DNA from: an uncultured delta proteobacterium
GTDB lineage: Bacteria; Myxococcota_A; Polyangia; Polyangiales; B10-G4
Direction: 5' to 3'
Assembly (NCBI GenBank): GCA_963727445.1
Contig: CAVSGI010000009.1
Coordinates: forward strand, 352,001-416,000
Length of the DNA: 64,000 nucleotides
Shown: in pieces, positions 1 to 64,000 of the stretch
Layout of the letters: the number at the start of each line of letters is the position of its first letter
Position numbering within the stretch: position 1 is the stretch's first letter
Position numbers and translations under genes: made by a program
The notes under the pieces: model-generated
Told to the model about the DNA's origin: nothing
The model's input: only the letters and a program-made list of their open reading frames with translations
The model's database searches: none

Positions 1-1101
1 ACCGCGGCCCACTTCACCAACTGGCTCACCGGACCCACCGGTCTCTACGCCGGCTTGATGACCATGGCCGGACTCACCGGCCTGGGCCTCCTCTTCGTCC
101 ACGTGCTGCTCGCGATCTTCGCGCGCGACGGGGTCCGCCGCACGCACCGCTTCGAGCTCTTCTACGCGGTGCATCGACTCTGGCCGCTCTGGTTCGTCTT
201 CATCCTGCTCCACGGCCCCGTCACCTGGATCTGGGTCGCGGCGCCGCTCGTCGGCTACGTGATCGACAAGTACTTCGCGCGGCGAATCCGCGCGACGCGC
301 GTCGAGGCGCTCACCCCGCTGCCCGCGCGCGCCACGCGCATCGATCTCGCTCGGCCCGATGGCTTCGAGTACGAGGCCGGTGACTACGTCTTCTTGCGCA
401 TCCCCGAGCTCGCCCACATGGAGTGGCACCCCTTCACGCTGAGCAGCGCGCCCGAGAACCAGGAGCGCCTGACGGTGCACGTGCGCAACGTCGGCAACTG
501 GACGGGGGCGCTCCGCGAGCTCGCCGAGGAGCGAGAGGTCGTCGACCATGCGCCGACGCTTTCGGCCTTCGTAGACGGACCTTATGGAACGCCGAGCACG
601 CACATCTTCCGTTGCCAGCGTCCGGTGCTCGTCGCTGCCGGTATCGGCGTCACTCCTTTCGCCAGCGTTCTGGCGAGCATTCTGGAGCGTCTGAGGCGTG
701 GCGACGGAGTGGTCCCAGAGCGCATCCACTTCGTCTGGGTGTGCCGAGACCATCAGGCCTTCGGCTGGTTCGCCGAGCTCCTCGCGGAAATCGAGGCCGA
801 GTACCCCAACCGCTTCGACTTCTCGGTCTACATGGACGCCGGCGAGCGCGACATCAAGAGCACGGTGCTCCGCATCGCGATGGACCTGCTCTACGCGCGG
901 ACACGCAAGGATCTGATGACGGGCCTGAAGAGCCGCACCACGCTCGGCGCGCCCCCTTGGTCCGAATTGATGGCCGCCTTCGCCCGCGAGCACGCGCCGG
1001 ACATCCCTCACGTCTTCTTCTGCGGTCCCGACGGCCTGGCCAACAAGGTGCGCCGCGCGGCGGAAGAGCACGGGATGCCCTTCCGCCAGGAGCACTTCTG
1101 A
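1..1101 (+). CDS. NADPH oxidase / ferric reductase, NOX5-like (5' partial; frame open from base 1)
   Basis: Heme His in TM region (AAHF, AVHRL), FAD motif EWHPFTLSSAP, DGPYG, NADPH motif AAGIGVTPFAS, HFVWVCRD, VFFCGP, C-terminal FRQEHF. Confidence 0.9.
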   Translation, partial: TAAHFTNWLTGPTGLYAGLMTMAGLTGLGLLFVHVLLAIFARDGVRRTHRFELFYAVHRLWPLWFVFILLHGPVTWIWVAAPLVGYVIDKYFARRIRATRVEALTPLPARATRIDLARPDGFEYEAGDYVFLRIPELAHMEWHPFTLSSAPENQERLTVHVRNVGNWTGALRELAEEREVVDHAPTLSAFVDGPYGTPSTHIFRCQRPVLVAAGIGVTPFASVLASILERLRRGDGVVPERIHFVWVCRDHQAFGWFAELLAEIEAEYPNRFDFSVYMDAGERDIKSTVLRIAMDLLYARTRKDLMTGLKSRTTLGAPPWSELMAAFAREHAPDIPHVFFCGPDGLANKVRRAAEEHGMPFRQEHF

Positions 1102-1105
1102 GCCG

Positions 1106-3166
1106 CTACATCGCGCCGGTGTCGTTCATGTCCTGGAGCGGCTCCGGGACCGGAAGGTCGGTGGTCACCAGCCCGTCGCCGTTGTCGAGGTACTGGACCG
1201 TGCGCGACAGGTCCGCGAGATCCTGCGCTTCGCTCTGAACGCAAGCACCGATGGTGGAGTCACGGACGACGCCGTCGTCGATCGAGGCCGAGGACTCTTG
1301 GCCGACGTGTACCCCGCAGAAGTCCGCGCTGGTGATCTCGAAGTGGGACAGGTGGGCGTTGCCGCCCTCGTAGACCCCCAGCCCATGTCCTGCCGGGTCG
1401 TCGCTGCAGCTCCCGTCGCCACACGCGACCGAGTGAACCGGCCCGATCTCGATCTCGGAGAGGCTCACGTGGGTTTGTGGGCTCAAGACGGAGAGCCCCA
1501 CGTCGCGAACGTCGCGAATCGCGATCCGCTCCCCGTCCACCGAGGCCCCGAATTGCACGTTGATCCCGCGTCCCATGCGTCCGTCGATGTCTCGCGAGTG
1601 GACGTCGTGGACCAGCAGATCCTCGATGGTCACGGTGGTGCGAGGATCCTGAAAGAGGAAGCCGGCCTCGGGCAGGTTGGCTACCTCCCACCGCGTCATG
1701 GTTACCGTGGAACCGCTGAGCACCATCATGGCGCGCCCGAAGAAGCCGGAGACGAGATCCACGTCACGGATGTCGACGTCGCTCGCGTTCAGGGTCGAGT
1801 CGCGCAACACCAGGATGCCTTCGCTGTGCACCCGCCGGATGAGGGCGCGCGTGACATCGGCCGTGGCACCGTCTCGGACGGAGATGCCGCGCCCGACCTG
1901 ATTGTCGCTTTGGCGGGTGTCGACGTCGGTGATCATCAGATCTTCGAACGTTGCCGTCCCGCCGCTGTTCAAGATGGCGATCTCCGTCGAATGCTGGAGC
2001 CGACAGCGTCGGCAGACGACGGCGGCGTCGTCCTGGATGTTCAGTGCGCGCCCTCCGACGCGCTCGGAGTTCACGGCGGTGCGACGGACCACGCAGTCCT
2101 CGGCCGTCAGGTCGCCGCCGGCGGAGTCGATCAGGATGCCGACCTCCGTGTTGTCTTCCGACACCACGCGCTGGAGGACCAGCTTGCCGTCAGCCGCCCC
2201 GAAGCCCGGACCGCCGCCGCAATCGTTGGGCAGCGTTCCGGTCGACACCGCATCGGTGACCGTGGCGTCTGCGCGAAGCGACACCACGCCCCACTCGTGG
2301 TTGTCCTCGCTCGAGAGCCAGCGGACGTTGGCGACGGACCGATCCTCGATGTCGAGTCCTCGCCCGAAGAGTCCGCTCGAGAGCGGCGAGGTGCGCCGGA
2401 TGACGAGCCGCTCCGCGTCCATGGTCGCGTCCTCTTCGATCAAGACGCCCACCGAGGTGGCGTCGCGGACGATGACGTCGCGGAGGGTGACGTCGGGCCC
2501 CACGCCGCTCGCCTTGATCCCGAGTCCCCCCGCCGGTCCGATGGTCACGTTCTCGATGCGGGCGTCGCCGCCGACGATGCGCACGACGGGGTCGGGCGCG
2601 GTGACGGTGGTGGAGACGAGGTGCGTCGACTCCGCGCACGCGCCGAGCAGGGCGATGCCGTCGCCGAGCTCGATTGCTTCGTCGTAGGTGCCCGCGGCGA
2701 GCGCGAGCGTCGTCCCCGAGGAAGCGGCGCTGAGCGCTTCGGTGATGGTGCCGAAAGGCGCGTCGATACTCCCGTCGCCCGCGGTCTCACCCGCGCGGAC
2801 GTAGAGCACCGCCGCGTCGGCGGGGACGTCGGGCGAAAACGCGCCGGCGGTTGGGCACTCGGTTCCGATCCGCTCGCATCCCGGACGGCCGGGAAAGTGC
2901 GCTTCGTGCTCCGCGCAGGAGCCGCGGCCGGTCGACGGCCAGGGCTCGCAGACGGCGATCCCGTCCGCTTCGATCTCGTTCCAGCCTTCGGGGCAGGGCG
3001 TGAAGATGGGAAGGGTGGGAGGCGTGGGAGGCGTGACGCTTGTCACCCCGCCGTCGGTGGTGCCGTCTGGGGAAGCGTCGACGGAGGCATCGGAGACGTC
3101 GTCACCGCCGCAGCCTCCCGCGCTGAGAGCGATGGCCAAGAGCAGCGCCGACACCCCCGTTCGCAC
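1106..3166 (-). CDS. Lipoprotein with right-handed parallel beta-helix repeats
   Basis: Signal/lipobox SAGGC; GDGSIDAPFGTITEAL and LAAGTYDE motifs; repeated GRG(L/I)x(V/I) beta-helix turns. Confidence 0.75.
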   Translation of the reverse strand: MRTGVSALLLAIALSAGGCGGDDVSDASVDASPDGTTDGGVTSVTPPTPPTLPIFTPCPEGWNEIEADGIAVCEPWPSTGRGSCAEHEAHFPGRPGCERIGTECPTAGAFSPDVPADAAVLYVRAGETAGDGSIDAPFGTITEALSAASSGTTLALAAGTYDEAIELGDGIALLGACAESTHLVSTTVTAPDPVVRIVGGDARIENVTIGPAGGLGIKASGVGPDVTLRDVIVRDATSVGVLIEEDATMDAERLVIRRTSPLSSGLFGRGLDIEDRSVANVRWLSSEDNHEWGVVSLRADATVTDAVSTGTLPNDCGGGPGFGAADGKLVLQRVVSEDNTEVGILIDSAGGDLTAEDCVVRRTAVNSERVGGRALNIQDDAAVVCRRCRLQHSTEIAILNSGGTATFEDLMITDVDTRQSDNQVGRGISVRDGATADVTRALIRRVHSEGILVLRDSTLNASDVDIRDVDLVSGFFGRAMMVLSGSTVTMTRWEVANLPEAGFLFQDPRTTVTIEDLLVHDVHSRDIDGRMGRGINVQFGASVDGERIAIRDVRDVGLSVLSPQTHVSLSEIEIGPVHSVACGDGSCSDDPAGHGLGVYEGGNAHLSHFEITSADFCGVHVGQESSASIDDGVVRDSTIGACVQSEAQDLADLSRTVQYLDNGDGLVTTDLPVPEPLQDMNDTGAM

Positions 3167-3223
3167 CCCTCGATCTTAGCGGAAGTGCGCGCGGAGCGCA
3201 CCGCACCCCGCGCCTACAGGGAA

Positions 3224-4012
3224 CTACATCCCGGTCGTCGTCGGCATCGGCAGGATGTCGAAGGGGTCCGCGCACCAGACGGTGTCCTGATCGGGGTCGG
3301 CGCAGGTCATGTCGGTCATGTCGCAGTACAGCGATTGGCATTGCCAGGCCCGATCGCAGCCAGAGGTGATGTCTCGACGCTCGACGCACTGGTTCGTGAG
3401 CTCGCCGCAGTACAACGCCTGTTGGCACTCGAAGTCCTTGCTGCAGTCCTCGTTCATTCCGCTGAGCGGACGACAGACCCACCCCGACATCTCGTTCCGG
3501 CAGCCGTAGCCCTCGGTGCATGTGAACAAGCGCGCTACGGCGTCGATGAGCAGGTCTCCCGTGTTCGCCTCGCACGCCTCACCGTCGCCGAAGGTGCCAT
3601 CCATGGCGCTGATCAGCCCATCTCGTTCGGCCACGAGTGCGATGATGTCATCGCTGCAGGAATCCTCCGCGGCGGCGGCGCGCGCTCTCTCCAGGAGCTC
3701 TGCCCCGCGTTCGGGGTTGTAGTGGGTATTCGGTTCCAAGAGAACCGGCCCGAGCCAGCGCTCGCACTTGTCGGTGGCTTCCGCCACGCAGTTAGAAGGC
3801 GCACCCATCGAGCAGCAGTGGCTCCGGCCTTCGCAGAAGACGGACGCCATCGCCGAGCAGACGTTGTTCACGTCGAGAGTGGGGACGTCGGCGTCTGCGT
3901 CCGGGGTTGCAGAATCCATCGCCGCGTCGCCCATGTGCCGTCCGGGATCCAACACCAGCGAGCAGCCGCCCAGCGCGAGCGCCAATCCCATCGCTACCAT
4001 CGCTTGGCGCAT
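3224..4012 (-). CDS. Cys-rich lipoprotein
   Basis: Lipobox LGGC; many Cys in CxxDxxC-type spacing; start overlaps the stop of the upstream TPR gene. Confidence 0.75.
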   Translation of the reverse strand: MRQAMVAMGLALALGGCSLVLDPGRHMGDAAMDSATPDADADVPTLDVNNVCSAMASVFCEGRSHCCSMGAPSNCVAEATDKCERWLGPVLLEPNTHYNPERGAELLERARAAAAEDSCSDDIIALVAERDGLISAMDGTFGDGEACEANTGDLLIDAVARLFTCTEGYGCRNEMSGWVCRPLSGMNEDCSKDFECQQALYCGELTNQCVERRDITSGCDRAWQCQSLYCDMTDMTCADPDQDTVWCADPFDILPMPTTTGM

Positions 4013-4809
4013 CAGAACGTACCCCTTGCGCTGAGCCCGACGACGTTCGGCCCGAGCGCTGGGGCGACCGCCACCCCGTCGTCATCATCGTCGCCGCCGA
4101 TCAGAAGGAACACGGTGCCGACGATGGCGCCGAGCGCGGCGACTCCGAGGCCGATGTCGGCGACGAGCGAGAAGGTCTTCAAGTTGGAGACGTCGTTCTC
4201 GGTGCACGTGCGCCCCATGTCGGCGCCGCACGTCCCGGCGAGGTTCGAGTCCTCCGCGAGGGCGAGGGAGCCGAAGACGCCGAAGGTCGCGAGGCCCACG
4301 CCCGCAGCGATGTACGAGACGATCGCGCCCATCGGAACGCCGCCGCCGGTGTCGGCCGGCGCTTCGGGCGGACTGACCTGATGTTCATCGGGCTCCTGCG
4401 TTTCCTCCGGGCGTTGCGCACGCTCCTCGGCGCGTAGCCGCAGGTTCGCGACGCGCTCGGTGAGCGTCGCGTCTGGCTCTGCCTGAGACTGGTTGAACTC
4501 TTCGAGGGAGTCCGCGGCCTCGCCGTAGCTCCCGAGCCGCTCCTGGGTGAGCCCGATGTTGTAGAGGAGCTCGAACCTGTGACTGGATTCGTACGCTCGG
4601 AGAAACTCGGTGAGCGCCTCCTCGTAGCGGCCTGCCTCGAAGTGCAGTCGACCCGCTTCGAAGTGGATACGAGCCTCGTCGTCGCCGGAGTCGTCGGGCG
4701 CCGCCTCGTCGGCGGACACGGCTTCGTCGTCCACCTCGGCTTCCTGCGCGCTCGCGGAGCTTGCGATGAGCGCGAAGAGCAGCCCGGCGCCGACCCCTTG
4801 GTAAGTCAT
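4012..4809 (-). CDS. Secreted TPR protein with C-terminal hydrophobic segments
   Basis: Signal peptide ASAQE; TPR ARIHFEAGRLHFEAGRYEEAL...LLYNIG; two hydrophobic segments; C-terminal GLSARGTF. Confidence 0.8.
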   Translation of the reverse strand: MTYQGVGAGLLFALIASSASAQEAEVDDEAVSADEAAPDDSGDDEARIHFEAGRLHFEAGRYEEALTEFLRAYESSHRFELLYNIGLTQERLGSYGEAADSLEEFNQSQAEPDATLTERVANLRLRAEERAQRPEETQEPDEHQVSPPEAPADTGGGVPMGAIVSYIAAGVGLATFGVFGSLALAEDSNLAGTCGADMGRTCTENDVSNLKTFSLVADIGLGVAALGAIVGTVFLLIGGDDDDDGVAVAPALGPNVVGLSARGTF

Positions 4810-4845
4810 CCGTCGATCATGCCAAAGCGGCGGCGAAAAGGCATC

Positions 4846-5988
4846 TCACGTCCCACAGGGAGTGATGCGGATCACCCGAGCTGCGCCGGGCTGGGCCAGG
4901 TAGAGGGCGCCGTCGCTGCCGAAGCGGAGGCCGGCGCTCGACATGATCCCGGTCGCGAAGGTCTCCGGCGAGCCGGTGCGATCGACGCGGAGGATCTCGT
5001 CGCTGGTCACGACGTAGAGGTATGCGCCGAAGTCTCCACCCGGCGCGGGTGCGGCCATCGCGAGGGGACGGATGCTCGCCGCGAAGACGCTCGCCTCTCC
5101 ATCGCTCGCGCGGACGCGGTAGATGGCGTCCATGCTGCCCGGGCTGAAGCCGGGATCCTCGATCGTCCCGAGGTAGAGGTCGGAGCCGAGGTCGCCGCCG
5201 GGCCCGAACTCGAGCGCCCATGCGCCGGTGACGGTGCTCGAGCCGTCCATGATCGCGTAGCGCGTCGTGGTGCCGTCGGAGGCCACGGTGTAGACCTCGC
5301 GCGGGTTGGGGGCGCTGGTGTCGTAGCGTTCCCGCGAGGTGACGAAGAGGTCGTCGCCGAAGTCCCCACCCGGGCCGTTCTCGACCTCGCCCGGATCGGC
5401 GAGCTCACCCGAGAGCACCGTGACCGTGGATCCGTCCGCCGCTACCTCGAGGATGCCGTCGTTGCCTCCTGCGGCGCTCGCGTCTTCGATGGCGACATAG
5501 AGGCCCTCCTCGAAGCCGCCCGCCGCGCCGGTGTTCCAGACCGCGAAGCCCGGTCCCTGGAAGAGCGGGTCCGTCGCGAAGACACTCGAGGTGCCCGAGT
5601 CGTTCTGGATGATGTTGCCCGCGTCGGTGCTGGCGCCGATCCAGCTGGCGCTGTTGGTGATCAGCATCAGGCCGGAGGCGTTCCAGCTCACGCTCACCGG
5701 TTCCACGAGCTCGGACCCCTCGGCCACCACCTCGGCGTTCCACTCTTCCGTCGGGAAGGTGATGCCGCTCGCGACCGGGGTGCAGGTCGGCGGTCCCGTG
5801 TCCACCGTCCCCGTGTCCGTGGTGCCGGTATCCGTCGTACCGGTGTCTGCGGTGCCGGTGTCGGGGGTGCCGGTGTCCGGGGCGCCGGTGTCGACGACGC
5901 CGGTGTCGCTCAGCATCGGCGAGTCGTCGCCGCAAGCGACCAGGGCCAAGGGAAGGAGCAGGGCCAGAGAGGCAGAATGAAAGCGCAT
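4846..5988 (-). CDS. Lipoprotein with probable beta-propeller (SMP-30/NHL-like) domain
   Basis: True start MRFHSASLALL...LVAC inside the 851-aa ORF; repeated GxFGxDLYV blades; DTG-repeat linker. Confidence 0.7.
   Translation of the reverse strand: MRFHSASLALLLPLALVACGDDSPMLSDTGVVDTGAPDTGTPDTGTADTGTTDTGTTDTGTVDTGPPTCTPVASGITFPTEEWNAEVVAEGSELVEPVSVSWNASGLMLITNSASWIGASTDAGNIIQNDSGTSSVFATDPLFQGPGFAVWNTGAAGGFEEGLYVAIEDASAAGGNDGILEVAADGSTVTVLSGELADPGEVENGPGGDFGDDLFVTSRERYDTSAPNPREVYTVASDGTTTRYAIMDGSSTVTGAWALEFGPGGDLGSDLYLGTIEDPGFSPGSMDAIYRVRASDGEASVFAASIRPLAMAAPAPGGDFGAYLYVVTSDEILRVDRTGSPETFATGIMSSAGLRFGSDGALYLAQPGAARVIRITPCGT
5790..5910 (-). repeat. 15-bp coding tandem repeat (DTGxx x8 linker)
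   Basis: Translates DTGVV DTGAP DTGTP DTGTA DTGTT DTGTT DTGTV DTGPP. Confidence 0.8.
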
Positions 5989-6069
5989 GGGCATTAGGGT
6001 AGACGGGGAGGGACGCTCCGCCAAAATGCGCGCTTGCCCTGGCGCCAGCCTTGGGGCAAGACGCCCCCG

Positions 6070-7038
6070 ATGGGAGACGTGAAGCAATTCATTCGCCGCC
6101 ATTTCCGGCACTTCAACGCTGCGGTCATCGTCGATGCGGTAGAGGCCTGGGAGGCGCATCTCGACAGTGGCGGCAAGATGCTGCTGACCCTGGCCGGGGC
6201 CATGAGCACCGCCGAGATGGGCACGGTCATCGCCGAGCTCATCCGGAAGGACAAGGTCCACGCCCTCTGCGTGACCGGCGCGAACCTCGAGGAGGACGTC
6301 TTCAATCTCGTCGCGCACGAGAGCTACGCGCGCGTGCCCCATTACCGCGACCTGACGCCGGAGCAAGAGCGCGAGCTTCGCGACCGCGGGATGAACCGCG
6401 TCACCGACACCTGCATCCCCGAAGAGGAGGCGATGCGGAAGATCGAGCGGCACATGATCGAGCTGTGGACCGCGGCCGCCGAAAAGGGTGAGCGCTACTT
6501 CCCGCACGAGTACATGTACCAGCTCCTGAAGAGCAAGCGCCTCGAGGGCGAGTACGAGATCGATCCGAAGAACTCCTGGCTCATGGCGGCGGCCGAAGCG
6601 AACCTGCCGATCTGGACGCCCGGCTGGGAGGACTCGACGCTCGGCAACATGTTCGTCGCGAACGTGAAGTCGAAGAAGGCCTTCGACTTCCCGGTGGTGA
6701 AGTCGGGCACCGAGGCGATGGGCGACCTCATCGACTGGTACGGCGCCAACCAGGAGAAGTCGTCCATCGGCTTCTTCCAGATCGGCGGCGGCATTGCCGG
6801 CGACTTCCCGATCTGCGTGGTGCCGCTGATCCATCAGGACCTCCAGCGCGAAGTCCGCTACTGGGGCTACTTCTGCCAGATCAGTGACTCGACCACCTCG
6901 TATGGCTCCTACAGCGGCGCGGTCCCGAACGAGAAGATCACCTGGGGCAAGGTGGACGTCGACACCCCGCGCTTCGTGATCGAGTCGGACGCCACCATCG
7001 TCTTCCCGCTGATCGCGGCGTGGCTCCTCGACTACTGA
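6070..7038 (+). CDS. Deoxyhypusine synthase-like protein (probably polyamine/homospermidine synthesis)
   Basis: TLAGAMSTAE, TGANLEED, QIGGGIAGDF, SYSGAVPNEKITWGK, ESDATIV motifs. Confidence 0.92.
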   Translation: MGDVKQFIRRHFRHFNAAVIVDAVEAWEAHLDSGGKMLLTLAGAMSTAEMGTVIAELIRKDKVHALCVTGANLEEDVFNLVAHESYARVPHYRDLTPEQERELRDRGMNRVTDTCIPEEEAMRKIERHMIELWTAAAEKGERYFPHEYMYQLLKSKRLEGEYEIDPKNSWLMAAAEANLPIWTPGWEDSTLGNMFVANVKSKKAFDFPVVKSGTEAMGDLIDWYGANQEKSSIGFFQIGGGIAGDFPICVVPLIHQDLQREVRYWGYFCQISDSTTSYGSYSGAVPNEKITWGKVDVDTPRFVIESDATIVFPLIAAWLLDY

Positions 7039-7102
7039 CCCCCACATTTGCGCTGCGCTTCGGCTTCCCATAAATTCGTTCCGTGGGTTTGGGAGGCTGA
7101 CC

Positions 7103-8851
7103 ATGCGTGGCTCGGTGTTGGTGGGACTTTGGGCGGCGCTGGCGATGCTGGTGCTCGGTTGTAGTGATACGGGGCGCACCCGCGTCACCGGAGATGGCGG
7201 GACCGACGGCTCGAGCTCGGACGGGGTCGGCGGTTGTGACGGCGTCGACACCGACGGAGACGGCATCGCCGATTCCATCGAGGGCGACAGCGATCCCGAC
7301 ATGGACGGGATCGTCTCGTCGGCCGACGACGACTCGGACGGTGACGGGATCCCCGACTCCGTCGAGGCCGGCTCGAGCAATCCGTGCTCGCCGAGGGACA
7401 CGGACGCCGACGGAACGCCCGACTACGTCGACACCGACAGCGACAACGACGGCCTCAGTGACGGTGCCGAGCAGATGCTGGGCACCGATCCGCTGAATGC
7501 GGATTCCGACGGCGACGGCTTCTCCGATCTCGCCGAGAACGTCGCCGGCACCGATCCTTCCGATGCGTCTTCGGGCATCCCCGACACGGACTTCTTCGTC
7601 GTGCTTCCCTACGAGGGCGACCACCAGGAGCGCACGCTGCGCTTCGGCACCAACATCGCGGTGGCCGACGTCTTCTTCCTCGCCGACATGACCGGCTCGA
7701 TGCGCGGCGTGCGCGAGAACATCATCACCGGCCTGATCGACACGATCATCCCGGGCATCGAAGGCGCCATCGAGAACGTTCAGTTCGGCGCCGGTGGGTA
7801 CGACGACTACGGCGTGCCGCCCTACGGCTGGGAACCGACCTCGTCGTGGCGTGACCTTCCGTTCTATCTGCTCCGCGAGATCGCGCCGCCCGAGCAGGAC
7901 CTCGGCGGGTGGTCACTGGCCAGCGGCCCGACCACCGCGGAGTGTCCGGACGACGCCTCGGTGATGGACATCGGCATGATCACCGGCTCTCCCAACGGCA
8001 CACCCGACATCCTCGAAGCGGTGACGGGTCTGCCCTGCCACGGCGGCAACGACGGCGAGGAGGCGACGGGCCCGGCGCTGTGGGTGACGGCGACCGGCAC
8101 GGGCGTCTCCTGGGACTACAGCGGCTACTCGGGCTCCATCCCGGACCAGAGCTGTCCCTCGATCCCCGACGAGATGGGCTCGCGCTTCGGCTATCCCTGC
8201 TTCCGGCCGGGCGCGCTCCCGATCATCCTCCTCTTCGGCGATTACCAGTGGCACAACGGCCCAGGCGGCTCGGCGCCCTATCCCTTTCCGGCCCCCAGTT
8301 ACGAGGAGGCCGTCGCCGAGCTGAACCGCATCGGCGCGCGCGTCATCCCGATCGTCAACAGCTTCGGCTCGCCTCCCTCGAACTACACGCAGATCGCGCT
8401 GGACACCGGCACCGTGCGCGCGGACGGAACGCCGCTGGTCTTCTCCATCAGCACCGGCGGCACCGGGCTCGACTCGGCGGTGGTCGACGCGGTGGTCGAG
8501 CTCACGAGCGGGACGCCGCAGGACGTCACCACCCGCACCGAGAACGTCCCGGGTAATCCGGACGACGTGGACGCGACGGGCTTCATCAAGTCGATCACGC
8601 CCGACGAGGGCTATCGCGACGGTGCCCCGGGCGTCGGCTACGACAGCAAGGACGACACCACCTTCTACGGCGTGATCCCCGGCACCTTCGTGGACTTCAA
8701 CATCGACTTCCACAACGACTTCCGCCCGCCGGCCACCGTCACCGAGATCTTCCAGGCACGCATCATCGTCGTGGGTAACGGCGTCGCCGACCTGGACTCG
8801 CGTAACGTCTACATCCTGGTCCCGCCCGAGGGCGGGGTGATCCTCATCTGA
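7103..8851 (+). CDS. Lipoprotein with Ca-binding DxDxDG (TSP3-like) repeats and integrin-beta-like VWA domain
   Basis: Lipobox VLGC; repeated DTDGDG/DSDGDG; MIDAS-like DVFFLADMTGSM; GGNDGEEA; FRPGALPIILLFGD. Confidence 0.8.
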   Translation: MRGSVLVGLWAALAMLVLGCSDTGRTRVTGDGGTDGSSSDGVGGCDGVDTDGDGIADSIEGDSDPDMDGIVSSADDDSDGDGIPDSVEAGSSNPCSPRDTDADGTPDYVDTDSDNDGLSDGAEQMLGTDPLNADSDGDGFSDLAENVAGTDPSDASSGIPDTDFFVVLPYEGDHQERTLRFGTNIAVADVFFLADMTGSMRGVRENIITGLIDTIIPGIEGAIENVQFGAGGYDDYGVPPYGWEPTSSWRDLPFYLLREIAPPEQDLGGWSLASGPTTAECPDDASVMDIGMITGSPNGTPDILEAVTGLPCHGGNDGEEATGPALWVTATGTGVSWDYSGYSGSIPDQSCPSIPDEMGSRFGYPCFRPGALPIILLFGDYQWHNGPGGSAPYPFPAPSYEEAVAELNRIGARVIPIVNSFGSPPSNYTQIALDTGTVRADGTPLVFSISTGGTGLDSAVVDAVVELTSGTPQDVTTRTENVPGNPDDVDATGFIKSITPDEGYRDGAPGVGYDSKDDTTFYGVIPGTFVDFNIDFHNDFRPPATVTEIFQARIIVVGNGVADLDSRNVYILVPPEGGVILI

Positions 8852-8871
8852 GGATCGCCCTCGAAGACCCT

Positions 8872-9305
8872 TCAGGACTCGGTTCCAGTATTGATGTGGA
8901 TTGCGTAGTCACTGCACACCGTCTCCGAGCATGTGGAGTAGGTGCTTCCCTCGGAGCAGCTTTGGGTAACCGACGTTTTCCCGTACGTCCACATCCCAGG
9001 AAGGTAGGAGTAGCATCGTGAGCACCCTCCGAGAGCCCACGTCGATGTACTGACGCAGTTCAGGAGTGGCTCCCGACGGCGTAGCCCTCTTCGTCGAACC
9101 TCACCACGCCGACGTCCTCACCGGCGGCGTTGAAGAGGCGCACCATTTCGTCCTCCGCGTGCAGCGCTTCGATACCGAGCGCGTGCAGCTGCGTGCGCTC
9201 GGCGCTGGACAACTGGCTCTCCATGCCGCCCGACCCGCCGACCGCGCAGCCGGCCGCCACAGTCACCAGAACCAAACCGCTCAAGATCTTCGTTTGCTTT
9301 TCCAT
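8872..9305 (-). pseudogene. Interrupted small lipoprotein with Cys-rich C-terminus (frameshift or internal deletion near 9065)
   Basis: RBS AGGAGG then MEKQTKIL...VAAGC, stop at 9060; another frame continues LNCVSTSTWALGGCSRCYSY...CSETVCSDYAIHINTGTES* to 8872. Confidence 0.55.
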
Positions 9306-9329
9306 CGAACCTCCTGTCGAGCTCGACTG

Positions 9330-9345
9330 AGCAATCGGCGCGCCA
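9330..9345 (-). promoter_or_regulatory. Sigma54 -24/-12 promoter
   Basis: TGGCGCG-CCGA-TTGCT matches consensus TGGCACG-N4-TTGCW; predicted start site ~9319, just upstream of the RBS of the 9305 gene. Confidence 0.7.
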
Positions 9346-9409
9346 GGTGCCATGTCGGCGCGGGTTCGGGCCTGAGACGAACTGCGAAGCGACCCCGCGT
9401 TTATCAACC

Positions 9410-9462
9410 TGCGCTCTGACGAGCGCACCTGCGACGAGGGGTGGTGCGCTCGTCAGAGCGCA
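9410..9462. repeat. Perfect 20-bp inverted repeat with 13-nt spacer
   Basis: TGCGCTCTGACGAGCGCACC (9410-9429) / GGTGCGCTCGTCAGAGCGCA (9443-9462) in a divergent intergenic region. Confidence 0.9.
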
Positions 9463-9542
9463 ACGCGCGCGTGAACCTCCGGCGAACGAGTCTTTTCGCG
9501 ACTGGTTCATCGCTTGCTCTGACCCGACGGAGGAGGTTTGCA

Positions 9543-10109
9543 ATGAAACGTATGGTCCCGCCTGTCCTCGTCGCTCTCGCGGCGCTCTTCGCTTGGTCCC
9601 CTTCGGCGTCGGCGCAATCCGCCACCTTCGAAGTGCAGATCACCGCACCCACTGCCGGCTCCACCGAAGTGGTGGTCGAGGTCGTGCCCTTCAATCCACC
9701 GCGGTGGTCTCTCGCGGACCGCGCAGCCATCGAAGCGATGTGGGAGGGACTGGAGTTCCACCTCGCGCCCATGGCGCGGTACTGCGAGATGCCGATGAAG
9801 ATCGAGATCGACGCCGAGTCCTTTCGAGGCAATCTGGTGCGCGGCACCGAGGACGGCCTCCACCCCGGCACCCGCGGTCGCTTCGTCGACCTGGCCCGCG
9901 CCATGAGCGCCGTCTGCCGGCGCGGGCAAACGGAGAAGTCCGCCCTTCGGTCGAGGATTCACACCGTCCGCGTCGGCTTCATCGACGGACCACGTGATCG
10001 CATCCGCATCGCCGGCGACACGCTGATCTACCAGACCAGCGGTGACCTCAACGGCGACGGACACCTCGGCTACGCGCGCTTCATCGACTGGCTGATGGAA
10101 GCGCTCTGA
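9543..10109 (+). CDS. Hypothetical secreted protein
   Basis: RBS GGAGGAGG; signal peptide MKRMVPPVLVALAALF...ASAQ; two Cys. Confidence 0.75.
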   Translation: MKRMVPPVLVALAALFAWSPSASAQSATFEVQITAPTAGSTEVVVEVVPFNPPRWSLADRAAIEAMWEGLEFHLAPMARYCEMPMKIEIDAESFRGNLVRGTEDGLHPGTRGRFVDLARAMSAVCRRGQTEKSALRSRIHTVRVGFIDGPRDRIRIAGDTLIYQTSGDLNGDGHLGYARFIDWLMEAL

Positions 10110-10144
10110 CGGTGCGCTCGTCGCCCGTTCGCAGCGACGCCCCG

Positions 10145-11710
10145 CTATTCGGCCGCCGTTATTTCGAGTGTGAATGATCCGTCAAAGCGCGCCTCTGGTC
10201 CGTCGTCGAGTCGGATCAGAGCGAGGATGCAGGCGTAAGCGGTCTCCCCCGGGAACGGCGTGACCGCTAAGTCTTTTCCATGGGAGATCCCCGGCCAACG
10301 CTCGACATCATAGGAGACCCGATAGCGCTCGAGGGGTCCGCCGGCGTTCCTCCAGCAAGTGGCGAAAGCATTCCGATGGGAGGCGACGGCCTCGCGCACG
10401 AGAGCGAAGTCGCCCTCGTGCTCGAGCGGAGTGGCGCGGACCGTCACCGGCCCAGGCGCCGGAGGCGGACGCGTCATGCTCGGGTCGCGGTCATGCGTTC
10501 CGCGTCGGCGGGTCTGCCGAGGCGGGTCCGGCTCCGGGAGCATGGAGCTCTCCGGCACAGTTGGGGCGCTCTCCTCCCGGGGTGCGGCGACGTCGACCGG
10601 AACCGGCTCGATCATCGGGGGGGCGCCCACGCCCTGGATCGGCGTCGCGCCGGGGTCGTAGGCGGTGACCACACTGACGACCAGCACCGCCCCGACCACC
10701 ACCCCACCCAACAAGAGGCCGAGCATTCGTCGTGATCGAGGACGGGTGCTCCCTTCGGCGCCGGGCCTCTTCGCTGACTCCGTCGGCCGTGTCTCGGTGG
10801 GCGTGGCTCGAGTGGATGGCTCGCTCGGCTCCTGCGGTGAAGTGGCGGAGACCGGCGGCGCGCTCGGGGCTGCCAACCGTTCCAGCGCCTTGCCGAGCTC
10901 CGCCGCCGACTGAAAACGCGCTTCGGGCTCGAGCGCCATCGCACGCTCGACCACTTGCCCGAGCGCGCCGAGCTCGGGGCGCAGCACCGGCAAGGGGGGC
11001 CGATCCCCCGCCATCAAAGGGCCAACCACCTCCGCCAGGGTGTGACCCGGGTAGGGGTGACGCGCCGCGAGCACGCCATAGAGCAGCGCGCCGAGCGCGT
11101 AGACATCGGTGCGCTCGTCGATGCGATCACCGGTGAGCTGCTCGGGCGCCATGTAGTTCGGCGTGCCGAGGACCTGACCCGTGGAGGTCAAGCGCTGGTA
11201 CGCCGGCGACTCCTTGATCGAAGCCACGCCGAAGTCGACGAGCTTGGCGATCTCCTTGCCGTCGTAGCCGGTGACCACGACCACATTCGATGGCTTGACG
11301 TCGCGATGGACGACCCCTTTCTCGTGCGCCGCTGAGAGGGCCGACGCCACCTGCGCTCCGAGGCGCGCCCCGCGTGGGCCGTCGAGGGGGCCGTCCTCTT
11401 TCACGATCTGAGACAGGGGCCTCCCTTCGAGGAGCTCCATCACCAGGAAGGCGGTGCCGTCCTCCTCGATCGCGAAGTCGAAACAACGCGTGAGGTGGGG
11501 GTGCTCGATCGCGCCCATCGCCGTCGCCTCGCGGCGGAAGCGCTCGAGCTGAACGGCGCTCTTCGCCAGCGTCGGCGACAGCTCTTTGAGCGCCGCGCGA
11601 CCGCCAGTGGCGGTGACTTTCACGCAGAAGACACGGCCCATCCCCCCCGCGCCGAGCTCTTCGATGGCTTCGTAGCGCCCACGGCCCCAGCTCCGCGTCG
11701 GCGCGCTCAA
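10145..11710 (-). CDS. Membrane Ser/Thr protein kinase
   Basis: LGAGGMG, AALKEL, HRDVKPSN, DFG, GTPNYMAPE; TM helix; TTG start overlapping upstream TGA. Confidence 0.92.
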   Translation of the reverse strand: MSAPTRSWGRGRYEAIEELGAGGMGRVFCVKVTATGGRAALKELSPTLAKSAVQLERFRREATAMGAIEHPHLTRCFDFAIEEDGTAFLVMELLEGRPLSQIVKEDGPLDGPRGARLGAQVASALSAAHEKGVVHRDVKPSNVVVVTGYDGKEIAKLVDFGVASIKESPAYQRLTSTGQVLGTPNYMAPEQLTGDRIDERTDVYALGALLYGVLAARHPYPGHTLAEVVGPLMAGDRPPLPVLRPELGALGQVVERAMALEPEARFQSAAELGKALERLAAPSAPPVSATSPQEPSEPSTRATPTETRPTESAKRPGAEGSTRPRSRRMLGLLLGGVVVGAVLVVSVVTAYDPGATPIQGVGAPPMIEPVPVDVAAPREESAPTVPESSMLPEPDPPRQTRRRGTHDRDPSMTRPPPAPGPVTVRATPLEHEGDFALVREAVASHRNAFATCWRNAGGPLERYRVSYDVERWPGISHGKDLAVTPFPGETAYACILALIRLDDGPEARFDGSFTLEITAAE

Positions 11711-13029
11711 CCGTCGCTCGCGTCGATGTCCAGTCGCTGGATCAGCGTCTGGAGGTACCGCCGGCTCATGTCGGCGTCCCGCGCAGCCCGGCTCACGTTG
11801 CCCTCGTTCTTCTCGAGCAAGCGCGCGACGTAACCGCGCTGGAAGAGCGCGAGCGCGGCGTCGCTCGCCTCCTTGTAGGACAGGTCGAAGAGCTGGTCGG
11901 GAAAGCCGCCGGACAAGTCGGTCGCGGGGCCCGGCAGACCATGGCCGAGGCCCAGCCCGCCGAGAACCAGGAGCTCCTCCACGGCGTTCCTGAGCTCGCG
12001 CACGTTTCCTGGAAATGAGCGATGCCGGAGTGCTCGAACGATGGCGTCGCATTCGCCCACCTGCTCGGGCGCGATGCGTTCGACGAATAGACGGACGAGC
12101 TCGGGGAGGTCGCTCATGCGGTCACGCAGGGGCGGCAGCTGGATGCGTAGAACAGCCAGGCGGAAGTACAGATCTTCGCGGAAGCCACCTCGATTGACTT
12201 CGGCGGAGAGGTCGCGGTGGGTCGCGGCCACCACGCGGACGTCGATCGACACGGGTTTGGTCGCGCCGACAGGTCGCACTGTGCGCCGCTCGAGGGCACG
12301 GAGGAGCTTGGGCTGTGCCTCCGGTGGTAGCTCGCCTATCTCGTCGAGGAAGATCGTGCCGCCGTGCGCCTCGACGAGCAGGCCCTTCTGATCGCGGACC
12401 GCGCCCGTGAATGCACCGCGCACATGACCGAAGAGCTCGGACTCGAAGAGCGCCGGAGGAATCGCCCCGCAGTCCACGACTACGAAGGGCCCGTCTCGGC
12501 GGGGAGAGGCCTCGTGGATCGCCTCGGCCGCCAACTCCTTGCCAGTCCCCGTCTCTCCAGAGAGGAGCACCGATGCGTCGGACTCGGCCCCGCGCTCCAG
12601 CACGGCGTAGAGCTCGCGCATGGCGACGCTCTTGCCCACGAGCCCGCCGAAGCGATCGCGGTCGGAGAGGGGAATGGACAGTGGGCTGTGCGCCGCGGCG
12701 AGCTCCAGGGTCGTCGCGCCGATGCGCAGTCGCCTGCCCGGTTCGGCGATGGCGACGACGATGCGCACGCCGTCCATCGTCGTGCCGTTGGTCGAGTCGA
12801 GGTCGCGAACGACGATGCTGTCCGGTCCCGCCTCGAACGAGAGGTGGTGACGCGATACCGACCGGTCGGTGAGCACCACGTCGTTGTCCTCGCCGGTCCC
12901 CACGGTGAAGCTACGGCGGCCGGTCACCCGTTCCGTGACGGCGTCCGGCCCTTCTACGACGCGAATCGCGAGGCTCGGGAGGGTGAGCGAGGTCCACGCG
13001 CTGTCTCGGGGCACAGTCTCGTCGGCCAT
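11707..13029 (-). CDS. FHA-domain sigma54-dependent transcriptional activator (bEBP)
   Basis: FHA (VSRHHL, STNGT), Walker [30 protein letters not shown], Fis-type HTH. Confidence 0.95.
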
Positions 13030-13062
13030 CGACCGAAGGATGCCACACGTGCCCAGCTGTGG

Positions 13063-14100
13063 TCAGTCGCGCCGCGTCGGAACTTCGTGGTCGTCGTCGA
13101 CCAGCGTGTCGGGACCGAGGCTATCGGGGAGTGTCTCCACTTCGGCGAGCAGGGTCTTGGCCTGGGAGATCCCCGCGTGCTCGAGCGCCCGCAGGCGCGA
13201 GATGCTCTCTTCGGCGAGGGCGCGAGCGCGGCCACCGATCTCCTCCGGAGAAACGGGCGAGAGCTCCACCTCCTCGAGGGCACGCACCAGCTCGGGCGCA
13301 TTGCGCCAGCGCTTCGCGCGGTCGCGGAAGAGCGCGCGGCCAACGACCGCTTCGAGGTCGAGGGGGAGATCCGGCTCCAGCTCCGTCAGCCTCGGGATTG
13401 GAGTGACCTGCACACGGTGGAGGGTGGCGGTGGGGGTGCGCGCGCGGAAGAGCCGCTGTCCGCAGAAGAGCTCCCACGCGATGATACCCAACGAGAAGAT
13501 ATCGCTCTGGGCGTCAGCCTCACCGGCGAGGTGCTCCGGCGAGAAGTACGAGTAGCTTCCCTTCACCTCCCCTGGCGCGCTCACCGCCGTGCGCCGGCGT
13601 GCCTTGGCGAGACCGAAATCCGTGAGCCGCGCGCGCCCGTCGACACCGACGAGGACGTTCTTCGGGCTGATGTCGCGGTGGGCGACGTCGAGGGGCTTCC
13701 CGAACGGGTCGACCGTCGCGTGCGCGTCGCGCAGACCCCGCGCCATGTCCAGGACGAGCGTGTAGGCCACATCCACCGGTAGCCGCTCGTCACTCGCGAA
13801 GCGATGGAGATCGGTTCCGACCACCAGCTCCATCACCATGAAAGGCGCGCCGTGCTCGTCGCGACCGACGTCGAGCACCGGCACGACGTTCGGGCTGTGG
13901 ATGCACGCTGCTGTGCGTGCCTCGTCGAAGAACATCGCCACCGCGCGCTCGTTCGACGCGTAGTCCGGGAGGATGCGCTTGATCGCGTAGAGGCGCTGAA
14001 AACGCGATTCGCCTCGCAGACGGGCGGCGAACACCTCGCCCATCCCTCCGCGCCCGAGCGGGGCGAGGATTTCGTAGCGCCCTATCTGTTCAGGAGTCAC
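13063..14100 (-). CDS. Cytoplasmic Ser/Thr protein kinase
   Basis: LGRGGMG, AIKR, HRDISPKN, DFG, YFSPE; no TM helix. Confidence 0.92.
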   Translation of the reverse strand: MTPEQIGRYEILAPLGRGGMGEVFAARLRGESRFQRLYAIKRILPDYASNERAVAMFFDEARTAACIHSPNVVPVLDVGRDEHGAPFMVMELVVGTDLHRFASDERLPVDVAYTLVLDMARGLRDAHATVDPFGKPLDVAHRDISPKNVLVGVDGRARLTDFGLAKARRRTAVSAPGEVKGSYSYFSPEHLAGEADAQSDIFSLGIIAWELFCGQRLFRARTPTATLHRVQVTPIPRLTELEPDLPLDLEAVVGRALFRDRAKRWRNAPELVRALEEVELSPVSPEEIGGRARALAEESISRLRALEHAGISQAKTLLAEVETLPDSLGPDTLVDDDHEVPTRRD

Positions 14101-14181
14101 CGCGCGAGATTCCTCGGCCCCGAGGATAGCGCGATGGAGAGGGCTTGCGCAGAGGAGACGGACGCGCGAGCCGCGTCGATG

Positions 14182-14682
14182 TCAGGAGCCGAGACAGCGG
14201 GTGCGAGCTTCGTCGACCGCGGCGCGTTCGTCGAGGCACACGGTGTCCATGTCGGCGGGGCAGGCGGCAGCGATGTAGCAGTCGAGGTAGGCGAGGAGCG
14301 TCGCCATGTCGCCGGGACAGACGGCGATGATCTCGCTGTAGGTGTCGGCGGTATTGGTGACGCAGCCATCGACCGAGCCCGAGAGCGATCCGCAATCCGA
14401 GGCGTGCTGGCAGGTCATCTGGATGCGATCCATGACGCCGGGGTCGAGGCCGGAGTCCGTCGCCGTCGCCGCGTCGGAGCTCGCGTCGGTGGGGGAGCCG
14501 GTGTCCGCGCCCGTGTCCGAAGTGGCGTCTGCCGCGGCATCGCTCGCCCCCGTGTCCGACGACATCGAAGCGTCGCTGCCCCCGTCTCCGCCAATGGATC
14601 CGTCCCGGACGCGGCCATCGTCACCGCATCCGGCGGCCATGATCTGAAGACAAAGGAGGGGCGTGAAGAGACATGCGCGCAT
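14182..14682 (-). CDS. Small Cys-containing lipoprotein
   Basis: Lipobox AAGC; D/A/S/T-rich linker; Cys-containing C-terminal domain. Confidence 0.7.
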   Translation of the reverse strand: MRACLFTPLLCLQIMAAGCGDDGRVRDGSIGGDGGSDASMSSDTGASDAAADATSDTGADTGSPTDASSDAATATDSGLDPGVMDRIQMTCQHASDCGSLSGSVDGCVTNTADTYSEIIAVCPGDMATLLAYLDCYIAAACPADMDTVCLDERAAVDEARTRCLGS

Positions 14683-14809
14683 GCGGGGATGCTACCAACG
14701 GGCGCGCTGTCGGCCATGATAAGCGCTTAAGGTCAGCGCGCGCACATCAACCCACAATGTCGCTTTCAAAGGCGGCCCTTCGGAGGTGGGTCCACTATAC
14801 TCGAAGCCG

Positions 14810-16746
<1,937 letters not shown>

Positions 16747-16810
16747 CCGGTCAGACGGCGCTCCTCGACACGATCATGCATCCGCGAGGGCGCTGCGGTA
16801 CAATGCGCCG

Positions 16811-17551
16811 GTGCGACTCAGGCCCCTCGCACTCCTTGCAGTCGTTGCGCTTTCTTGGAGTTTCGTCTCTCAGGCCGCTGCACAGCGGCGCTGGCAGGGT
16901 CCCTCCGGCGAGCCGACGGCCGAAGACGTGGAGGAGGCCCGCACCATCTACAACGAAGGCGCGCAGGCGGCCGAAGAGGAACGCTGGGCCGACGCCATCG
17001 GCCTCTTCGAGCAGAGCTACGCGTTGTCGGGGCGCGCGTCCGCGCTCTACAGCATCGGGTACACCTCCCGAAACGTCGGTCGTTTCATCGATGCGCGGGA
17101 CGCGCTCGATCAGCTCCTCGCGCAAGACGACGTCGAGGACGTGCTCCGCGATCAGGCCCTCGTGCTGCGCCACGAGGTACAGGGAAAGATCGCCATCCTG
17201 AGCCTGATCGGCCTCGAGGACTATGGCGAGCCATCCATCCGCCTGGACGGGGCACGTCACGGCGACGCGGGGGATCGGCCCCTCGACGTCGAGCTCGATC
17301 CTGGCGAGCACCGGTTGCAGGTGGAGGCCCCGGGTTACTCGGAGTACACGTGGTCGGGCCGCCTCGCGCAGGGCGATCACATGCAGCTCGAGGTCGAGAT
17401 GGAGCCGGTGACGGAGTCGATCTTTCAGAACACCTGGTTCTGGGTGGGAGCCGGCGCGGTGGTCGCCGTGGCTGCAGTGATCATCACCGCCGTCGTGCTG
17501 CAGAACGCCGCCCAGCTCGACCCGCGCACGGAGTTCAACCTGAAGCTATGA
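16811..17551 (+). CDS. TPR + PEGA-like protein with C-terminal TM helix
   Basis: Signal peptide; TPR ARTIYNEG...FEQSYALS...LYSIG; PEGA-like LDPGEHRLQVEAPGY; TM after QNTWFW. Confidence 0.85.
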   Translation: MRLRPLALLAVVALSWSFVSQAAAQRRWQGPSGEPTAEDVEEARTIYNEGAQAAEEERWADAIGLFEQSYALSGRASALYSIGYTSRNVGRFIDARDALDQLLAQDDVEDVLRDQALVLRHEVQGKIAILSLIGLEDYGEPSIRLDGARHGDAGDRPLDVELDPGEHRLQVEAPGYSEYTWSGRLAQGDHMQLEVEMEPVTESIFQNTWFWVGAGAVVAVAAVIITAVVLQNAAQLDPRTEFNLKL

Positions 17552-18113
17552 CGCGCGTGACACGGCTCACCCTGATGGCCCTTCTCCCGCTCCTCGCTGT
17601 GGGGTGTGCGCAGAACGCCATCTTCGAGCTCACGGTGAACGTCACGGTCCCTCCCGAGATGGGTCCCACCGGCCAGCTTCGGGACAAGGTGTTGTTCCAG
17701 GCACGCTCGGGGATGATGGTCGACTTCGGAGCCGACTGGCAGCAGACGCAGAATCGCCGGCATCGTCCTCGATCCGATGATGACACCCAACACCTTCGTC
17801 GGGAGCTTCGAGGCGTCGGGCGATCGAGATCGAGCAGATGCTCAACGTCAAGGTGCGCTTCTGCGTCGACCCCAACTGCCTGAGCCCCGACGACGGCGAC
17901 GACCGGGCGCCCGAGGTCGACTACCAGTTCGAGCGTGCTTTCTATCGCGGTCGCTACACCACTTATGAAGCGGACATCGACGCTTTCCCGTCGTCAGGGA
18001 TTCCGGCCATGCCGCCGCCCGTCGGCAAGTGCGAGATCGTCGGCGAGGGTTGCTGGGATGGCATGACCGACAACAACTGTTTGAGCGACGGACGGCACTT
18101 CTGCGAAGACTGA
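17548..18113 (+). CDS. Lipoprotein (two apparent +1 frameshifts at ~17752 and ~17825)
   Basis: ATGA overlap with TPR gene; lipobox AVGC; three successive frames join into one ORF ending CLSDGRHFCED. Confidence 0.65.
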
Positions 18114-18162
18114 GGTCCGCCACCGACTCGACGGTTTCGGCTTCGCCCCTTATCTTCGTCGA

Positions 18163-19707
18163 GTGCGGCTCCTCGCCCCCGCCCTCGCCCTGGTGCTCGC
18201 TTCGTGTTCCACGTCGCCCATCGGTCTGACGGTCGACGTCGTCTCGGACTGGGTGCCGGGGCTCGACTTCGTCGCGGTCGACACCGAGATCTCCAGCGCG
18301 CCCTTCACCGGCCCAGCTGACGGCGAGGTACGCCAGGAGACCTACGACATCACCGGCTCTGAAGACTTCTTTCGCGGAGTGCGCGTCTCCGAGCTCGAGG
18401 ACGTGGGCGCCGGCCGGCGCTTCGTGCGCGTGAGCATGCGTGACGCCGCCGGACGCTTCATCGCCCGCCGCACGATCGACCTGGACCTGACGACCAGCTT
18501 CGCGGCGACGGTCCTCCTCACGCGAAGTTGCCAGGCCGTCGTCTGCCCCGCGCCCGCCGGCGCACCGGAGCTCTCCGAGTGTCAGGCGGGCCGCTGCGTC
18601 GATCCGCACTGCTCGCCCTCCACCCCCGAGCTCTGTCCGGTCGCTTGCGAGGGTGATGCGCAGTGTGATGAAGAGCTCGTGTGGTGCGAGGGAGCGAGGC
18701 TCTGCCGCGCGGGCGCCTGTCTCTGTCGAGATGCGCCAACGGATGGAGGCGTCTCCGATGGGGGCGTCGACACCGGATCCAGCTGCGCGACCACCGAGAC
18801 CGCCTGCGACGACGGGATGGACGAGGACTGCGACGGACTGACCGATTGTGCCGACGACGACTGCATCGGCGCGAGCTGTGACGACGGATTCTTCTGCACG
18901 ATGAACGACAAGTGTGGGACCGACGGCGCGTGCTCCGATACGGAGCCGAGGTGCGCGACCTTCTGCAACGAGAGCACCATGAGCTGCGAGGAGTGCACGA
19001 TGGACGCGGATTGCGGTGCGCCGACCACGGGCGCCTGGGGTTCGTGCGGCGGCTTCAGTGATGCGTGCAGCGAGACGGGCACCCAGACGCGGTCGGTGAC
19101 GACGCCCCGATGCAACTCGGGGACTTGTACGGTGGAGACGACGAGCGAATCCGGCACCTGCACGCGGACGACCACCGGCACCACGTGCGGTGCCACCACC
19201 ACCGGCTCCTGGGGCGGATGCGCAGGATTCTCGGGCGGCTGCGACACCAGCGGCACCCAGAGCCGGTCGGTCACCACGTTCACATGCATGGGCGGCAGTT
19301 GCCAGAGCATGTCCTCGACCGAGACGCGCAGCTGCTCGCGCACGGTCACCAACGGCACGAACTGTGGCAGTACCTCATGGCACGTCTGCTGTAGCGGCTC
19401 CTGCATCGACACGCGTAACAACAACACCCACTGCGGCACCTGCGGCGTGAGCTGCTCCTCCATCGGGCGGACGTGTGCGGGCACCGGAACCGGCGGCTAT
19501 GCCTGCCGCGGCTGCACGACCAACGCGGAGTGCGTCAGCATTCACAACAGTCGAGCCACCTGCTACGACGTGGCCGCGCCCCCGGCGTTCTGCCAGTGTC
19601 AGTGCGCGTCGAACGGGGTGTGTGTCAACGGCGGATGCGGTTCGAACTTCTTCTGCCACGACTGCCCGGGACACAACTTCTGCGCGCCCTTCGGCGGCAG
19701 TTGCTGA
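18163..19707 (+). CDS. Large Cys-rich lipoprotein with repeated WGxC modules
   Basis: Lipobox LASC; CDDGMDEDCDGLTDC motif; two WG(S/G)C(G/A)GFS..C...GTQ.RSVT repeats. Confidence 0.8.
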   Translation: MRLLAPALALVLASCSTSPIGLTVDVVSDWVPGLDFVAVDTEISSAPFTGPADGEVRQETYDITGSEDFFRGVRVSELEDVGAGRRFVRVSMRDAAGRFIARRTIDLDLTTSFAATVLLTRSCQAVVCPAPAGAPELSECQAGRCVDPHCSPSTPELCPVACEGDAQCDEELVWCEGARLCRAGACLCRDAPTDGGVSDGGVDTGSSCATTETACDDGMDEDCDGLTDCADDDCIGASCDDGFFCTMNDKCGTDGACSDTEPRCATFCNESTMSCEECTMDADCGAPTTGAWGSCGGFSDACSETGTQTRSVTTPRCNSGTCTVETTSESGTCTRTTTGTTCGATTTGSWGGCAGFSGGCDTSGTQSRSVTTFTCMGGSCQSMSSTETRSCSRTVTNGTNCGSTSWHVCCSGSCIDTRNNNTHCGTCGVSCSSIGRTCAGTGTGGYACRGCTTNAECVSIHNSRATCYDVAAPPAFCQCQCASNGVCVNGGCGSNFFCHDCPGHNFCAPFGGSC

Positions 19708-19712
19708 CACGC

Positions 19713-21422
19713 TCAGTCAGTGTCGGGCCAGGTGAGCGTGAGTCGGTGTGCGCCCTCGCCCGGCAGCTCGGCGGTGAAGCGTTCGAGGTAGCGGCGTCCA
19801 GCGGGCGAGCTCGCGCGGAGCTCGAGGTAGCGGAAGGTGCGCGGGGTGGCGAAGGCCTCTGCGATCGCTTCCGCGCCTGCGCTCTCGAAGCGCCGGCGGC
19901 CGTGCCAGGTGCCGACCATGACGCCGTCGATCCATACCTCGACGCCGTGATCCGTCTCGCGCGCGTCGGCGGAACGCGTCCGTAGCGCCACCTCGACGCG
20001 CGAGGGTGGATCCTCCCGATGCACGTCGATCACGTAGCTGACCTCTGCGGGTCCATCGCCGGCGGCGCATCCTTCGGCCAGCGCCCAGGGATCGACGGTC
20101 ACCCGGCCGCGATGCGGGTCGAGCGTCTCCCACTCACCTTCGGTCCAGGGACGGAGGTGCTCGAGGCCCAGGGGAAAGAGCCGTGCGTCGTCGTCGGCCG
20201 ACGCGACCACAGCGTTGTCGAGCTCGGGTGCCGTGCCGGCCCATTCCACGGCGGTCCAGCGAAGCGTGTTCCTCACTGGCGTCGTTTCCTCCGCGTGCGG
20301 TCCCTCCGCCCACACGCCCTGCGGGTCGTCCCTTTCGTCCCAGCTCCGATAGATCCAGATCATCAGCCCCGACAGCGCGTCGGCGTCCGCCCTGTCGAGC
20401 GCGCGGCCGAACCACGTCGCGCGCGGCGTGAAGAGCCGATCGCCGCGGCGAAAACCGATCTCTCCGAGGATCAGCGGCTTGTCCAACTCGTTCTCCGCGA
20501 GGTGTGCGCGGTCATCGATCCAACTCCCGAGGGCCTCCGCGTCGGTGATCGCCAACACGTTGTGCGGGTACGAATGGACGTCGGCGTAGCCGATCTCGCC
20601 CAGACGAGTCACGCGACGCCAGCTCCTTCGTGACCGCTCGGTCTTGTAGCCGATGTGTCCCGCACCCACGAGATGGTTCGCGTCGAGGCTGCGGACGAAG
20701 CGCGCCATGTCGCGTATCCACGCGAAGAGGGCATCGTCAGTGGCGCAGGTCTGCGCGGACAGCTCGTTGGCCAGCTCCCAGGAGAAGATCGTCGGGTCGT
20801 CGCGGTAGGCCACGCCGCTGATCGAGTTGGTCCGTCCGACGACGTGCTGGACGTGGTCGCGGTACAGTGCACGCGCTTCCTCGTTCGCGAGGACGTGGCC
20901 CAGCTCCGAAGGAAGCAGGTTGCGGCGCCGCGGCTCGAGACCGACCCAGCGGGCGTATTGGGGAAGGCCTCCGTAGTCTCCCCAACGGTTGAGCAAGGTG
21001 ATCATCACGCGGATGTTCCGTTTTCGCGCCTCCACCAGGAGCGCGTCGAGGTACGCGAAGGAGCTCTCCACCCAGAGGTCGGGCCCGAGCCTGAAGGCAT
21101 AGGCGCGGCGCCATTCCTTCCCGTCGTCCTCCGCCTCTCCGGCCGCCCACACCCGGACCACGGAGATCCCATCGTCGCGCATGGCGTCGAGGAGGGCGGG
21201 CATCCCCTCGCGGGCGCTCTCGCCATGAATCATCGCGGCGTTGGCGCCCACGAAGCGAAAGGGGAGGTCGCCCAGCACGAGGCCCGTTCCGTCGGCGCGC
21301 ACCATCTCGCCGTCACGAATGGGCGGGTTCGTCATGCGCTTGGGGACCCTCGGCGTCTCGGGGGGAGGCTCGCTGCACGCGCCCATCCATGCGGCGAGAG
21401 CGAGACCGATGACCACGTGCAC
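19713..21422 (-). CDS. GH5-like endo-beta-mannanase, probable lipoprotein
   Basis: FRFVGAN, VVRVWA, WGDYGG, YRDDPTIFSWELANE (acid/base Glu), HSYP, KPLILGEIG (nucleophile); start uncertain. Confidence 0.85.
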   Translation of the reverse strand: MHVVIGLALAAWMGACSEPPPETPRVPKRMTNPPIRDGEMVRADGTGLVLGDLPFRFVGANAAMIHGESAREGMPALLDAMRDDGISVVRVWAAGEAEDDGKEWRRAYAFRLGPDLWVESSFAYLDALLVEARKRNIRVMITLLNRWGDYGGLPQYARWVGLEPRRRNLLPSELGHVLANEEARALYRDHVQHVVGRTNSISGVAYRDDPTIFSWELANELSAQTCATDDALFAWIRDMARFVRSLDANHLVGAGHIGYKTERSRRSWRRVTRLGEIGYADVHSYPHNVLAITDAEALGSWIDDRAHLAENELDKPLILGEIGFRRGDRLFTPRATWFGRALDRADADALSGLMIWIYRSWDERDDPQGVWAEGPHAEETTPVRNTLRWTAVEWAGTAPELDNAVVASADDDARLFPLGLEHLRPWTEGEWETLDPHRGRVTVDPWALAEGCAAGDGPAEVSYVIDVHREDPPSRVEVALRTRSADARETDHGVEVWIDGVMVGTWHGRRRFESAGAEAIAEAFATPRTFRYLELRASSPAGRRYLERFTAELPGEGAHRLTLTWPDTD

Positions 21423-21557
21423 GACGGGGATTGTCCGCGGTCGTGCGCAGTTGGCCAAGTCGATGGCCTCGACAGCGCTCGCCTCGCTGCGCGTCACACC
21501 CCGCCGAGGAGCAAGGACGGTCCCCGACGGCATACCTACGGACATTCCGGTTCCGAG

Positions 21558-22577
21558 CTAAGGGATGAGCACCACTTTGCCGAGGTTCTTTCCGCCCTCG
21601 AGCATTTCGTGGGCCTCGCCTGTGCGGTCGAAGGGGACCGCGGCGTGGATGTGCGGTTTGATCTTCCCCTCTTCGTAGAGCGCGACGAGAGCCGTCATCT
21701 CTTCGAGGAGCATCTCGCGCTGATCCCAGAGGTGTCCCAGGTTGACGCCGGCGACCGCCTTGTTCTCGCTCATCATCTTCATGGGGTTGAAGCGCGGGAT
21801 CTGCACGACCTGCCGGATCACGTGGATCCAATGCCTGCGCTCGCCGCTCACGGCGTTCGCCATCCCGAAGGCCACCAGGATCCCGGCCTTCGCCAGCAGG
21901 GCGTAGCCCTTCTTCCAGTCGGGCCCGCCGAGCGCGTCGAGGATCACGTCGACGCCGCGCCCGTCCGTGAGGCGGCGGATCTCCTCGGCGTAGTCGAGGG
22001 TGCGGTAGTCGATGGGATGATCGCAGCCGTGCCCGCGAACGTAGTCGTGCTTGCGTGCGGAGGAGGTCCCGTAGGTCGTCACCCCGGCAACGGTGCGGCA
22101 GAGCTGGAGCGCAGCGGTGCCCACGCCGCCGGCCGCCATGTGCACCAGCACGTGGTCGCCGCTGCGTATCCGCGCGATGCGGAAGAGCATGTGATACGCG
22201 GTGAGGTAGTTGACCGGGATCGCGGCGGCGTCCTCGAAGCTCATCGCGTCGGGGATCGGGATCGCCAGCCACGCGGGCGTGCAGATGACGCTCGCGTGTG
22301 CGCCGAATTTCTTCATGAAGAGGACGCGGGTGCCGACGGCGGGCCCATCGACACCCGGTCCCAGCGCATCGACGACGCCGGCGCCTTCGTAACCGACGAC
22401 GCAGGGCGGCTTGGGTGCGTCGGGGTACAGACCCTGCCGCGCCGAGACCTCGGCGAAGTTGAGGCCGGCGGCCTCGACGCGAACACGAACCTCGCCCTCG
22501 GCGGGCTCGGGGTCGGGGGACTCCCGCACCTCGAGCACCGAAGGGCGGCCGTAGCGGGTGATGGTGACGGCGCGCAT
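21558..22577 (-). CDS. MDR-family NADPH:quinone oxidoreductase, VAT-1-like
   Basis: GLNFAE, VVGYEGAG, VNYLTAY, HMAAGGVGTA, KNLGKVVL. Confidence 0.9.
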   Translation of the reverse strand: MRAVTITRYGRPSVLEVRESPDPEPAEGEVRVRVEAAGLNFAEVSARQGLYPDAPKPPCVVGYEGAGVVDALGPGVDGPAVGTRVLFMKKFGAHASVICTPAWLAIPIPDAMSFEDAAAIPVNYLTAYHMLFRIARIRSGDHVLVHMAAGGVGTAALQLCRTVAGVTTYGTSSARKHDYVRGHGCDHPIDYRTLDYAEEIRRLTDGRGVDVILDALGGPDWKKGYALLAKAGILVAFGMANAVSGERRHWIHVIRQVVQIPRFNPMKMMSENKAVAGVNLGHLWDQREMLLEEMTALVALYEEGKIKPHIHAAVPFDRTGEAHEMLEGGKNLGKVVLIP

Positions 22578-22708
22578 GGCGCATGCCTTAGCACGGTTTG
22601 GCCCGGGCCTACACAGCCCCTTCCACGCGGCCCATCGCCCGCGCGGGGGAGGAGCGATGCGAAACCCCCTTGAGCCCACGAGCGTTCGCCCCCAGTGATC
22701 GAGGTGCG

Positions 22709-23641
22709 ATGACCACGGAGAAGAACCTCGGGTGGTCCGCCGGGAAGTACGCCGAGCTCGCCGGCTTCGACGGCGATTGGCGCGACTCTTGGTGGAACCA
22801 GGACTACTTGGAGCTCCTCGCGAAGCGCCTCCGCGCGAGCGAGGTCAGGAGCCTGCTCGATGTCGGGTGCGGCGCGGGGCATTGGGGGCAGCGCATCGGC
22901 ACGCTGCTCTCGCCGGGCGCACGCATCGTGGGCGTCGACCACGAGGAGGCGTTCCTCGAGGCTGCGGTGAAACGCGCGGAGGGTCGACCGCACGACTTCG
23001 AATATCGAGTGGCGAGCGCCGAGTCGCTTCCCTTCGAGGACGACGCCTTCGACATGGTGACGTGTCAGACGGTGCTCATCCACGTACCCGACGCGCGCGT
23101 GGCGCTGGCAGAGATGCTTCGCGTGTTGAAGCCAGGCGGCGTGCTCCTCGCGTGCGAGCCGAACAATCTCGTGAACGCGCTGGTGACCAAGGTCGCGTTG
23201 CCCCGACCGCCCTTCGAGGAGACCGCGAAGCTCCTGGCCTTCGAGGAGGCGTGCCTTCGCGGGAAGAAGACGCTGGGTCAGGGGGACGACAGCATCGGTG
23301 AGGAGCTCCCCCACCTCTTCACGGAGCTCGGGCTCGAAGACGTTCGCTCCTACAAGAACGACAACACCGGCCGCATCGTGCCGCCCTACGACGACCCGGC
23401 GGCGCAGAGCTCGATCGCGCTCCTGCGCGCGTCGGTGGCGGCCGGCGCGGGTCGTATGGGCGACCGCGCGACCTCGAAGCGCATGTACCTCGCGGGCGGC
23501 GGCGGCGAGGCGGAGCACGACGCGCTCTTCGACCTGCAGGTCGCGGCCCAGGCGCGCGCCCTGCGCGACATCGACGAGGGCCGACACGTCTTCGGGGGTG
23601 GCTTCTTGATGTACGCGGTGGCCGGTCGGAAGCCGAGCTGA
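22709..23641 (+). CDS. Class I SAM-dependent methyltransferase
   Basis: LLDVGCGAG, LPFEDDAFD, RVLKPGG. Confidence 0.9.
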   Translation: MTTEKNLGWSAGKYAELAGFDGDWRDSWWNQDYLELLAKRLRASEVRSLLDVGCGAGHWGQRIGTLLSPGARIVGVDHEEAFLEAAVKRAEGRPHDFEYRVASAESLPFEDDAFDMVTCQTVLIHVPDARVALAEMLRVLKPGGVLLACEPNNLVNALVTKVALPRPPFEETAKLLAFEEACLRGKKTLGQGDDSIGEELPHLFTELGLEDVRSYKNDNTGRIVPPYDDPAAQSSIALLRASVAAGAGRMGDRATSKRMYLAGGGGEAEHDALFDLQVAAQARALRDIDEGRHVFGGGFLMYAVAGRKPS

Positions 23642-23647
23642 CGGGGC

Positions 23648-24295
23648 TCAGCGAGACGGATCCGGGGGCGCGCTGGGAAGCTCGTCGGGGTGTGCGCAGA
23701 CGAGCGCGACGAGGCTCGCGATCACCGAACGGGCGCGCGTCAGCGCGTCCTCGCTCGGCGTCTCGGCGAGCAGCTCGAGTGAGATGCCCTCGACCGCGGA
23801 TACGAGGGCGAGCGGGATCATCGGGTCGAGCTGGCGCTCGGTGATCGACGTGAACAGGGCGTCGAGCCCGCGCATGATGTCGCGACGGAACCGCATCCGC
23901 ATCGCGAAGAGCGGGCTGTCGGATCGCAACGATTCCTCGACCAGCGAGCGCACGATGTCGCGATCGGTGCGATGGAGCTCGAAGAAGCCGTCGAGCGCCT
24001 CGGCGATCGCGTCCATCGGATCGGTCGTGCGGGCGACCGCCGAGGCGAAGGTCTCGGCGAGATGACGGGTGACGACCTCGAAGATCGCATGAACGACCGC
24101 GTTCTTGTCGGAGAAGTGCTTGTAGAACGTTCGGCGCGACACGTTGCCGGCGAAGAGGATGTCCTCCACGCGGGTCGCGGCGACGCCGCGGTCCGCGAAC
24201 TCGTCGATCGCCGCTGCGAGAATCCGACCGCGCGCATTGCCGCGGCCGGTGGTCGCGCCGACTGCTTCGCGCAAGCGGGTGCGTAGCGGAGTCAC
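23648..24295 (-). CDS. TetR/AcrR-family regulator
   Basis: ILAAAIDEFADRG...VSRRTFYKHFSDK HTH. Confidence 0.9.
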   Translation of the reverse strand: MTPLRTRLREAVGATTGRGNARGRILAAAIDEFADRGVAATRVEDILFAGNVSRRTFYKHFSDKNAVVHAIFEVVTRHLAETFASAVARTTDPMDAIAEALDGFFELHRTDRDIVRSLVEESLRSDSPLFAMRMRFRRDIMRGLDALFTSITERQLDPMIPLALVSAVEGISLELLAETPSEDALTRARSVIASLVALVCAHPDELPSAPPDPSR

Positions 24296-24930
24296 GCGGG
24301 CGGGACGGGCACGTGCGCCTGGTACAGCGCGACGCTGCCCAGCGGAGAGCGCCAGCGTCCGATCTCGGCGGGCGCGCTGAGGCCGGCTCCGGCCATGAGC
24401 TCGGGGTAGGTGCCCTCGACGTTGTCGCTCGTGTCGTCGAAGCCGTGCGCGAGCTGCACTACGACGAACATGCTCCGCATCACGCGGTCATGCGGGCGAC
24501 CGAAGTCCGCGATCAACAGGCGTCCCTTTGGAGCGAGAAGGCGTGCGCTCGCGGTGAGGGCGGCGCGCTTGGCGGCCCGCGGGAGATGATGGAGCAGGAG
24601 CGACGACACGATCGCGTCGAAGGGCCCCTCCACCGGGGGCTCTTCCGCGCGGCCGAGCACGTACGCGATGTTCGTGAAGGTTTCCGGCGTGTGATCGACA
24701 GCGCCGGCGAGGACGTCTTCGTCACAGTCGACGCCGATCACCTCGCACTCGGGGTACTGGCTCGCGAAGAGACGGGTCAGCCAGCCGCGGCCGCAGCCGA
24801 CGTGCAGGATGCGACGCGGCGAAGGACCGACGAGCCGAAGCATCTGTGGTGCGATGAGGTCCTCGCGCAGGCCGGTGGCGGCAAAAGGGTCGTAAAAACG
24901 GGCGAGTAGACGCTGGCGTGGGAGTGACAT
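24292..24930 (-). CDS. Class I SAM-dependent methyltransferase
   Basis: ILHVGCGRG (motif I Asp replaced by His), FDAIVSSLLLHHL, LAPKGRLLIADF. Confidence 0.85.
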   Translation of the reverse strand: MSLPRQRLLARFYDPFAATGLREDLIAPQMLRLVGPSPRRILHVGCGRGWLTRLFASQYPECEVIGVDCDEDVLAGAVDHTPETFTNIAYVLGRAEEPPVEGPFDAIVSSLLLHHLPRAAKRAALTASARLLAPKGRLLIADFGRPHDRVMRSMFVVVQLAHGFDDTSDNVEGTYPELMAGAGLSAPAEIGRWRSPLGSVALYQAHVPVPPA

Positions 24931-24943
24931 GTGGCGGCTCCGA

Positions 24944-24968
24944 GAAAGTATACGCAGTGTATACTTTC
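24944..24968. promoter_or_regulatory. AT-rich palindrome, probable TetR operator
   Basis: GAAAGTATAC-GCAGT-GTATACTTTC, 13 bp upstream of the methyltransferase-tetR operon. Confidence 0.7.
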
Positions 24969-25010
24969 GGCCCGTGCGCCTCGCAAGCGGAATTCGTCCG
25001 AGTCGAAGTC

Positions 25011-25241
25011 CTAGTCTTCTTCGTTCGTCAGCGCGGACGTCCCGAGCGATTCCTGCGCGGCGCACATCTCCTGGCATGCGGGATCCGATGCGGGCTCGCA
25101 CTCACAAGGCGGCTCGGGCGCGGGGCCCTCGGCTCCGGCGGTCTCTTCCCCGGCAGGATCGTTGCCGTACTCCGAGGAGCTCTCGCTTCCGCAGGCACAG
25201 GCAAAGGCGAGACCGACACACAACAGGATGACGCGACTCAT
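25011..25241 (-). CDS. Small acidic lipoprotein
   Basis: MSRVILLCVGLAFACAC; Cys motif CECEPASDPACQEMC. Confidence 0.55.
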   Translation of the reverse strand: MSRVILLCVGLAFACACGSESSSEYGNDPAGEETAGAEGPAPEPPCECEPASDPACQEMCAAQESLGTSALTNEED

Positions 25242-25287
25242 CCCCGAAGAATCCGCAAAGGTCGCTGACGAGTCAATGCGGACGCCG

Positions 25288-25644
25288 TCACCGCTCGACG
25301 AGAACGAGCTCGAACTCGCCTGCAAGCACGAGGCTCTCTCCGGTTTCGAAGCGGAGCTCGCCCCCTCGCGGGATCTCGACGAGCTCGCCGTTCCGGCGCC
25401 GCACCGCCGTGCCGTTCGTGCTCTCGAGGCATCGCGCGAGCGCGGCGCCGTCCTCCCCCGGAATCGGGACGACTTTCAGATGGTGACGCGCGACGGTACC
25501 GGAGCTGATCTGAACGTCGGCTTCGCGCGAACGTCCGAGCAACAGACCCGCTGCGCCCAGCACCGCCTCGAGGGTGGCGGGAGAGCAGGCGGATGCCTTC
25601 GTCTTCATCCGTAGGGCGAGCGGCACGAGGACGGATTGTAGCAT
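25288..25644 (-). CDS. Stand-alone FHA domain protein
   Basis: LGRSREAD, VARHHL, STNGT. Confidence 0.75.
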   Translation of the reverse strand: MLQSVLVPLALRMKTKASACSPATLEAVLGAAGLLLGRSREADVQISSGTVARHHLKVVPIPGEDGAALARCLESTNGTAVRRRNGELVEIPRGGELRFETGESLVLAGEFELVLVER

Positions 25645-25714
25645 CGCGGCCCTCGTCCTCGCGCCAGCCACGATCGCCGATCGCCTCGAAGTCTGCGATG
25701 CTCCCAGCACCCCT

Positions 25715-26452
25715 ATGGGTTCAACGCAAAGCCAACTCCCCGACTATGGCCTCGACGCGCCGGGCCTGGTCAGGTTCTTCGTCCTCGGCGGCGGCGCACT
25801 GGGCCTCGCGGGAACGGTGACGACGATCCTCGCGCCCGCGATCGGGATGGCACACGCGGCGATGTGGATGGGTGGCTCCTTCTTCCTGACCGGGCTCCTC
25901 ATGTGGATGAGCTCGCGCTTCGGCAAGCTCCGTGCGCGCGACGCGCTGATCGATGGGCTCGCGCTGCGCGGCCACGAGCAGGTGCTCGACGTCGGGTGCG
26001 GTCGCGGTCTTCTGCTCGTCGGCGCGGCGAAGCGCCTCGACGGTGGGCGGGCGGTCGGCATCGACATCTGGTCGGAGCGCGACCTGGGCGGCAATGCGGC
26101 GAACGCCACGCTCACGAACGCCCGGGCCGAAGGCGTCGAAGAGCGCGTCGAGGTGGTCACGGGCGACATGTGCGCGATGCCCTTCGAGGACGGTCGTTTC
26201 GACGCCGCGGTTTCCTGCTTCGCGATCCACAACGTCCCGAAGCGCGAGGATCGCCGGCGTGCGATCGCCGAAGTCGCGCGTGTGCTCGCGCCCGGCGGGC
26301 GCGTCGCCATTCAGGACCTCGGCCGCACCGGGCAGTACGCTGCGGACTTGCGGGAGCTGGGCTTCGAGGACGTGCACCGCACCTTCAGCCCGTGGACCTT
26401 TCCGCCCTCGAGGGTCGTCCGGGGGACGAAGCCCTCCCGCGAGCGTACCTGA
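25715..26452 (+). CDS. Membrane-anchored class I SAM methyltransferase
   Basis: YGLDAP, two TM helices, VLDVGCGRG, GIDIW, MPFEDGRFD, RVLAPGG. Confidence 0.9.
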   Translation: MGSTQSQLPDYGLDAPGLVRFFVLGGGALGLAGTVTTILAPAIGMAHAAMWMGGSFFLTGLLMWMSSRFGKLRARDALIDGLALRGHEQVLDVGCGRGLLLVGAAKRLDGGRAVGIDIWSERDLGGNAANATLTNARAEGVEERVEVVTGDMCAMPFEDGRFDAAVSCFAIHNVPKREDRRRAIAEVARVLAPGGRVAIQDLGRTGQYAADLRELGFEDVHRTFSPWTFPPSRVVRGTKPSRERT

Positions 26453-26509
26453 GGCCGGTTGTGGGAAATGCGGCTTGCGCACCGAGCGCGCACGCCCGAG
26501 AGACACCCC

Positions 26510-27040
26510 ATGGGACGGAGAGGACGAGAGCTCCTGACGCAGCGGTGGGCGACTCACCGAAACTGGTCCAAGCAAGCGGCCATGCTGAGGTCTCACGACC
26601 GACTCGAGCATGCGTCGGCTCGCGTCGTGGAGATGACGCGCGAGACCGACGAGCCTGGGCGCGCAGCCCGTGCGTTCCGGCATCTGCTTCCTTCGGTCGA
26701 CAGCCACCTTCAATACCAGGAGCAGAAGCTCCTGCCGTTTCTCGAGTGGCGATGGGGCACTTCGACCGCCGCGCTCCTCGCGGACCAGAGGGCGCTCGTC
26801 GCGCAGCGAAGCGAGGTCATCGCCGCCCTGGAGGCCGCGGCGGCCGACGCAAAGCTCAGAGGCGTCGCGCTGGAGCGACTCGAAGCGCATCACGCGCTCC
26901 TCGTCCGCACCCTCGCGGCGACCGAGACGCTCGCCATTCCGCTCCTCGTCCAGCTGAGCCCATCGGAGCTCTCCAGCTTCACCCTCATGCGCGTGGGAGG
27001 GCTCCGTGAGCTCATCGCCACGCACGCTGCCGCCGAGTAG
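26510..27040 (+). CDS. Hemerythrin-like helical protein with degenerate metal ligands
   Basis: SHDRL, HLQYQEQKLLP pattern resembling HxxxEExxLxP; start uncertain. Confidence 0.55.
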   Translation: MGRRGRELLTQRWATHRNWSKQAAMLRSHDRLEHASARVVEMTRETDEPGRAARAFRHLLPSVDSHLQYQEQKLLPFLEWRWGTSTAALLADQRALVAQRSEVIAALEAAAADAKLRGVALERLEAHHALLVRTLAATETLAIPLLVQLSPSELSSFTLMRVGGLRELIATHAAAE

Positions 27041-27084
27041 CGGTCTGCGGAAGGCCATGGAGCGCTATCCTTCTACGAGCTCCC

Positions 27085-27729
27085 ATGGCCGAGCAGCAGA
27101 ACAAACGAGTTCGCGTCATCTCCGGTGCACACGGGGTCACCCTGCGTGCGACGCTCGGACTCCTCGACGCCATCGGGACGACCTTCGAGTCCCTTGGCTG
27201 GACCCTCGGGGCGGTGAGGGCGCGGCGGCGCCTCTCCCGGCTTCTCGACGAGGCCGGGCATCCCGTCCCCATCGCCGGGGCGTCGGAGGGTGTGATCCGC
27301 ATCGAAGGCCGCGTCGAGCTCCTCGATTCGGTCGACGATGAGCATGGGGATGCGGTCGCGGCGTTTCTGGTGCGCGAGACCAGAGACGAGGCGTGCGGTT
27401 GCCAGAGCAACTGCACCGCGATCAAGCGTTGGGTCACGACGCGCGGCAACGCCGGACGATTCATGGTGCGGGACGCGGGCGGCGTCGCCTTGGTGATCGG
27501 CCCGCGCCTTCGGCTCCTGGACTTTCGCGGCCAGCCGGTCGATCCCTTCGAGGCCGGCGCGCTCCGGGTGCGCGACGGAGATCTGGTGACCGTCCTCGGC
27601 TCGGCGGCGAACGAGGTCGTGGAGGAGTCGCGCGCGCGCCCGGCAGACGGGTATCGCGGAACGCGGACGACCCCAGTGTTTCGCGCGGTCCCAGAGATTC
27701 CGGTCCACGTCTTCTGCGCCCGATCCTAG
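27085..27729 (+). CDS. Hypothetical protein
   Basis: Clean ORF with plausible composition; GDLVTVLG...GYRG C-terminal segment. Confidence 0.6.
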   Translation: MAEQQNKRVRVISGAHGVTLRATLGLLDAIGTTFESLGWTLGAVRARRRLSRLLDEAGHPVPIAGASEGVIRIEGRVELLDSVDDEHGDAVAAFLVRETRDEACGCQSNCTAIKRWVTTRGNAGRFMVRDAGGVALVIGPRLRLLDFRGQPVDPFEAGALRVRDGDLVTVLGSAANEVVEESRARPADGYRGTRTTPVFRAVPEIPVHVFCARS

Positions 27730-27755
27730 CGAGGCACCTCAGCGGCTGAACGCCG

Positions 27756-28748
27756 TCACCACAGCGCGTGGTGGTCTTCGACGACGCCGAAGAGGCCGCT
27801 CACATCGTGGCCGAGGACGTTGCCTTCGAAGCGACCGTAGGGCTGGACGAAGTCGGTGCGCAGTGGCCCCACGCCCATGTGCTCCTCGCGCGCGCCCTCT
27901 GGATGGATCTCGAGGTCGACCTCGTCGCCTTCGAGGGAGCGGACGCGCCACGGCTCGTCCTTCGGCCGTGGGGGCACGTCGAAGCGCACACCGCCGAGGG
28001 GCACGACGCGGCCGTCGATCCACGCGGCGTTCTCGCGTGAATGTCCGCGTTCGTCGTCGTAAACCTGCGCGGAGAGGTTGAGCCCGAAGGCACGCCCATC
28101 CGCGAGGCGTCCACTCGTGCAGCACCAGTTCCACACCGTCTCGCGGCGGGCCTGCGAGCGAGTCCAATCGCTCGCAGCGAGCGCGCCCTCCAAAGAGATC
28201 GGCACGTCGCCGAGCCGGAGTGCACCCGAGGCTGGCCATCCCGCGGCCTTGTGGGTGTAGGCGACGTGCGTGGCGTCGAGGCGGTGCAGCATGGCGAGAG
28301 ACTCCTGCGCCTCGATGTGCGCTTCGCCGGTGAGTCGCAGCGCGCCGACGGGCAGATCCAGCGCCACGTCCCATCCATCGCGGGCGGTGATCGACACCGC
28401 CGCCTCCCGCGTCTTCCACGCGGTCGTGCCCCGGACCGAGCTCTCGGCGATGCTCGGCTGCCGGCCGAGCGGCGAGATCACACCGTACTCATGTGTGGGT
28501 GCGTCGCCCGCGCGGTCGACGGCGTAGGCGAAGACGCTCCCCACGTAGCCGAGCTGCACCAGGCCGAGGGCGACAAAGAAGCGATCGTTGGTGAAGGAGA
28601 GGTAGTGCCACTCCTTGAGCCGGTAACGCGACAGACCTCGTCCACCGAGATCGATCTCGGCGAAGGGCGTTCGGTAGATCCCGAGCTGCGCGTCGTCGCC
28701 GGGTGCGTAGACGTCGGGCGCTTCGGGCAGTGAAGGCAGCTCGCTCAC
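27756..28748 (-). CDS. DUF2804-family protein
   Basis: KEWHY, YTHKAAG, DWTR, WNW, FGLNL, ENAAWIDG, FVQPYGRFEG, GVVEDHHALW. Confidence 0.8.
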   Translation of the reverse strand: MSELPSLPEAPDVYAPGDDAQLGIYRTPFAEIDLGGRGLSRYRLKEWHYLSFTNDRFFVALGLVQLGYVGSVFAYAVDRAGDAPTHEYGVISPLGRQPSIAESSVRGTTAWKTREAAVSITARDGWDVALDLPVGALRLTGEAHIEAQESLAMLHRLDATHVAYTHKAAGWPASGALRLGDVPISLEGALAASDWTRSQARRETVWNWCCTSGRLADGRAFGLNLSAQVYDDERGHSRENAAWIDGRVVPLGGVRFDVPPRPKDEPWRVRSLEGDEVDLEIHPEGAREEHMGVGPLRTDFVQPYGRFEGNVLGHDVSGLFGVVEDHHALW

Positions 28749-28764
28749 GGATGCGGGCAGGCGT

Positions 28765-29397
28765 TCAGGCGAGGACGCCGCGGAGGTTGTAGTCGAGCAC
28801 CGCGCGGCCGATGCGCTCGGGATCGGCCTCTCCGTCCTGCATCAAGCGCTCCTCGAGCAGATACTTGATGGAGCCGAGGATGCAGCTCGCGACGATGTCC
28901 ACGTCGACGTCGCGCACGAGGCCCAGCCGCTGCCCGTTCTCGAGGGAGTAGCGGATGAAGTCGTGAAGGCTCCCGTAGAAGCTGCTGAGCTTCTTGTCGA
29001 CCTCGGCGTCGAGGCCGACCGCCTCGCGCAGCAGGATGCGCGTGAGCGCCTTGTGTTCGGTGACCGAACGGACGATGCGCGAGACCGTTTCGACCAGCTG
29101 ATCCTGAATGGGAGGGGCGCCATCCGTGGTGTCGACGCCGACCACCGTCTTGCGCAGCTCGGCGAGGAGCTCCTCGGTGAGCTCGACGAAGATCGCCTGC
29201 TTGGACTCGAAGTAGAGGTAGAAAGTGCCGCGCGCGATGCCCGCCGCGTCGATGATGTCGCTGATGCGCGTGCCGTGATAGCCCTTGGCGGCGAAGACGG
29301 TCTCCGCCGTTCGCAGGATCTCTGCGCGCCGCGTCTCACGCTGCGCTTCGGCGCGAAGGCTTCGGCCGTCGACGCGTTCGGTGCTGGTCTCGCTCAC
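28765..29397 (-). CDS. TetR/AcrR-family regulator
   Basis: FAAKGYHGTRISDIIDAAGIARGTFYLYFESK; GTG start overlapping the acyltransferase stop. Confidence 0.92.
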   Translation of the reverse strand: MSETSTERVDGRSLRAEAQRETRRAEILRTAETVFAAKGYHGTRISDIIDAAGIARGTFYLYFESKQAIFVELTEELLAELRKTVVGVDTTDGAPPIQDQLVETVSRIVRSVTEHKALTRILLREAVGLDAEVDKKLSSFYGSLHDFIRYSLENGQRLGLVRDVDVDIVASCILGSIKYLLEERLMQDGEADPERIGRAVLDYNLRGVLA

Positions 29398-30200
29398 GCC
29401 CCCCTCCACGCGCGGCGCCCGTTCTCGGCTGCCTGTTGGGTCTCGTATTCTTCGAAGTAGGCGTCGACACGACGCGCGATGGGCTCGCGCACCTTCGCCG
29501 CGAGCTCCTCGACGGTTTCCGGTCCGGTGCTCGAAATAGGCTGCTCGCAATAGACGGTCACCGTGTTGCCGGGTCGGATGATCCAGGAATCGGCGCGCAT
29601 CACGTGTTGCATTCCGGTGACGGCGACCGGGACGATCGGGATGTCGAGCTCGCGCGCGATGTGGAAGACCCCGCGCTTGAAAGGACGCACGCGTCCGTCG
29701 CGAGTGCGGTGTCCTTCGGGGAAGGCGAGGATCGAATGGCCGGCATCGATCTCGCGCTTGAAGTCCTCCATGAGGCGTCGCGTCTGGCTCGCGCCCCGGT
29801 GGACCGCGATGGTGCCGCGCTGCCTCATGAACCAGCCGTAGACCGGGTATTCGAAGTGCTTCGCGAGCTCGAGGCCCTGTTTGAAGTGGGGCGTTGCGTC
29901 GTACATCGTGCAGTGGTCGAAGTGGTTCACGTGGTTGCACGCGAACACGTACTGCCGATTCGGGTCCACGTCGGGGTGGACGACGGCGCGCCACTTCGAG
30001 CCGGTGAGGGCGACCTGGCCGCGGACGTAGAGCCGGTTGAGCCACTCGATCTGGTCGGAGCGCAGGAAGGTCTGCAGGGCCATCATCGACCCCATGCAGG
30101 GCACGATCGACGAGACGCCTGCGGCCCACAGGCCGGCGGAGACGACCTTGTCGCCGAGGGTCGCGGGGGGCGCTGCGTTCTTCTTCTTTCGCTCGCTCAT
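29394..30200 (-). CDS. Lysophospholipid acyltransferase (PlsC family)
   Basis: NHVNHFD (HxxxxD), FPEGHRT, PFKRG, PIVPVAV. Confidence 0.92.
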   Translation of the reverse strand: MSERKKKNAAPPATLGDKVVSAGLWAAGVSSIVPCMGSMMALQTFLRSDQIEWLNRLYVRGQVALTGSKWRAVVHPDVDPNRQYVFACNHVNHFDHCTMYDATPHFKQGLELAKHFEYPVYGWFMRQRGTIAVHRGASQTRRLMEDFKREIDAGHSILAFPEGHRTRDGRVRPFKRGVFHIARELDIPIVPVAVTGMQHVMRADSWIIRPGNTVTVYCEQPISSTGPETVEELAAKVREPIARRVDAYFEEYETQQAAENGRRAWRGA

Positions 30201-31105
30201 GCGATCACCTTCAGGGCGCCCGGCACCACCTCGAGGGCTTCGAGCTTCAAAGGAATCACTTCTCCATCCACCATGCATTCCAGCTCGCCCACGTTCTCGA
30301 GCTCGACGCGCCTCGCGCGGGTCTGCTCCACGTCGGGGGCGGTCACGTGCTTGCCGTCGAAGATCTCGGGGAAGGTCTTGAGCAGCTTCACCCGGCCGAT
30401 GTCGCCCACGCGAATGACGTCGAGCTCGCCGTCGCTCGGGTCCGCCGACGGCGCCATCATCATGGTGCCGCCAGTGAACTTGCTGTTCGAGAACGACAGC
30501 AGCACCGCCGGACGCTCGTCCAACTCCCCTCCGTCGAGACGCATGGGAAAGACGGGATGCTTGAGCTTCGCCGTGCAGACCACGGTGGCCAGGACGTAGC
30601 CTGCCGTGCCCAACCCCTTGAAGCGGCGGTTGGTGAGCCCGCCTGCGTCGGCGGTGAAACCGATGGAGAGCAGGTTGATGTAGTGGAGGATGCCGTCCGC
30701 GTGCTCGGCGCGGATCACGTCGCACTCCCGCTCGCGCCCGCGCGCCAGCGCCTCGATGGCGAGGTCGGTGGTGTCGATGTCGAAGTCCCGCAGGAAGGAG
30801 TTGCCGGTGCCGAGGGGCAAGAGGCCCAGCACCGGCGCGCCCGCGCCGTTCGCCTTCTTCGGGTCTGCGGCGAAGATTCCGTCGACCACTTCGAAGCTGG
30901 TGCCGTCGCCGCCTACCGACAGAAAGTGCGTGACGCCGCGCTCGCGCGCGTCCTTGGCGAGCTCGCGCGCGTGTCCCGGCCCGCGTGTCCTGTGCACCTC
31001 CATCTTCAGGCCGCCCCGCTCGAGGCGCGCTCGCGCATCACCGAACCTCTTTCGGGCGCGGCCTCCGCCGGCGGCGGGGTTGAAGATGGTGAAGAAGGTC
31101 GTCAT
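30197..31105 (-). CDS. Diacylglycerol/sphingosine kinase-family lipid kinase
   Basis: NPAAG, VGGDGT, LPLGTGN, VDGE. Confidence 0.92.
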   Translation of the reverse strand: MTTFFTIFNPAAGGGRARKRFGDARARLERGGLKMEVHRTRGPGHARELAKDARERGVTHFLSVGGDGTSFEVVDGIFAADPKKANGAGAPVLGLLPLGTGNSFLRDFDIDTTDLAIEALARGRERECDVIRAEHADGILHYINLLSIGFTADAGGLTNRRFKGLGTAGYVLATVVCTAKLKHPVFPMRLDGGELDERPAVLLSFSNSKFTGGTMMMAPSADPSDGELDVIRVGDIGRVKLLKTFPEIFDGKHVTAPDVEQTRARRVELENVGELECMVDGEVIPLKLEALEVVPGALKVIA

Positions 31106-31108
31106 CGC

Positions 31109-32833
31109 TCAGCTCAGCGGCCTCACCACGCTCTTGTCGAGGCTCGTGCGCAGGGCGTCGGCGAGGACGCCGCGCTTGAGCTTCATCGAGGCCGTGCGGG
31201 GGAACTCGTCCTCCCAGCGAACCAGACCCGCCACGCGCTTGAAGTCGGGGAGACGGTGATTGCGGGCGCTGAGCTCCTGGCGGAGCGCGTCCTCGTCCTC
31301 GTCCTCGCCGCGGTAGACCGCGACCAGCACCTCTTCTTCGAGCTTGCCGCCGGGCCAGATGTAGTTGGTGGCGAAGACGGCGAGCTCATCGCAGGGCAGG
31401 CCTTCGAGCTTCTGCTCGATGTCCTCGGGGTAGATGTTCTTGCCGCCGGCGGTGACGATCATGTTCTTCGATCGCCCGACGAGGTGCAGATGACCACTGG
31501 CGTCGAGCCAGCCGAGGTCACCGGTGTGGAGCCAGCCGTCGCGGATGGTCTCCGCGGTCTGCTCGTCGTCGTCGAGGTAGCCCTTCATGATGGTGCGCCC
31601 GCGGATGAGCACCTGCCCGACGCCCTCGTCGTTCTCGCCCTCGATGCGTATCTCGACGCCGTCCACCGCGCGGCCGACGGAGTCGCCCCGGAAGGGCATC
31701 AGATCGTTGACGGTGGCGACGGTGCAGGCTTCGGTGAGGCCGTAACCGATCACCACCGGGATGCCGAGGCGATAGAAGAATTCCGCCCGCGCCTTGTCGG
31801 TGAAGGCGCCGCCGCAGAAGAGCATCTTCAGCGAGCCGCCGAAGGCCTCGTGCACCGGCTTCAGCAGCCGGCTCGAGAGTGCGTGGTTGGGGGCGCGGTC
31901 GGTGAGGATCTGGTTGAAGGAGGACAGGACCTCGAAGAGACCGCGCTTGGTGGGCGTCGCTTCGTCGAGCTTGTCCTGGATGCGCCGCTCGAAGGCTTCG
32001 AGGATCAGCGGGACCACCGCCATGTGGGTGATCTCGTACTCCTTCATCGTCCAGTTGATGAACTCGGGGCGGAGCGAGCGCTGATGAATGATCGCCGCGC
32101 CGCCGCAGAGCGGACCGACGAAGCCCACCATGAAGTCGATGGCGTGATTCGTCGGCAGGATCGAGAAGTAGCGATCGCCGATGCCCATCGGGAAGAGCGA
32201 TCCGAGCGAGCGGTACTGCTCCAGGTAGTTGTCGTGGGTGAGCATGCACCCCTTCGGCCGCCCGCCGGTCCCCGAGGAGTAGACGATGGTCGCGACGTCG
32301 TCGCGGGTCCGCGGCACGAAGCCCGGGCTGTGCCCGTTCTCCGCCGCCGGCAGCTCTTCGTAGCGAACCGCGCCTTCTGGCAGCGTCTCCTTCTCCGGAG
32401 CCTCGCTCACGACGACCAGGGGGACGGACGCCACGTCGTCCCCGAAGCGCCGCCATAGGGGGTACTCGACGAAGAGGGCCTTGGGCTTGGCGTGGGCGAG
32501 GAGGGCGGCCTGGTCGTCGGTCTCGAGCTTGTAGTCGAGAGGGACGAGGATCGCGCCTCGGTACATGGCGGCGTAGGCGCTGATGAGCCAGCGGGGCTGG
32601 TTGCTCATCAGGATGGCGACGCGGTCGCCGGCGCCGATGCCCGCATCCTCGAGGAGGCGCGCGACCTTCATCGCTTCGCGCCGGAAGTCGTTGTACGTGT
32701 ACGCCGACTTCTCCTTCTTGCGGCTCGCCTCGACGAGCGCGATCTCGCTCTTGTAGGTGAGGAGCGCGTCGGTGAGGAGCTCGCCCAGCGAGTCGTAGCG
32801 CTCGGGCGCGATCATCGTGTGCGTCTCGCTCAC
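31109..32833 (-). CDS. Long-chain fatty acyl-CoA/ACP ligase (AMP-binding)
   Basis: YSSGTGGRPKG, GYGLTE, WLHTGDLG, GRSKNMIV, GKNIYPEDIE, TASMKLKR. Confidence 0.93.
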   Translation of the reverse strand: MSETHTMIAPERYDSLGELLTDALLTYKSEIALVEASRKKEKSAYTYNDFRREAMKVARLLEDAGIGAGDRVAILMSNQPRWLISAYAAMYRGAILVPLDYKLETDDQAALLAHAKPKALFVEYPLWRRFGDDVASVPLVVVSEAPEKETLPEGAVRYEELPAAENGHSPGFVPRTRDDVATIVYSSGTGGRPKGCMLTHDNYLEQYRSLGSLFPMGIGDRYFSILPTNHAIDFMVGFVGPLCGGAAIIHQRSLRPEFINWTMKEYEITHMAVVPLILEAFERRIQDKLDEATPTKRGLFEVLSSFNQILTDRAPNHALSSRLLKPVHEAFGGSLKMLFCGGAFTDKARAEFFYRLGIPVVIGYGLTEACTVATVNDLMPFRGDSVGRAVDGVEIRIEGENDEGVGQVLIRGRTIMKGYLDDDEQTAETIRDGWLHTGDLGWLDASGHLHLVGRSKNMIVTAGGKNIYPEDIEQKLEGLPCDELAVFATNYIWPGGKLEEEVLVAVYRGEDEDEDALRQELSARNHRLPDFKRVAGLVRWEDEFPRTASMKLKRGVLADALRTSLDKSVVRPLS

Positions 32834-33063
32834 AGCCGCCTCCCGATGATCTCGGCCAGGCCGCCGAAGGTGTTGACGCCCTGGACCTCGTAATCCGGAA
32901 TCTCGACGTCGAACTCCTCTTCGAGCTCGGTGAGCATGTCCATCGCCTGGTAGCTGTCGATCCCCAGCTTCTCGAAGAAGTCGTCCCCGGCAACCAGGGT
33001 CGACGCGTCCTTGTCGAAGCGCTTGGCTGCGAGCGCGATGAGCTTTTTCTCGATGTCGGTCAT
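32830..33063 (-). CDS. Acyl carrier protein
   Basis: 77 aa acidic protein; LGIDSY phosphopantetheine Ser; LEEEFDVEIPD. Confidence 0.92.
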   Translation of the reverse strand: MTDIEKKLIALAAKRFDKDASTLVAGDDFFEKLGIDSYQAMDMLTELEEEFDVEIPDYEVQGVNTFGGLAEIIGRRL

Positions 33064-34028
33064 GGCAGGTACGGCCTCACGTCGTCGGACTCGACGAACT
33101 TCTTCAGCGCCGCCTCGACCACCGGCGAGGCGAAGAGATGAGTGAAGAGGCGCTTCTCGCGGTCCAGGTCGCGGCGCGGCAGCGGCTTGATGAAGGGCTT
33201 GGCGAGGGCGCTGGTGTCGCGGTCGAAGCGCGCCGCCTGCTTGGCGACCTCGATGGCGACGTTCAACGCTTCGCCCCGCGCCACCACCTGAGAGACGAGG
33301 CCCACCTCGTGGGCCCGCGTCGCGCGCAGGCTCCGCCCGGTCAGCAGGAGGTCGCGCACCACGGCGTTGCCGAGATCGCGATTGAGGCGCGGCACTCCGC
33401 CGAAGCCGGGCACCAGACCCAGGCGCAGCTCCGGGAAGCAGAAGCGCGCGCTCTTGTCGGCGATGATCACGTCAGAGGTCAGCGCCAGCTCGAAGCCGCC
33501 GCCGAAGACGAAGCCGTGCACGGCGGCGATGGTGGTGATGGGCACCGTGTCGAAGACGTCGAAGACGCGGTGGATGCGATCGATGAAGCTCCGGAGCTCG
33601 TGCGCCTGGGCGAGGAGCGGCACGCCCGAGGCTTTGCGCTCCTGTATGCCTTCGTAGAGCTCGCGCAGGTCGGCCCCGGCGCTGAAGCCCTTCTCGCGCG
33701 CGCTGTAGAAGACGAGCGCCCGCGCGCCACCGGCCCCGCGCTCGAGGTAGCCGGCGAGCTTCTCGAGCTCGCCCAGCATGACGGTTCCGATCTCGTTGAT
33801 CGGCGCCCGGTCGAGGGTGACCTGGAGCGCTTCGCCGTCGTGCTCCCACCGGATCGCCTCGCCCGCGAAGGCCTCGGGCCGCGCGTTCTTCGCCATCTTG
33901 GAGAACGCCGCCGGGTCCGAGAAGGGCCGCTCCTCACCGCTCAGCACGCGCCCGACCACCGACCGCACGTGCTCCCCGTCGAGCACCGCGCGCGCGATCC
34001 GCGTCTTGAGCTGGTCCTTCTTGCTCAC
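33060..34028 (-). CDS. Enoyl-CoA hydratase/isomerase (crotonase) family protein
   Basis: FSAGADL, GGGFELAL, FPELRLGLVPGFGG; both catalytic Glu present. Confidence 0.92.
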   Translation of the reverse strand: MSKKDQLKTRIARAVLDGEHVRSVVGRVLSGEERPFSDPAAFSKMAKNARPEAFAGEAIRWEHDGEALQVTLDRAPINEIGTVMLGELEKLAGYLERGAGGARALVFYSAREKGFSAGADLRELYEGIQERKASGVPLLAQAHELRSFIDRIHRVFDVFDTVPITTIAAVHGFVFGGGFELALTSDVIIADKSARFCFPELRLGLVPGFGGVPRLNRDLGNAVVRDLLLTGRSLRATRAHEVGLVSQVVARGEALNVAIEVAKQAARFDRDTSALAKPFIKPLPRRDLDREKRLFTHLFASPVVEAALKKFVESDDVRPYLP

Positions 34029-35551
34029 GCGTAGAGCTCCTTCAGCTTCGCCACGTTCGGCGGAAGCGCCGGGAGGTGATCCCACGGGTCGCCCCCCGCG
34101 CCGATCCCCTCGCGGAACGGGAACTCTGGATGGTGCGTCTTGACGTGCTCGGCCAGGTCGATGCCCATCTGGCCCATGCGCTCGAGGTTCTTCACCACGC
34201 AGCGCCCGATGCCCTCGCGCATCGTCTCGCCGTCGCGGATCAGCTCGACCAGGACGTCGTAGGTCTTGTCGGCGAGATTCGGGTCGTCCACCTCGAGGGC
34301 GAGGTGCGGTGTCCCGCGGTCCACCATCAGATTGCGGATCCGCTCGTCCATGGTGATCCCCGCCGACGGAACGAGGCCGGGCATCGATGTCACGATGGCG
34401 TGATAGCGGCTCGAGACCATCGCGCTCGCCTGGCGGATCACGCTGACCATCTCGTACATCTCGTGCTCGTCCGAGACGAAGACCGGCATCCCGCCGAAGA
34501 TGTCAGCGAGCATCTCGCAGGCGCCCCGGTCGAGCTGCTCCATGCCCACCGCGATCGGGAAGCACTCGTGCTCGTCGGCGAAGCGGCGCGCCGCCTCGGC
34601 CATCGCCCGTACGTACGTCTTCTGCTTGTCGCGGATCTCGTCGCTCGACGCGTGGAAGTAGACCGACTTGTAGTGGCTCGGGTCGTCCGCTCCGGCGGCG
34701 ACCAGCGCCGCCTTCAACACGTCCGGCTTCACCGGCCACCAGAAGGCGTTGATCGGGCAGAGCGCGATGACCGGCTTCTCCCCGTCCCATCCCGCGTCGC
34801 GGAGGAGCTTCTGCCCCACGGCGTCGGGCGCAGGCGCGAAGGTCCATGCGGTATCGGTCCCGGCCCGCGACGCGACGCCGAGCCGCGACAGCACCTCGCG
34901 GCTCTCGGCGTTGCGCGCGATGATCAGCGCGTCCTGGCAGTACTTGCGGACCAGCTCCTCGAGGGACTCGTCCATCTTGCCCGCCTCGCCGCCGTACCCG
35001 ACGGCGATCTTGCCCTCGGCCGACGCCAGGCCCAGCGAACCCACCATCATCGTCGACAGTGCGTTGGCGAACTTGCTCTTGAACATCGAGCCTTCGCACG
35101 CGATCACGCCGTGCTGCTTGTGCACGGTGTCGAAGAGGAACTTCGGATAGAGCTGGGGAAGCGTCAGCTGCTTCACCGTGCGGAAGTAGCCGCGGCTCAG
35201 CTCGGGATCGATGGTCAGGATCGACAGCTCGACGTGGTCGTCGCCGAAGACGTGTCGGAACTGCCGGATCATCTCCTCCACGCGCACGTCGGCCCCGGTG
35301 TTGCGCGTCCCGGTGTAGCCAGCGAGCAGGAGCCGGAGCGGCCGCCCGGGCGTCCACACCGCGCCCGCATCGAGCGCGTAGCGACTCTTGGCGAGCTCGA
35401 TGAAGCCAGCCATCGTGCCCATCAGCACCTTGTCGGAGTCGACGCCGTCCTTGGTGGACTCGGCGACCTTCTTCACGAAGCGCCGGGCGCTGGCGAAGAG
35501 CCCGTCACCACCCCGCTTCGCGAGCAGCGCGCTGGTCGTCGGGGCGCTCAC
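34025..35551 (-). CDS. Polysaccharide pyruvyltransferase-family protein
   Basis: GYTGTRNTGAD, ARNAESRE, DTAW, VSSRYHA. Confidence 0.8.
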   Translation of the reverse strand: MSAPTTSALLAKRGGDGLFASARRFVKKVAESTKDGVDSDKVLMGTMAGFIELAKSRYALDAGAVWTPGRPLRLLLAGYTGTRNTGADVRVEEMIRQFRHVFGDDHVELSILTIDPELSRGYFRTVKQLTLPQLYPKFLFDTVHKQHGVIACEGSMFKSKFANALSTMMVGSLGLASAEGKIAVGYGGEAGKMDESLEELVRKYCQDALIIARNAESREVLSRLGVASRAGTDTAWTFAPAPDAVGQKLLRDAGWDGEKPVIALCPINAFWWPVKPDVLKAALVAAGADDPSHYKSVYFHASSDEIRDKQKTYVRAMAEAARRFADEHECFPIAVGMEQLDRGACEMLADIFGGMPVFVSDEHEMYEMVSVIRQASAMVSSRYHAIVTSMPGLVPSAGITMDERIRNLMVDRGTPHLALEVDDPNLADKTYDVLVELIRDGETMREGIGRCVVKNLERMGQMGIDLAEHVKTHHPEFPFREGIGAGGDPWDHLPALPPNVAKLKELYA

Positions 35552-36708
35552 GCCTGGATCTCCGTCGGGACGTGAACCCGGACCGGTCGGTCGGGGAAGG
35601 GCTTGTAGGGGTACTGGTAGTCGTGATCGCGCACCCAGTGGTAGAGCGGCACGCAGTAGTCGACGAAGGGCACCGGCGCCTCCCCGCGCAGCGCCTCGAC
35701 CGCGCGGCTGTTGTCGAAGACCGTGTCGTAGGTCATGTATGGCCAGAACACCTTGAGCACCGCCGCCAGGCCGGTGACCGCGTTGCGGGCCGGGAACTGG
35801 TCGACGAGGCCGACGAGCGTCGAAAAGCCCTGGTCGAGCGCTGGCACGAAGCGCGCGGGCCGCTGCCCGATCGCTCGCGCCACCACCTGCGTGATCTCGC
35901 GCGCGGTGTTCGACGCCTCGCCCGCGGAGAGGCTGTAGGCGTCGTACTTCGGCTCCGGCGTGAGGAACACCTTGGTGATCACCCGGGACACCCAGTCCAC
36001 GTTCGCGATGTCGATGCGCACGTTGCCGTCCATCGGAAGGATCGGCAGGCCGGCGAGGATGCCCAGCATCTTCGCCATGTCGAAGGCCGTGGTCCGGGGG
36101 TGCCGCGCGTCACCGAAGACGCTCACCGGCCGGTAGACGACCCGCGTCACGTCGGGCAGGAGCTCGTCCACCATGTGCTCGGCGAACTTCTTGGTGCGCG
36201 CGTAGGGGTCGTAGTCCGAACGATCCCACTCGACGGTCTCGTCCTCGGTCAGCACTTCGCCGTGGCGCTTACCCGCCACCGCGGCGGTCGAGATGTGATC
36301 GAAGCGACGAAGGCCGTGATGGTCGCGCGCGTCGCGCGCCATCTCGATGACGGCGAGGGTGCCACGGAGGTTGTGGTTGAAGCAGGCCTTGGCCGACTTG
36401 CGGTTGAGCGACGCCGCGATGTGCAGGAACGACGAAGACCCGCGGACCACGCGATCGTAGGTCTCGTCGTCGAAGCCGAGCCGCGGCTCGGTGAGGTCGC
36501 CGAGGGCGATGTCGATCCGATCGAGCGCGTCGAAGAACTCGGGGCCGTCCATGTGATTCTGGAAGGCGCGCCAGATCTTCTCTTCGGCGGCCTTTCGGCT
36601 GCCGCCGCGGACCAGGAGCGTCAAGCGTTCGTCACTTCGCCGCAGCAGGCGCGCCGCGACGTAGCTGCCGATGAATCCGGTACCACCGGTGACAAAGATG
36701 CTCATCAC
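35548..36708 (-). CDS. Extended SDR / thioester-reductase-like NAD(P)-dependent oxidoreductase
   Basis: TGGTGFIG, GDLTEPRLG, HISTA, YARTK. Confidence 0.88.
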   Translation of the reverse strand: MMSIFVTGGTGFIGSYVAARLLRRSDERLTLLVRGGSRKAAEEKIWRAFQNHMDGPEFFDALDRIDIALGDLTEPRLGFDDETYDRVVRGSSSFLHIAASLNRKSAKACFNHNLRGTLAVIEMARDARDHHGLRRFDHISTAAVAGKRHGEVLTEDETVEWDRSDYDPYARTKKFAEHMVDELLPDVTRVVYRPVSVFGDARHPRTTAFDMAKMLGILAGLPILPMDGNVRIDIANVDWVSRVITKVFLTPEPKYDAYSLSAGEASNTAREITQVVARAIGQRPARFVPALDQGFSTLVGLVDQFPARNAVTGLAAVLKVFWPYMTYDTVFDNSRAVEALRGEAPVPFVDYCVPLYHWVRDHDYQYPYKPFPDRPVRVHVPTEIQA

Positions 36709-38420
36709 GGTTCCTCTCGAAGAAGGGTCGGCTCGGCCGAGGTCGCGCCGGCACTCTGCTGGCGGCGAGCGGAGGCGCTCGAGCCCTTCACCCGCGCCTC
36801 GGGGGCGCCGGCCTCAGCCTGGGAGCGCGCTCTTTCAGGGCGCGGGAAGGGGGGATCCTCGTCGATGCGTTCGTTGCGGAGCAACGGCAGGCACCAGAGC
36901 TCGAGGCCGGGCACGTGGATCTCCATCCAGTAGCGCCGCCAGTCGATCTCTTCGGTGTCGTAGCCGAAGAGCGCGCCCTCTTCCTTCGAGAGCTTCGACG
37001 AGAGCGCTCGAACGTTCTTCGTCATGTAGACGTAGTCGTTGTCGTGGATGAAGGGCTTGTAGAGGCGGAGCATGTCCTCGATCAGCCCGATCTGCCGGTC
37101 GGCGTTCCGGAACTCCATCGACCAGCGCTTCATCTTCGAGTCGATGTCGTCGCCCAGGCGTTCGTGGAGCACGCGGGGCAGGGACTCCGTCGGGCGGAAG
37201 TCCTTGAGCCATTTCCGCCCCTTCTGAGCCGTCCGGCGGAGGAACGGCAGCGAGGGGAAGGGGTCTTCCTGTCCATCGCGCGGGACCGCGTCGAGGAAGC
37301 GGATGAGGAGCTTGTCCAGCGCCGCGGCGCCTTCCTTCTTGTGGATGCGCCGCGCAGCGAGCGCCGTCAGGTCGATCGCGCGATCGAAGAAGAGCGGATT
37401 CGTGTCGGAGGTGCCGAGGTGGTAGACGCGCTCGGCTTCGCCTCGGAGCTGCGCCGCGAGGATCAACATCACCGAGCGCGCGACGGTGTCTACGGGGATC
37501 ACGTCGAAGTGATTGTCGGGATTGCTCGGGAAGCTGCGGAACCAGCTCGAGAGGAGCCACACCAACGGCCCGCTGGTGTTGATGCCCTCGTTCCAGCCCG
37601 CGAAGGGATAGTTGCGGGCCGACTCCACCACCGACGGTCGCACCAGGGTGAGATCGATGTCGTCGCGCAGGGCGTGCAGGTGCTCCGACAGACCCTTGGT
37701 GAAGGTGTAGATGTTCGGCCACCCGAGGGACCAGGCCTTCTCGTTGGTGATGGAGACGCGCTCGCGGCGCGTCTCGACGTGGTCGAGCTTCTCGAAGAGC
37801 TCGCGCACCACCTCCGAGGGGTCGAAACGCGTGCCGTTCGGTGAGACGCCGGCCTCGATCTCCTCCGGGATCTCCCCGGAGACGTTGCCCGCGACGAAGG
37901 CGGTCGAGATGTGGAGGAAACGCGGCACGCGCAGGCGCGCCGCCACGTCGGCGGCGTTTTCACCGCCGAGGGTGTTGGTCTTCAGGCCCAGGATCGGATC
38001 GGGCTCGAAGTCGGTGAGCCCCGCGAAGTGGACGACGGCGTCCAGCGTCTCGGCGAGGCGCGAGACCGTGGCCTCGCCGAGGCCGCAGAGCGGCTTGCCC
38101 ACGTCCCCGTCGAGGACCTCCACCCGCTCTTCGACGAAGGCGTGAAAGCGCTCGCGGCCGAGCTTTTCGCGCAGCGGCCGGAGGGCCGGGCTCCGCTCGG
38201 CGAAACGCCAGAAGCGCTCCTCTGCGCTGCCCTTGCGGTTGCCACGCACGACGACGCTGACCCGCCGGATCTCCGGCACGTGGTCGAGGAGCATCGTCAG
38301 CCAGATCTTGCCGAGGAAGCCGGTGACGCCGGTGACCAGGACGTGCTTGCCGGCCAGGGTCTCGCGCACGCGAAGCTCTGCGCCGCGCCCGTTGCCGTTC
38401 TTCTTGCCGTTCGACGCCAC
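36705..38420 (-). CDS. Fatty acyl-CoA/ACP reductase (FAR, male-sterility domain type)
   Basis: TGVTGFLGK, HISTAFV, WPNIYTFTK, VRPSVVES, PFAGWNEG, DVIPVD; C-terminal IDWRRY. Confidence 0.9.
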   Translation of the reverse strand: MASNGKKNGNGRGAELRVRETLAGKHVLVTGVTGFLGKIWLTMLLDHVPEIRRVSVVVRGNRKGSAEERFWRFAERSPALRPLREKLGRERFHAFVEERVEVLDGDVGKPLCGLGEATVSRLAETLDAVVHFAGLTDFEPDPILGLKTNTLGGENAADVAARLRVPRFLHISTAFVAGNVSGEIPEEIEAGVSPNGTRFDPSEVVRELFEKLDHVETRRERVSITNEKAWSLGWPNIYTFTKGLSEHLHALRDDIDLTLVRPSVVESARNYPFAGWNEGINTSGPLVWLLSSWFRSFPSNPDNHFDVIPVDTVARSVMLILAAQLRGEAERVYHLGTSDTNPLFFDRAIDLTALAARRIHKKEGAAALDKLLIRFLDAVPRDGQEDPFPSLPFLRRTAQKGRKWLKDFRPTESLPRVLHERLGDDIDSKMKRWSMEFRNADRQIGLIEDMLRLYKPFIHDNDYVYMTKNVRALSSKLSKEEGALFGYDTEEIDWRRYWMEIHVPGLELWCLPLLRNERIDEDPPFPRPERARSQAEAGAPEARVKGSSASARRQQSAGATSAEPTLLREEP

Positions 38421-39083
38421 TCAGCCCTCCAGCACCGGCCAGTCGAGGTCACGCGCCATGGCGCGGAGCTGACGGTCGGGATGAATCGCGCAAGGCTTTC
38501 CGATGGACTCGAGGAGCAGCCCGTCGTCCGCGTCGGAGCCGTAAGCACAGGAGCGCGCGAGATCGATGTCGTGCTCGGCGGCGAAGCTCTTCGCCCAACG
38601 GCTCGCCAGGTTACCGTTGATGACGGGGTCGAGCAGGCGGCCGGTGCACTTCCCGTTCTGGATCTCCATTCGATTGCACACGTAGTCGGCCACCCCGAGA
38701 TGCTGCGCCAGTGGGCGGATCACCACCTCGAGGTTGTCGCTGATCAACACGACCTTCTCCCCGCGCTCACGCGCCTCGTCGAGGAGCTTCACGCCCACGG
38801 TGCGGAGCTTCGGCGCGATGTAGTCGTCGAAATACTCCTCGCCGAGAATGATCAGCCGGTCTTCGCTCATGCCGCAGAGGCCCATCCACGCCATGCGGCT
38901 GCCGACGGTCGCGTCGCGCAGTGGACTGCCGAAGAGGAAAGGGGCTGCGAGTGCCACGCTGGACAAGCGCGCGAAGCGCTCGCCCACGTGTTGCGCGTTG
39001 CCAGCGAACCACGCTGCCGCCGTCAGGGTCGGGCGTACGGAGAGACTTCCCTCCACCCGAAAAAACGCCGCTGTTCGACTCAC
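38421..39083 (-). CDS. HAD-IB-family hydrolase-like protein with degenerate motif I
   Basis: AAFFRVEGSL in place of DxDGTL; VLIS, IDLARSCAYG, LLESIGKP...PD. Confidence 0.8.
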   Translation of the reverse strand: MSRTAAFFRVEGSLSVRPTLTAAAWFAGNAQHVGERFARLSSVALAAPFLFGSPLRDATVGSRMAWMGLCGMSEDRLIILGEEYFDDYIAPKLRTVGVKLLDEARERGEKVVLISDNLEVVIRPLAQHLGVADYVCNRMEIQNGKCTGRLLDPVINGNLASRWAKSFAAEHDIDLARSCAYGSDADDGLLLESIGKPCAIHPDRQLRAMARDLDWPVLEG

Positions 39084-39165
39084 CTGGATCTCCCCGTGCG
39101 AGGGCGCCGCGGGTCCCGGAGCAAGGACCTGTCGGCGCGAGAGGGGGGTGGTGTAGCTCAGCTAG

Positions 39166-39179
39166 ACTGACGTGTCAGT
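39166..39179. promoter_or_regulatory. Palindromic operator candidate for the lipid operon
   Basis: ACTGAC-GT-GTCAGT about 80 bp upstream of the first gene; operon encodes a TetR. Confidence 0.55.
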
Positions 39180-39270
39180 GCTTCTTTGCCACTATTGTCG
39201 GAGCTGGCTCTGGTCGTGGCGTCGCCGGCGGCTCATCCCCTCGAAAGCACGGCACTAATCCCAGATGGCC

Positions 39271-39504
39271 CTGACGGAATTAAGTCCACCGGCATCCCGC
39301 TCTCGCGAAATGCCGGTGGTGACGCGTGAATCCACGAAGACCTCCCCCGAAGCCCGAGGAAAACGCGTCATGGTTGGCTCGTGTTTCAGGTCAGGTTGGC
39401 TCGTGTCTCTCCTTCGGTTGAAACCGTCGTGTTGGGAGTGAGCGGTTCCTTCGCAAGGCGCGTGCCTCCTTGTCGCCTCTGAGAATTGCTCGAATAACCG
39501 TCAG
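39271..39504. other. Structured non-coding element (candidate ncRNA/leader)
   Basis: Terminal IR CTGACGG/CCGTCAG; internal stems CCACCGGCAT/ATGCCGGTGG and TGACGCGT/ACGCGTCA; 13-bp direct repeat GGTTGGCTCGTGT x2. Confidence 0.4.
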
Positions 39505-39595
39505 CGCGAGCCCGTGATGGCGTCTTCAGTTGGCCACTCGGAGCGTTCCGCGTTCCACCAGCTGTTGCCACCGGTCCGCGGCGCGCTCCAAGCTC

Positions 39596-40222
39596 TCAGG
39601 TCGCGTGCCTTCGAGGGGCCAACAGACCGGTGCTGACGCCAACGACGGCGCCCATCAGGCCACCGGTGATGAGGAGCACACCCAGCGCACCGGGACCATA
39701 AGCCCCGGCAGGCATGGCGTTCGTTCCGAAGTAGGAGACCAACATCGCCAGCGCCCAGCCGATGACGTTGGCGGTGATCCACCGCCGCGCGACCTCGCTG
39801 TGACGGCGGAGCAGCAGCGCTTGGGCAGTTCCGAGGATCGCGCCGAGCCCGACCCCCGAGGCCAGGGCGTAGACGATCATGGTGCCGCTGTTCGGGCTGC
39901 TGAAGTCCTCGCTCCCGCCGGCGACCACCGAGCCCACCGCCCAGCCGGCCGCCATGCCGAGCCCAGTGACGGCGGTGAAGCCCCAGGCCGAGAGCTCGGG
40001 AAAGCGGCGCCGTAAGAGCGCGACCTGTGCACCGCCGACGCACGCACCCTCCACGAAGCCGGCGAAGACCATCAGTCCGCGGATCATCCAGGGCGAGGGC
40101 TCGCCCGCCGCCGGCGCGAAGATCGCGCCCACCAGGCCGGCGACCACCCCGCTGAAGGCGAGGCCCATCGCTTCGCCGACGGCGCAGGCGCCGATCCAGG
40201 AGATGAAGATGCGCGGGGGCAC
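39596..40222 (-). CDS. Gly-rich multi-pass membrane protein
   Basis: About six hydrophobic helices with repeated GxAQ...LRR motif; fused to the kinase N-terminus in the ORF track only because of a frameshift. Confidence 0.75.
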   Translation of the reverse strand: MPPRIFISWIGACAVGEAMGLAFSGVVAGLVGAIFAPAAGEPSPWMIRGLMVFAGFVEGACVGGAQVALLRRRFPELSAWGFTAVTGLGMAAGWAVGSVVAGGSEDFSSPNSGTMIVYALASGVGLGAILGTAQALLLRRHSEVARRWITANVIGWALAMLVSYFGTNAMPAGAYGPGALGVLLITGGLMGAVVGVSTGLLAPRRHAT

Positions 40223-40271
40223 GAGGGCGTGGGTATACCTGCATGCCCCCGCATGACAATGGGCGAGGGAC

Positions 40272-41437
40272 TCAGGCGTCCGGCGGGCACGGCAGGAACA
40301 TCTCGAAGCGCGCCCCGCCGTCGGGAGCCGAACAGCAGCGGATTCGAGCCGCCCTGGTTGTCGATCAACGCCTTCGCGATGGGCAGGCCGAGACCGAGAC
40401 CGTAGGCCTTGGTGGTGACGAGCGGTTCGAAGAGTCGTTCGCGCTGCTCGTCGTCGATGCCGGTACCTTCGTCCTGGACCGCCAACAGAATCTGCGTGTC
40501 GCATGGCTCCGAGGTGATGGTGACCGTGCCCCCCGCGGGCATCGCGTCGAAGGCGTTCTCCAGGAGATTGCCGATGGCTTCGGTCACCTGAGCCCCGTCC
40601 ACCAGGGCGCGGAGTCCCTCGTCGATCGACACGTCGACTCGGATCTCGCCCACGGAAGCGTGAGTCTCGAGCGCAGCGTCCACGATGTCGCGGACGCTCA
40701 CCACAGCACGTTCGGGTGGACGGACGCGGCCGAAGTCGAGCAGCTCGCGGATGATCGAGTCCGCTCGCTGAACCTCTTCGCGAATGATGTCGACTGCCTG
40801 AATCGCGTGCGGATGAGCGTTCGGGTCCAGGTGACGCCGAAGCACGGCGCCCGCGTTGGCGATGGCCGCGAGCGGGTTGCGGATTCTGATGTGCGACACC
40901 GCCGGCGAGCTGGCCGAGGGCTGCCAGTCGCTCACGGCGAATCAGCCGCTCCTGCGCTTCCTCGAGCTGGTGCGTGCGCTCGGCCACCCGTTGCTCGAGC
41001 TCGTCGTTGGCGCGTTTGAGCGCTTCCTCCACCTCCTTGAGCGGCGTGATGTCCTTGATGATGCCCACCAGGTGGGTGACCTCTCCCTCGGCGTTGGTCA
41101 GCGGGACCTTCGTCGTGGCGAGGACGTGGACGGTGCCGTCCGCGTCGGTGATCGGCTCCTCTTCGATGGTGACCACGGCGCCGGTCCGAAACATCTCCCG
41201 GTCCTTTTGACGAAAGAAGTCCGCCTCTTCCTTCTTGAAGAAGTCGTAGTCCGACTTGCCCAGGAGCTCCTCACGGCCGAACCCCGTCATCTCGGAGAAA
41301 GCGCGGTTGACCAGCACGAAGCAGAAGCTCCGATCCTTCACGAACACCGGGTGGCCGATGTTCTCGACGATCGCCGAAAGGAAGGCGACGGATTCGGCAC
41401 CCCAAGGTGCGACGTCGTCCTCCGGAGCTTCCCCCAT
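40272..41437 (-). CDS. PAS-domain sensor histidine kinase (apparent frameshifts at ~40884 and ~40343)
   Basis: PAS (VFVKDR, LLGKSDYD), H-box GGVAHQ|IRNPL, N-box NLLENAFDAM, QDEGTGI, LFEPLVTTK, GLGLGL; corrected end GARFEMFLPCPPDA*. Confidence 0.88.
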
Positions 41438-41506
41438 CTCCAGAGCCTCGACCCGCGGAGCGCTCGGAGCAACACCAAAAGGAAACGTTCTGGCCGGAAC
41501 GACGAA

Positions 41507-42307
41507 TCAGCGGCCGAGACGCACGTGGTAGTGGTGCTGGCGCACCCGACCCTCGCGCGTGATCCGGACCACGTGCTCGTCGCGTCCGCCCAACCTGCCG
41601 TAGGCCTCGAGTGCCGCGTCGGGTGTCGCGATGTCGAGGCCGTCGACGCTGCGAACCAGATCGCCGTTCTGAAAGCCGAGGGCGTCCAGCATCGAGCCGG
41701 GGCGGATGCCGAAGACCTTCACACCGACGGTTCGCCCCTCCACCTCGTGAGGGATCACCCTCACCCACCGATCCCGAAAGGGCTCCTCCAGGGTGTCGTG
41801 GACGACGCTCTCGTCCACCTCCCACAGTTGCGGCCCCAGCTTTCGGATGTGCTCAGCGATGCTCGGGGACGGGTTTCCCAACAGGTGCTCGGTCTTGCGC
41901 GGGTCGAGCACACGCGGCCCGGCCGGCGCCGCAGTTGCCGCCGCCGGCATCGCGGGGGCCGGCGCCCTTCTCACCGCGAAGGGTTGCTGGAGCAACAGAA
42001 AATAGGCCAACCAGGCGGTCAGCCCGGCGATGGCCACCAGCCAGATCCCATGGACGAGCCTCTGCCGAGCGCGGTGTGGGTGCACGGCGTCCAGCTCTTC
42101 GAGGGAGGTGAGCGCACGCTGGGCCTCCGCGGCCGCGTTCAGCGCTTCGTCCCGTTGGCGGCGCAGCGCCCGACGGCGTGCCTCGAGCGCTTCGCGAAGG
42201 TCGCGGTAGGGGCCGTCGACAGAGTGTCCAGATGGATGGCCGGCCACTGACGGGTTGTCACTCGCGGTAGAGAAAGCCTTTTCCTTCGGGGCTCGGTGCA
42301 ACTTCAT
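41507..42307 (-). CDS. Membrane protein with GspC-like PDZ domain
   Basis: Coiled coil, TM helix, then GVKVFGIRPGSMLDALGFQNGDLVRSVDG; start uncertain. Confidence 0.7.
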   Translation of the reverse strand: MKLHRAPKEKAFSTASDNPSVAGHPSGHSVDGPYRDLREALEARRRALRRQRDEALNAAAEAQRALTSLEELDAVHPHRARQRLVHGIWLVAIAGLTAWLAYFLLLQQPFAVRRAPAPAMPAAATAAPAGPRVLDPRKTEHLLGNPSPSIAEHIRKLGPQLWEVDESVVHDTLEEPFRDRWVRVIPHEVEGRTVGVKVFGIRPGSMLDALGFQNGDLVRSVDGLDIATPDAALEAYGRLGGRDEHVVRITREGRVRQHHYHVRLGR

Positions 42308-42346
42308 GCCCCGTGTGAAGCAGGGCACGTGCCACTCGGCGAGCGC

Positions 42347-43024
42347 TCAGCTGCGGATGCGCCGCGCACCCGCGGGCGGGGTGAAGCCGAAGCGGCTCGC
42401 CGGGATCGCGCGGTCGAAGTGCATCCCGCTCATCTCGAACTTGTTCCGGTTCCCTTCGTGATCGTCGATGCGGATCTTGTGAACCAGGCCCGCGCGCGCG
42501 GGATTGGCGTCGACGAAGAGGAGCACCCGGCGGTAGCGGGGATCGGGGCGCCGCGGCCGGAGCTCGAGCACGTAGCCCGACCACCGATAGGTTCGCGGGT
42601 CGAGCAGACGGAAGGTGTAGCTGTCCTCGAGACGACCTTCACCCGTGAGAAAGGAGAAAGCGCCAGGGAGCTGGGCGCGGCTCATCGGGGTGTTCACGTA
42701 TTGGCCCGCGCCACCGTCGTCGCCGGGCTCCCAGACGGTGAGATCGCTGCCGTCGGAGACGATGATCTTTCCGTTGGGTCGCGCGTAGTCGAAGCGCATC
42801 TTGCCAGGCTTGTCGAAGCTCATCCGGCCGTGTGAGCGCTCGTAACGACTGTACATCCGGTTGTAATAGGTCTGGACGAAGCTGGCCTCGAAGCCTTCGC
42901 TCTGGTCGTAGAAGGTCTGCACCTGTGCGGCGACCGTGCGCGCTCGGTCCTGAGCGCTCGCGGGGAGCGCCGCGAGCAGGAGCAGGAGAAAGGGCAGAGC
43001 GAATGCGGTTTTCGTCCGAGTCAT
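42347..43024 (-). CDS. lolA: Outer-membrane lipoprotein carrier LolA
   Basis: Signal peptide; ASFVQ, KPGKMRFDY, IVSDG, FGFTPPAG. Confidence 0.88.
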   Translation of the reverse strand: MTRTKTAFALPFLLLLLAALPASAQDRARTVAAQVQTFYDQSEGFEASFVQTYYNRMYSRYERSHGRMSFDKPGKMRFDYARPNGKIIVSDGSDLTVWEPGDDGGAGQYVNTPMSRAQLPGAFSFLTGEGRLEDSYTFRLLDPRTYRWSGYVLELRPRRPDPRYRRVLLFVDANPARAGLVHKIRIDDHEGNRNKFEMSGMHFDRAIPASRFGFTPPAGARRIRS

Positions 43025-43194
43025 GCTCCTGGGACAGCCCGCCGCCGGGCAGTATTCAGGCGCGCCTCGGGACCTTCAGATTCCGGTAAGAAAGCGCCGG
43101 CACACGGCCGATTGCTGCGAAAGGAGGAAGGATTCCGAAAAGGAGGCCGTAGTTGGGGCGTAACCGGCTGTTCGACCGCCCTTCGGAGCCCCCG

Positions 43195-44178
43195 ATGACC
43201 ACTCAGAGCTTTGGAACCCAGGACCCCCCGAACCCGAGCCAGGCGCTGCCCAGCGCGCCCCCCACGTCGCAGCCGCCCTCCTTCGCGTCGGCGCCAAAGA
43301 AGGCCGACACCACCTGGGTGTGGATCGTGGCTGGGGTGGGCTGCGTCGGGATGCTCGGCCTCGGGATCATGGTCGCCGGGATCGGCGCGCTCGTCGCCTT
43401 CAGCACGGACAGCGGCGACGAGTACGGGGCGGTCTACGCGGATACCTACGACCCGTATGCTGCGGGCGCCTACGATCCCTACGCGGCTCCGACCGTCGAC
43501 CCTCTCGCCGCTCCTGCCGGCGACTCCTTCGGCGGGCTCGGCGCAGCGGGCTATGGCGTACCGGACGAGCCCATCGAGCCCATGCGCTACGTGCCCGTCG
43601 ACGGAAGCCCTTCCGAGGGTCCGGCCGACGCGCTGGTGACCATCGTCGTCTTCGCCGACTACCAGTGTCCCTTCTGCAGCCGCGTTCAGCCCACCCTCGC
43701 GCAGATCCGGGAGACTTATGGAGACGACGTCCGCATCGTCTACAAGAACAACCCGCTTCCCTTCCATCAGAACGCCATGCCCGCGGCGGAGCTCGCGTTC
43801 GAGGCGCGTGCCCAGCGCGGCGACGCCGGCTTTTTCGAGGCGCACGAGCTGCTCTACGATCGCCAGCAGAACCTGAGTCGCTCGGACCTCGAGCGAATCG
43901 CGCGCGATCTCCACCTCGACGCCCGTCGCACACGCCGCGCCCTCGACGACCACACCCATCGCGCCGCCATCCAGACGGAGATGGATCTCGCGACGCGCGT
44001 CGGCGCCACCGGCACGCCGAACTTCTTCATCAACGGTGTCCAGGTGCGAGGCGCACAGCCCTACGAGGAGTTCGCTCGTGTGATCGATCAGCAGCGCATC
44101 GGCGCGACGCTGCTCGTCGCCTCCGGCGTGCCCCGCGCACAGGTGTACGACACGCTGATGCGCGACGCCCTGCGCTGA
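43195..44178 (+). CDS. Membrane-anchored DsbA/thioredoxin-family protein
   Basis: FADYQCPFC, PLPFH, GTPNFFING, GAQP. Confidence 0.9.
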   Translation: MTTQSFGTQDPPNPSQALPSAPPTSQPPSFASAPKKADTTWVWIVAGVGCVGMLGLGIMVAGIGALVAFSTDSGDEYGAVYADTYDPYAAGAYDPYAAPTVDPLAAPAGDSFGGLGAAGYGVPDEPIEPMRYVPVDGSPSEGPADALVTIVVFADYQCPFCSRVQPTLAQIRETYGDDVRIVYKNNPLPFHQNAMPAAELAFEARAQRGDAGFFEAHELLYDRQQNLSRSDLERIARDLHLDARRTRRALDDHTHRAAIQTEMDLATRVGATGTPNFFINGVQVRGAQPYEEFARVIDQQRIGATLLVASGVPRAQVYDTLMRDALR

Positions 44179-44197
44179 GGGTCCGGCTGGCGCTCGT

Positions 44198-45687
44198 TCA
44201 GCGCCGCCGGCGCAAGCCGAGCAAAGCGAGCAGCGCGAGCACCAGCGCGGCGACCGGTGCCGGCACGCGGCTGTCGCCGCCGACCACGCGGCAGCCGCAG
44301 CCGATCGGTCCCGCGCGTCCGTCGAGCTTCCAGGGGTTGCACTCGAGGTGGGAGCCGTCGCATCTGGAGGCGCCGTCCGGCGCCGAGCCGTCGGGCGGCG
44401 TGCCGCTGTCGGGTACACCCGAGTCGGGCGGTCCCCCATCGGGTCCGGCATCGGGCCCCGCGTCCGGCGGCTCGCACCCGACGAGCGTGTCGTCGACCAG
44501 CCCGTTGCAGTCGTCGTCGATGCCGTTACAGACCTCGGTGCTCGGCATGCCAGGCGTACACGTGCCGGGAACGCCACCAAGGCAGGCCGGCGCCGACGCC
44601 CGGCATGCGCCGACGCCGCACGTCAGGTCGGGGAGGTTGTCGACCACACCGTCGCAGTCGTCGTCGATGAGGTTGCAGAGCTCGGGGCTCGGCGGGAGCG
44701 GGTCGCAGCGCCGAGGACGCCCGCCCACGCAGTTGGGGACGGATGTGATGCAAGCGCCGACGCCGCACATGCTGGTCCCCAGCTCCTCGTCGGTCCGGCC
44801 GTCGCAGTCGTCATCGAGGCCGTTGCATCCCTCGGCGCCCGGCATGACGTTCGCGTCGCACCGCGACTCTTCGGCGCTCACGCAAACGCGCGTGCCCGCG
44901 CGACACACGCCCGGCAGGTCGGTGGTGCAAGGGTCGCCGCGGCCCGGGCACATCACCTCGCCGCCGCGGATCTCGAAGCGCCACACGCCGGGAACACCGA
45001 CGTTCGACGTCGTGCAGAGGTCGAGAACGCTCATCGAGAGCGAGCCCGGTAGCGCGACGTAGTCCATCAGGTTGCCGGCGTCGAAGCCGGCCTGCGCGGG
45101 TGTGCCACCGAAGCCGCCGGAGCCGCTGCTCGCGTCTCCCGTCGTCCACTCGCAACGGTTGTAGCGAAACTCGACGTCGAAGTCTCCGATCCCCGGCGGC
45201 GCCGCCCGGAGGATCATCTGGAAGTCGTTCTGAAGGTCGTCGTGGGTCGAGTAGTAGCCGACGTCGTGCCAGGTCGCGACGAACTGTCCGGGAGTGATCG
45301 ACCAGTAGACACCGTTCTGCATCGGTGCGCCGCCGCCGCGCGTGTCGACGTCACCCCACCACGGGGCGATCATCGGTTGACTCGCGATCGGGAACGGGCT
45401 CGGCGTGAACGTGTAGAGCGCCGCGCCGAAGGAGACGTTCCCGTTGTTGTTCACGTAGAGCGAGGTGTAGGTCGTGCCGAAGAAGCCGAGGCCGTCGGGA
45501 AACGCCGAGCGCACGTCGATCTCGGCGCTCGACCCGTCGTCGTTCGCAGGGAGGTTGCCCGTGCCGTAGCCGCCGGGCCCGCCGAGACCCGAGAGCAGCG
45601 GTGCCGCCGCCGCGGGGGCAGGGGGAGCGCTCCGGCGAGGATGAACGCCGCGACGACCGCGCGAGGGATGAGCGTGTGTGTCTTCAT
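44198..45687 (-). CDS. Nidogen (NIDO)-domain surface protein with Cys/Asp repeats and MYXO-CTERM (frameshift ~45620)
   Basis: RBS + MKTHTLIP signal; NDDGSS, LYVNNNGNVSF, IAPWWGDVDTR, NDFQMIL; three CNxxDDDCxG repeats; GCGC + TM + RRRR tail. Confidence 0.85.
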
Positions 45688-45863
45688 GTGCCGCTCCCCC
45701 TCTAGGTTGCACGACCCGCGCCGTTCGATGAAGTACCCAGCCATGGATCGCCAAACTGAGCCAAGTTGAGCGGTGGTGTGTCAGCAAGGTCTGGCGAAGC
45801 GCTTCAATTTGCGGAGAAAAGGAGCAATTCCCGGTCGGCACGCGCCCTGCTTTGGAGGAGGGT

Positions 45864-47717
45864 ATGCGATTCCTCCTCCTCCCCGTCGGCTCCCTCACCC
45901 TTCTCGTCGCGTGCAACAGCGCCTTTCGCGAGCCCGAGATCATCGACGAGTGCTTCGACTGCTGCGAGGACGGGTTCTCCGACTGCGTTCCGCCAGACAT
46001 CGACCCCGAGCGCTCGCTCCCACCACTCGTCCAGGCGGAGACTCCGCCGCCGCCGTTGAGCGGCGGGAGTCTCCTCGTCACGGGCGATCGCGCCATCGTC
46101 GCCGACCCCGACCGCGACGCCGTCCACCTGGTGTCCCTCGCCTCTGGCGAGCCGGCGCGGCGCCTGAACACGACCGTCCTCGAGCCCGGCGACGAGCCGG
46201 GCCGCGTCGTCGAGGACGGAGCGGGGAGCTACTTCGTCGTCCTGCGCGGCGGCGGCGCCATCGCGCGCTTCGATGGCGCCCTCAAGTTGATGGAGCGCTA
46301 CGAGGTCTGCTCCTCACCGCGCGGCGTCGCGGTCTTCGAGACCACGCTCTACGTCGCCTGCCTCGAGGGCGACCTCGTCACCATCGACACCGCCTCCGGC
46401 GAGGAGCTCACGCGGCGGAGCGTGGGCGAGGATCTGCGTGACGTCATCGTCACGCCGGAGCGCGTCTACGTCTCGCACTTCCGAAGCGCATCCGTGTCGG
46501 TCTTCCCCCGAGAGGGTGACACGGAGATGCAGGAGCTCGTGATCCCGCCGGTGGTGGATCCGATCCGCGCCGCGATGACGCCCTCGGTCGCCTACCGGAT
46601 GATCCAGCACGACGGATCGATCCTCGTGCTCCACCAGCTCGCCGCCGCTGAGGCCCCCGTTCAGATCGCGGTCTCGGGTGGATACGGCGGCGTCGATTGC
46701 AGGCCCGGCATCGTCCAGGCCGCGATCACCGTCATCGAGGGCACCGAGATCGTGAACACCACGGCGCTCGGCAACCTGGTCCTGCCGGTCGACGTCGCCC
46801 TCGGCAGCGTCAGCGAGATGTTGATGATCGTCGCGGCTGGAAGCCGGACCGACGCACCCACCTCGGGCGGGTTCGCCCCTTCGTTTCGCGCACCCGCGGT
46901 CGCACAACTGCGCCTCCAGGATGCGAGGACCTCACCGACCGTGCCCCTGGGATGCACCTCGGGCGTCACCTACGACGATGGCCGCCGTCCGACCGCGGTG
47001 GGCTTCACCGACGACGGGCGCGCCGTCGTGCTCACCCGCGCGCCTGTCGAGCTCCACGTGCTCGAGACCGACGAGCACGTCGACCTTCCCGGCCGGGATG
47101 TGTACGACGTGGGCCACGAGCTCTTCTTTGGCGACAGCGGCGGCGGGATCGCGTGCGCGTCCTGTCACGCCGAAGGCGGCGACGACGGTCTGGTGTGGAC
47201 CTTCGAGGGGATCGGCCCCCGCCGCACTCTGGAGATCCGGGGCGGGATCCTGGGAAGCGAGCCCTTCCACTGGGACGGCGACATGGCGGACTTCCGCCAC
47301 CTCGCTCAGCAGGTCTTCTCGACGCGCATGCTCGGACCCGAGCTCCCGGACGAATACGCGGACGCCCTCGCGGCCTACATCGACGGCCTGACCGTCCCCG
47401 CCCACGGCGACCACGTCGATCCTCTCGCGGCCGAGCGCGGGCGCGCGATCTTCGAGAGCGCCGAAGCGCAGTGCAGCGTGTGTCACGGCGGCCCGCGCCT
47501 GTCGACGCCCGGCACCTTCGACGTCGGCACCGGCGGCGCCTTCCAGGTTCCGTCGCTGGTCGGGGTCGGCCTGAGGGCGCCCTACATTCACAACGGCTGC
47601 GCCGACACGCTCGAAGAGCGCTTCTCGCCGAGCTGTGGGGGCACCGCGCATGGCCACGTCGAGGACCTCGCCCCCGAGGAGCTCGACGACCTGATCGCTT
47701 ACCTGCACAGCGTCTGA
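45864..47717 (+). CDS. Lipoprotein with beta-propeller and di-heme cytochrome c (CCP/MauG-like) domain
   Basis: RBS GGAGGAGG; lipobox LVAC; CASCH and CSVCH; PFHWDG; VPSL...APYIHNG. Confidence 0.85.
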   Translation: MRFLLLPVGSLTLLVACNSAFREPEIIDECFDCCEDGFSDCVPPDIDPERSLPPLVQAETPPPPLSGGSLLVTGDRAIVADPDRDAVHLVSLASGEPARRLNTTVLEPGDEPGRVVEDGAGSYFVVLRGGGAIARFDGALKLMERYEVCSSPRGVAVFETTLYVACLEGDLVTIDTASGEELTRRSVGEDLRDVIVTPERVYVSHFRSASVSVFPREGDTEMQELVIPPVVDPIRAAMTPSVAYRMIQHDGSILVLHQLAAAEAPVQIAVSGGYGGVDCRPGIVQAAITVIEGTEIVNTTALGNLVLPVDVALGSVSEMLMIVAAGSRTDAPTSGGFAPSFRAPAVAQLRLQDARTSPTVPLGCTSGVTYDDGRRPTAVGFTDDGRAVVLTRAPVELHVLETDEHVDLPGRDVYDVGHELFFGDSGGGIACASCHAEGGDDGLVWTFEGIGPRRTLEIRGGILGSEPFHWDGDMADFRHLAQQVFSTRMLGPELPDEYADALAAYIDGLTVPAHGDHVDPLAAERGRAIFESAEAQCSVCHGGPRLSTPGTFDVGTGGAFQVPSLVGVGLRAPYIHNGCADTLEERFSPSCGGTAHGHVEDLAPEELDDLIAYLHSV

Positions 47718-47725
47718 CGCTGACC

Positions 47726-48541
47726 TCAGGGCAGCGCCTGCGACCACGCCGACAAGAGCGCCTCTGGCGCATCCACGTGCACCCAATGGCCCGCGCCCGA
47801 GATCACCAGGACGGTGGTTTCGGCGCGGGCCGCGGCGATGGCACGGGCCCGTTCGATGTCTCGTGCCTCGAAGACGTTCGAGGCTCCGCCGACCACGATC
47901 GACACACGGCACCCTTCGGCGGGCTCTTCGAGCGCCTGCCAGAGGTCGACGGCGAAGTAGTCGTCGAGGAGCGCGCCGATCGCGTCGAGATCGAGTCGCA
48001 GCACATAGCCGTCTCCTTCGGCGTCGACGTTCATCGCGAGCCACCGCGCGAGACCGCGGTCGTGTCCGCGCGCCATCACCGCGTCGACGAAGGCTTCGCG
48101 GGACGCCCAGCGTTTGGGGAGCTCGCGCAGCATCGCCACCACCGCGAGTGTGCCTTCGGAGCCTCGGCCATTCGGTCGCGGACCCGGCATCGAGTCCACC
48201 GTGACCAGGCTCGCGAGCGTGCGCCGTCGCGCGTAGGCGAGGGCGACCTTTCCACCGAAGCTGTGGCCGAGCACGCCCGCCACCGGAAGCGGCAGCGCCT
48301 CTTCGAGGGCGACGAGATCCGAGGCCGCCGTCGCGAGGGTGTGCGGCGGCGACAAGCCCTGAGACCCCCCGTGCATTCGAAGGTCGACCAGGCACGCGCC
48401 CCACTCGGGGCGCTCAGCGACCAGCTTGCGCGCGAGGCTTCGCCAGTTGCTCTGGCTGCCGAGGATCCCGTGGAGCACCAGGACCAGGCGCTCTGGCTCG
48501 GCGCCCCGAGCGCTCACCAAGCTGTGTGAGAGAAAGCTCAC
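47726..48541 (-). CDS. Alpha/beta hydrolase (YbfF/ABHD11-like)
   Basis: LHGILG, DLRMHG, GHSFGGK, AGHWVHVD. Confidence 0.9.
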   Translation of the reverse strand: MSFLSHSLVSARGAEPERLVLVLHGILGSQSNWRSLARKLVAERPEWGACLVDLRMHGGSQGLSPPHTLATAASDLVALEEALPLPVAGVLGHSFGGKVALAYARRRTLASLVTVDSMPGPRPNGRGSEGTLAVVAMLRELPKRWASREAFVDAVMARGHDRGLARWLAMNVDAEGDGYVLRLDLDAIGALLDDYFAVDLWQALEEPAEGCRVSIVVGGASNVFEARDIERARAIAAARAETTVLVISGAGHWVHVDAPEALLSAWSQALP

Positions 48542-48564
48542 AAGGCGTCCCGGTTCTCGAATCC

Positions 48565-48644
48565 AAAAGAAGGCCCCCGGCTGCCGCGGCACGATGCAAG
48601 GAGGGGAGGGACTGCACAATACCGAGACTTTGCGGGGGGCCTTC
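48565..48644 (-). ncRNA. Candidate small structured RNA / terminator hairpin with C/U-rich loop
   Basis: Stem GAAGGCCCCC/GGGGGCCTTC followed by TTTT on minus strand; loop TCCCTCCCCTCC. Confidence 0.4.
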
Positions 48645-48774
48645 GGGTAAAACGTGAGGCTGCTTCAGCTCTGCCGCAAGCCCAGCCTTGCCTTCGGCTT
48701 TTGCGCTGCCGTATACCGGGATCTCCGCGTCGACTGCGAAAATGCGAGGAGGGGATCCTCTGCACGGTCGTAAG

Positions 48775-48810
48775 CGAAGGCCCCCGAAACCCGGGGGCTT
48801 TCGTGTTTGT
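48775..48810 (+). terminator. Rho-independent terminator-like hairpin (possibly bidirectional)
   Basis: CGAAGGCCCCCG-AAACC-CGGGGGCTTTCG then TGTTTGT; lies just past the GST stop on the opposite strand. Confidence 0.7.
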
Positions 48811-48820
48811 GGCTTCAGCC

Positions 48821-49537
48821 TCACGCGTCGCCGTCTTCATCCAACTCCGGGTAGTGGCGAAAGAGGCCTTTGTCGTTGAAGGGCTGGCGCCGATCGGAGG
48901 CGAGGTACGCGGCGATCCTGGGGAGCGCGGCGACGCGCGCGCGATGCGCCTCGAGCGCCGGGAGCTCCTTCGCGACGCGGGCGTGCGCATGCGGCAGCGC
49001 GTGAGCGATCCCCTCGATCGTCTGAAAGAGCGAGAGATCGGCGTAGCTCATCGTCTCGCCGGCGAGCCAGGGACCGCGCGCGAGCACACGCTCGAAATAG
49101 CGGCCGAACTTCGGCAGGCGATGGGCGATGAAGGCCGCCGCGCGCGCCTTCGCTTCCGCCTTCTGCTCCTCGTAGTAGGCCTGCGGTCCGAGAGGGTGGT
49201 GGGTGTCGTGGGCCTCCACCACCAGGTCCGCGATCGTCAGTTGATAGAGCAGCACGTTCGCTCGGCCGATGGGATCGGCGGGGCAGAGCCCGAGGCGGGG
49301 CCCGAGGTAGTCGAGGATCAGCGAGGTCTGCGAGAGCAGGACGTCACCGTGGACCAGGATGGGGGGCGCGAAGGGCGGCGGAGAGCGGTCGTCGAAGCGG
49401 CCGGGCTCGTAGGGGACATCCTCGAAAGGGGTGCCGGTCGCCTCGAAGGCCAGGCGAACGTACTCCCCGCGGCCAGGCAGGCCCGACCAGTAATGAAGGT
49501 GGTATTCGGCACTCTTCCGATTTTCAGTGGTCGACAT
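48821..49537 (-). CDS. Glutathione S-transferase
   Basis: YWSGLPGRGEYVRL, PFAPPIL, LSQTSLILDYL, SYADLSLFQ. Confidence 0.9.
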   Translation of the reverse strand: MSTTENRKSAEYHLHYWSGLPGRGEYVRLAFEATGTPFEDVPYEPGRFDDRSPPPFAPPILVHGDVLLSQTSLILDYLGPRLGLCPADPIGRANVLLYQLTIADLVVEAHDTHHPLGPQAYYEEQKAEAKARAAAFIAHRLPKFGRYFERVLARGPWLAGETMSYADLSLFQTIEGIAHALPHAHARVAKELPALEAHRARVAALPRIAAYLASDRRQPFNDKGLFRHYPELDEDGDA

Positions 49538-49687
49538 ATTCCTCGAATGGGCAGGGCGTCTCGGCGGATTTCTGCTAAGGTGCGACCCCCGCTGCGGAGG
49601 GATGTCTGCGGGTGGGGGCCCGGGGCCCCGTTTTACCAGGATTTTCCGCGCCTGCGAGACTCGATTGGGGCGCCACAGGAGAGCACC

Positions 49688-50644
49688 TTGGATACGTTCA
49701 CCACGACGGACACCATCTACGCCCACACCAAGAAGAAGGACGTGTGGGGTTACGCCATCCTCGCCTTCGAGAGTGACGATTGGCGCGGCTACCAGTTCCA
49801 GGATGGCCGCCTGCGTGTCTTCAAGACGGGTTATTACGACCTGCTCGAGCCGGTGCTTCCCCGCCCCGAGGGCACGCCCCGCATCGTGGCAAACCTCAAG
49901 GCGATGCTCGCCAAGACGGTGGACGAGCGGGTCAAGCCGGCGAAGGCAAACGAGAAGCCCGCGCTCAGCTTCGAGGACCTGCTCACCGTCGCGAAGGACC
50001 TCTTCCCCGAGGGCTTCTCCAGCGAGGACTACCTCACGAAGGTGCGCGGCAAGGACGCCAAGCGCCGCCTGAAGCGTCATCGCGACGCGGCCATCGCCGA
50101 CGCGCAGGAGCGCCTGGCCAAGGCCAGCTTCACCAAGCTCTCGCCCGCCGAGGCGCGCGACACGCTGCGCAGCGTCATCACCTCGACCGATCTGGTCAAC
50201 GCCAAGCAGATCACGCCGATCGATTCGCTGCCCACCGAGCTCCTTCCCGAGCTCCAGAACGCGGTGATGCACATGCTCTACGCGAAGGGTCCCTACGAGG
50301 CGCGCTTCGAGCGTTTCGTGCAGATCCTCGAGCGCTCGGGCGACACGGTCTCCTGGGAGCTCGCCACCACGCCCGCCGCGCTGGTGTTCCCGGACGAGCA
50401 CATGTGGGTGAAGGTCACGCCGATGAAGCGTTTCCTCGCCCGCTTCTCCCCCTCGCTCTCGCTCACGCCGCGCGCGACCGGCTTCAGCTACTCGCGCCTC
50501 GTGTCCATGGGCGGCAGCCTCGTCGAAGGCCTCAACGGCGCGGGCCTCGAGCCCAGCGACTTCTTCGACGTGGCGCACCTGCTCTCGGAGATCACCAAGC
50601 CGCCCAGCCTCTCGCGCCTCGACGCGATGGCCGCGGACGCCTGA
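49688..50644 (+). CDS. Hypothetical protein
   Basis: RBS AGGAG + TTG; long ORF with strong third-position GC bias; function not recognised. Confidence 0.75.
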   Translation: MDTFTTTDTIYAHTKKKDVWGYAILAFESDDWRGYQFQDGRLRVFKTGYYDLLEPVLPRPEGTPRIVANLKAMLAKTVDERVKPAKANEKPALSFEDLLTVAKDLFPEGFSSEDYLTKVRGKDAKRRLKRHRDAAIADAQERLAKASFTKLSPAEARDTLRSVITSTDLVNAKQITPIDSLPTELLPELQNAVMHMLYAKGPYEARFERFVQILERSGDTVSWELATTPAALVFPDEHMWVKVTPMKRFLARFSPSLSLTPRATGFSYSRLVSMGGSLVEGLNGAGLEPSDFFDVAHLLSEITKPPSLSRLDAMAADA

Positions 50645-50663
50645 TCCTCGGTCGGGGTACAGC

Positions 50664-51359
50664 GTGCCCCGAGGTTCGGCACTGCTCCTACTCGGCGCGG
50701 CCGTCGCTCTGACGGCCTGCGCGCCGATCCGTCGGGTCAAGCCCGTGGAGGTCGGCGAGCACGTCGTGTCCGTGGGCTTCGGCGGGCCCATCACCGAGGT
50801 CGGCCGCGACACGGGCGCGTTCGTGCCCGCGCCGATCCTCAGCGCGGGTTGGGGCTACGGCGTGCACCGCATGGTCGACGTCGACGTCGGCTTGCAGATG
50901 AGCGAGCTGATCGTGGGCGGCCTCGCCCTCGATGCGGGGGTGAACGTGCGGCCGCTCCGGCCAGACGGGGCGCGGCCGGCGTTGATCATCCCGGTCAAGC
51001 TGCACTACCTGCTGCCGTTTCGCGGCGACCCCGGCAAGACCATGCGGCTCTACCCCGAGCTGGGCGCCACCGCGGCGTGGCAGCTCGGCGCGCGGCCCTT
51101 CTACACCTACGTCGGCTTTCAGCTCTGGTTCGATCTGGCGTCGCGCGGTGACGGCAACGACGTCGCCACGCGGGTGCTGCCCTCCTTTCACATCGGACAG
51201 ACCGTGGGAACCGAGGTGTGGCAGCTCTCCCTCGAGCTCCGCTACTACACGCCGAACGTGAGCGATCAGTTTCGTCTGGTCGACGTCGCCGATCTCGGCG
51301 GCGCCGGGAGCCTGGGAGTCTTGATCGGTTTCAGCGTCGGCTTCGGGGGTGACGCGTGA
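50664..51359 (+). CDS. Lipoprotein, possible outer-membrane beta-barrel
   Basis: Lipobox LTAC; amphipathic beta-strands; ends GFSVGFGGDA. Confidence 0.65.
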   Translation: MPRGSALLLLGAAVALTACAPIRRVKPVEVGEHVVSVGFGGPITEVGRDTGAFVPAPILSAGWGYGVHRMVDVDVGLQMSELIVGGLALDAGVNVRPLRPDGARPALIIPVKLHYLLPFRGDPGKTMRLYPELGATAAWQLGARPFYTYVGFQLWFDLASRGDGNDVATRVLPSFHIGQTVGTEVWQLSLELRYYTPNVSDQFRLVDVADLGGAGSLGVLIGFSVGFGGDA

Positions 51360-52222
51360 CGCGGCGATCATGGCACCTGGGGCTCGCGGCTCTCGTGCTC
51401 GTCTCAGCGTGCGCGGTGGATTTCGTCCTGTGGAACGGCCAGCACCTCGACGCGTACGGTTTCGACGACTTCAGCGGTGAGCGTCTCGACGACGAGGCCT
51501 TCGACACCCTCGCGCCCATCGATCCGGCCGCGATCCGTGAGCTCCGTGTCACCAGCGGCAGTGAGACGCTCGGGGCGGTGCTGGTCTCGGAGACCGAGGT
51601 CGGACCTTCGGACACGCTCATCGTCTACTTTCACGGGAGCGCCCGTCACCTCGACTACTACTGGGCGCGCGTGCGCCTGCTCCACGCCACCGGCTATCCG
51701 GTGCTGGCGATCGACTATCGGGGTTACGGCGTGAGCACCGGCCGGTCGAGCGTGCCGAGCGTCCTCGAAGATGCCCGCGCCGCGATGCGCTACGTACAGA
51801 GCGAGCTCGGCGGGCCGCGGGTCGTCATCTACGGCAACTCGTTGGGGACGACGGCGGCCGGGCGGATGGCGGCGGAGAGCTCGATCGCCGGCCTCGTGCT
51901 CGAGGTGCCGATCAACTCTCTCGAGACAGCGGTCGCCGATCAGTTCGGCGCGAGCGTCCCGCCCGAGTCGCTCTTCGAGCAGAACGTCAGCGTGCGTGAC
52001 GACGCCGCGGCCAGCGGCGCGCCCCTCCTCGTCTTCGCGGCCGATACCGATGCGCTCTTCCCGCCGGCGCATCACGCCGAGAAGGTCTTCGAGCACCACC
52101 AGGAGGCGACCAGCGCGCCGGGCACCATCATCCACGTCCCCGGAGGGCACGACGACGTGCCGAGCGACCTCGGCTACGACGCCTATGCACGCACGGTTGG
52201 CGACTTCGTCGACGGGCTGTGA
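51356..52222 (+). CDS. Alpha/beta hydrolase lipoprotein
   Basis: YFHGS, IDYRGYG, GNSLG, GGHDD; GTGA overlap with upstream gene. Confidence 0.88.
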   Translation: MTRRSWHLGLAALVLVSACAVDFVLWNGQHLDAYGFDDFSGERLDDEAFDTLAPIDPAAIRELRVTSGSETLGAVLVSETEVGPSDTLIVYFHGSARHLDYYWARVRLLHATGYPVLAIDYRGYGVSTGRSSVPSVLEDARAAMRYVQSELGGPRVVIYGNSLGTTAAGRMAAESSIAGLVLEVPINSLETAVADQFGASVPPESLFEQNVSVRDDAAASGAPLLVFAADTDALFPPAHHAEKVFEHHQEATSAPGTIIHVPGGHDDVPSDLGYDAYARTVGDFVDGL

Positions 52223-52306
52223 CCGGGCGCGGGCAGAGGCGTCACCTCTCGATACAGGGGTTGCCGTCGGCGCAGCTACCGATCCATGAGCGCGCGAGCG
52301 CCGCGC

Positions 52307-52909
52307 CTACTGGACGTTCAAGGTCGCGAGGATCTCGTTGCACTGCGCGCGGACCGACTCGAAGTCTCCGAGGGAGCCCGAGCAGGTGAAGGCGTAGCCG
52401 GTGCCGCCCGACGCGGTGAAGCGCTGGAGCGTGTGGGTGGGCGGGGCGTTCGTCGGCCACTGCGCCTCGATGTCGAGGCCGGGGAGCGCGCCCACGGTCG
52501 AGGGGGTCTGCGAAATGATCGTGACCGTGCCGACCGATTGAAGGAGCGCGACGTTCGACGCGCCATACGACGCCGGGTCACCGTAGAACGGCTCGGTGAC
52601 GAGGTTCACGTTCGTGAGAAAGCCGTTCGCACTGCTCGTCGCCCGCGCGCTCGAGACCACAGGCGCCGGCAGCGAGATGTCCTCCCACCCCATCGGGACG
52701 GCGAAGGACCACGTCGGTCCGCTCACGGTGCGGTAGCCCGGCGGGGTCGCGGACGCCGACGTCGGCGTGCCCACCGCCACTGGGCCCGGCGCTTCGGACC
52801 GAGCCGTGAAGAAGAAGACCGCCGCGCCCCCGCCCACACACAACCCGAGCAGTGCGAGCGCGCCGCATCCGAGCCCCACGAAGAGCATTGTCTTGTTGCC
52901 TTCTGCCAC
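52307..52909 (-). CDS. Membrane-anchored DcrB/PsbP-like protein
   Basis: N-terminal TM with GCG; FAVPMGW, NVNLVTE, YAFTCS, ILATLNV. Confidence 0.6.
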   Translation of the reverse strand: MAEGNKTMLFVGLGCGALALLGLCVGGGAAVFFFTARSEAPGPVAVGTPTSASATPPGYRTVSGPTWSFAVPMGWEDISLPAPVVSSARATSSANGFLTNVNLVTEPFYGDPASYGASNVALLQSVGTVTIISQTPSTVGALPGLDIEAQWPTNAPPTHTLQRFTASGGTGYAFTCSGSLGDFESVRAQCNEILATLNVQ

Positions 52910-52934
52910 CGATCCACCTCTGTTCTCAGAACGT

Positions 52935-54611
52935 TCAGCTCGGGCCGAGCACACGCATCGGCATGGTCACCGGGTCCGGGGTGGTCGACCCGATGCCGAC
53001 CTCTCCGCTCCCGTTGGTCCCCCAACAATAGACGATGCCGCCCGCGAGGGCGCATACATGCGTCGCTCCGCCGCCCCCACCCAGGGTGATGGCCGTGGGC
53101 GCTTCACCGGCCGGGATCTCTCCCCGAAGGACCCGCGTCGGCGGCTGCTCGTTGGGCTCGACTCCGACCCCCAGCGCGCCCCCGTTGCTCCACCCCCAAC
53201 ACCATAGCGCGCCGCTTCGGATGCCGCACGTCTGCTGGTAGCCGGCGCCGACCGCGGTCCATTCGGCCGGACCCGCCGGTTGAACCATCGCGTAGTAGAC
53301 GTCCATGGTGCCGGCGCCGAGCTCGCCGAGGCCGCCCGAGCCCGCGCAATGGATCTCGCCGGCGACGTTGAGAACGCAGGTATGCGAGAGCCCGGTCGCG
53401 ATCGCCGTCACGTCGTCGGTGATCTCGTCCATCGCGTAGAGCACGCTGGCGGTATTCGGATGTGCGGCGCCCGACGTTCCGTCTCCCAGCCGACCTGCAT
53501 CCGATTCGCCCCAGCAGACGGCGCGTTGGCCGTCCATGATGAAGCACGAGTGCTGATCACCGGCCTCGAGGGCGGTGATGTCGACGTACGACACGCCATT
53601 GTCGAACGCGTACTGGTTGACGGCACTCGGGGCCAGCGAGCCGAGCTGCCCGGAGTCGTTGTTCCCCGTGCACAGGATCTCGTCCCCCACGGGCCCGTCG
53701 TTGATGACGCAGGTGTGCTGTCCGCCGGCGGCGACGAGTGGGATGGCCGTCAGCCCGTCGAGCCCTTCCGCCCGCGCCGGCGTCGGCTGCGTCGAACCCC
53801 CGGAGCTGCCGAGCTGCCCGTCCGAGTTGTCGCCCCAGCACCAGACCTCGTCCTCGTCTTCGGGGCTCCCGCCCCGCGTGCCCGCGGCGCAGGTGTGCTG
53901 CAGGCCGGCGCTCACGCAGGTCACGCGAAGCGCGTCGGGGAGCATCACCGCGGTCGGGCTCAGCACGTCGTCCAAAGAGCCGTCTCCGACCTGGCCGGAA
54001 TCGTTCCTCCCCCAGCAGTAGAGATCGCCCGCGGCGGTGAGGGCGCAGCTGTGCTCGCCCCCCGCGGTGAGCTGGACGACCGGATCACAGGGCTGATCGG
54101 CGCTGCAGCCCTCCCAGCAGGTCTCGGGATCGCAGATGCCGGCGGGCTCGATGCCGTCCGGGTCGGTCCCGCCATAGCCCTCCCCGTTGCGCCCGACGGG
54201 GATGCACGCGCCGTCGTTGCAGGTCTGTCCTTCGGCGCAGGTCACTGCCACGGACGTGCACGACGCGTAGAGATACATCCGCAGAAAGAGGATCTGACCG
54301 CTCTCGAAGCGCGTCTCCGCGCGTTGGGTGAGCACGTCTGCTCCCCCGGCGTCCCGGCCGGTCACCGTCAAAGTGAAGGGCCCCGGCTCTCCCGCCGGCA
54401 CCAACGTCAGCCGCGCGGGTCGTGGCTGCATCTGGAAGTCGCCCATGGTCTCGGTGGTGATGGGGGTGCCGTCGCGTCCGATCACCTCGACGTAGACCGT
54501 CTGGATCGAGGAAATGTCGGTGTCGACGAAGACCAGCATGGCCGTTTCTTCGCGACAGCCCGTCACGCAGATCATGGCGCTGAGCCCGAACAGAACGGAG
54601 AGGCGCCTCAT
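52935..54611 (-). CDS. RCC1-repeat lipoprotein
   Basis: Lipobox VTGC; seven AGxxH(T/S)C...CWGxNxxGQLG-type repeats. Confidence 0.9.
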   Translation of the reverse strand: MRRLSVLFGLSAMICVTGCREETAMLVFVDTDISSIQTVYVEVIGRDGTPITTETMGDFQMQPRPARLTLVPAGEPGPFTLTVTGRDAGGADVLTQRAETRFESGQILFLRMYLYASCTSVAVTCAEGQTCNDGACIPVGRNGEGYGGTDPDGIEPAGICDPETCWEGCSADQPCDPVVQLTAGGEHSCALTAAGDLYCWGRNDSGQVGDGSLDDVLSPTAVMLPDALRVTCVSAGLQHTCAAGTRGGSPEDEDEVWCWGDNSDGQLGSSGGSTQPTPARAEGLDGLTAIPLVAAGGQHTCVINDGPVGDEILCTGNNDSGQLGSLAPSAVNQYAFDNGVSYVDITALEAGDQHSCFIMDGQRAVCWGESDAGRLGDGTSGAAHPNTASVLYAMDEITDDVTAIATGLSHTCVLNVAGEIHCAGSGGLGELGAGTMDVYYAMVQPAGPAEWTAVGAGYQQTCGIRSGALWCWGWSNGGALGVGVEPNEQPPTRVLRGEIPAGEAPTAITLGGGGGATHVCALAGGIVYCWGTNGSGEVGIGSTTPDPVTMPMRVLGPS

Positions 54612-55480
54612 GGGATCTCCAGTGGGCCGCCGGGAAAAGCTCGGTTCGGTGGCGGCTGGGCGGGGGGAACCGCGAAGTAGATGCCGACGGCGAGGAGTGC
54701 GACGGCGGCGACCCCCACGATCGTCCAGAACCACCACTGGCCGAGGATAGAGCCGCTCGCTTCCTCGTCCGCTTGGGGCGCCGGCGACAGAGGCGGCTGA
54801 GTCTCGGCGGGCGTGGGGGAGGGCTCGGGGAGAGTGGGTTCCGCCAGCGTCGGCTCCTCCGAGGGGATCGGCTCTTCGGGGATCAACGGTGCGTCGAGGC
54901 TCAGCTCGAGCGCTTGTCCTTCGGCCAGCGTCGCGGAGGCTTCGGCGACTTCGCTTTCGTCTCGCACGACGGCGACGCGCCGGCTTCCGGGATCGACGGG
55001 GATCGGCCCTTCGAGGAGAGCCGGATTCAACGCTTCGCCGTCGAGCGTCACCACGTCACCCTCGACGACGCCCGTGAGTCGGAGCGTGAGTGTCGGGATG
55101 CGCGGCTCGATCTCGGCGAGCTTCGCCTCGGCGGCGGCGCGGCTCCGGTGCCCCTCCTCGATCACGCCGAGGTACTCCCGGTAGCTCTCGGCGCTGTCGA
55201 CGAGGTGGCCGGTCTGCGCTTGTGCGCCAGCCAGGTTCAACAGGGCCGAGGGCCTGGCGTTGAGCGCGTACGAGTGCGCGAAGCGCTCCCGCGCGGTCTC
55301 CCAGTCACCGGCGCGGGCGGCGCGGACACCCTCCTGAAACGCCTGGCGCGCCACGGTGACGTCGGCCGCATTCGGCTGAGCCGCGGCGGGCGTCGGCATC
55401 CAGACGAGGCATCCGAGAAGGAGCGCGGTCGCGATCACCGGCGCGAGCGTAGCCGAGCCGAGGCGGCCCTCCCAGGACAA
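54608..55480 (-). CDS. TPR + PEGA-like protein with C-terminal TM helix
   Basis: ARQAFQEG...FAHSYAL...LLNLA; VDPGSRRV; TM after GQWWFW; start uncertain. Confidence 0.82.
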   Translation of the reverse strand: MSWEGRLGSATLAPVIATALLLGCLVWMPTPAAAQPNAADVTVARQAFQEGVRAARAGDWETARERFAHSYALNARPSALLNLAGAQAQTGHLVDSAESYREYLGVIEEGHRSRAAAEAKLAEIEPRIPTLTLRLTGVVEGDVVTLDGEALNPALLEGPIPVDPGSRRVAVVRDESEVAEASATLAEGQALELSLDAPLIPEEPIPSEEPTLAEPTLPEPSPTPAETQPPLSPAPQADEEASGSILGQWWFWTIVGVAAVALLAVGIYFAVPPAQPPPNRAFPGGPLEIP

Positions 55481-55527
55481 CCTCGGGGCAGAGGCGCGGC
55501 CGCCCCAAAGCTGTTAGCGTGTGCGCG

Positions 55528-56925
55528 GTGTCGGACCCCGAGGAACCCGAGGCCGAAGACCCGTATCTGGGTCGCGTGCTCGACGGTCGCTACCAGCTGT
55601 TGCGCCGGCTGGGTCGGGGCGGCATGGGATCCGTCTACGAGGCCGAGCACACGACCATCGGGCGACGCCTGGCGATCAAGATCCTCTTCATGCACCTCGC
55701 TTCGGACGCCGACGCCGTCCGACGCTTCAAGAACGAAGCGCGGGCGAGCGGCACCCTCGGCCACCCGAACATCGTGGAGTCGGTCGACTTCGGGCGGACA
55801 CGAGACGGCGCCCCGTACATCGCGATGGAGCTGCTCTCGGGGCGTAGCCTCGCAGACGCGGTGCGTGAGGACGGGCCCTTCGCCATCGACCGCGCCGTCC
55901 GGGTCGTCGATTCGATCGCGGCGGCCCTGAGCGCCGCGCACGACAAGGGTATCTACCATCGGGACATCAAGCCCGAGAACGTCTTTCTCTGCGGTGAGGA
56001 GGAGCGGGTGAAGGTGCTCGACTTCGGCATCTCGAAGTTCGCCCAGGGAGGCGTGAGCGTGGCCACGCAGACCGGGGCGATCATGGGCTCACCGCGCTAC
56101 ATGGCGCCCGAACAACTCACGGACTCGAGCAGCACCGATGCCCGAACCGACGTCTATCAGCTCGGGGCGGTGCTCTTCGAGCTGCTCACGACGCGGCTGC
56201 CTTTCGAGCAGAACACGCTGCCCGCGCTCTACGTCGCCATCGCGCAGACCGATCCGCCATCGGTCGGTGACACGCGCGCGGACGTGCCGGAGGCGCTCGC
56301 GAGCCTCGTGGCCTCGATGCTCGGTAAGTCGCCCGACGACCGACCCCAGAGCATGGCCGAGGTCCGCGAGCGCATCGCCGCGTTCAGCTCGCTGTCGGGG
56401 CCGCCGCGGCTCTCGGCGCCGGCACCGGCACCCAGCGCGACCGAGGCGACGCCCTTCGCCACCGAAATGGCGGACACGGGGGTCGAGCTGCCGATGCGCT
56501 CCACGGGGGCTCGCCTGCTTCTGGGGCTGGTCGCCGTGTTGCTCTTCGTCGGTGGCGCGGCGTGGCTCAGCGCGGACGACCAGGCGAGTCCGGCCGCCTC
56601 TCCGGCGGCTGCGGTGCCGGTAGCCATGCCCGCCGCGAGCGAAGAAGCGGAGCCGGTGGCGCCGCCCGCTGCGAGCGAGCCCGCGCAGCCGGCGGCGGAG
56701 GAGGAGCCGCCAGCGAGCCCTCCCCACGTCGCCCCGATGGATCGCGTGGAAGCGCCGGATGCTCCTGCGTCGCCCGCGATGGAGACCGCCACTCGCATGG
56801 ATGGCCGCCATCGAGCCGTGGCGATGCGCACGGCCCTGCCGATGGAGGAGCCCACGCCGGTCACGACCATGGCGCCCGAACCGACGATGGAGATCGACGG
56901 GGTGCCTTTCGAGGCGGACTACTGA
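55528..56925 (+). CDS. Membrane Ser/Thr protein kinase
   Basis: LGRGGMG, AIK, HRDIKPEN, DFG, GSPRYMAPE; TM helix; Pro/Ala-rich tail. Confidence 0.93.
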   Translation: MSDPEEPEAEDPYLGRVLDGRYQLLRRLGRGGMGSVYEAEHTTIGRRLAIKILFMHLASDADAVRRFKNEARASGTLGHPNIVESVDFGRTRDGAPYIAMELLSGRSLADAVREDGPFAIDRAVRVVDSIAAALSAAHDKGIYHRDIKPENVFLCGEEERVKVLDFGISKFAQGGVSVATQTGAIMGSPRYMAPEQLTDSSSTDARTDVYQLGAVLFELLTTRLPFEQNTLPALYVAIAQTDPPSVGDTRADVPEALASLVASMLGKSPDDRPQSMAEVRERIAAFSSLSGPPRLSAPAPAPSATEATPFATEMADTGVELPMRSTGARLLLGLVAVLLFVGGAAWLSADDQASPAASPAAAVPVAMPAASEEAEPVAPPAASEPAQPAAEEEPPASPPHVAPMDRVEAPDAPASPAMETATRMDGRHRAVAMRTALPMEEPTPVTTMAPEPTMEIDGVPFEADY

Positions 56926-56982
56926 AGCAACCAAACCGAGCAGGCGCGGACACCGTCGACTCCATCGTGTAGCTTTCGGGCC

Positions 56983-59076
56983 GTGACCCACACGTTCGGC
57001 CCCGTCTCGACATCCATCTTCGTGCTCGCCGTGGCTGGGTGCGGCGCCGGTCGACCTGCGTCGGGGGACGCCACGCTCGATGCCATCGTCGAGAGCGGCA
57101 CCACCGCCCAGCCGATAGTGGAGTCGGTGCCTGACGATCTGCTCGCGACAGTGGAAGCGCAACCCGAGGCCGAAAGCGAAGCGCTTCTCGAGAGGCTCAT
57201 GGAGGACGGCCCGTCTCTGGACGTGGAGCTCATGGAGCTCTTGCCGCTGCTCCGGGCCGTCGTCGATCGGGAGCGGAGCGAGTGTGAACGGACGATCCGC
57301 TGCGTGAAGGAGCTCGGTCGCGCCTATCTCGTGATCGCGGCCCTGGGGCGAAACCCCATCGGGGACGCCACGACCTGGGCGCAGAGCTCGGGCGGGCAGG
57401 AGGTCGCCGAGGTCTTGCGGAGCCTGCCTCCGCTCGCGGTGGCGCGGCAGGCCTGGGTCGTGGCGCGCCTGCGCACGCTCGGCGCGGCGGGCGCAACCGT
57501 CGCGGAATCGCTGAGGTGGGCGCGCGAGGGGGCGAGCGTCGCGGGGGAGCACCAGGCGGCGGCCGATCGTGCGCTCGCCGTGGTGCGTCTGGCTGGAGAC
57601 GAGAGCGCGGATAACGACTGGGAGCGGGCCGCGGCGCTCTGCTACACGGCTTCGAGGATCGCATGCGGCGACGCCTCGCGCGACGAGCTCGCACGGCGCG
57701 GCGCGAGCCCAGAGACTCTCGCAGAGCTCGCCGCACTGCGCCGGTACGGGGATTTGGCCCAGGCCCGCGAAGGACGGACGAGCGTGGATGACGAGGTCGC
57801 TCGCATCGAGGCCCTCCTCGCTCTCGAGCGCTACGCGGACGCGCAGCGCGTCGCGGCCAGCGCGCTTCGAGACAATCCTCGGGACGCGCGGCTGCGCCTC
57901 GCCGCGATTCGAGCCGATGTGCCGCGCTTGATGCGTGCGGGGGAGGCGGACCGGGTTTGGGACAGCTACTTCGGCGACCTCGAGAACCTCGAGCACGTGG
58001 AGGCCGACTTCCTGGAGGTGGGCATCGTCATCTGGCAGTTCCGTGTCCTGCTGGGCTCCATGACCAGTGGTTCGGCGGGTGGTCCGGCGAGCATGGACCC
58101 CGACACGGCGCGACGAGAGCTCGCGCTGCTCACCACCGAGCTGACGCGTCATCGGCCGGCGCGCGCGCTCGCCCTGGAGGCAGCGACCGGGCTTTCGCTC
58201 ATGTCTTTGCTCGAGAACACACCACGTCACGTCATCCGCGAGCGCGCCACCGTTCAGCTCGCTCGGCTCCTCGAGGCGCTCCCCGAGCACCCCGAAGAGC
58301 CGATGCTCTATCGAGCGATCTTCTTCCTCTCGACCATGGCCCAGGACCATGCGCTCCGCATGCGGGCCGTGGGGGTGGAGCTGCCATCCTCGCTGGGTGA
58401 GGCGCGCGAGGCGCTGCGAGCCGATCGCGAACGTTTGCGCGTGGCCCTCACGCTGCGGAAGGGCGACGAGCGATACCTCCTCGAGCCCGTGCGCAACGAG
58501 GACTTCGCCGCTTTCGTCGGCGCGCTTCGTGCCGAGCGCCCCGAGGAGTGGGAAGCGCTGATCCCGGCGTTCGAGCGCATGCTGGCGAACGCCGACGAGA
58601 GCGCGCGACCGCGCGCGATGAACAATCTGGGGGTCGTCTTGCGAGCGGCGGGTCGCGACGGAGCGATCGCGTACATTCGCGCCGCCTGGGACGACAGCAA
58701 CGATCCGAGTCCCGCACTGAATCTCTCGAGCATCACCCCGGCCCAGGAGCGCGACTCCCGCTGGAGAGAGGCCCTCGAAAGTCTCGTCGTCTCCGCACGC
58801 CGGGCACCTCAGCGGTGGCAGGCGGCGGCGCTCCTCACGACCGTCGAGCCCTTCGAAGACATGTCCGACGAAGCGCGCCAAGCGATCCAACGAGACTTCG
58901 AGGCAGGCGACCTGGTTGTTGGCGATCCGAACGAGTTCGTCTTCGATCGAGGCACGAGCTTCGGCCTCAGCATGCAGAGCCGGGGCGGCGGCGCCATCGG
59001 CACCTTCGAGCTCCCGATCACCGCGTGGCTTCTGGCAGATCCGATCCCGGTTCGAACGCTCGAGGCGGCGAACTGA
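56983..59076 (+). CDS. Large helical (TPR-like) lipoprotein
   Basis: Lipobox VAGC; Ala/Leu/Arg-rich helices; AMNNLGV. Confidence 0.65.
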   Translation: MTHTFGPVSTSIFVLAVAGCGAGRPASGDATLDAIVESGTTAQPIVESVPDDLLATVEAQPEAESEALLERLMEDGPSLDVELMELLPLLRAVVDRERSECERTIRCVKELGRAYLVIAALGRNPIGDATTWAQSSGGQEVAEVLRSLPPLAVARQAWVVARLRTLGAAGATVAESLRWAREGASVAGEHQAAADRALAVVRLAGDESADNDWERAAALCYTASRIACGDASRDELARRGASPETLAELAALRRYGDLAQAREGRTSVDDEVARIEALLALERYADAQRVAASALRDNPRDARLRLAAIRADVPRLMRAGEADRVWDSYFGDLENLEHVEADFLEVGIVIWQFRVLLGSMTSGSAGGPASMDPDTARRELALLTTELTRHRPARALALEAATGLSLMSLLENTPRHVIRERATVQLARLLEALPEHPEEPMLYRAIFFLSTMAQDHALRMRAVGVELPSSLGEAREALRADRERLRVALTLRKGDERYLLEPVRNEDFAAFVGALRAERPEEWEALIPAFERMLANADESARPRAMNNLGVVLRAAGRDGAIAYIRAAWDDSNDPSPALNLSSITPAQERDSRWREALESLVVSARRAPQRWQAAALLTTVEPFEDMSDEARQAIQRDFEAGDLVVGDPNEFVFDRGTSFGLSMQSRGGGAIGTFELPITAWLLADPIPVRTLEAAN

Positions 59077-59103
59077 CTTCCGCCCGCGCTGCGGATCTCT
59101 GCC

Positions 59104-59649
59104 TCAGTCTCTGGTCGAGGCGCCGTCGTCCGTCTCGGCGCGCGATCGGATGAAGGAGATCAGTCCTGCGAGGATCGAGACGAAAGCGCCGCCGAGGATC
59201 ATCCAGAGGCCGAAGCCGGTCTTCTGAAAGAAGAAGATCACGACCATCACCATCCCGTAGCCGACGATGAGGATCCCGAGCACGGCGGCGATGCGATCGG
59301 AGTAGCGGATGCCGAGAAAACCGACGGCGGTCAGCGCGATCCCGAAGAGTGGGATGGCGAGCAGGACGTACCGGTTTGCGTCCTGACCCACGAGGGCACG
59401 GACGACCGGATCGCCGGCCATCACCACGTCGAGCCCGGTCACCAGGTTGGTCTGGTTGTCCTGTCCCTCGAGGCGCAGCCACGGCAGGAAGAACCCGATC
59501 AACAGGAGCAGGCCAGCCGCACCGAGAACGATCCGCAAGCCGATGTGCGGGGCCCCAGCCTTGGGCTTCCCCTTCGCCTTGGGCTCGATGTCGAGTGAAC
59601 CCGCGCCCGCCTCGTCGTCCGCCCCGAAGTCCTCTTCATCCTTGGCCAT
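59104..59649 (-). CDS. Four-TM membrane protein
   Basis: Acidic N-terminus; FFLPW; GFGLW; four hydrophobic segments. Confidence 0.75.
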   Translation of the reverse strand: MAKDEEDFGADDEAGAGSLDIEPKAKGKPKAGAPHIGLRIVLGAAGLLLLIGFFLPWLRLEGQDNQTNLVTGLDVVMAGDPVVRALVGQDANRYVLLAIPLFGIALTAVGFLGIRYSDRIAAVLGILIVGYGMVMVVIFFFQKTGFGLWMILGGAFVSILAGLISFIRSRAETDDGASTRD

Positions 59650-59704
59650 CGCCGCACAATGTAGCAGGGACGACCGATATCCTTCAGCCTCGGCTACTCC
59701 ATCG

Positions 59705-61672
59705 TCAGGGGCAGGAGGGACACACCAGCTGTAGGCCGGGGATGCTGTCGAAGCTCGGCGGTGGCGTGCAGCCGTCCGTACAGCTGGGTCGCATGGATGC
59801 GTCGACGATCGTCCCCAGGGACGCCGGGCAGGGCTCGGGTGCCACACCGTTGATGAAGCACGCGCGCACGGGTGGCGAGACGCCCACGTTGCCGAGGTTG
59901 TCCTCGGCCCGAGCCGCGACGCAGGCCCAGCCTTCGCTGATGTTCGTCTGGAAATCCCATGCGTCGCCCACGCAGGTCATCGCGGCGATTGGAGGCTTGC
60001 CGAAGATCGTTCGGTCGGTGGGGTGGACGACGGCCGGGATGATGCGTGTGACCGGCGAAGTAGCGACGCAGAGAGGAGAGGGCACCGCGGAGGAGCCCGC
60101 GACGCAGCTGTCGAAGGGCGCGGGCGCTCCCGTGAAGTCGAGGGACGGATCGAAGTAGGCAGCGCCACGAGCCCCGACGCCTTCGAGCTCCAGGACGACG
60201 GCCGTGTCCGTTCCGCCAGCGCCCGGCAACACGGCAGGATTGATGTCGTCACAGATGCCGTCGCTGTCGAGGTCCACCAGGAGCGGTACGCTCGTGTTGT
60301 CGAGGATGTAGACATCCACCGTCGTGGCGTCGAGGCCCGCCAGGAAGGCGGCGGTGCCCGTGCCACCGAAGCTGCTGTTCGGCAGGTCCTCCGTCCGCAC
60401 GCGGAACTCGGCTGCCGTCCCGACGACCTCTCCGTCGTCGACGGAATCGTCGCCCACGGGATCGAAGAGCGCAGAGCACTGCATCACCCCACTGGAGATT
60501 CGCGCCTCGCGGATCAGCGGAGGATCGAGGGAGATGTAGGGTGGCGTGCTGTCCAGCTTCGCGTTCAGTGACGCGACGCTCATGTTGCCGGCGACGTCCG
60601 ACGCCGAGACGTTGATGGTGAGCTCCGCGATGGTGCGCGCGAATCCGCTGGCGTCGAAGGTTCGAGAATAGGTGTCTCCGCTCGCCGTCATGGGGAACAT
60701 CATGCCCCCCACACGCAACATCACGGTGGCGGGATCCACGCCTCCAGCGTCGGTGATCTGCGCTTCCACCAAGGTGAGCCCTCCGACGAGCCCCGCCTCC
60801 ATCGGGTTGGTGATCATGATCGTCGGGCCGACCGCGTCCACCGTGAACGCCTGAGTCACCAGACGTTCTCCTGCCTCCGGCGTCCGGTCGTTCCAAGCGC
60901 GAATGCTGAAGCTGCGCGGCCCATCGAGTGGATCGGGGAAGATCGTGCGATCCTCGAGATCGAGGTCGGCCAGGTACTCGCCGGGTGACTCCTCGGTCAT
61001 GGTCGTGATGGTGCGGCCAGCGACGACCAGCTCGTGGCCCGCGATGTCCGCCTCGGTATCCGTGGCGTCGAGGGGCGCGGCGCTCAGCTGGTAGCGGATC
61101 TGGAGGCGTGAAGCGACGACTACGTCCTCGGGTGGCGACACGACGGTGATCGTCGGACCATGGTCGACGAAGGTGGAGACCTCGGCGCTCTTGCAGCGCG
61201 CGGCGGCGCCGTTGTCCCGGGCGGTGCACCGAATGGTGACGGGTCCGTTTTCGACGTCGGTCAGGTCCACCATCGCCTCGTAGCTGTCCGTCGCTCCGAG
61301 CTCGACCATGGGGGTGGCGACGACCGCGCCGTCGGACCCCAGCACCTCGATCGCGACGGATGTGGAGTCCACCGGCAGCGAACCGCGCATCGTGGACTGG
61401 GTCGCCGTGCAGACGACCATCACCGTCGAGGCGGTCAGGACCTCGTCGGTGTTGGGATCGGTTGCGGGCGCGGGTGCGGTGATCTCCACGGTCGGGCCGA
61501 GCGGATCCTCGTTGCAGGCCATGGCCATGGCGTCCCCGAGGGAGGAGTCCATCGCGCCGTCGGCGCCCCCGTCGGAGTGCGGCGGAGGCGGGGCTGGAGG
61601 CGGCATATCATCGCCACATGCCGTGCCGAGCACCATCGTGGCGATGAGCGCGTGACTGAGCAGTCTTCCCAT
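59705..61672 (-). CDS. Lipoprotein with tandem Ig-like domains
   Basis: Lipobox GTAC; repeated (V)DxxxPT(I/V)xIxxP; ASDVAGN; Cys-rich C-terminus. Confidence 0.78.
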   Translation of the reverse strand: MGRLLSHALIATMVLGTACGDDMPPPAPPPPHSDGGADGAMDSSLGDAMAMACNEDPLGPTVEITAPAPATDPNTDEVLTASTVMVVCTATQSTMRGSLPVDSTSVAIEVLGSDGAVVATPMVELGATDSYEAMVDLTDVENGPVTIRCTARDNGAAARCKSAEVSTFVDHGPTITVVSPPEDVVVASRLQIRYQLSAAPLDATDTEADIAGHELVVAGRTITTMTEESPGEYLADLDLEDRTIFPDPLDGPRSFSIRAWNDRTPEAGERLVTQAFTVDAVGPTIMITNPMEAGLVGGLTLVEAQITDAGGVDPATVMLRVGGMMFPMTASGDTYSRTFDASGFARTIAELTINVSASDVAGNMSVASLNAKLDSTPPYISLDPPLIREARISSGVMQCSALFDPVGDDSVDDGEVVGTAAEFRVRTEDLPNSSFGGTGTAAFLAGLDATTVDVYILDNTSVPLLVDLDSDGICDDINPAVLPGAGGTDTAVVLELEGVGARGAAYFDPSLDFTGAPAPFDSCVAGSSAVPSPLCVATSPVTRIIPAVVHPTDRTIFGKPPIAAMTCVGDAWDFQTNISEGWACVAARAEDNLGNVGVSPPVRACFINGVAPEPCPASLGTIVDASMRPSCTDGCTPPPSFDSIPGLQLVCPSCP

Positions 61673-61791
61673 GTCCCCCTCGCTGGCCTAACCCAACGAA
61701 AAGAGTATCGAAGCGTCGCTCGATAGCAAGCGCTTGGCCGCTCACTCGCCGGGCCGCGTGCGGGCTTGTCACCCCGCCGGGGTGGTCGCCC

Positions 61792-62601
61792 TCACACGTC
61801 GGGGAGCACTTCGCGGGTGGCGCGCTTGGTGCCGCTTCGCACGACCGAAGGCGCGAGACCTCGCATCGCGACGGCGACTTCGAGCTTCTTCGGAACGATG
61901 ATGCGGTCCTTGCCCTTTTGAAGCGCCTTGATGGTCGCGGTGACGACCTCGTTCGCTTCGATCATCATCTTGCGTCCAGCGGCCGGCATGCGCGCGAGCT
62001 CGTCCGCCGGGACGAAGGGTGTGTTCACCGCGCCGGGGCAGACGGTCAGGACGTGGACGCCGCGCGGCTCGAGCTCGATGGAGATGGACTCCGCGAGCCC
62101 GACCATGCCGAACTTGCTGGCGGCGTAGACCGCTTCGCCGGGCACCGGGACCAGGCCGGCCACCGACGCCATGAAGACGAGCCAGCCGCGGCCGCGCTCG
62201 ACCATCGCGCGGGCGAGCGGCTGCGCGCAATAGAGCGCGCCGAGGAGGTTCACCTCGAGGAGCTTCTGCGCGTGGTCGAGCTCGTGTTCGATCAGCGTCT
62301 TGTGGGCGCCGATGCCCGCGTTGATGACGCCGATGTCCACGCCGCCGAGGAGGCGCTCCGCCTCGGTGATCGCGGCCACCGCGCTCTCCCGGTCGCTCAC
62401 GTCCGCCGGGATGGCGTGCGCTTCACCGCCCGCGTCGGAGATCTCCGAGGCGAGCGCCGCGAGCTCTTCGGCGCGCCGCGCCACGAGAGCGACCCGCGCG
62501 CCGCGCCGCGCCGCCTCGAGCGCGAAGGCCCGCCCGATGCCGGACGAAGCCCCGGTGATCAGAACGGCCTTCCCCTGAAACGAGTCGAGGCGTGCTCCCA
62601 T
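61792..62601 (-). CDS. Classical SDR oxidoreductase
   Basis: TGASSGIG, NAG, YAASK, PGAVNT. Confidence 0.93.
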   Translation of the reverse strand: MGARLDSFQGKAVLITGASSGIGRAFALEAARRGARVALVARRAEELAALASEISDAGGEAHAIPADVSDRESAVAAITEAERLLGGVDIGVINAGIGAHKTLIEHELDHAQKLLEVNLLGALYCAQPLARAMVERGRGWLVFMASVAGLVPVPGEAVYAASKFGMVGLAESISIELEPRGVHVLTVCPGAVNTPFVPADELARMPAAGRKMMIEANEVVTATIKALQKGKDRIIVPKKLEVAVAMRGLAPSVVRSGTKRATREVLPDV

Positions 62602-62635
62602 GAGGCGCGGAGGCTAGCAGCGACGAGGCGCTTCG

Positions 62636-63499
62636 TCATTCGCCTGGGCGAAGCGCGTCCCCGAGGAAGCCTTGGACCTCGGCCCACGCCGCGGCGGCGT
62701 TGTCGTGGTCGTAGCGCGCGCCCGAAGGGTTGGCGAAGGCGTGGTCCGCGTCGTAGCGGAGGATGCGGTGCTCGACGCCGGCGGCGGTCAACGCCTCGTC
62801 GAAGCCATCGACCTGTGCGGGAGGGATCGCTCGATCGCGATTGGCGAAGATCCCCAGCAGCGGGGCGTGGATCGACGCCAGCACCTCGGGGTCGGTGACG
62901 ACGTGTCCGTAGTACATCACCACCGCCGCGATCCCAGGAACGTGGATGGCCGTTTGAAGCGCCCATCCGCCCCCGAAGCACCAGCCCATCACCCCGATCC
63001 GCTCGCGATCGACGCGGGGATCTTCGGCGAGGAAGTGGTGGGCGTTTTCGAGGATCGCGAGCGACGCGAGCTCGTCCACGCCGCGCATGAGGGCCATCGC
63101 TCGCTCCGGCTCGGTCGCCACCTCGCCGCCATAGAGATCGACCGCGAGGGCGACGTACCCGAGCTTTGCGAGGCGATCGGCCCAATGCTCGATGTGCGCG
63201 TTCAGCCCCCACCACTCGTGGATGACGATCACCGCCGGGTGCGGCCCCTCACCCTCCGGCAGGCTCAGATAGGCCCGCGACCCGGAGAGATCGATCTCTT
63301 CTCCGAGCAGTGGAGGAGCCTCTGCGTCGGTGTGCGTGTGAAGCGCCGCGAACTCGTCTTCCGCGAGCCACCCCCAGACGCGAGGCTGGTCATCCGGCGC
63401 ATCTGCGTTCGAGTCGCCGCCGACCGGCGTGGGTGTCGCCCCGCCACAGCCGAGGGCGAGGACGACGGCGAGGACGGGGAGGAGGATGCGGGCGTGCAT
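62636..63499 (-). CDS. Dienelactone hydrolase-family lipoprotein
   Basis: Lipobox ALGC; HEWWGLN, GWCFGG, ADHAFAN. Confidence 0.92.
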   Translation of the reverse strand: MHARILLPVLAVVLALGCGGATPTPVGGDSNADAPDDQPRVWGWLAEDEFAALHTHTDAEAPPLLGEEIDLSGSRAYLSLPEGEGPHPAVIVIHEWWGLNAHIEHWADRLAKLGYVALAVDLYGGEVATEPERAMALMRGVDELASLAILENAHHFLAEDPRVDRERIGVMGWCFGGGWALQTAIHVPGIAAVVMYYGHVVTDPEVLASIHAPLLGIFANRDRAIPPAQVDGFDEALTAAGVEHRILRYDADHAFANPSGARYDHDNAAAAWAEVQGFLGDALRPGE

Positions 63500-63544
63500 G
63501 GCGCGGGAGGATAGCGAACCCCGTGAACTGGCAGTTGGGCTTGG

Positions 63545-63850
63545 TTGATGTGGATGTTCGGATTGGTCTTGGTGCCGCTGGCGCGGCGGAGGCCCACTTC
63601 CCTCGTGGGCGACTTCAAGGACGAGCTGGCGAAGCTGAGCGGGACGACGAAGGAAGAGCAGGAAGCGCGCGCGAAGAGCGAGCAGGAGAAGGAGCGCGCT
63701 GCGGCTGCGGAGGAGCGCGCGCACGAGCACCTGGCGCGGGCGCCGCGCTATGCGGGGGCGGAGCCGATGACGCTCGTCGAGGACGTGGACCCCTACGACG
63801 AGGGCGGGGTCGCCGAGATCGTCGAAGCGCGTGGGACGCTGCTCGGCTGA
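63545..63850 (+). CDS. Small hypothetical protein (hydrophobic N-terminus + coiled coil)
   Basis: Charged helical ORF; true start may be GTG at 63523 across a frameshift. Confidence 0.5.
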   Translation: MMWMFGLVLVPLARRRPTSLVGDFKDELAKLSGTTKEEQEARAKSEQEKERAAAAEERAHEHLARAPRYAGAEPMTLVEDVDPYDEGGVAEIVEARGTLLG

Positions 63851-64000
63851 TGACACCGTCGCCCAATCGCTCATCACGTTCCGTAGATCGCTGACAGGCC
63901 GCGTCGAGCAATGGGTGGTCTTGCGTCGCCTCGCAGCGAGCGGAGGGCGAAGCGGCGAGCGCCGGTAGGGGGCGCGTGCTAGCCTCGGTGGTGCTCGCCA

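What the first reader, a model, noticed from the sequence alone, without database searches (positions are those of the whole stretch)
27756..39083. Split ElbD-like lipid assembly line with extra tailoring genes: candidate undescribed (ether) lipid pathway
Seen: 11 co-oriented genes, nearly all overlapping or abutting, in the order HAD-like, FAR, extended SDR, pyruvyltransferase-family, crotonase, ACP, acyl-AMP ligase, lipid kinase, PlsC acyltransferase, TetR, DUF2804. Known: Myxococcus xanthus ElbD, needed for alkyl ether lipids, fuses FAR-like reductase, acyl-CoA-synthetase-like, carrier and acyltransferase domains in one protein. Inference: the same four activities occur here as separate genes with their own ACP and no ketosynthase. 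The added kinase, crotonase and pyruvyltransferase-like gene suggest a different end product. I do not recognise this gene set as a characterised pathway.
Basis: partly seen in the sequence, partly recalled or inferred. Interest (0 to 1): 0.85.

Follow-up and report, generated by a model that had tools for sequence, protein, structure and literature searches.

The report
Alternative ether-lipid operon built on PEP
Ten tightly packed lipid genes, kept in the same order in many myxobacteria and some Acidobacteria and found mostly in genomes that lack the known elb ether-lipid genes, likely make ether-linked membrane lipids by an untested route that would join a fatty alcohol to phosphoenolpyruvate and turn that unit into the glycerol backbone.

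Summary
The 11 genes are real (gaps -4 to +16 nt). Ten form a conserved operon with a palindromic operator upstream; DUF2804 is a passenger. It is a sister system of the Myxococcus elb operon, not a simply split ElbD. The reductase and ligase are ElbD homologues. ElbC (here found to be LarA-family) and ElbE are missing. In their place are a pyruvyltransferase-like GT-B protein with intact PEP-binding residues, a crotonase and a free thioester-reductase domain. The ElbB-like HAD has lost its catalytic Asp (74 of 76 copies). Of 251 phylum genomes, 29 carry the transferase, 80 carry ElbC and 2 carry both. In one family the split is 42/14/0, but that is a single switch on the tree. Best reading (0.4): fatty alcohol + PEP gives an enol ether, which is activated, hydrated and reduced to 2-O-alkylglycerol, then phosphorylated and acylated. 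An ether lipid by some route: about 0.65. No lipid or enzyme data exist. I found no description in the papers searched. This scan already reported the operon from nine other genomes, and the PEP-to-glycerol idea comes partly from those notes.

The parts
39166..39179 (.). Palindromic operator ACTGACACGTCAGT, 83-96 nt upstream of the first gene; likely bound by the operon's TetR
   Evidence: Found upstream of HAD in 27 of 27 loci that hold the TetR gene (window included) and in 10 of 48 loci without it in the stretch. Only site scoring >=14 among prefiltered candidates in the genome; none in 22 canonical elb stretches. One site in the window, 0.04 matches expected.
38421..39083 (-). ElbB-like HAD-IB protein without the nucleophilic Asp (RxE for DxD); likely a pseudo-phosphatase
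   Evidence: Pfam HAD. Arg in 74 of 76 copies; DxD in 10 of 10 ElbB. Runs into the FAR as one frame in acidobacterial loci.
36705..38420 (-). Stand-alone fatty acyl reductase (NAD_binding_4 + Sterile), homologue of the ElbD N-terminal domain
   Evidence: TGxxGxxG motif; Y238 and K242 invariant. Only FAR found in the genome.
35548..36708 (-). Free thioester-reductase (R) domain; not an ElbE orthologue
   Evidence: Best solved relative is the MxaA R domain (8e-34), then PKS/NRPS R domains and CAR. T140, Y168, K172 invariant. An ElbE query finds nothing at E<=1e-10 in these operons.
34025..35551 (-). Polysaccharide-pyruvyltransferase-like GT-B protein; PEP-site residues kept, acceptor side changed
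   Evidence: Pfam PF04230 just over cut-off. hhalign to 14 CsaB/WcaK-like proteins, P 99%. S155, R213, R382, H384, R404 in 91 of 91. Model pLDDT 86.8, GT-B fold.
33060..34028 (-). Crotonase with both catalytic glutamates (start codon uncertain)
   Evidence: Pfam ECH_1. GGGFELAL and FPELRLG invariant. Closest solved: EchA8, 8e-43.
32830..33063 (-). Acyl carrier protein (Ser36 in GIDS)
   Evidence: Pfam PP-binding. In 53 of 55 titled loci that span crotonase to ligase.
31109..32833 (-). Acyl-AMP ligase, sister clade of ElbD adenylation domains
   Evidence: (median 261 bits to 119 of 120 ElbD-type proteins).
30197..31105 (-). YegS/DgkB-family lipid kinase
   Evidence: TIGR00147 126 bits, over its cut-off of 118.65. 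GGDGT motif.
29394..30200 (-). PlsC-family acyltransferase (HxxxxD at 90-95)
   Evidence: Follows the kinase in 36 of 39 titled loci with room.
28765..29397 (-). TetR-family regulator, likely repressor of the operon
   Evidence: In 18 of 80 titled loci. Co-occurs with the operator.
27756..28748 (-). DUF2804 gene; co-oriented but not part of the conserved unit
   Evidence: No hit in 100 related loci.

Best explanation
This is a conserved ten-gene operon that likely builds an alkyl-ether phospholipid precursor whose three-carbon backbone would come from phosphoenolpyruvate (PEP), and it likely stands in for the elb pathway in the lineages that carry it. Shown: the genes, their families and catalytic motifs, their order, their distribution and the operator. 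Inferred, each enzyme doing its family's usual chemistry once: (1) ligase, ACP and FAR, the ElbD-like arm, turn a fatty acid into a fatty alcohol; (2) the pyruvyltransferase-like protein binds PEP, the alcohol attacks C2 and phosphate leaves, giving a 2-alkoxyacrylate (enolpyruvyl ether); (3) a ligase makes its thioester (ligase 2 where present; here the one remaining ligase or a housekeeping FadD); (4) the crotonase adds water at C3, giving a 2-O-alkylglyceryl thioester; (5) the R-domain reductase releases 2-O-alkylglycerol; (6) the kinase phosphorylates it; (7) the PlsC-family enzyme acylates the free hydroxyl, giving an acyl/alkyl phosphatidic acid. The HAD is likely a non-catalytic partner of the FAR. 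TetR likely represses the operon at the palindrome.
For: ElbD kinship of FAR and ligase. Same operon opening as elb (HAD, then FAR), and three canonical elb loci also have a DGK-family kinase after ElbE (L125, L190, L191). Near-exclusive distribution: transferase in 29 and ElbC in 80 of 251 genomes, both in 2; of 104 genomes with this FAR, 103 have one or the other; 42/14/0 in the 59 genomes of the Paraliomyxa family. PMC12224551 Tables 2-3 report the elb cluster missing from Nannocystis, Enhygromyxa salina, Pseudenhygromyxa and Sandaracinus amylolyticus; one search shows this operon in records titled Nannocystaceae, Nannocystis sp., Paraliomyxa and Sandaracinaceae. PEP-site residues invariant, mapped by motif and spacing to CsaB S88/R148/R306/H308/K328 of PMC10435577. 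The sugar-acceptor loop Arg is replaced by an aromatic insert of about 33 residues. A second, R-type reductase and an intact crotonase imply a second thioester that is hydrated and reduced. Kinase then acyltransferase imply a free monoalkyl diol. Fusions FAR-transferase (P0242; partial P0247) and transferase-ligase 2 (P0289) fit the order of steps. 2-O-monoalkyl glycerols with an sn-1 acyl chain exist in bacteria (PMC5552659).
Against: No lipid, enzyme or expression data. The characterised relatives of the transferase that I read about make cyclic ketals on sugars; enol transfer is documented there only for MurA (PMC6801904, passages). Structure search ranks Pvg1p only 36th (Z 16.2), behind ordinary glycosyltransferases (Z 21), so the fold alone does not prove PEP use. 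CsaB R207, essential there, has no counterpart. The elb product has its ether at sn-1 (PMC9131029) and PlsC usually acylates sn-2 (established knowledge); both favour a 1-O-alkyl product over mine. The family-level exclusion is one switch on the RpoB tree, and two genomes of one genus keep both systems. Parts are dispensable: ligase 2 is in only 49 of 65 loci and has no orthologue in this genome; the R reductase is missing in L163 and L173; the ACP in L033, L036, L040, L067, L074. Fusions of neighbours can arise by loss of a stop codon. This genome also holds an AGPS-like gene and a wax synthase that could use the alcohol.
Confidence: 0.4

Rival explanations
1. Same operon, an ether lipid, different chemistry: it makes the usual 1-O-alkyl-2-acyl product, or a 1,2-diether. 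For example, the crotonase adds the fatty alcohol instead of water to C3 of a PEP-derived acrylyl thioester, or the transferase does an ElbC-like step that does not use PEP.
For: Replacement of elb, whose product is sn-1 alkyl (distribution). PlsC normally acylates sn-2. DgkB-type kinases normally take diradylglycerol. PlsC is missing in 3 of 39 titled loci.
Against: Needs chemistry I know no precedent for in crotonases. Leaves the PEP-site conservation or the C2 substituent unexplained.
Confidence: 0.25
2. A glycerol-free lipid. The crotonase makes 3-hydroxyacyl thioesters, the reductases give an alkane-1,3-diol, and this is either capped as a cyclic pyruvate ketal (the transferase's usual reaction) or phosphorylated and acylated.
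For: A 1,3-diol matches the 4,6-diol geometry of known ketal transferases. One fusion joins a ligase, an ACP and the transferase (P0241).
Against: Ketal and kinase/acyltransferase compete for the same two hydroxyls, so the genes would not form one path. Does not explain the exclusion with ElbC.
Confidence: 0.15
3. The operon mainly supplies fatty alcohols for wax esters or for an unlinked AGPS, and the transferase pyruvylates an unrelated glycolipid or polysaccharide.
For: The genome has a WS/DGAT gene and an AGPS-like gene (3e-59 to a solved AGPS) on the same contig, 65-90 kb away.
Against: No wax synthase, AGPS, glycosyltransferase or sugar gene is among the conserved members. The transferase is the central and best-conserved gene and fuses to FAR and ligase 2.
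Confidence: 0.12
4. A catabolic or salvage operon for prey lipids, induced through TetR.
For: Ligase, crotonase, kinase and TetR are common in lipid breakdown; the operator is single and dedicated.
Against: Two NAD(P)H thioester reductases, an ACP and an acyltransferase point to synthesis; no thiolase or dehydrogenase in the operon.
Confidence: 0.05

Closest known systems
Myxococcus xanthus elbA-E ether-lipid operon (ElbD; MIBiG BGC0000871), as summarised in PMC9131029
   Same: Opens with an ElbB-like HAD; homologous FAR and adenylation domains; a carrier, an acyltransferase and an SDR-fold reductase; sometimes a neighbouring lipid kinase; occupies complementary genomes.
   Different: No fused ElbD. 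No ElbC (LarA family) and no ElbE orthologue. HAD lacks DxD. ACP and PlsC are not recognisably ElbD's. Adds a pyruvyltransferase-like protein, crotonase, R domain, usually a second ligase, and TetR with its own operator.
Split elbD clusters of Poribacteria/Acidobacteria (bioRxiv 10.64898/2026.06.23.733905, parts 1-3 of 6 read)
   Same: Reductase separate from the adenylation domain; DAG kinases and acyltransferases next to some clades.
   Different: There the split falls only between reductase and A domain. No pyruvyltransferase or crotonase is mentioned in the parts read; its figures and supplements were not visible.
Ketal pyruvyltransferases CsaB (Paenibacillus alvei) and Pvg1p (PF04230)
   Same: GT-B fold; NxGD, GS, R(D/N), RxH and K/R motifs of the PEP site.
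   Different: Far below the CsaB cut-off (57 vs 213 bits); acceptor residues and loop Arg replaced; extra N-terminal helices and aromatic insert; lipid, not polysaccharide, neighbours.
MurA/EPSP-type enolpyruvyl transfer
   Same: The proposed step (alcohol + PEP gives enol ether + Pi) is the MurA reaction.
   Different: Different fold; followed here by a predicted hydration and thioester reduction instead of MurB-type reduction.
AGPS (eukaryote-like) and Ger/PlsA (anaerobic) ether routes (PMC9131029, PMC13159169)
   Same: Give alkyl glycerol ethers; AGPS uses a fatty alcohol.
   Different: No AGPS or Ger/PlsA domains in the operon; those routes start from acyl-DHAP or ester lipids.

Membership tests
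elb ether-lipid operon | FAR-A-T-AT fused ElbD | tested here: not met
   Four separate ORFs; no second FAR in the genome (85.6% complete).
elb ether-lipid operon | FAR and adenylation domains homologous to ElbD's | tested here: met
   Compared with ElbD-architecture proteins; the M. xanthus protein itself was not identified among them.
elb ether-lipid operon | ElbC (Lar_N, PF09861) beside ElbD | tested here: not met
   Next to ElbD in 16 of 20 canonical stretches (Pfam on 5 of 5); not in this operon; PF09861 not found in the genome.
elb ether-lipid operon | ElbE epimerase-type SDR | tested here: not met
   ElbE query: no hit at E<=1e-10 in loci L021-L120, against 40-49% identity among canonical loci.
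elb ether-lipid operon | ElbB HAD with DxD motif | tested here: not met
   Homologue present, but RxE.
elb ether-lipid operon | Needed for alkyl ether lipids | not testable with these tools
   No lipid data found for any carrier.
Polysaccharide pyruvyltransferase (PF04230) | Profile score over cut-off and GT-B fold | tested here: met
   28.7 vs 25.3 bits; GT-B matches; hhalign P 99%.
Polysaccharide pyruvyltransferase (PF04230) | PEP-binding Arg, RxH and Lys/Arg | tested here: met
   91 of 91; 77, 74, 75 and 75 of 77 distant representatives for R213, R382, H384, R404. Numbering to P. alvei CsaB inferred from motifs and spacing.
CsaB equivalog (TIGR03609) | Score over 213 bits; acceptor-loop Arg | tested here: not met
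   57 bits; Asn plus insert at the svR position.
Polysaccharide pyruvyltransferase (PF04230) | Ketal transfer to a sugar diol | not testable with these tools
   Needs an assay.
Thioester-reductase (R) domain | Closest to R domains; T/Y/K triad | tested here: met
   Below the TIGR01746 cut-off (105 vs 213 bits).
Enoyl-CoA hydratase | Two catalytic Glu and oxyanion hole | tested here: met
Active HAD phosphatase | Motif I Asp nucleophile | tested here: not met

The most novel reading that the evidence does not exclude
A separate, oxygen-tolerant way to make bacterial ether lipids. A glycosyltransferase-fold enzyme forms the ether bond directly between a fatty alcohol and PEP, and a small assembly line converts the enolpyruvate into the glycerol backbone, giving sn-2 ethers (or diethers) without glycerol-3-phosphate or DHAP. 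It replaced the LarA-family elb route in several myxobacterial lineages and also occurs in some Acidobacteria, where aerobic ether synthesis is unexplained.
Probability: 0.4. Interest if true: 0.9.

Novelty: new variant of a known kind. Interest (0 to 1): 0.66.

Why it matters
How aerobic bacteria form the ether bond is still open, even for ElbD (PMC9131029). Acidobacterial ether lipids matter as the source of brGDGT climate proxies, and aerobic Acidobacteria lack the Ger enzyme (PMC13159169). This operon gives a defined, separable enzyme set and a one-tube test: phosphate release from PEP with a fatty alcohol. It has a cultured carrier (Paraliomyxa miuraensis, L072). The swap between the transferase module and ElbC/ElbE also points at ElbC, a LarA-family protein, as the likely missing chemistry of the known pathway. 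Caution: only 9 of 201 Acidobacteriota genomes searched carry the transferase, so it is not a general explanation for that phylum.

Tried and rejected
Simple fission of ElbD: rejected (ACP and PlsC not matched, ligase clade outside the ElbD clade). Second SDR = ElbE: rejected. DUF2804 as a member: rejected. Reading the 42/14/0 family split as many independent events: rejected by the RpoB tree of 50 of the 59 genomes, where carriers are one clade (SH-aLRT 99); row G486 was mis-extracted and is ignored, and the outgroup was partial. A wider TetR regulon that might reveal function: only the operon's own site was found. Sequence search of the PDB with the transferase profile: nothing. Foldseek did not list Pvg1p in its shown rows. 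Promoter/terminator scan: nothing above chance. CarF-family search of the genome: no match, but no control rang either. A FAR-transferase complex prediction and a search for RNA runs were not available, so binding and co-transcription are untested. Garcia et al. 2011 (myxobacterial fatty-acid and alkylglycerol tables), Lorenzen et al. 2014 and Sinninghe Damste et al. 2018 were not seen; lipid content of the carriers is therefore unknown to me. Paper searches that found no description of this gene set: (open-access library only).
Full report
OBSERVATION. The 11 genes are as described, on the minus strand, with gaps of 0, -4, -4, -4, -4, -4, +3, -4, -4 and +16 nt. Pfam and NCBIfam confirm the labels. 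The transferase's closest titled relatives (72-73% identity) are records titled delta proteobacterium and Polyangiales, so the window is most likely from Myxococcota. The genome is 9.5 Mb and 85.6% complete. It holds one FAR, one PF04230 protein and no Lar_N protein by my searches.

CONSERVATION. The transferase was found in 26 of 41 relatives, this genome included. I cut 20 of the 28 listed places; 18 of these keep HAD-FAR-reductase-transferase-(ligase 2)-crotonase. Among the 80: the second reductase is present in 66 of 72 with upstream room, ligase 2 in 49 of 65 that reach the crotonase, the ACP in 53 of 55, PlsC in 36 of 39 and TetR in 18 of 80; DUF2804 was found in none of L021-L120. In an even sample the transferase is in 29 of 251 genomes of this phylum and 9 of 201 of the phylum of a Terriglobia record. 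It defines a large family: 280 representatives at 50% identity with E<=1e-30.

REGULATION. A 14-bp palindrome, ACTGACAYGTCAGT, lies upstream of HAD in 27 of 27 loci with the TetR gene and in 10 of 48 loci without it in the stretch; the 38 without a site include the Acidobacteriota- and Nannocystaceae-titled loci. In the window it is at 39166-39179. It was the only site found in this genome, and none was found in 22 canonical elb stretches. TetR binding is inferred.

RELATION TO elb. PMC9131029 (passages) describes elbA-E as two epimerase-type SDRs, a HAD, a protein of unknown function (ElbC) and ElbD (FAR, ACS, ACP, acyltransferase); only the ACS and ACP activities were shown in vitro and the ether-forming step is unknown. 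The window FAR matches 120 listed long proteins, nearly all of ElbD architecture, at 28-37% over about 90% of its length. Against these, the ligase scores a median 261 bits, ligase 2 149, PlsC 47, the second reductase 45, and the ACP nothing. In a quick tree of 55 adenylation domains the window ligase clade is sister to the ElbD clade (SH-aLRT 97), and ligase 2 groups with housekeeping ligases. In 20 stretches around fused ElbD, ElbC is adjacent in 16, none has the transferase, and one has a weak crotonase hit some kb away. ElbC is Lar_N in 5 of 5 scanned. ElbB keeps DxD in 10 of 10, whereas the HAD of this operon has Arg at the nucleophile position in 74 of 76. ElbE has no orthologue here; the second reductase is closest to the MxaA thioester-reductase domain.

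DISTRIBUTION AGAINST ElbC. In the same 251 genomes: FAR 104, transferase 29, ElbC 80 (one a weak partial match). All 29 transferase genomes have a stand-alone FAR (open frame under 1000 codons). Only G102 and G260, of one genus, have both systems, and 103 of the 104 FAR genomes have one or the other. In the family of Paraliomyxa (Nannocystaceae according to PMC9960870): 42 of 59 have the transferase, 14 have ElbC, none has both, 3 have neither. Against over-reading this: on an RpoB tree of 50 of these genomes the carriers form one clade. The pattern therefore rests on a handful of switches (this family, the window's order, family f50), which I did not count formally. PMC12224551 (passages with Tables 2-3) independently finds the elb cluster missing from Nannocystis, Enhygromyxa salina, Pseudenhygromyxa and Sandaracinus amylolyticus.

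THE TRANSFERASE. The AlphaFold model (pLDDT 86.8) is GT-B. Its best matches are glycosyltransferases and UDP-GlcNAc 2-epimerases (Z up to 21), with Pvg1p at Z 16.2, rank 36. Profile alignment to 14 CsaB/WcaK-like proteins from this phylum (P 99%) places N84/G86/D88, S155, R213, R382/H384 and R404 on the family motifs. By motif and spacing these match CsaB S88, R148, R306, H308 and K328, the PEP site of PMC10435577 (passages); all are invariant in 91 of 91. The acceptor residues Y14 and F16 and the essential loop R207 of CsaB are not kept; an aromatic insert of about 33 residues sits there. Longer forms: FAR-transferase (P0242; partial P0247), transferase-ligase 2 (P0289), ligase-PilZ-ACP-transferase (P0241). 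Each is a single cluster, so weak evidence.

MECHANISM (inferred). Using each family's usual reaction once gives a linear path: fatty alcohol; enolpyruvyl ether from PEP; thioester; hydration at C3 by the two-glutamate crotonase; reductive release as 2-O-alkylglycerol; phosphorylation; acylation. It explains the second reductase, the crotonase without any ketosynthase or thiolase, the kinase before PlsC, and the loss of phosphatase activity, since the transferase itself would expel the phosphate. 2-O-monoalkyl glycerols are known from bacteria (PMC5552659, passages). Weak points: enol transfer is not documented for this fold in what I read (PMC6801904, passages); the elb product is sn-1; several members are dispensable; and this copy lacks ligase 2 (best match in the genome 31%, against mostly 40-57% for orthologues). 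I put the full route at 0.4 and an ether lipid by any route at about 0.65. The idea of turning the PEP unit into glycerol was taken up after reading note e1-3853894 and is not independent of it.

LITERATURE. Also seen: bioRxiv 10.64898/2026.06.23.733905, parts 1-3 of 6 (supplements closed, and they may list clusters of this type); passages of PMC10087280 (Solibacter usitatus lacks ElbD), PMC13159169, PMC9960870 (no ether lipids mentioned, major fatty acids only) and PMC6163206 (for a reference). Lorenzen 2014, Sinninghe Damste 2018 and Garcia 2011 were not seen. Nine searches of the open library gave no description of this gene set.

EARLIER NOTES. The scan reported this operon from nine other genomes. 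One note (e1-1364856) was later partly overturned on a point about cultured ether-lipid makers; the text is cut off and I could not test it, so I claim no link to brGDGT producers.

VERDICT. A real, conserved, uncharacterised lipid operon; a sister of elb with a different core; a new variant of a known kind whose central step would be new chemistry if confirmed. Interest 0.66.

Noticed in passing
L121, L123, L126, L130, L134 (gene upstream of fused ElbD): ElbC, called a protein of unknown function in PMC9131029, carries a lactate-racemase N-terminal domain (PF09861) in 5 of 5 scanned and is well conserved (mostly 49-60% to the query across the phylum); a candidate for the unknown chemistry of the elb pathway.
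   Followed up: partly
L125:13174-14070, L190:3379-4296, L191:3744-4676: Some canonical elb operons have a DGK-family kinase right after ElbE, suggesting that both systems may pass through a free alkylglycerol.
   Followed up: partly
L184:4364-9442 (G000:C6:424364-429442): Two tandem BcrAD_BadFG activator domains and further pieces, in several frames, divergent from a TetR paralogue 36% identical to the operon's TetR. The layout recalls PlsA/Ger-type ester reductases; it may be broken or mis-assembled.
   Followed up: partly
L185:4789-6396 (G000:C9:313789-315396) and G000:C9:289363-290682: An AGPS-like flavoprotein (3e-59 to a solved AGPS) and a WS/DGAT gene lie on the same contig, 65-90 kb from the operon; possible other users of the fatty alcohol.
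   Followed up: partly
L167, L168 with L132, L133 (G102, G260): One genus carries both a canonical elb operon and the transferase operon at separate loci; useful for asking whether the products differ.
   Followed up: partly
L037, L052, L053, L056, L064, L162: Copies of the transferase with no operon neighbours in the stretch read; in L069, L071, L076, L081, L089 and L188 about 8-9 kb of other genes follow it before ligase 2.
   Followed up: no
window 39596-41437 (-) and 40084-40935 (-): A PAS-domain histidine kinase appears frameshifted: its catalytic half lies in another frame and the long ORF runs on into a membrane-protein-like sequence.
   Followed up: no
window 26459-27040 (+) and 27085-27729 (+): Two ORFs converging on the end of the operon with no Pfam match.
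   Followed up: no

Follow-up and report, generated by a model that had tools for sequence, protein, structure and literature searches.

Enzymes of the sugar-decorating PS_pyruv_trans family include CsaB of Paenibacillus alvei, WcaK of E. coli and Pvg1p of S. pombe, and in the accounts cited the characterised members all form ketals (PMC10435577, PMC6801904), the phosphoenolpyruvate (PEP) site of CsaB having been assigned by mutagenesis and docking to S88, R148, R306, H308 and K328 (PMC10435577). MurA and AroA (EPSP synthase), as described in the same source, move the enolpyruvyl group of PEP onto a hydroxyl with release of phosphate (PMC10435577). Ether lipids, for their part, have been ascribed to the elbA-E operon of Myxococcus xanthus, whose ElbD joins a fatty acyl reductase (FAR), a ligase, an ACP and an acyltransferase (PMC9131029, PMC13012113), to the AGPS route of eukaryotes and MXAN_1676, in which FAR supplies, as a fatty alcohol, the chain that a glycerolipid then carries in ether linkage (PMC9131029), and to the plasmalogen synthase PlsA/PlsR and the glycerol ester reductase Ger, which convert an existing ester. 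Steps of the Elb system are called uncharacterised in the review passages that deal with them. More broadly, the formation of the ether bond in alkyl lipids of aerobic bacteria, Acidobacteria included, is unsettled, and the operon described below, which recurs in several phyla, offers a concrete candidate for it. Acidobacteria are discussed as sources of the brGDGT markers used in palaeoclimate work.

The locus lies in a 64-kb window (the whole stretch of DNA that was analysed) and comprises ten coupled genes in the order pseudo-HAD, FAR, thioester reductase, PT, crotonase, ACP, acyl ligase, lipid kinase, PlsC and TetR (Table 1), the fourth, PT, being the pyruvyltransferase-family gene to which the original prediction had drawn attention. 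As that prediction held, PT overlaps both of its neighbours: its 508-residue frame opens with GTG and shares 4 nt (GTGA, 35548-35551) with the upstream reductase, and the overlap with the crotonase gene is likewise 4 nt if the crotonase GTG at 34028, preceded by AAGGAG, is used, whereas the longest crotonase frame (from 34085) would give an overlap of 61 nt. The ACP said to lie nearby was confirmed, and so was the lack of polysaccharide genes, a Pfam scan of the 46 high-GC3 ORFs of the window returning no glycosyltransferase, flippase or sugar-nucleotide enzyme. In a promoter and terminator scan of positions 27000-40000 the number of sites did not exceed that in shuffles.

Table 1. Genes and candidate operator of the PT operon
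Feature	Position	Strand	Basis
Candidate operator of TetR, a perfect palindrome (ACTGACGTGTCAGT) lying 82 nt before the first gene	39166..39179		sequence count
Pseudo-HAD, HAD-IB fold without catalytic aspartates, ElbB-like	38421..39083	-	PF12710 E 3.7e-18
FAR, fatty acyl reductase (NAD_binding_4 + Sterile)	36705..38420	-	PF07993 E 7.9e-42, PF03015 E 1.3e-7
SDR2/TR, second reductase, thioester-reductase type	35548..36708	-	PF07993 E 2.1e-37; TIGR01746 E 6e-30; GxxGxxG and YxxxK motifs
PT, divergent PS_pyruv_trans-family (CsaB/WcaK-like) GT-B enzyme	34025..35551	-	PF04230, model, hhalign
Crotonase-fold enoyl-thioester hydratase	33060..34028	-	PF00378 E 1.1e-36
Stand-alone ACP, 77 aa, LGIDS serine	32830..33063	-	PF00550 E 1.2e-11
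ACSL, acyl-CoA/ACP ligase	31109..32833	-	PF00501 E 5.7e-70
DAGK/YegS-type lipid kinase	30197..31105	-	PF00781 E 5.6e-26, PF19279 E 5.3e-32; GGDGT motif
PlsC-type lysophospholipid acyltransferase, ATG 30200 start	29394..30200	-	PF01553 E 5.1e-23; HX4D motif
TetR-family regulator, last coupled gene, GTG 29397 start	28765..29397	-	PF00440 E 5.9e-16, PF17932 E 3.8e-9

Membership of PT in the pyruvyltransferase family is upheld by Pfam, with PF04230 matched above its cut-off (E 1.6e-6; 28.7 bits vs 25.3) over residues 192-390, the match spanning profile positions 107-267 only; the NCBIfam CsaB model TIGR03609 scores 57.4 bits over residues 73-420, short of its equivalog cut-off of 213.1. The four motifs named in the original prediction (GYxGxxNxGxD, RxxxS, D(T)A and RYHA) were all located, at G78-Y-T-G-T-R-N-T-G-A-D88, R213-N-A-E-S217, G231-T-D-T-A-W236 and S381-R-Y-H384-A, and the majority of their residues are invariant across 31 homologues. 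Alignment to E. coli WcaK by hhalign (probability 94.9%, E 4e-8) places S155, R213..S217, D233-T-A-W, R382-x-H384 and R404 of PT against G-G-S, R-E-S-V-S, D-T-A-W, R-L-H and K of WcaK. With CsaB numbering mapped by motif, R213, R382, H384, R404 (in place of Lys) and S155 likewise match the CsaB PEP site, and the first four of these are invariant in the 31 homologues. The predicted structure (pLDDT 87, pTM 0.85) is of the two-Rossmann GT-B type, resembling PimA (Z 21.2), BshA (20.9) and Pvg1p (5ax7, Z 16.9), and its Foldseek matches are GT-B enzymes, so that the fold which the original prediction had set as a check was obtained in the model with the PEP-site residues retained. PT is thus akin to CsaB, WcaK and Pvg1p in PF04230, in fold and in the Arg, Arg-x-His, Lys(Arg) and Ser positions of the PEP site, and is set apart from these glycan enzymes by its CsaB score, its lipid operons, its fusions to FAR and ligases and its predicted lipid acceptor. 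MurA-type chains are absent among the structural matches listed for PT, the best of which are all GT-B; given that MurA and AroA differ from PT in fold and family and resemble it in the proposed chemistry only, they serve as a works-like comparison.

PT also carries N- and C-terminal helices specific to its family and an aromatic insert, CPINxFWWPVKP...HYxSVYFH. A search with PT at E<=0.001 matched 723 clusters out of 1.84 billion representative proteins, and neither the protein nor the 31-sequence profile found a meaningful match among PDB sequences. In cluster look-ups the close relatives bear MAG labels only, the named exceptions being Endozoicomonas atrinae (45% identity) and a FAR-PT fusion of Pseudobacteriovorax. 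A distant homologue at 29% identity (P0207) has glutamine synthetase, radical-SAM and sensor-kinase genes as neighbours, a context that is neither lipid nor EPS, and the link to lipids is therefore limited to the close PT clade.

Within that clade the genomic setting is strikingly stable. Eighty related PT loci were collected from Myxococcota, Acidobacteriota and Verrucomicrobiota, all of them MAG records, with PT identities of 50-90%, and the gene order of the operon recurs in most of them. The original prediction had been framed against homologues lying mainly in EPS/LPS loci, and the homologues of PT sit instead in fatty-acyl operons: at least one other operon gene is present at 72 of the 80 loci, and five stand-alone PT loci that were examined hold no polysaccharide genes. 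Where at least 4 kb of upstream sequence is available (n=64), HAD is found at 58 loci, FAR at 58 and SDR2 at 55; where at least 7.5 kb is available downstream (n=53), the counts are ECH 47, ACSL 44, ACSL2 36, DAGK 41 and PlsC 37, and a TetR gene is present in 20 of the 53 loci that reach far enough. The predicted co-occurrence with FAR and ACP is likewise seen, an ACP standing between crotonase and ligase at 52/80 loci and FAR lying on the same contig within ~6 kb of PT in 29 of 33 PT-positive relatives from an independent sample of the phylum. Clustering of the remaining unassigned ORFs of the 80 loci yielded no further neighbour family in more than 11 loci. Given this strong family conservation and recurring gene context, the observation is more than chance. 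Natural gene fusions carry the association further: two proteins join FAR to PT (P0273, 923 aa; P0274, 1014 aa), another joins PT to ACSL2 (P0185, in which the ligase portion is nearer to ACSL2, at 292 bits, than to ACSL, at 156) and a fourth joins ligase, ACP and PT (P0272). Taken together, the FAR-PT and PT-ligase fusions associate PT with the fatty alcohol on one side and with a carboxylate product on the other. Prediction of a complex between the C-terminal part of FAR and PT gave a score of 0.00 (mark 0.32).

The operon bears a clear likeness to elb, all of the HAD-like, FAR, ligase, ACP and PlsC-type acyltransferase functions being present. ElbB and the FAR, ligase and acyltransferase parts of ElbD each find their closest counterpart in one of four operon proteins, at 27-33% identity to the elb-type cluster of a relative; the pseudo-HAD is 33% identical to the ElbB-like protein, and the ElbD-like protein is matched by FAR in its N-terminal FAR region (33%) and by ACSL in its adenylation region (32%). 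The differences are equally plain. The functions of ElbD are separate proteins here, the HAD has lost its aspartates (motif I reads FFRVEGSL rather than DxDGT, here and in nearly all related loci, against FYDVDGTL in the ElbB-like protein), and the set is enlarged by PT, the crotonase, SDR2, the lipid kinase and, often, ACSL2, a second ligase. Across 301 genomes PT occurs in 34, fused ElbD in 96 and both in 2, a nearly exclusive distribution, and the source genome has no ElbD-like match at E<=1e-120 and a single FAR homologue, which is stand-alone, when searched with FAR. ElbC was considered as a possible PT homologue and rejected, as the gene that occupies the ElbC position, between HAD and ElbD, in the relative's elb-type cluster (L082) is a LarA-like Lar_N protein (BLASTP to PT E 0.72); no Lar_N gene occurs in the PT operon. 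The AGPS route shares with the operon the use of a FAR-made fatty alcohol but relies on a flavoenzyme with no AGPS-like counterpart here, and the backbone would derive from PEP rather than DHAP.

In light of these features, PT likely uses PEP on a lipid acceptor and not on a sugar, the predicted acceptor being the fatty alcohol made by FAR. Known members of its family, to our knowledge, form ketals on diols rather than enol ethers. We tentatively propose, with confidence somewhat short of even, a route to an ether-type lipid in which PEP and fatty alcohol would give an alkyl enolpyruvyl ether that is then activated, hydrated, reduced, phosphorylated and acylated. ACSL would load a fatty acid onto ACP (or CoA) for reduction to the alcohol by FAR, and PT would move the enolpyruvyl group from PEP to that alcohol, yielding the alkyl enolpyruvyl ether (2-alkoxyacrylate) and phosphate. 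The new carboxylate would be converted to a thioester by an acyl ligase, ACSL2 where present and ACSL in the source genome; the crotonase would add water to the 2-alkoxyacryloyl thioester; SDR2, of thioester-reductase type, would reduce the thioester to an alcohol and so give an O-alkylglycerol with a PEP-derived backbone; and the YegS-type kinase and PlsC would phosphorylate and acylate it. Several features of the operon are in keeping with this scheme. Two activate-and-reduce modules with one fatty-acid-like substrate need a second carboxylate, which a pyruvyl unit supplies. The crotonase motifs GGGFELAL and FPELRLG align with the catalytic Glu motifs of solved hydratases with both glutamates kept, and its best solved chain is a short-chain enoyl-CoA hydratase (5z7r, E 6.8e-28), which fits the proposed hydration. 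Likewise, the presence of a kinase and PlsC calls for a product with two free hydroxyls. No ACSL2 orthologue was found elsewhere in the source genome (85.6% complete; best match ~30% identity), where one ligase would consequently have to serve two substrates. The pseudo-HAD, its catalytic aspartates missing, is given no role in the scheme. On paper the ether would fall on the middle carbon, at variance with the sources cited, which describe 1-O-alkyl lipids in myxobacteria and as products of Ger (PMC9131029, PMC13159169).

Control of the operon may involve a short palindrome, ACTGACnnGTCAGT, which stands upstream of the operon, of detached PT genes in split clusters and of a PlsA/Ger-type gene. 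The 9.47-Mb source genome holds one perfect copy, before the operon, and the chance expectation is 0.09 per window. Among the 80 loci there are 37 copies, each directly upstream of an operon unit (31 before pseudo-HAD, 4 before a detached PT and 2 before a detached crotonase unit); the distance to the detached PT is 17-21 nt in four loci (L002, L021, L025 and L026), and the other detached units of the same genomes are also preceded by the palindrome. By simple count no common palindrome stands upstream of the acidobacterial operons. The TetR protein and the upstream palindrome would, judged from sequence, control the whole operon. The palindrome and its spread to detached PT genes and to the PlsA/Ger-type gene are new here, and the candidate operator offers a handle for defining the regulon and inducing the pathway.

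The broadest interpretation, which we regard as doubtful, is that the operon constitutes a previously undescribed, oxygen-independent route to glycerol ether lipids, in which the backbone would be built on a fatty alcohol from PEP (not from DHAP or G3P) to give 2-O-alkyl glycerophospholipids. On this view the operon would stand in for the ElbD system in its carrier lineages, and it would have one repressor and operator in common with a PlsA/Ger-type enzyme. Our literature searches turned up no publication in which ether or fatty-alcohol lipids are connected with a pyruvyl transferase or with an enolpyruvyl step, and none that deals with the ten-gene operon. If true, the proposal would bring lipid acceptors into the range of an enzyme family known for decorating sugars and add a third ether-lipid route beside AGPS and PlsA/Ger; the chemistry proposed for PT is open to a simple assay with PEP, fatty alcohol and phosphate release.

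Other explanations must be weighed against the enolpyruvyl-ether route. Given that every characterised member of the family forms ketals in the accounts cited (PMC10435577, PMC6801904) and that PT retains the PEP site, PT might itself be a ketal-forming pyruvyl transferase with a lipid diol as acceptor, either an alkanediol (1,3 or 1,2) or a glycerol that bears one alkyl or acyl chain and has its vicinal hydroxyls free. The anionic lipid so made would carry a pyruvate ketal, and activation and reduction of its carboxylate may follow. The PT-ligase fusion is compatible with any product bearing the pyruvyl carboxylate, and a 1,3-diol could come from an enoyl thioester by way of crotonase and FAR. 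We nevertheless consider this unlikely: an acyl-CoA dehydrogenase to supply the enoyl thioester is lacking from the conserved gene set of the 80 loci, a ketal followed by reduction would leave PlsC no free hydroxyl, and in the glycerol-diol version the crotonase would have no role. That PT should be a routine pyruvyl transferase of polysaccharides or the cell wall, the function that Pfam and the source annotations (polysaccharide pyruvyl transferase, WcaK-like) would give it, and only happen to adjoin lipid genes is scarcely credible when the window lacks sugar genes, synteny with lipid genes is kept across phyla, PT is fused to FAR and ligases, its detached copies have the same candidate operator as the lipid units, its score lies far under the CsaB equivalog cut-off and so few clusters match it.

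We judge it unlikely, to the same degree as the ketal reading, that any ether bond is made by another enzyme, either a co-regulated PlsA/Ger-type protein or a step shared with Elb, and that PT acts on a phosphorylated C3 compound in some other reaction, for instance to supply a head group or backbone or in an AGPS-like exchange. Elb clusters yield ether lipids without PT, according to the cited account (PMC9131029), and the operon's palindrome also precedes a gene for a protein of two BcrAD_BadFG domains plus DUF2229, the 'BBD' architecture, which is the portion that proven producers of alkyl ethers are described as having in common (PMC13159169). This likeness would link the operon to PlsA and Ger, which are themselves unrelated to PT and act on an existing ester, whereas a fatty alcohol would be used here. 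The palindrome stands before the BBD-type gene in 3 of 4 split-cluster genomes and, as a perfect copy, in 4/10 PT-positive and 6/8 PT-negative genomes sampled, being the sole copy in the genome in five of the latter. Against this, 15 of the 34 PT-positive genomes have no Ger-like match at E<=1e-60, and the Ger paper, in the part concerned, describes most ether-making Acidobacteria as without a Ger homologue (PMC13159169). Further, the BBD-type protein is likened to Ger/PlsA by Pfam architecture alone, its source annotation being only 'CoA activase', and the conserved 536-aa gene downstream of the Ger-like gene matches no Pfam family and has no HGD-D domain. Where a Ger-like enzyme is co-regulated, it could make any ether bond in place of PT. 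Finally, PT as a non-catalytic, scaffolding subunit of a FAR-centred complex would accord with the FAR-PT fusions and with the HAD-like neighbour, whose lost catalytic residues indicate that degenerate enzymes do occur in the operon, but is very improbable, since 31 sequences spanning several phyla agree without exception at the PEP-site residues and at ~80 further positions, a pattern typical of an active enzyme.

PT, a CsaB/WcaK-like protein of the PS_pyruv_trans family, very probably serves a lipid pathway rather than modifying a glycan. Its gene is one of ten minus-strand genes chained almost without gaps, the limits of which were set after start codons were re-examined; neighbouring genes overlap by 4 nt (ATGA/GTGA) at seven junctions, abut directly at one and are 3 nt apart at one. 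The operon comprises two "activate and reduce" modules, one of an acyl ligase (ACSL), an ACP and a fatty acyl reductase (FAR) and the other, in most loci, of a second ligase (ACSL2) and a second reductase. It also encodes a hydratase, a lipid kinase and a lysolipid acyltransferase, and lacks an acyl-CoA dehydrogenase to go with the hydratase. Solved structures nearest to the crotonase are short-chain enoyl-CoA hydratases. The HAD-like protein has FFRVEGSL in place of the DxDGT of HAD phosphatases, as do nearly all of 59 readable related HAD-like genes in carrying this substitution, and the ElbB-like protein of an elb (Myxococcus xanthus-type ether-lipid) cluster reads FYDVDGTL there. The genome has a single FAR. 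That no sugar genes lie near PT, as the original prediction had remarked, holds for the whole 64-kb window, where Pfam finds no glycosyltransferase, flippase, polymerase or sugar-nucleotide enzyme among 46 high-GC3 ORFs. A DUF2804 gene (27756-28748, minus strand) begins 16 nt after TetR and, because it was not seen beside the operon in related loci, is probably a neighbour and not an operon part.

Genes of the PT operon in order of transcription
Gene	Position	Strand	Remarks
pseudo-HAD	38421-39083	-	first gene
FAR	36705-38420	-	
thioester-reductase-type SDR	35548-36708	-	GxxGxxG and YxxxK present
PT	34025-35551	-	PS_pyruv_trans family; 508 residues
crotonase	33060-34028	-	both catalytic glutamates kept
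ACP	32830-33063	-	77 aa
acyl ligase (ACSL)	31109-32833	-	
YegS/DAGK-type lipid kinase	30197-31105	-	
PlsC	29394-30200	-	
TetR	28765-29397	-	

PT is a distant member of its family. Its Pfam PS_pyruv_trans match (28.7 bits, E 1.6e-6) barely exceeds the gathering score of 25.3 and covers the C-terminal half of the profile only, and the NCBIfam CsaB model matches residues 73-420 at 57.4 bits, far from the equivalog cut-off of 213.1. The motifs first read from the sequence are nonetheless all in place, namely G78-Y-x-G-x-R-N-x-G-x-D88, R213-N-x-x-S217, G231-T-D-T-A-W236 and S381-R-Y-H384-A, and their residues are mostly invariant across 31 aligned homologues that span several phyla. The AlphaFold2 model derived from this 31-sequence alignment (mean pLDDT 87, pTM 0.85) has a GT-B fold, and its Foldseek matches are GT-B enzymes only; VIA-align Z scores are 21.2 for PimA, 20.9 for BshA, about 20 for UDP-GlcNAc 2-epimerases and 16.9 for the yeast pyruvyltransferase Pvg1p. 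Sequence searches of the PDB, including one with a profile query, gave no match to PT. Profile comparison with E. coli WcaK (94.9% probability, E 4e-8, 346 columns) pairs the G-G-S, R-x-x-x-S, D-T-A-W and R-x-H motifs and a Lys/Arg some 20 residues further on. Given that these motifs match the positions of the CsaB PEP site, placed by mutagenesis and docking at S88, R148, R306, H308 and K328 (PMC10435577), the residues of the PEP donor site are retained in PT. Traits of the clade's own are an N-terminal helix pair, a long helical C-terminal extension and an aromatic insert, CPINxFWWPVKP...HYxSVYFH, of low confidence in the model. The clade is compact: of 1.84 billion representative proteins, 723 match at E<=0.001 and 202 at the stricter E<=1e-30. 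The window's own genome (85.6% complete) yields one PF04230 hit.

The lipid context is widely conserved. Scanning a single genome for each species turned up at least 582 relatives, and the best 80 loci, which were examined, come from MAG records only (Myxococcota; Terriglobia, Blastocatellia and Acidiferrales of the Acidobacteriota; Verrucomicrobiia; Kiritimatiellae). Among those of the 80 with at least 4 kb upstream of PT, the HAD-like gene and FAR are each present there in 58 of 64 and the second reductase in 55; among those with at least 7.5 kb downstream, crotonase follows in 47 of 53, ligase in 44, kinase in 41, PlsC in 37 and TetR in 20, and ACSL2 stands immediately behind PT in 36. ACP occurs in 52 of the 80 loci, and further gene families recur in 11 loci at most. 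PT stands alone in eight; five of these, when examined, had sigma factors, kinases, FG-GAP proteins and binding proteins around it and no glycan genes. In a sample of 301 genomes drawn evenly from the phylum, PT is present in 34, its own genome counted, and the proposed co-occurrence with FAR is seen in 29 of the 33 PT-positive relatives, on the same contig and within about 6 kb. A homologue at 29% identity has a neighbourhood unrelated to the lipid operon, which confines the lipid link to the close PT clade. PT is a known kind of enzyme in a lipid operon that is widely conserved and so far undescribed.

Naturally occurring fusion proteins link PT with the same partners. FAR is fused to PT in P0273 (923 aa; its cluster has three more proteins of 923 aa) and in P0274 (1014 aa, labelled Pseudobacteriovorax), PT to a ligase of ACSL2 type in P0185 (967 aa; 292 bits against 156 for ACSL), and ligase, ACP and PT to one another in P0272 (1348 aa). 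The last has a PilZ domain inside the adenylation domain of its ligase, which hints at c-di-GMP control. In P0216, a PT-like domain is joined to 4Fe-4S and GMC-oxidoreductase fragments.

A candidate operator connects PT with the lipid genes even where they lie apart. The perfect palindrome ACTGACGTGTCAGT (39166-39179), 82 nt upstream of the first operon gene, is the single perfect copy in the 9.47-Mb genome. Related loci hold 37 copies over 30 of the 80, all myxobacterial-type: 31 before the HAD-like gene, four before a detached PT (17-21 nt ahead, in L002, L021, L025 and L026) and two before a detached crotonase unit, with none away from operon units in these loci. Four whole genomes with split clusters have 3-5 copies each, against 0-1 for a control pattern, placed ahead of HAD-FAR-reductase, PT, and crotonase-ACP-ligase(-kinase-PlsC-TetR) units; detached PT therefore seems to stay in the regulon of the lipid units. 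Elsewhere in the genome, a third ACTGAC...GTCAGT-type palindrome, with a 5-nt spacer (C27:334656, outside the window), lies between divergent ORFs, the downstream one of which begins MGVSERRERE and looks like a regulator.

In three of the four split-cluster genomes an extra ACTGACGTGTCAGT precedes a protein of 1161-1176 aa with two BcrAD_BadFG domains and DUF2229 (BBD), named "CoA activase" in database sources. It resembles Ger/PlsA in domain layout; PMC13159169 describes this layout as the part of Ger/PlsA that every proven alkyl-ether maker keeps, and reports that Ger turns an sn-1 ester into a 1-alkyl ether. BBD proteins occur in 113 of the 301 genomes, 19 of which are among the 34 with PT. 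Among sampled genomes, a perfect ACTGACGTGTCAGT precedes the BBD gene in four of ten with PT and six of eight lacking it; in five of the latter it is the genome's only copy and heads a conserved two-gene unit, the gene downstream of BBD having no Pfam family. One PT-negative unit has a divergent TetR 37% identical to that of the window's operon. The own-genome BBD gene (C6:424328-427800, outside the window) is 63-74% identical to the operator-linked ones and has ACTGACGCTGACGTCAGT, a palindrome related to ACTGACGTGTCAGT with different spacing, 43 nt before its ATG; since the genome search met one TGA inside the match, it may be broken or mis-assembled.

In M. xanthus, elbA-E encode an NAD-epimerase, a HAD, an unknown protein, ElbD and another NAD-epimerase; ElbD, a multidomain FAR-ligase-ACP-acyltransferase, is required to make ether lipids of the alkyl and vinyl kinds, and reviews treat the step that forms the ether as unresolved (PMC9131029, PMC13012113). 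An elb-type cluster in a relative (L082) comprises a HAD, a Lar_N protein, a 1617-aa FAR-ligase-ACP-acyltransferase and then an epimerase, whose matching parts share 33% (HAD-like), 33% (FAR), 32% (ligase) and 27% (PlsC) identity with the window's proteins. ElbC was considered as the counterpart of PT and rejected, the protein at its position being LarA-like and unrelated to PT. That gene (L082:11150-12763, minus strand, genome G106) matches the lactate racemase N-terminal domain Lar_N at E 2.3e-34, so the Elb and PT versions both include, judged by domain matches, an enzyme of a type whose usual substrate is a three-carbon 2-oxo or 2-hydroxy acid. Of the 301 genomes, 96 have ElbD-like proteins, and only two (G072, G232) have these together with PT. 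This near-exclusion agrees with the two systems being alternatives for a single function, as a pattern rather than a test because the relatives are not independent.

The original prediction, that PT may move a PEP-derived C3 unit onto a fatty alcohol or lipid head group, holds as to the observation and is supported in part as to the interpretation, by the lipid-operon context, the fusions and the retained PEP-site residues; the literature searched yielded no pyruvyl or enolpyruvyl transfer linked to ether or fatty-alcohol lipids. The preferred, though tentative, scheme puts every operon enzyme to its usual chemistry. FAR would supply a fatty alcohol, to which PT would move the enolpyruvyl group of PEP; the resulting 2-alkoxyacrylate would be activated, a step that fits the adjacency and fusion of PT and ACSL2; the crotonase would add water to the 2-alkoxyacryloyl thioester, the thioester reductase would yield an O-alkylglycerol, and kinase and PlsC would produce an ether analogue of phosphatidic acid. 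Against this stand the ether on the middle carbon, as opposed to the 1-O-alkyl of known bacterial lipids, the own genome, in which no ACSL2 orthologue was found (85.6% complete), and the pseudo-HAD, for which the scheme has no role.

Ketals are the product of known family members, which likewise counts against the enolpyruvyl ether and would suit PT making a lipid-diol ketal, a less likely reading. Equally, an enzyme other than PT might form any ether bond, a candidate being the co-regulated BBD protein with its Ger/PlsA layout. It is very unlikely that PT is a conventional glycan enzyme, as its likeness to WcaK and CsaB would allow, set against a window and five examined solitary loci empty of glycan genes, or a scaffold, a reading that the fusions could accommodate and that the kept donor residues do not favour.

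Elsewhere in the window, three class-I methyltransferase genes and a zinc alcohol dehydrogenase (21558-22679) lie around a second TetR (23648-24295, within 22598-26452), and this stretch may hold a further small cluster for tailoring lipids or metabolites. The gene at 44198-46171 (minus strand) encodes a nidogen-like (NIDO) domain of animal type (E 1e-35) with MopE metal-binding motifs and adjoins LolA- and DsbA-like genes, and that at 6034-7038 (plus strand) belongs, in a bacterium, to the deoxyhypusine-synthase family (PF01916, E 2.4e-45).
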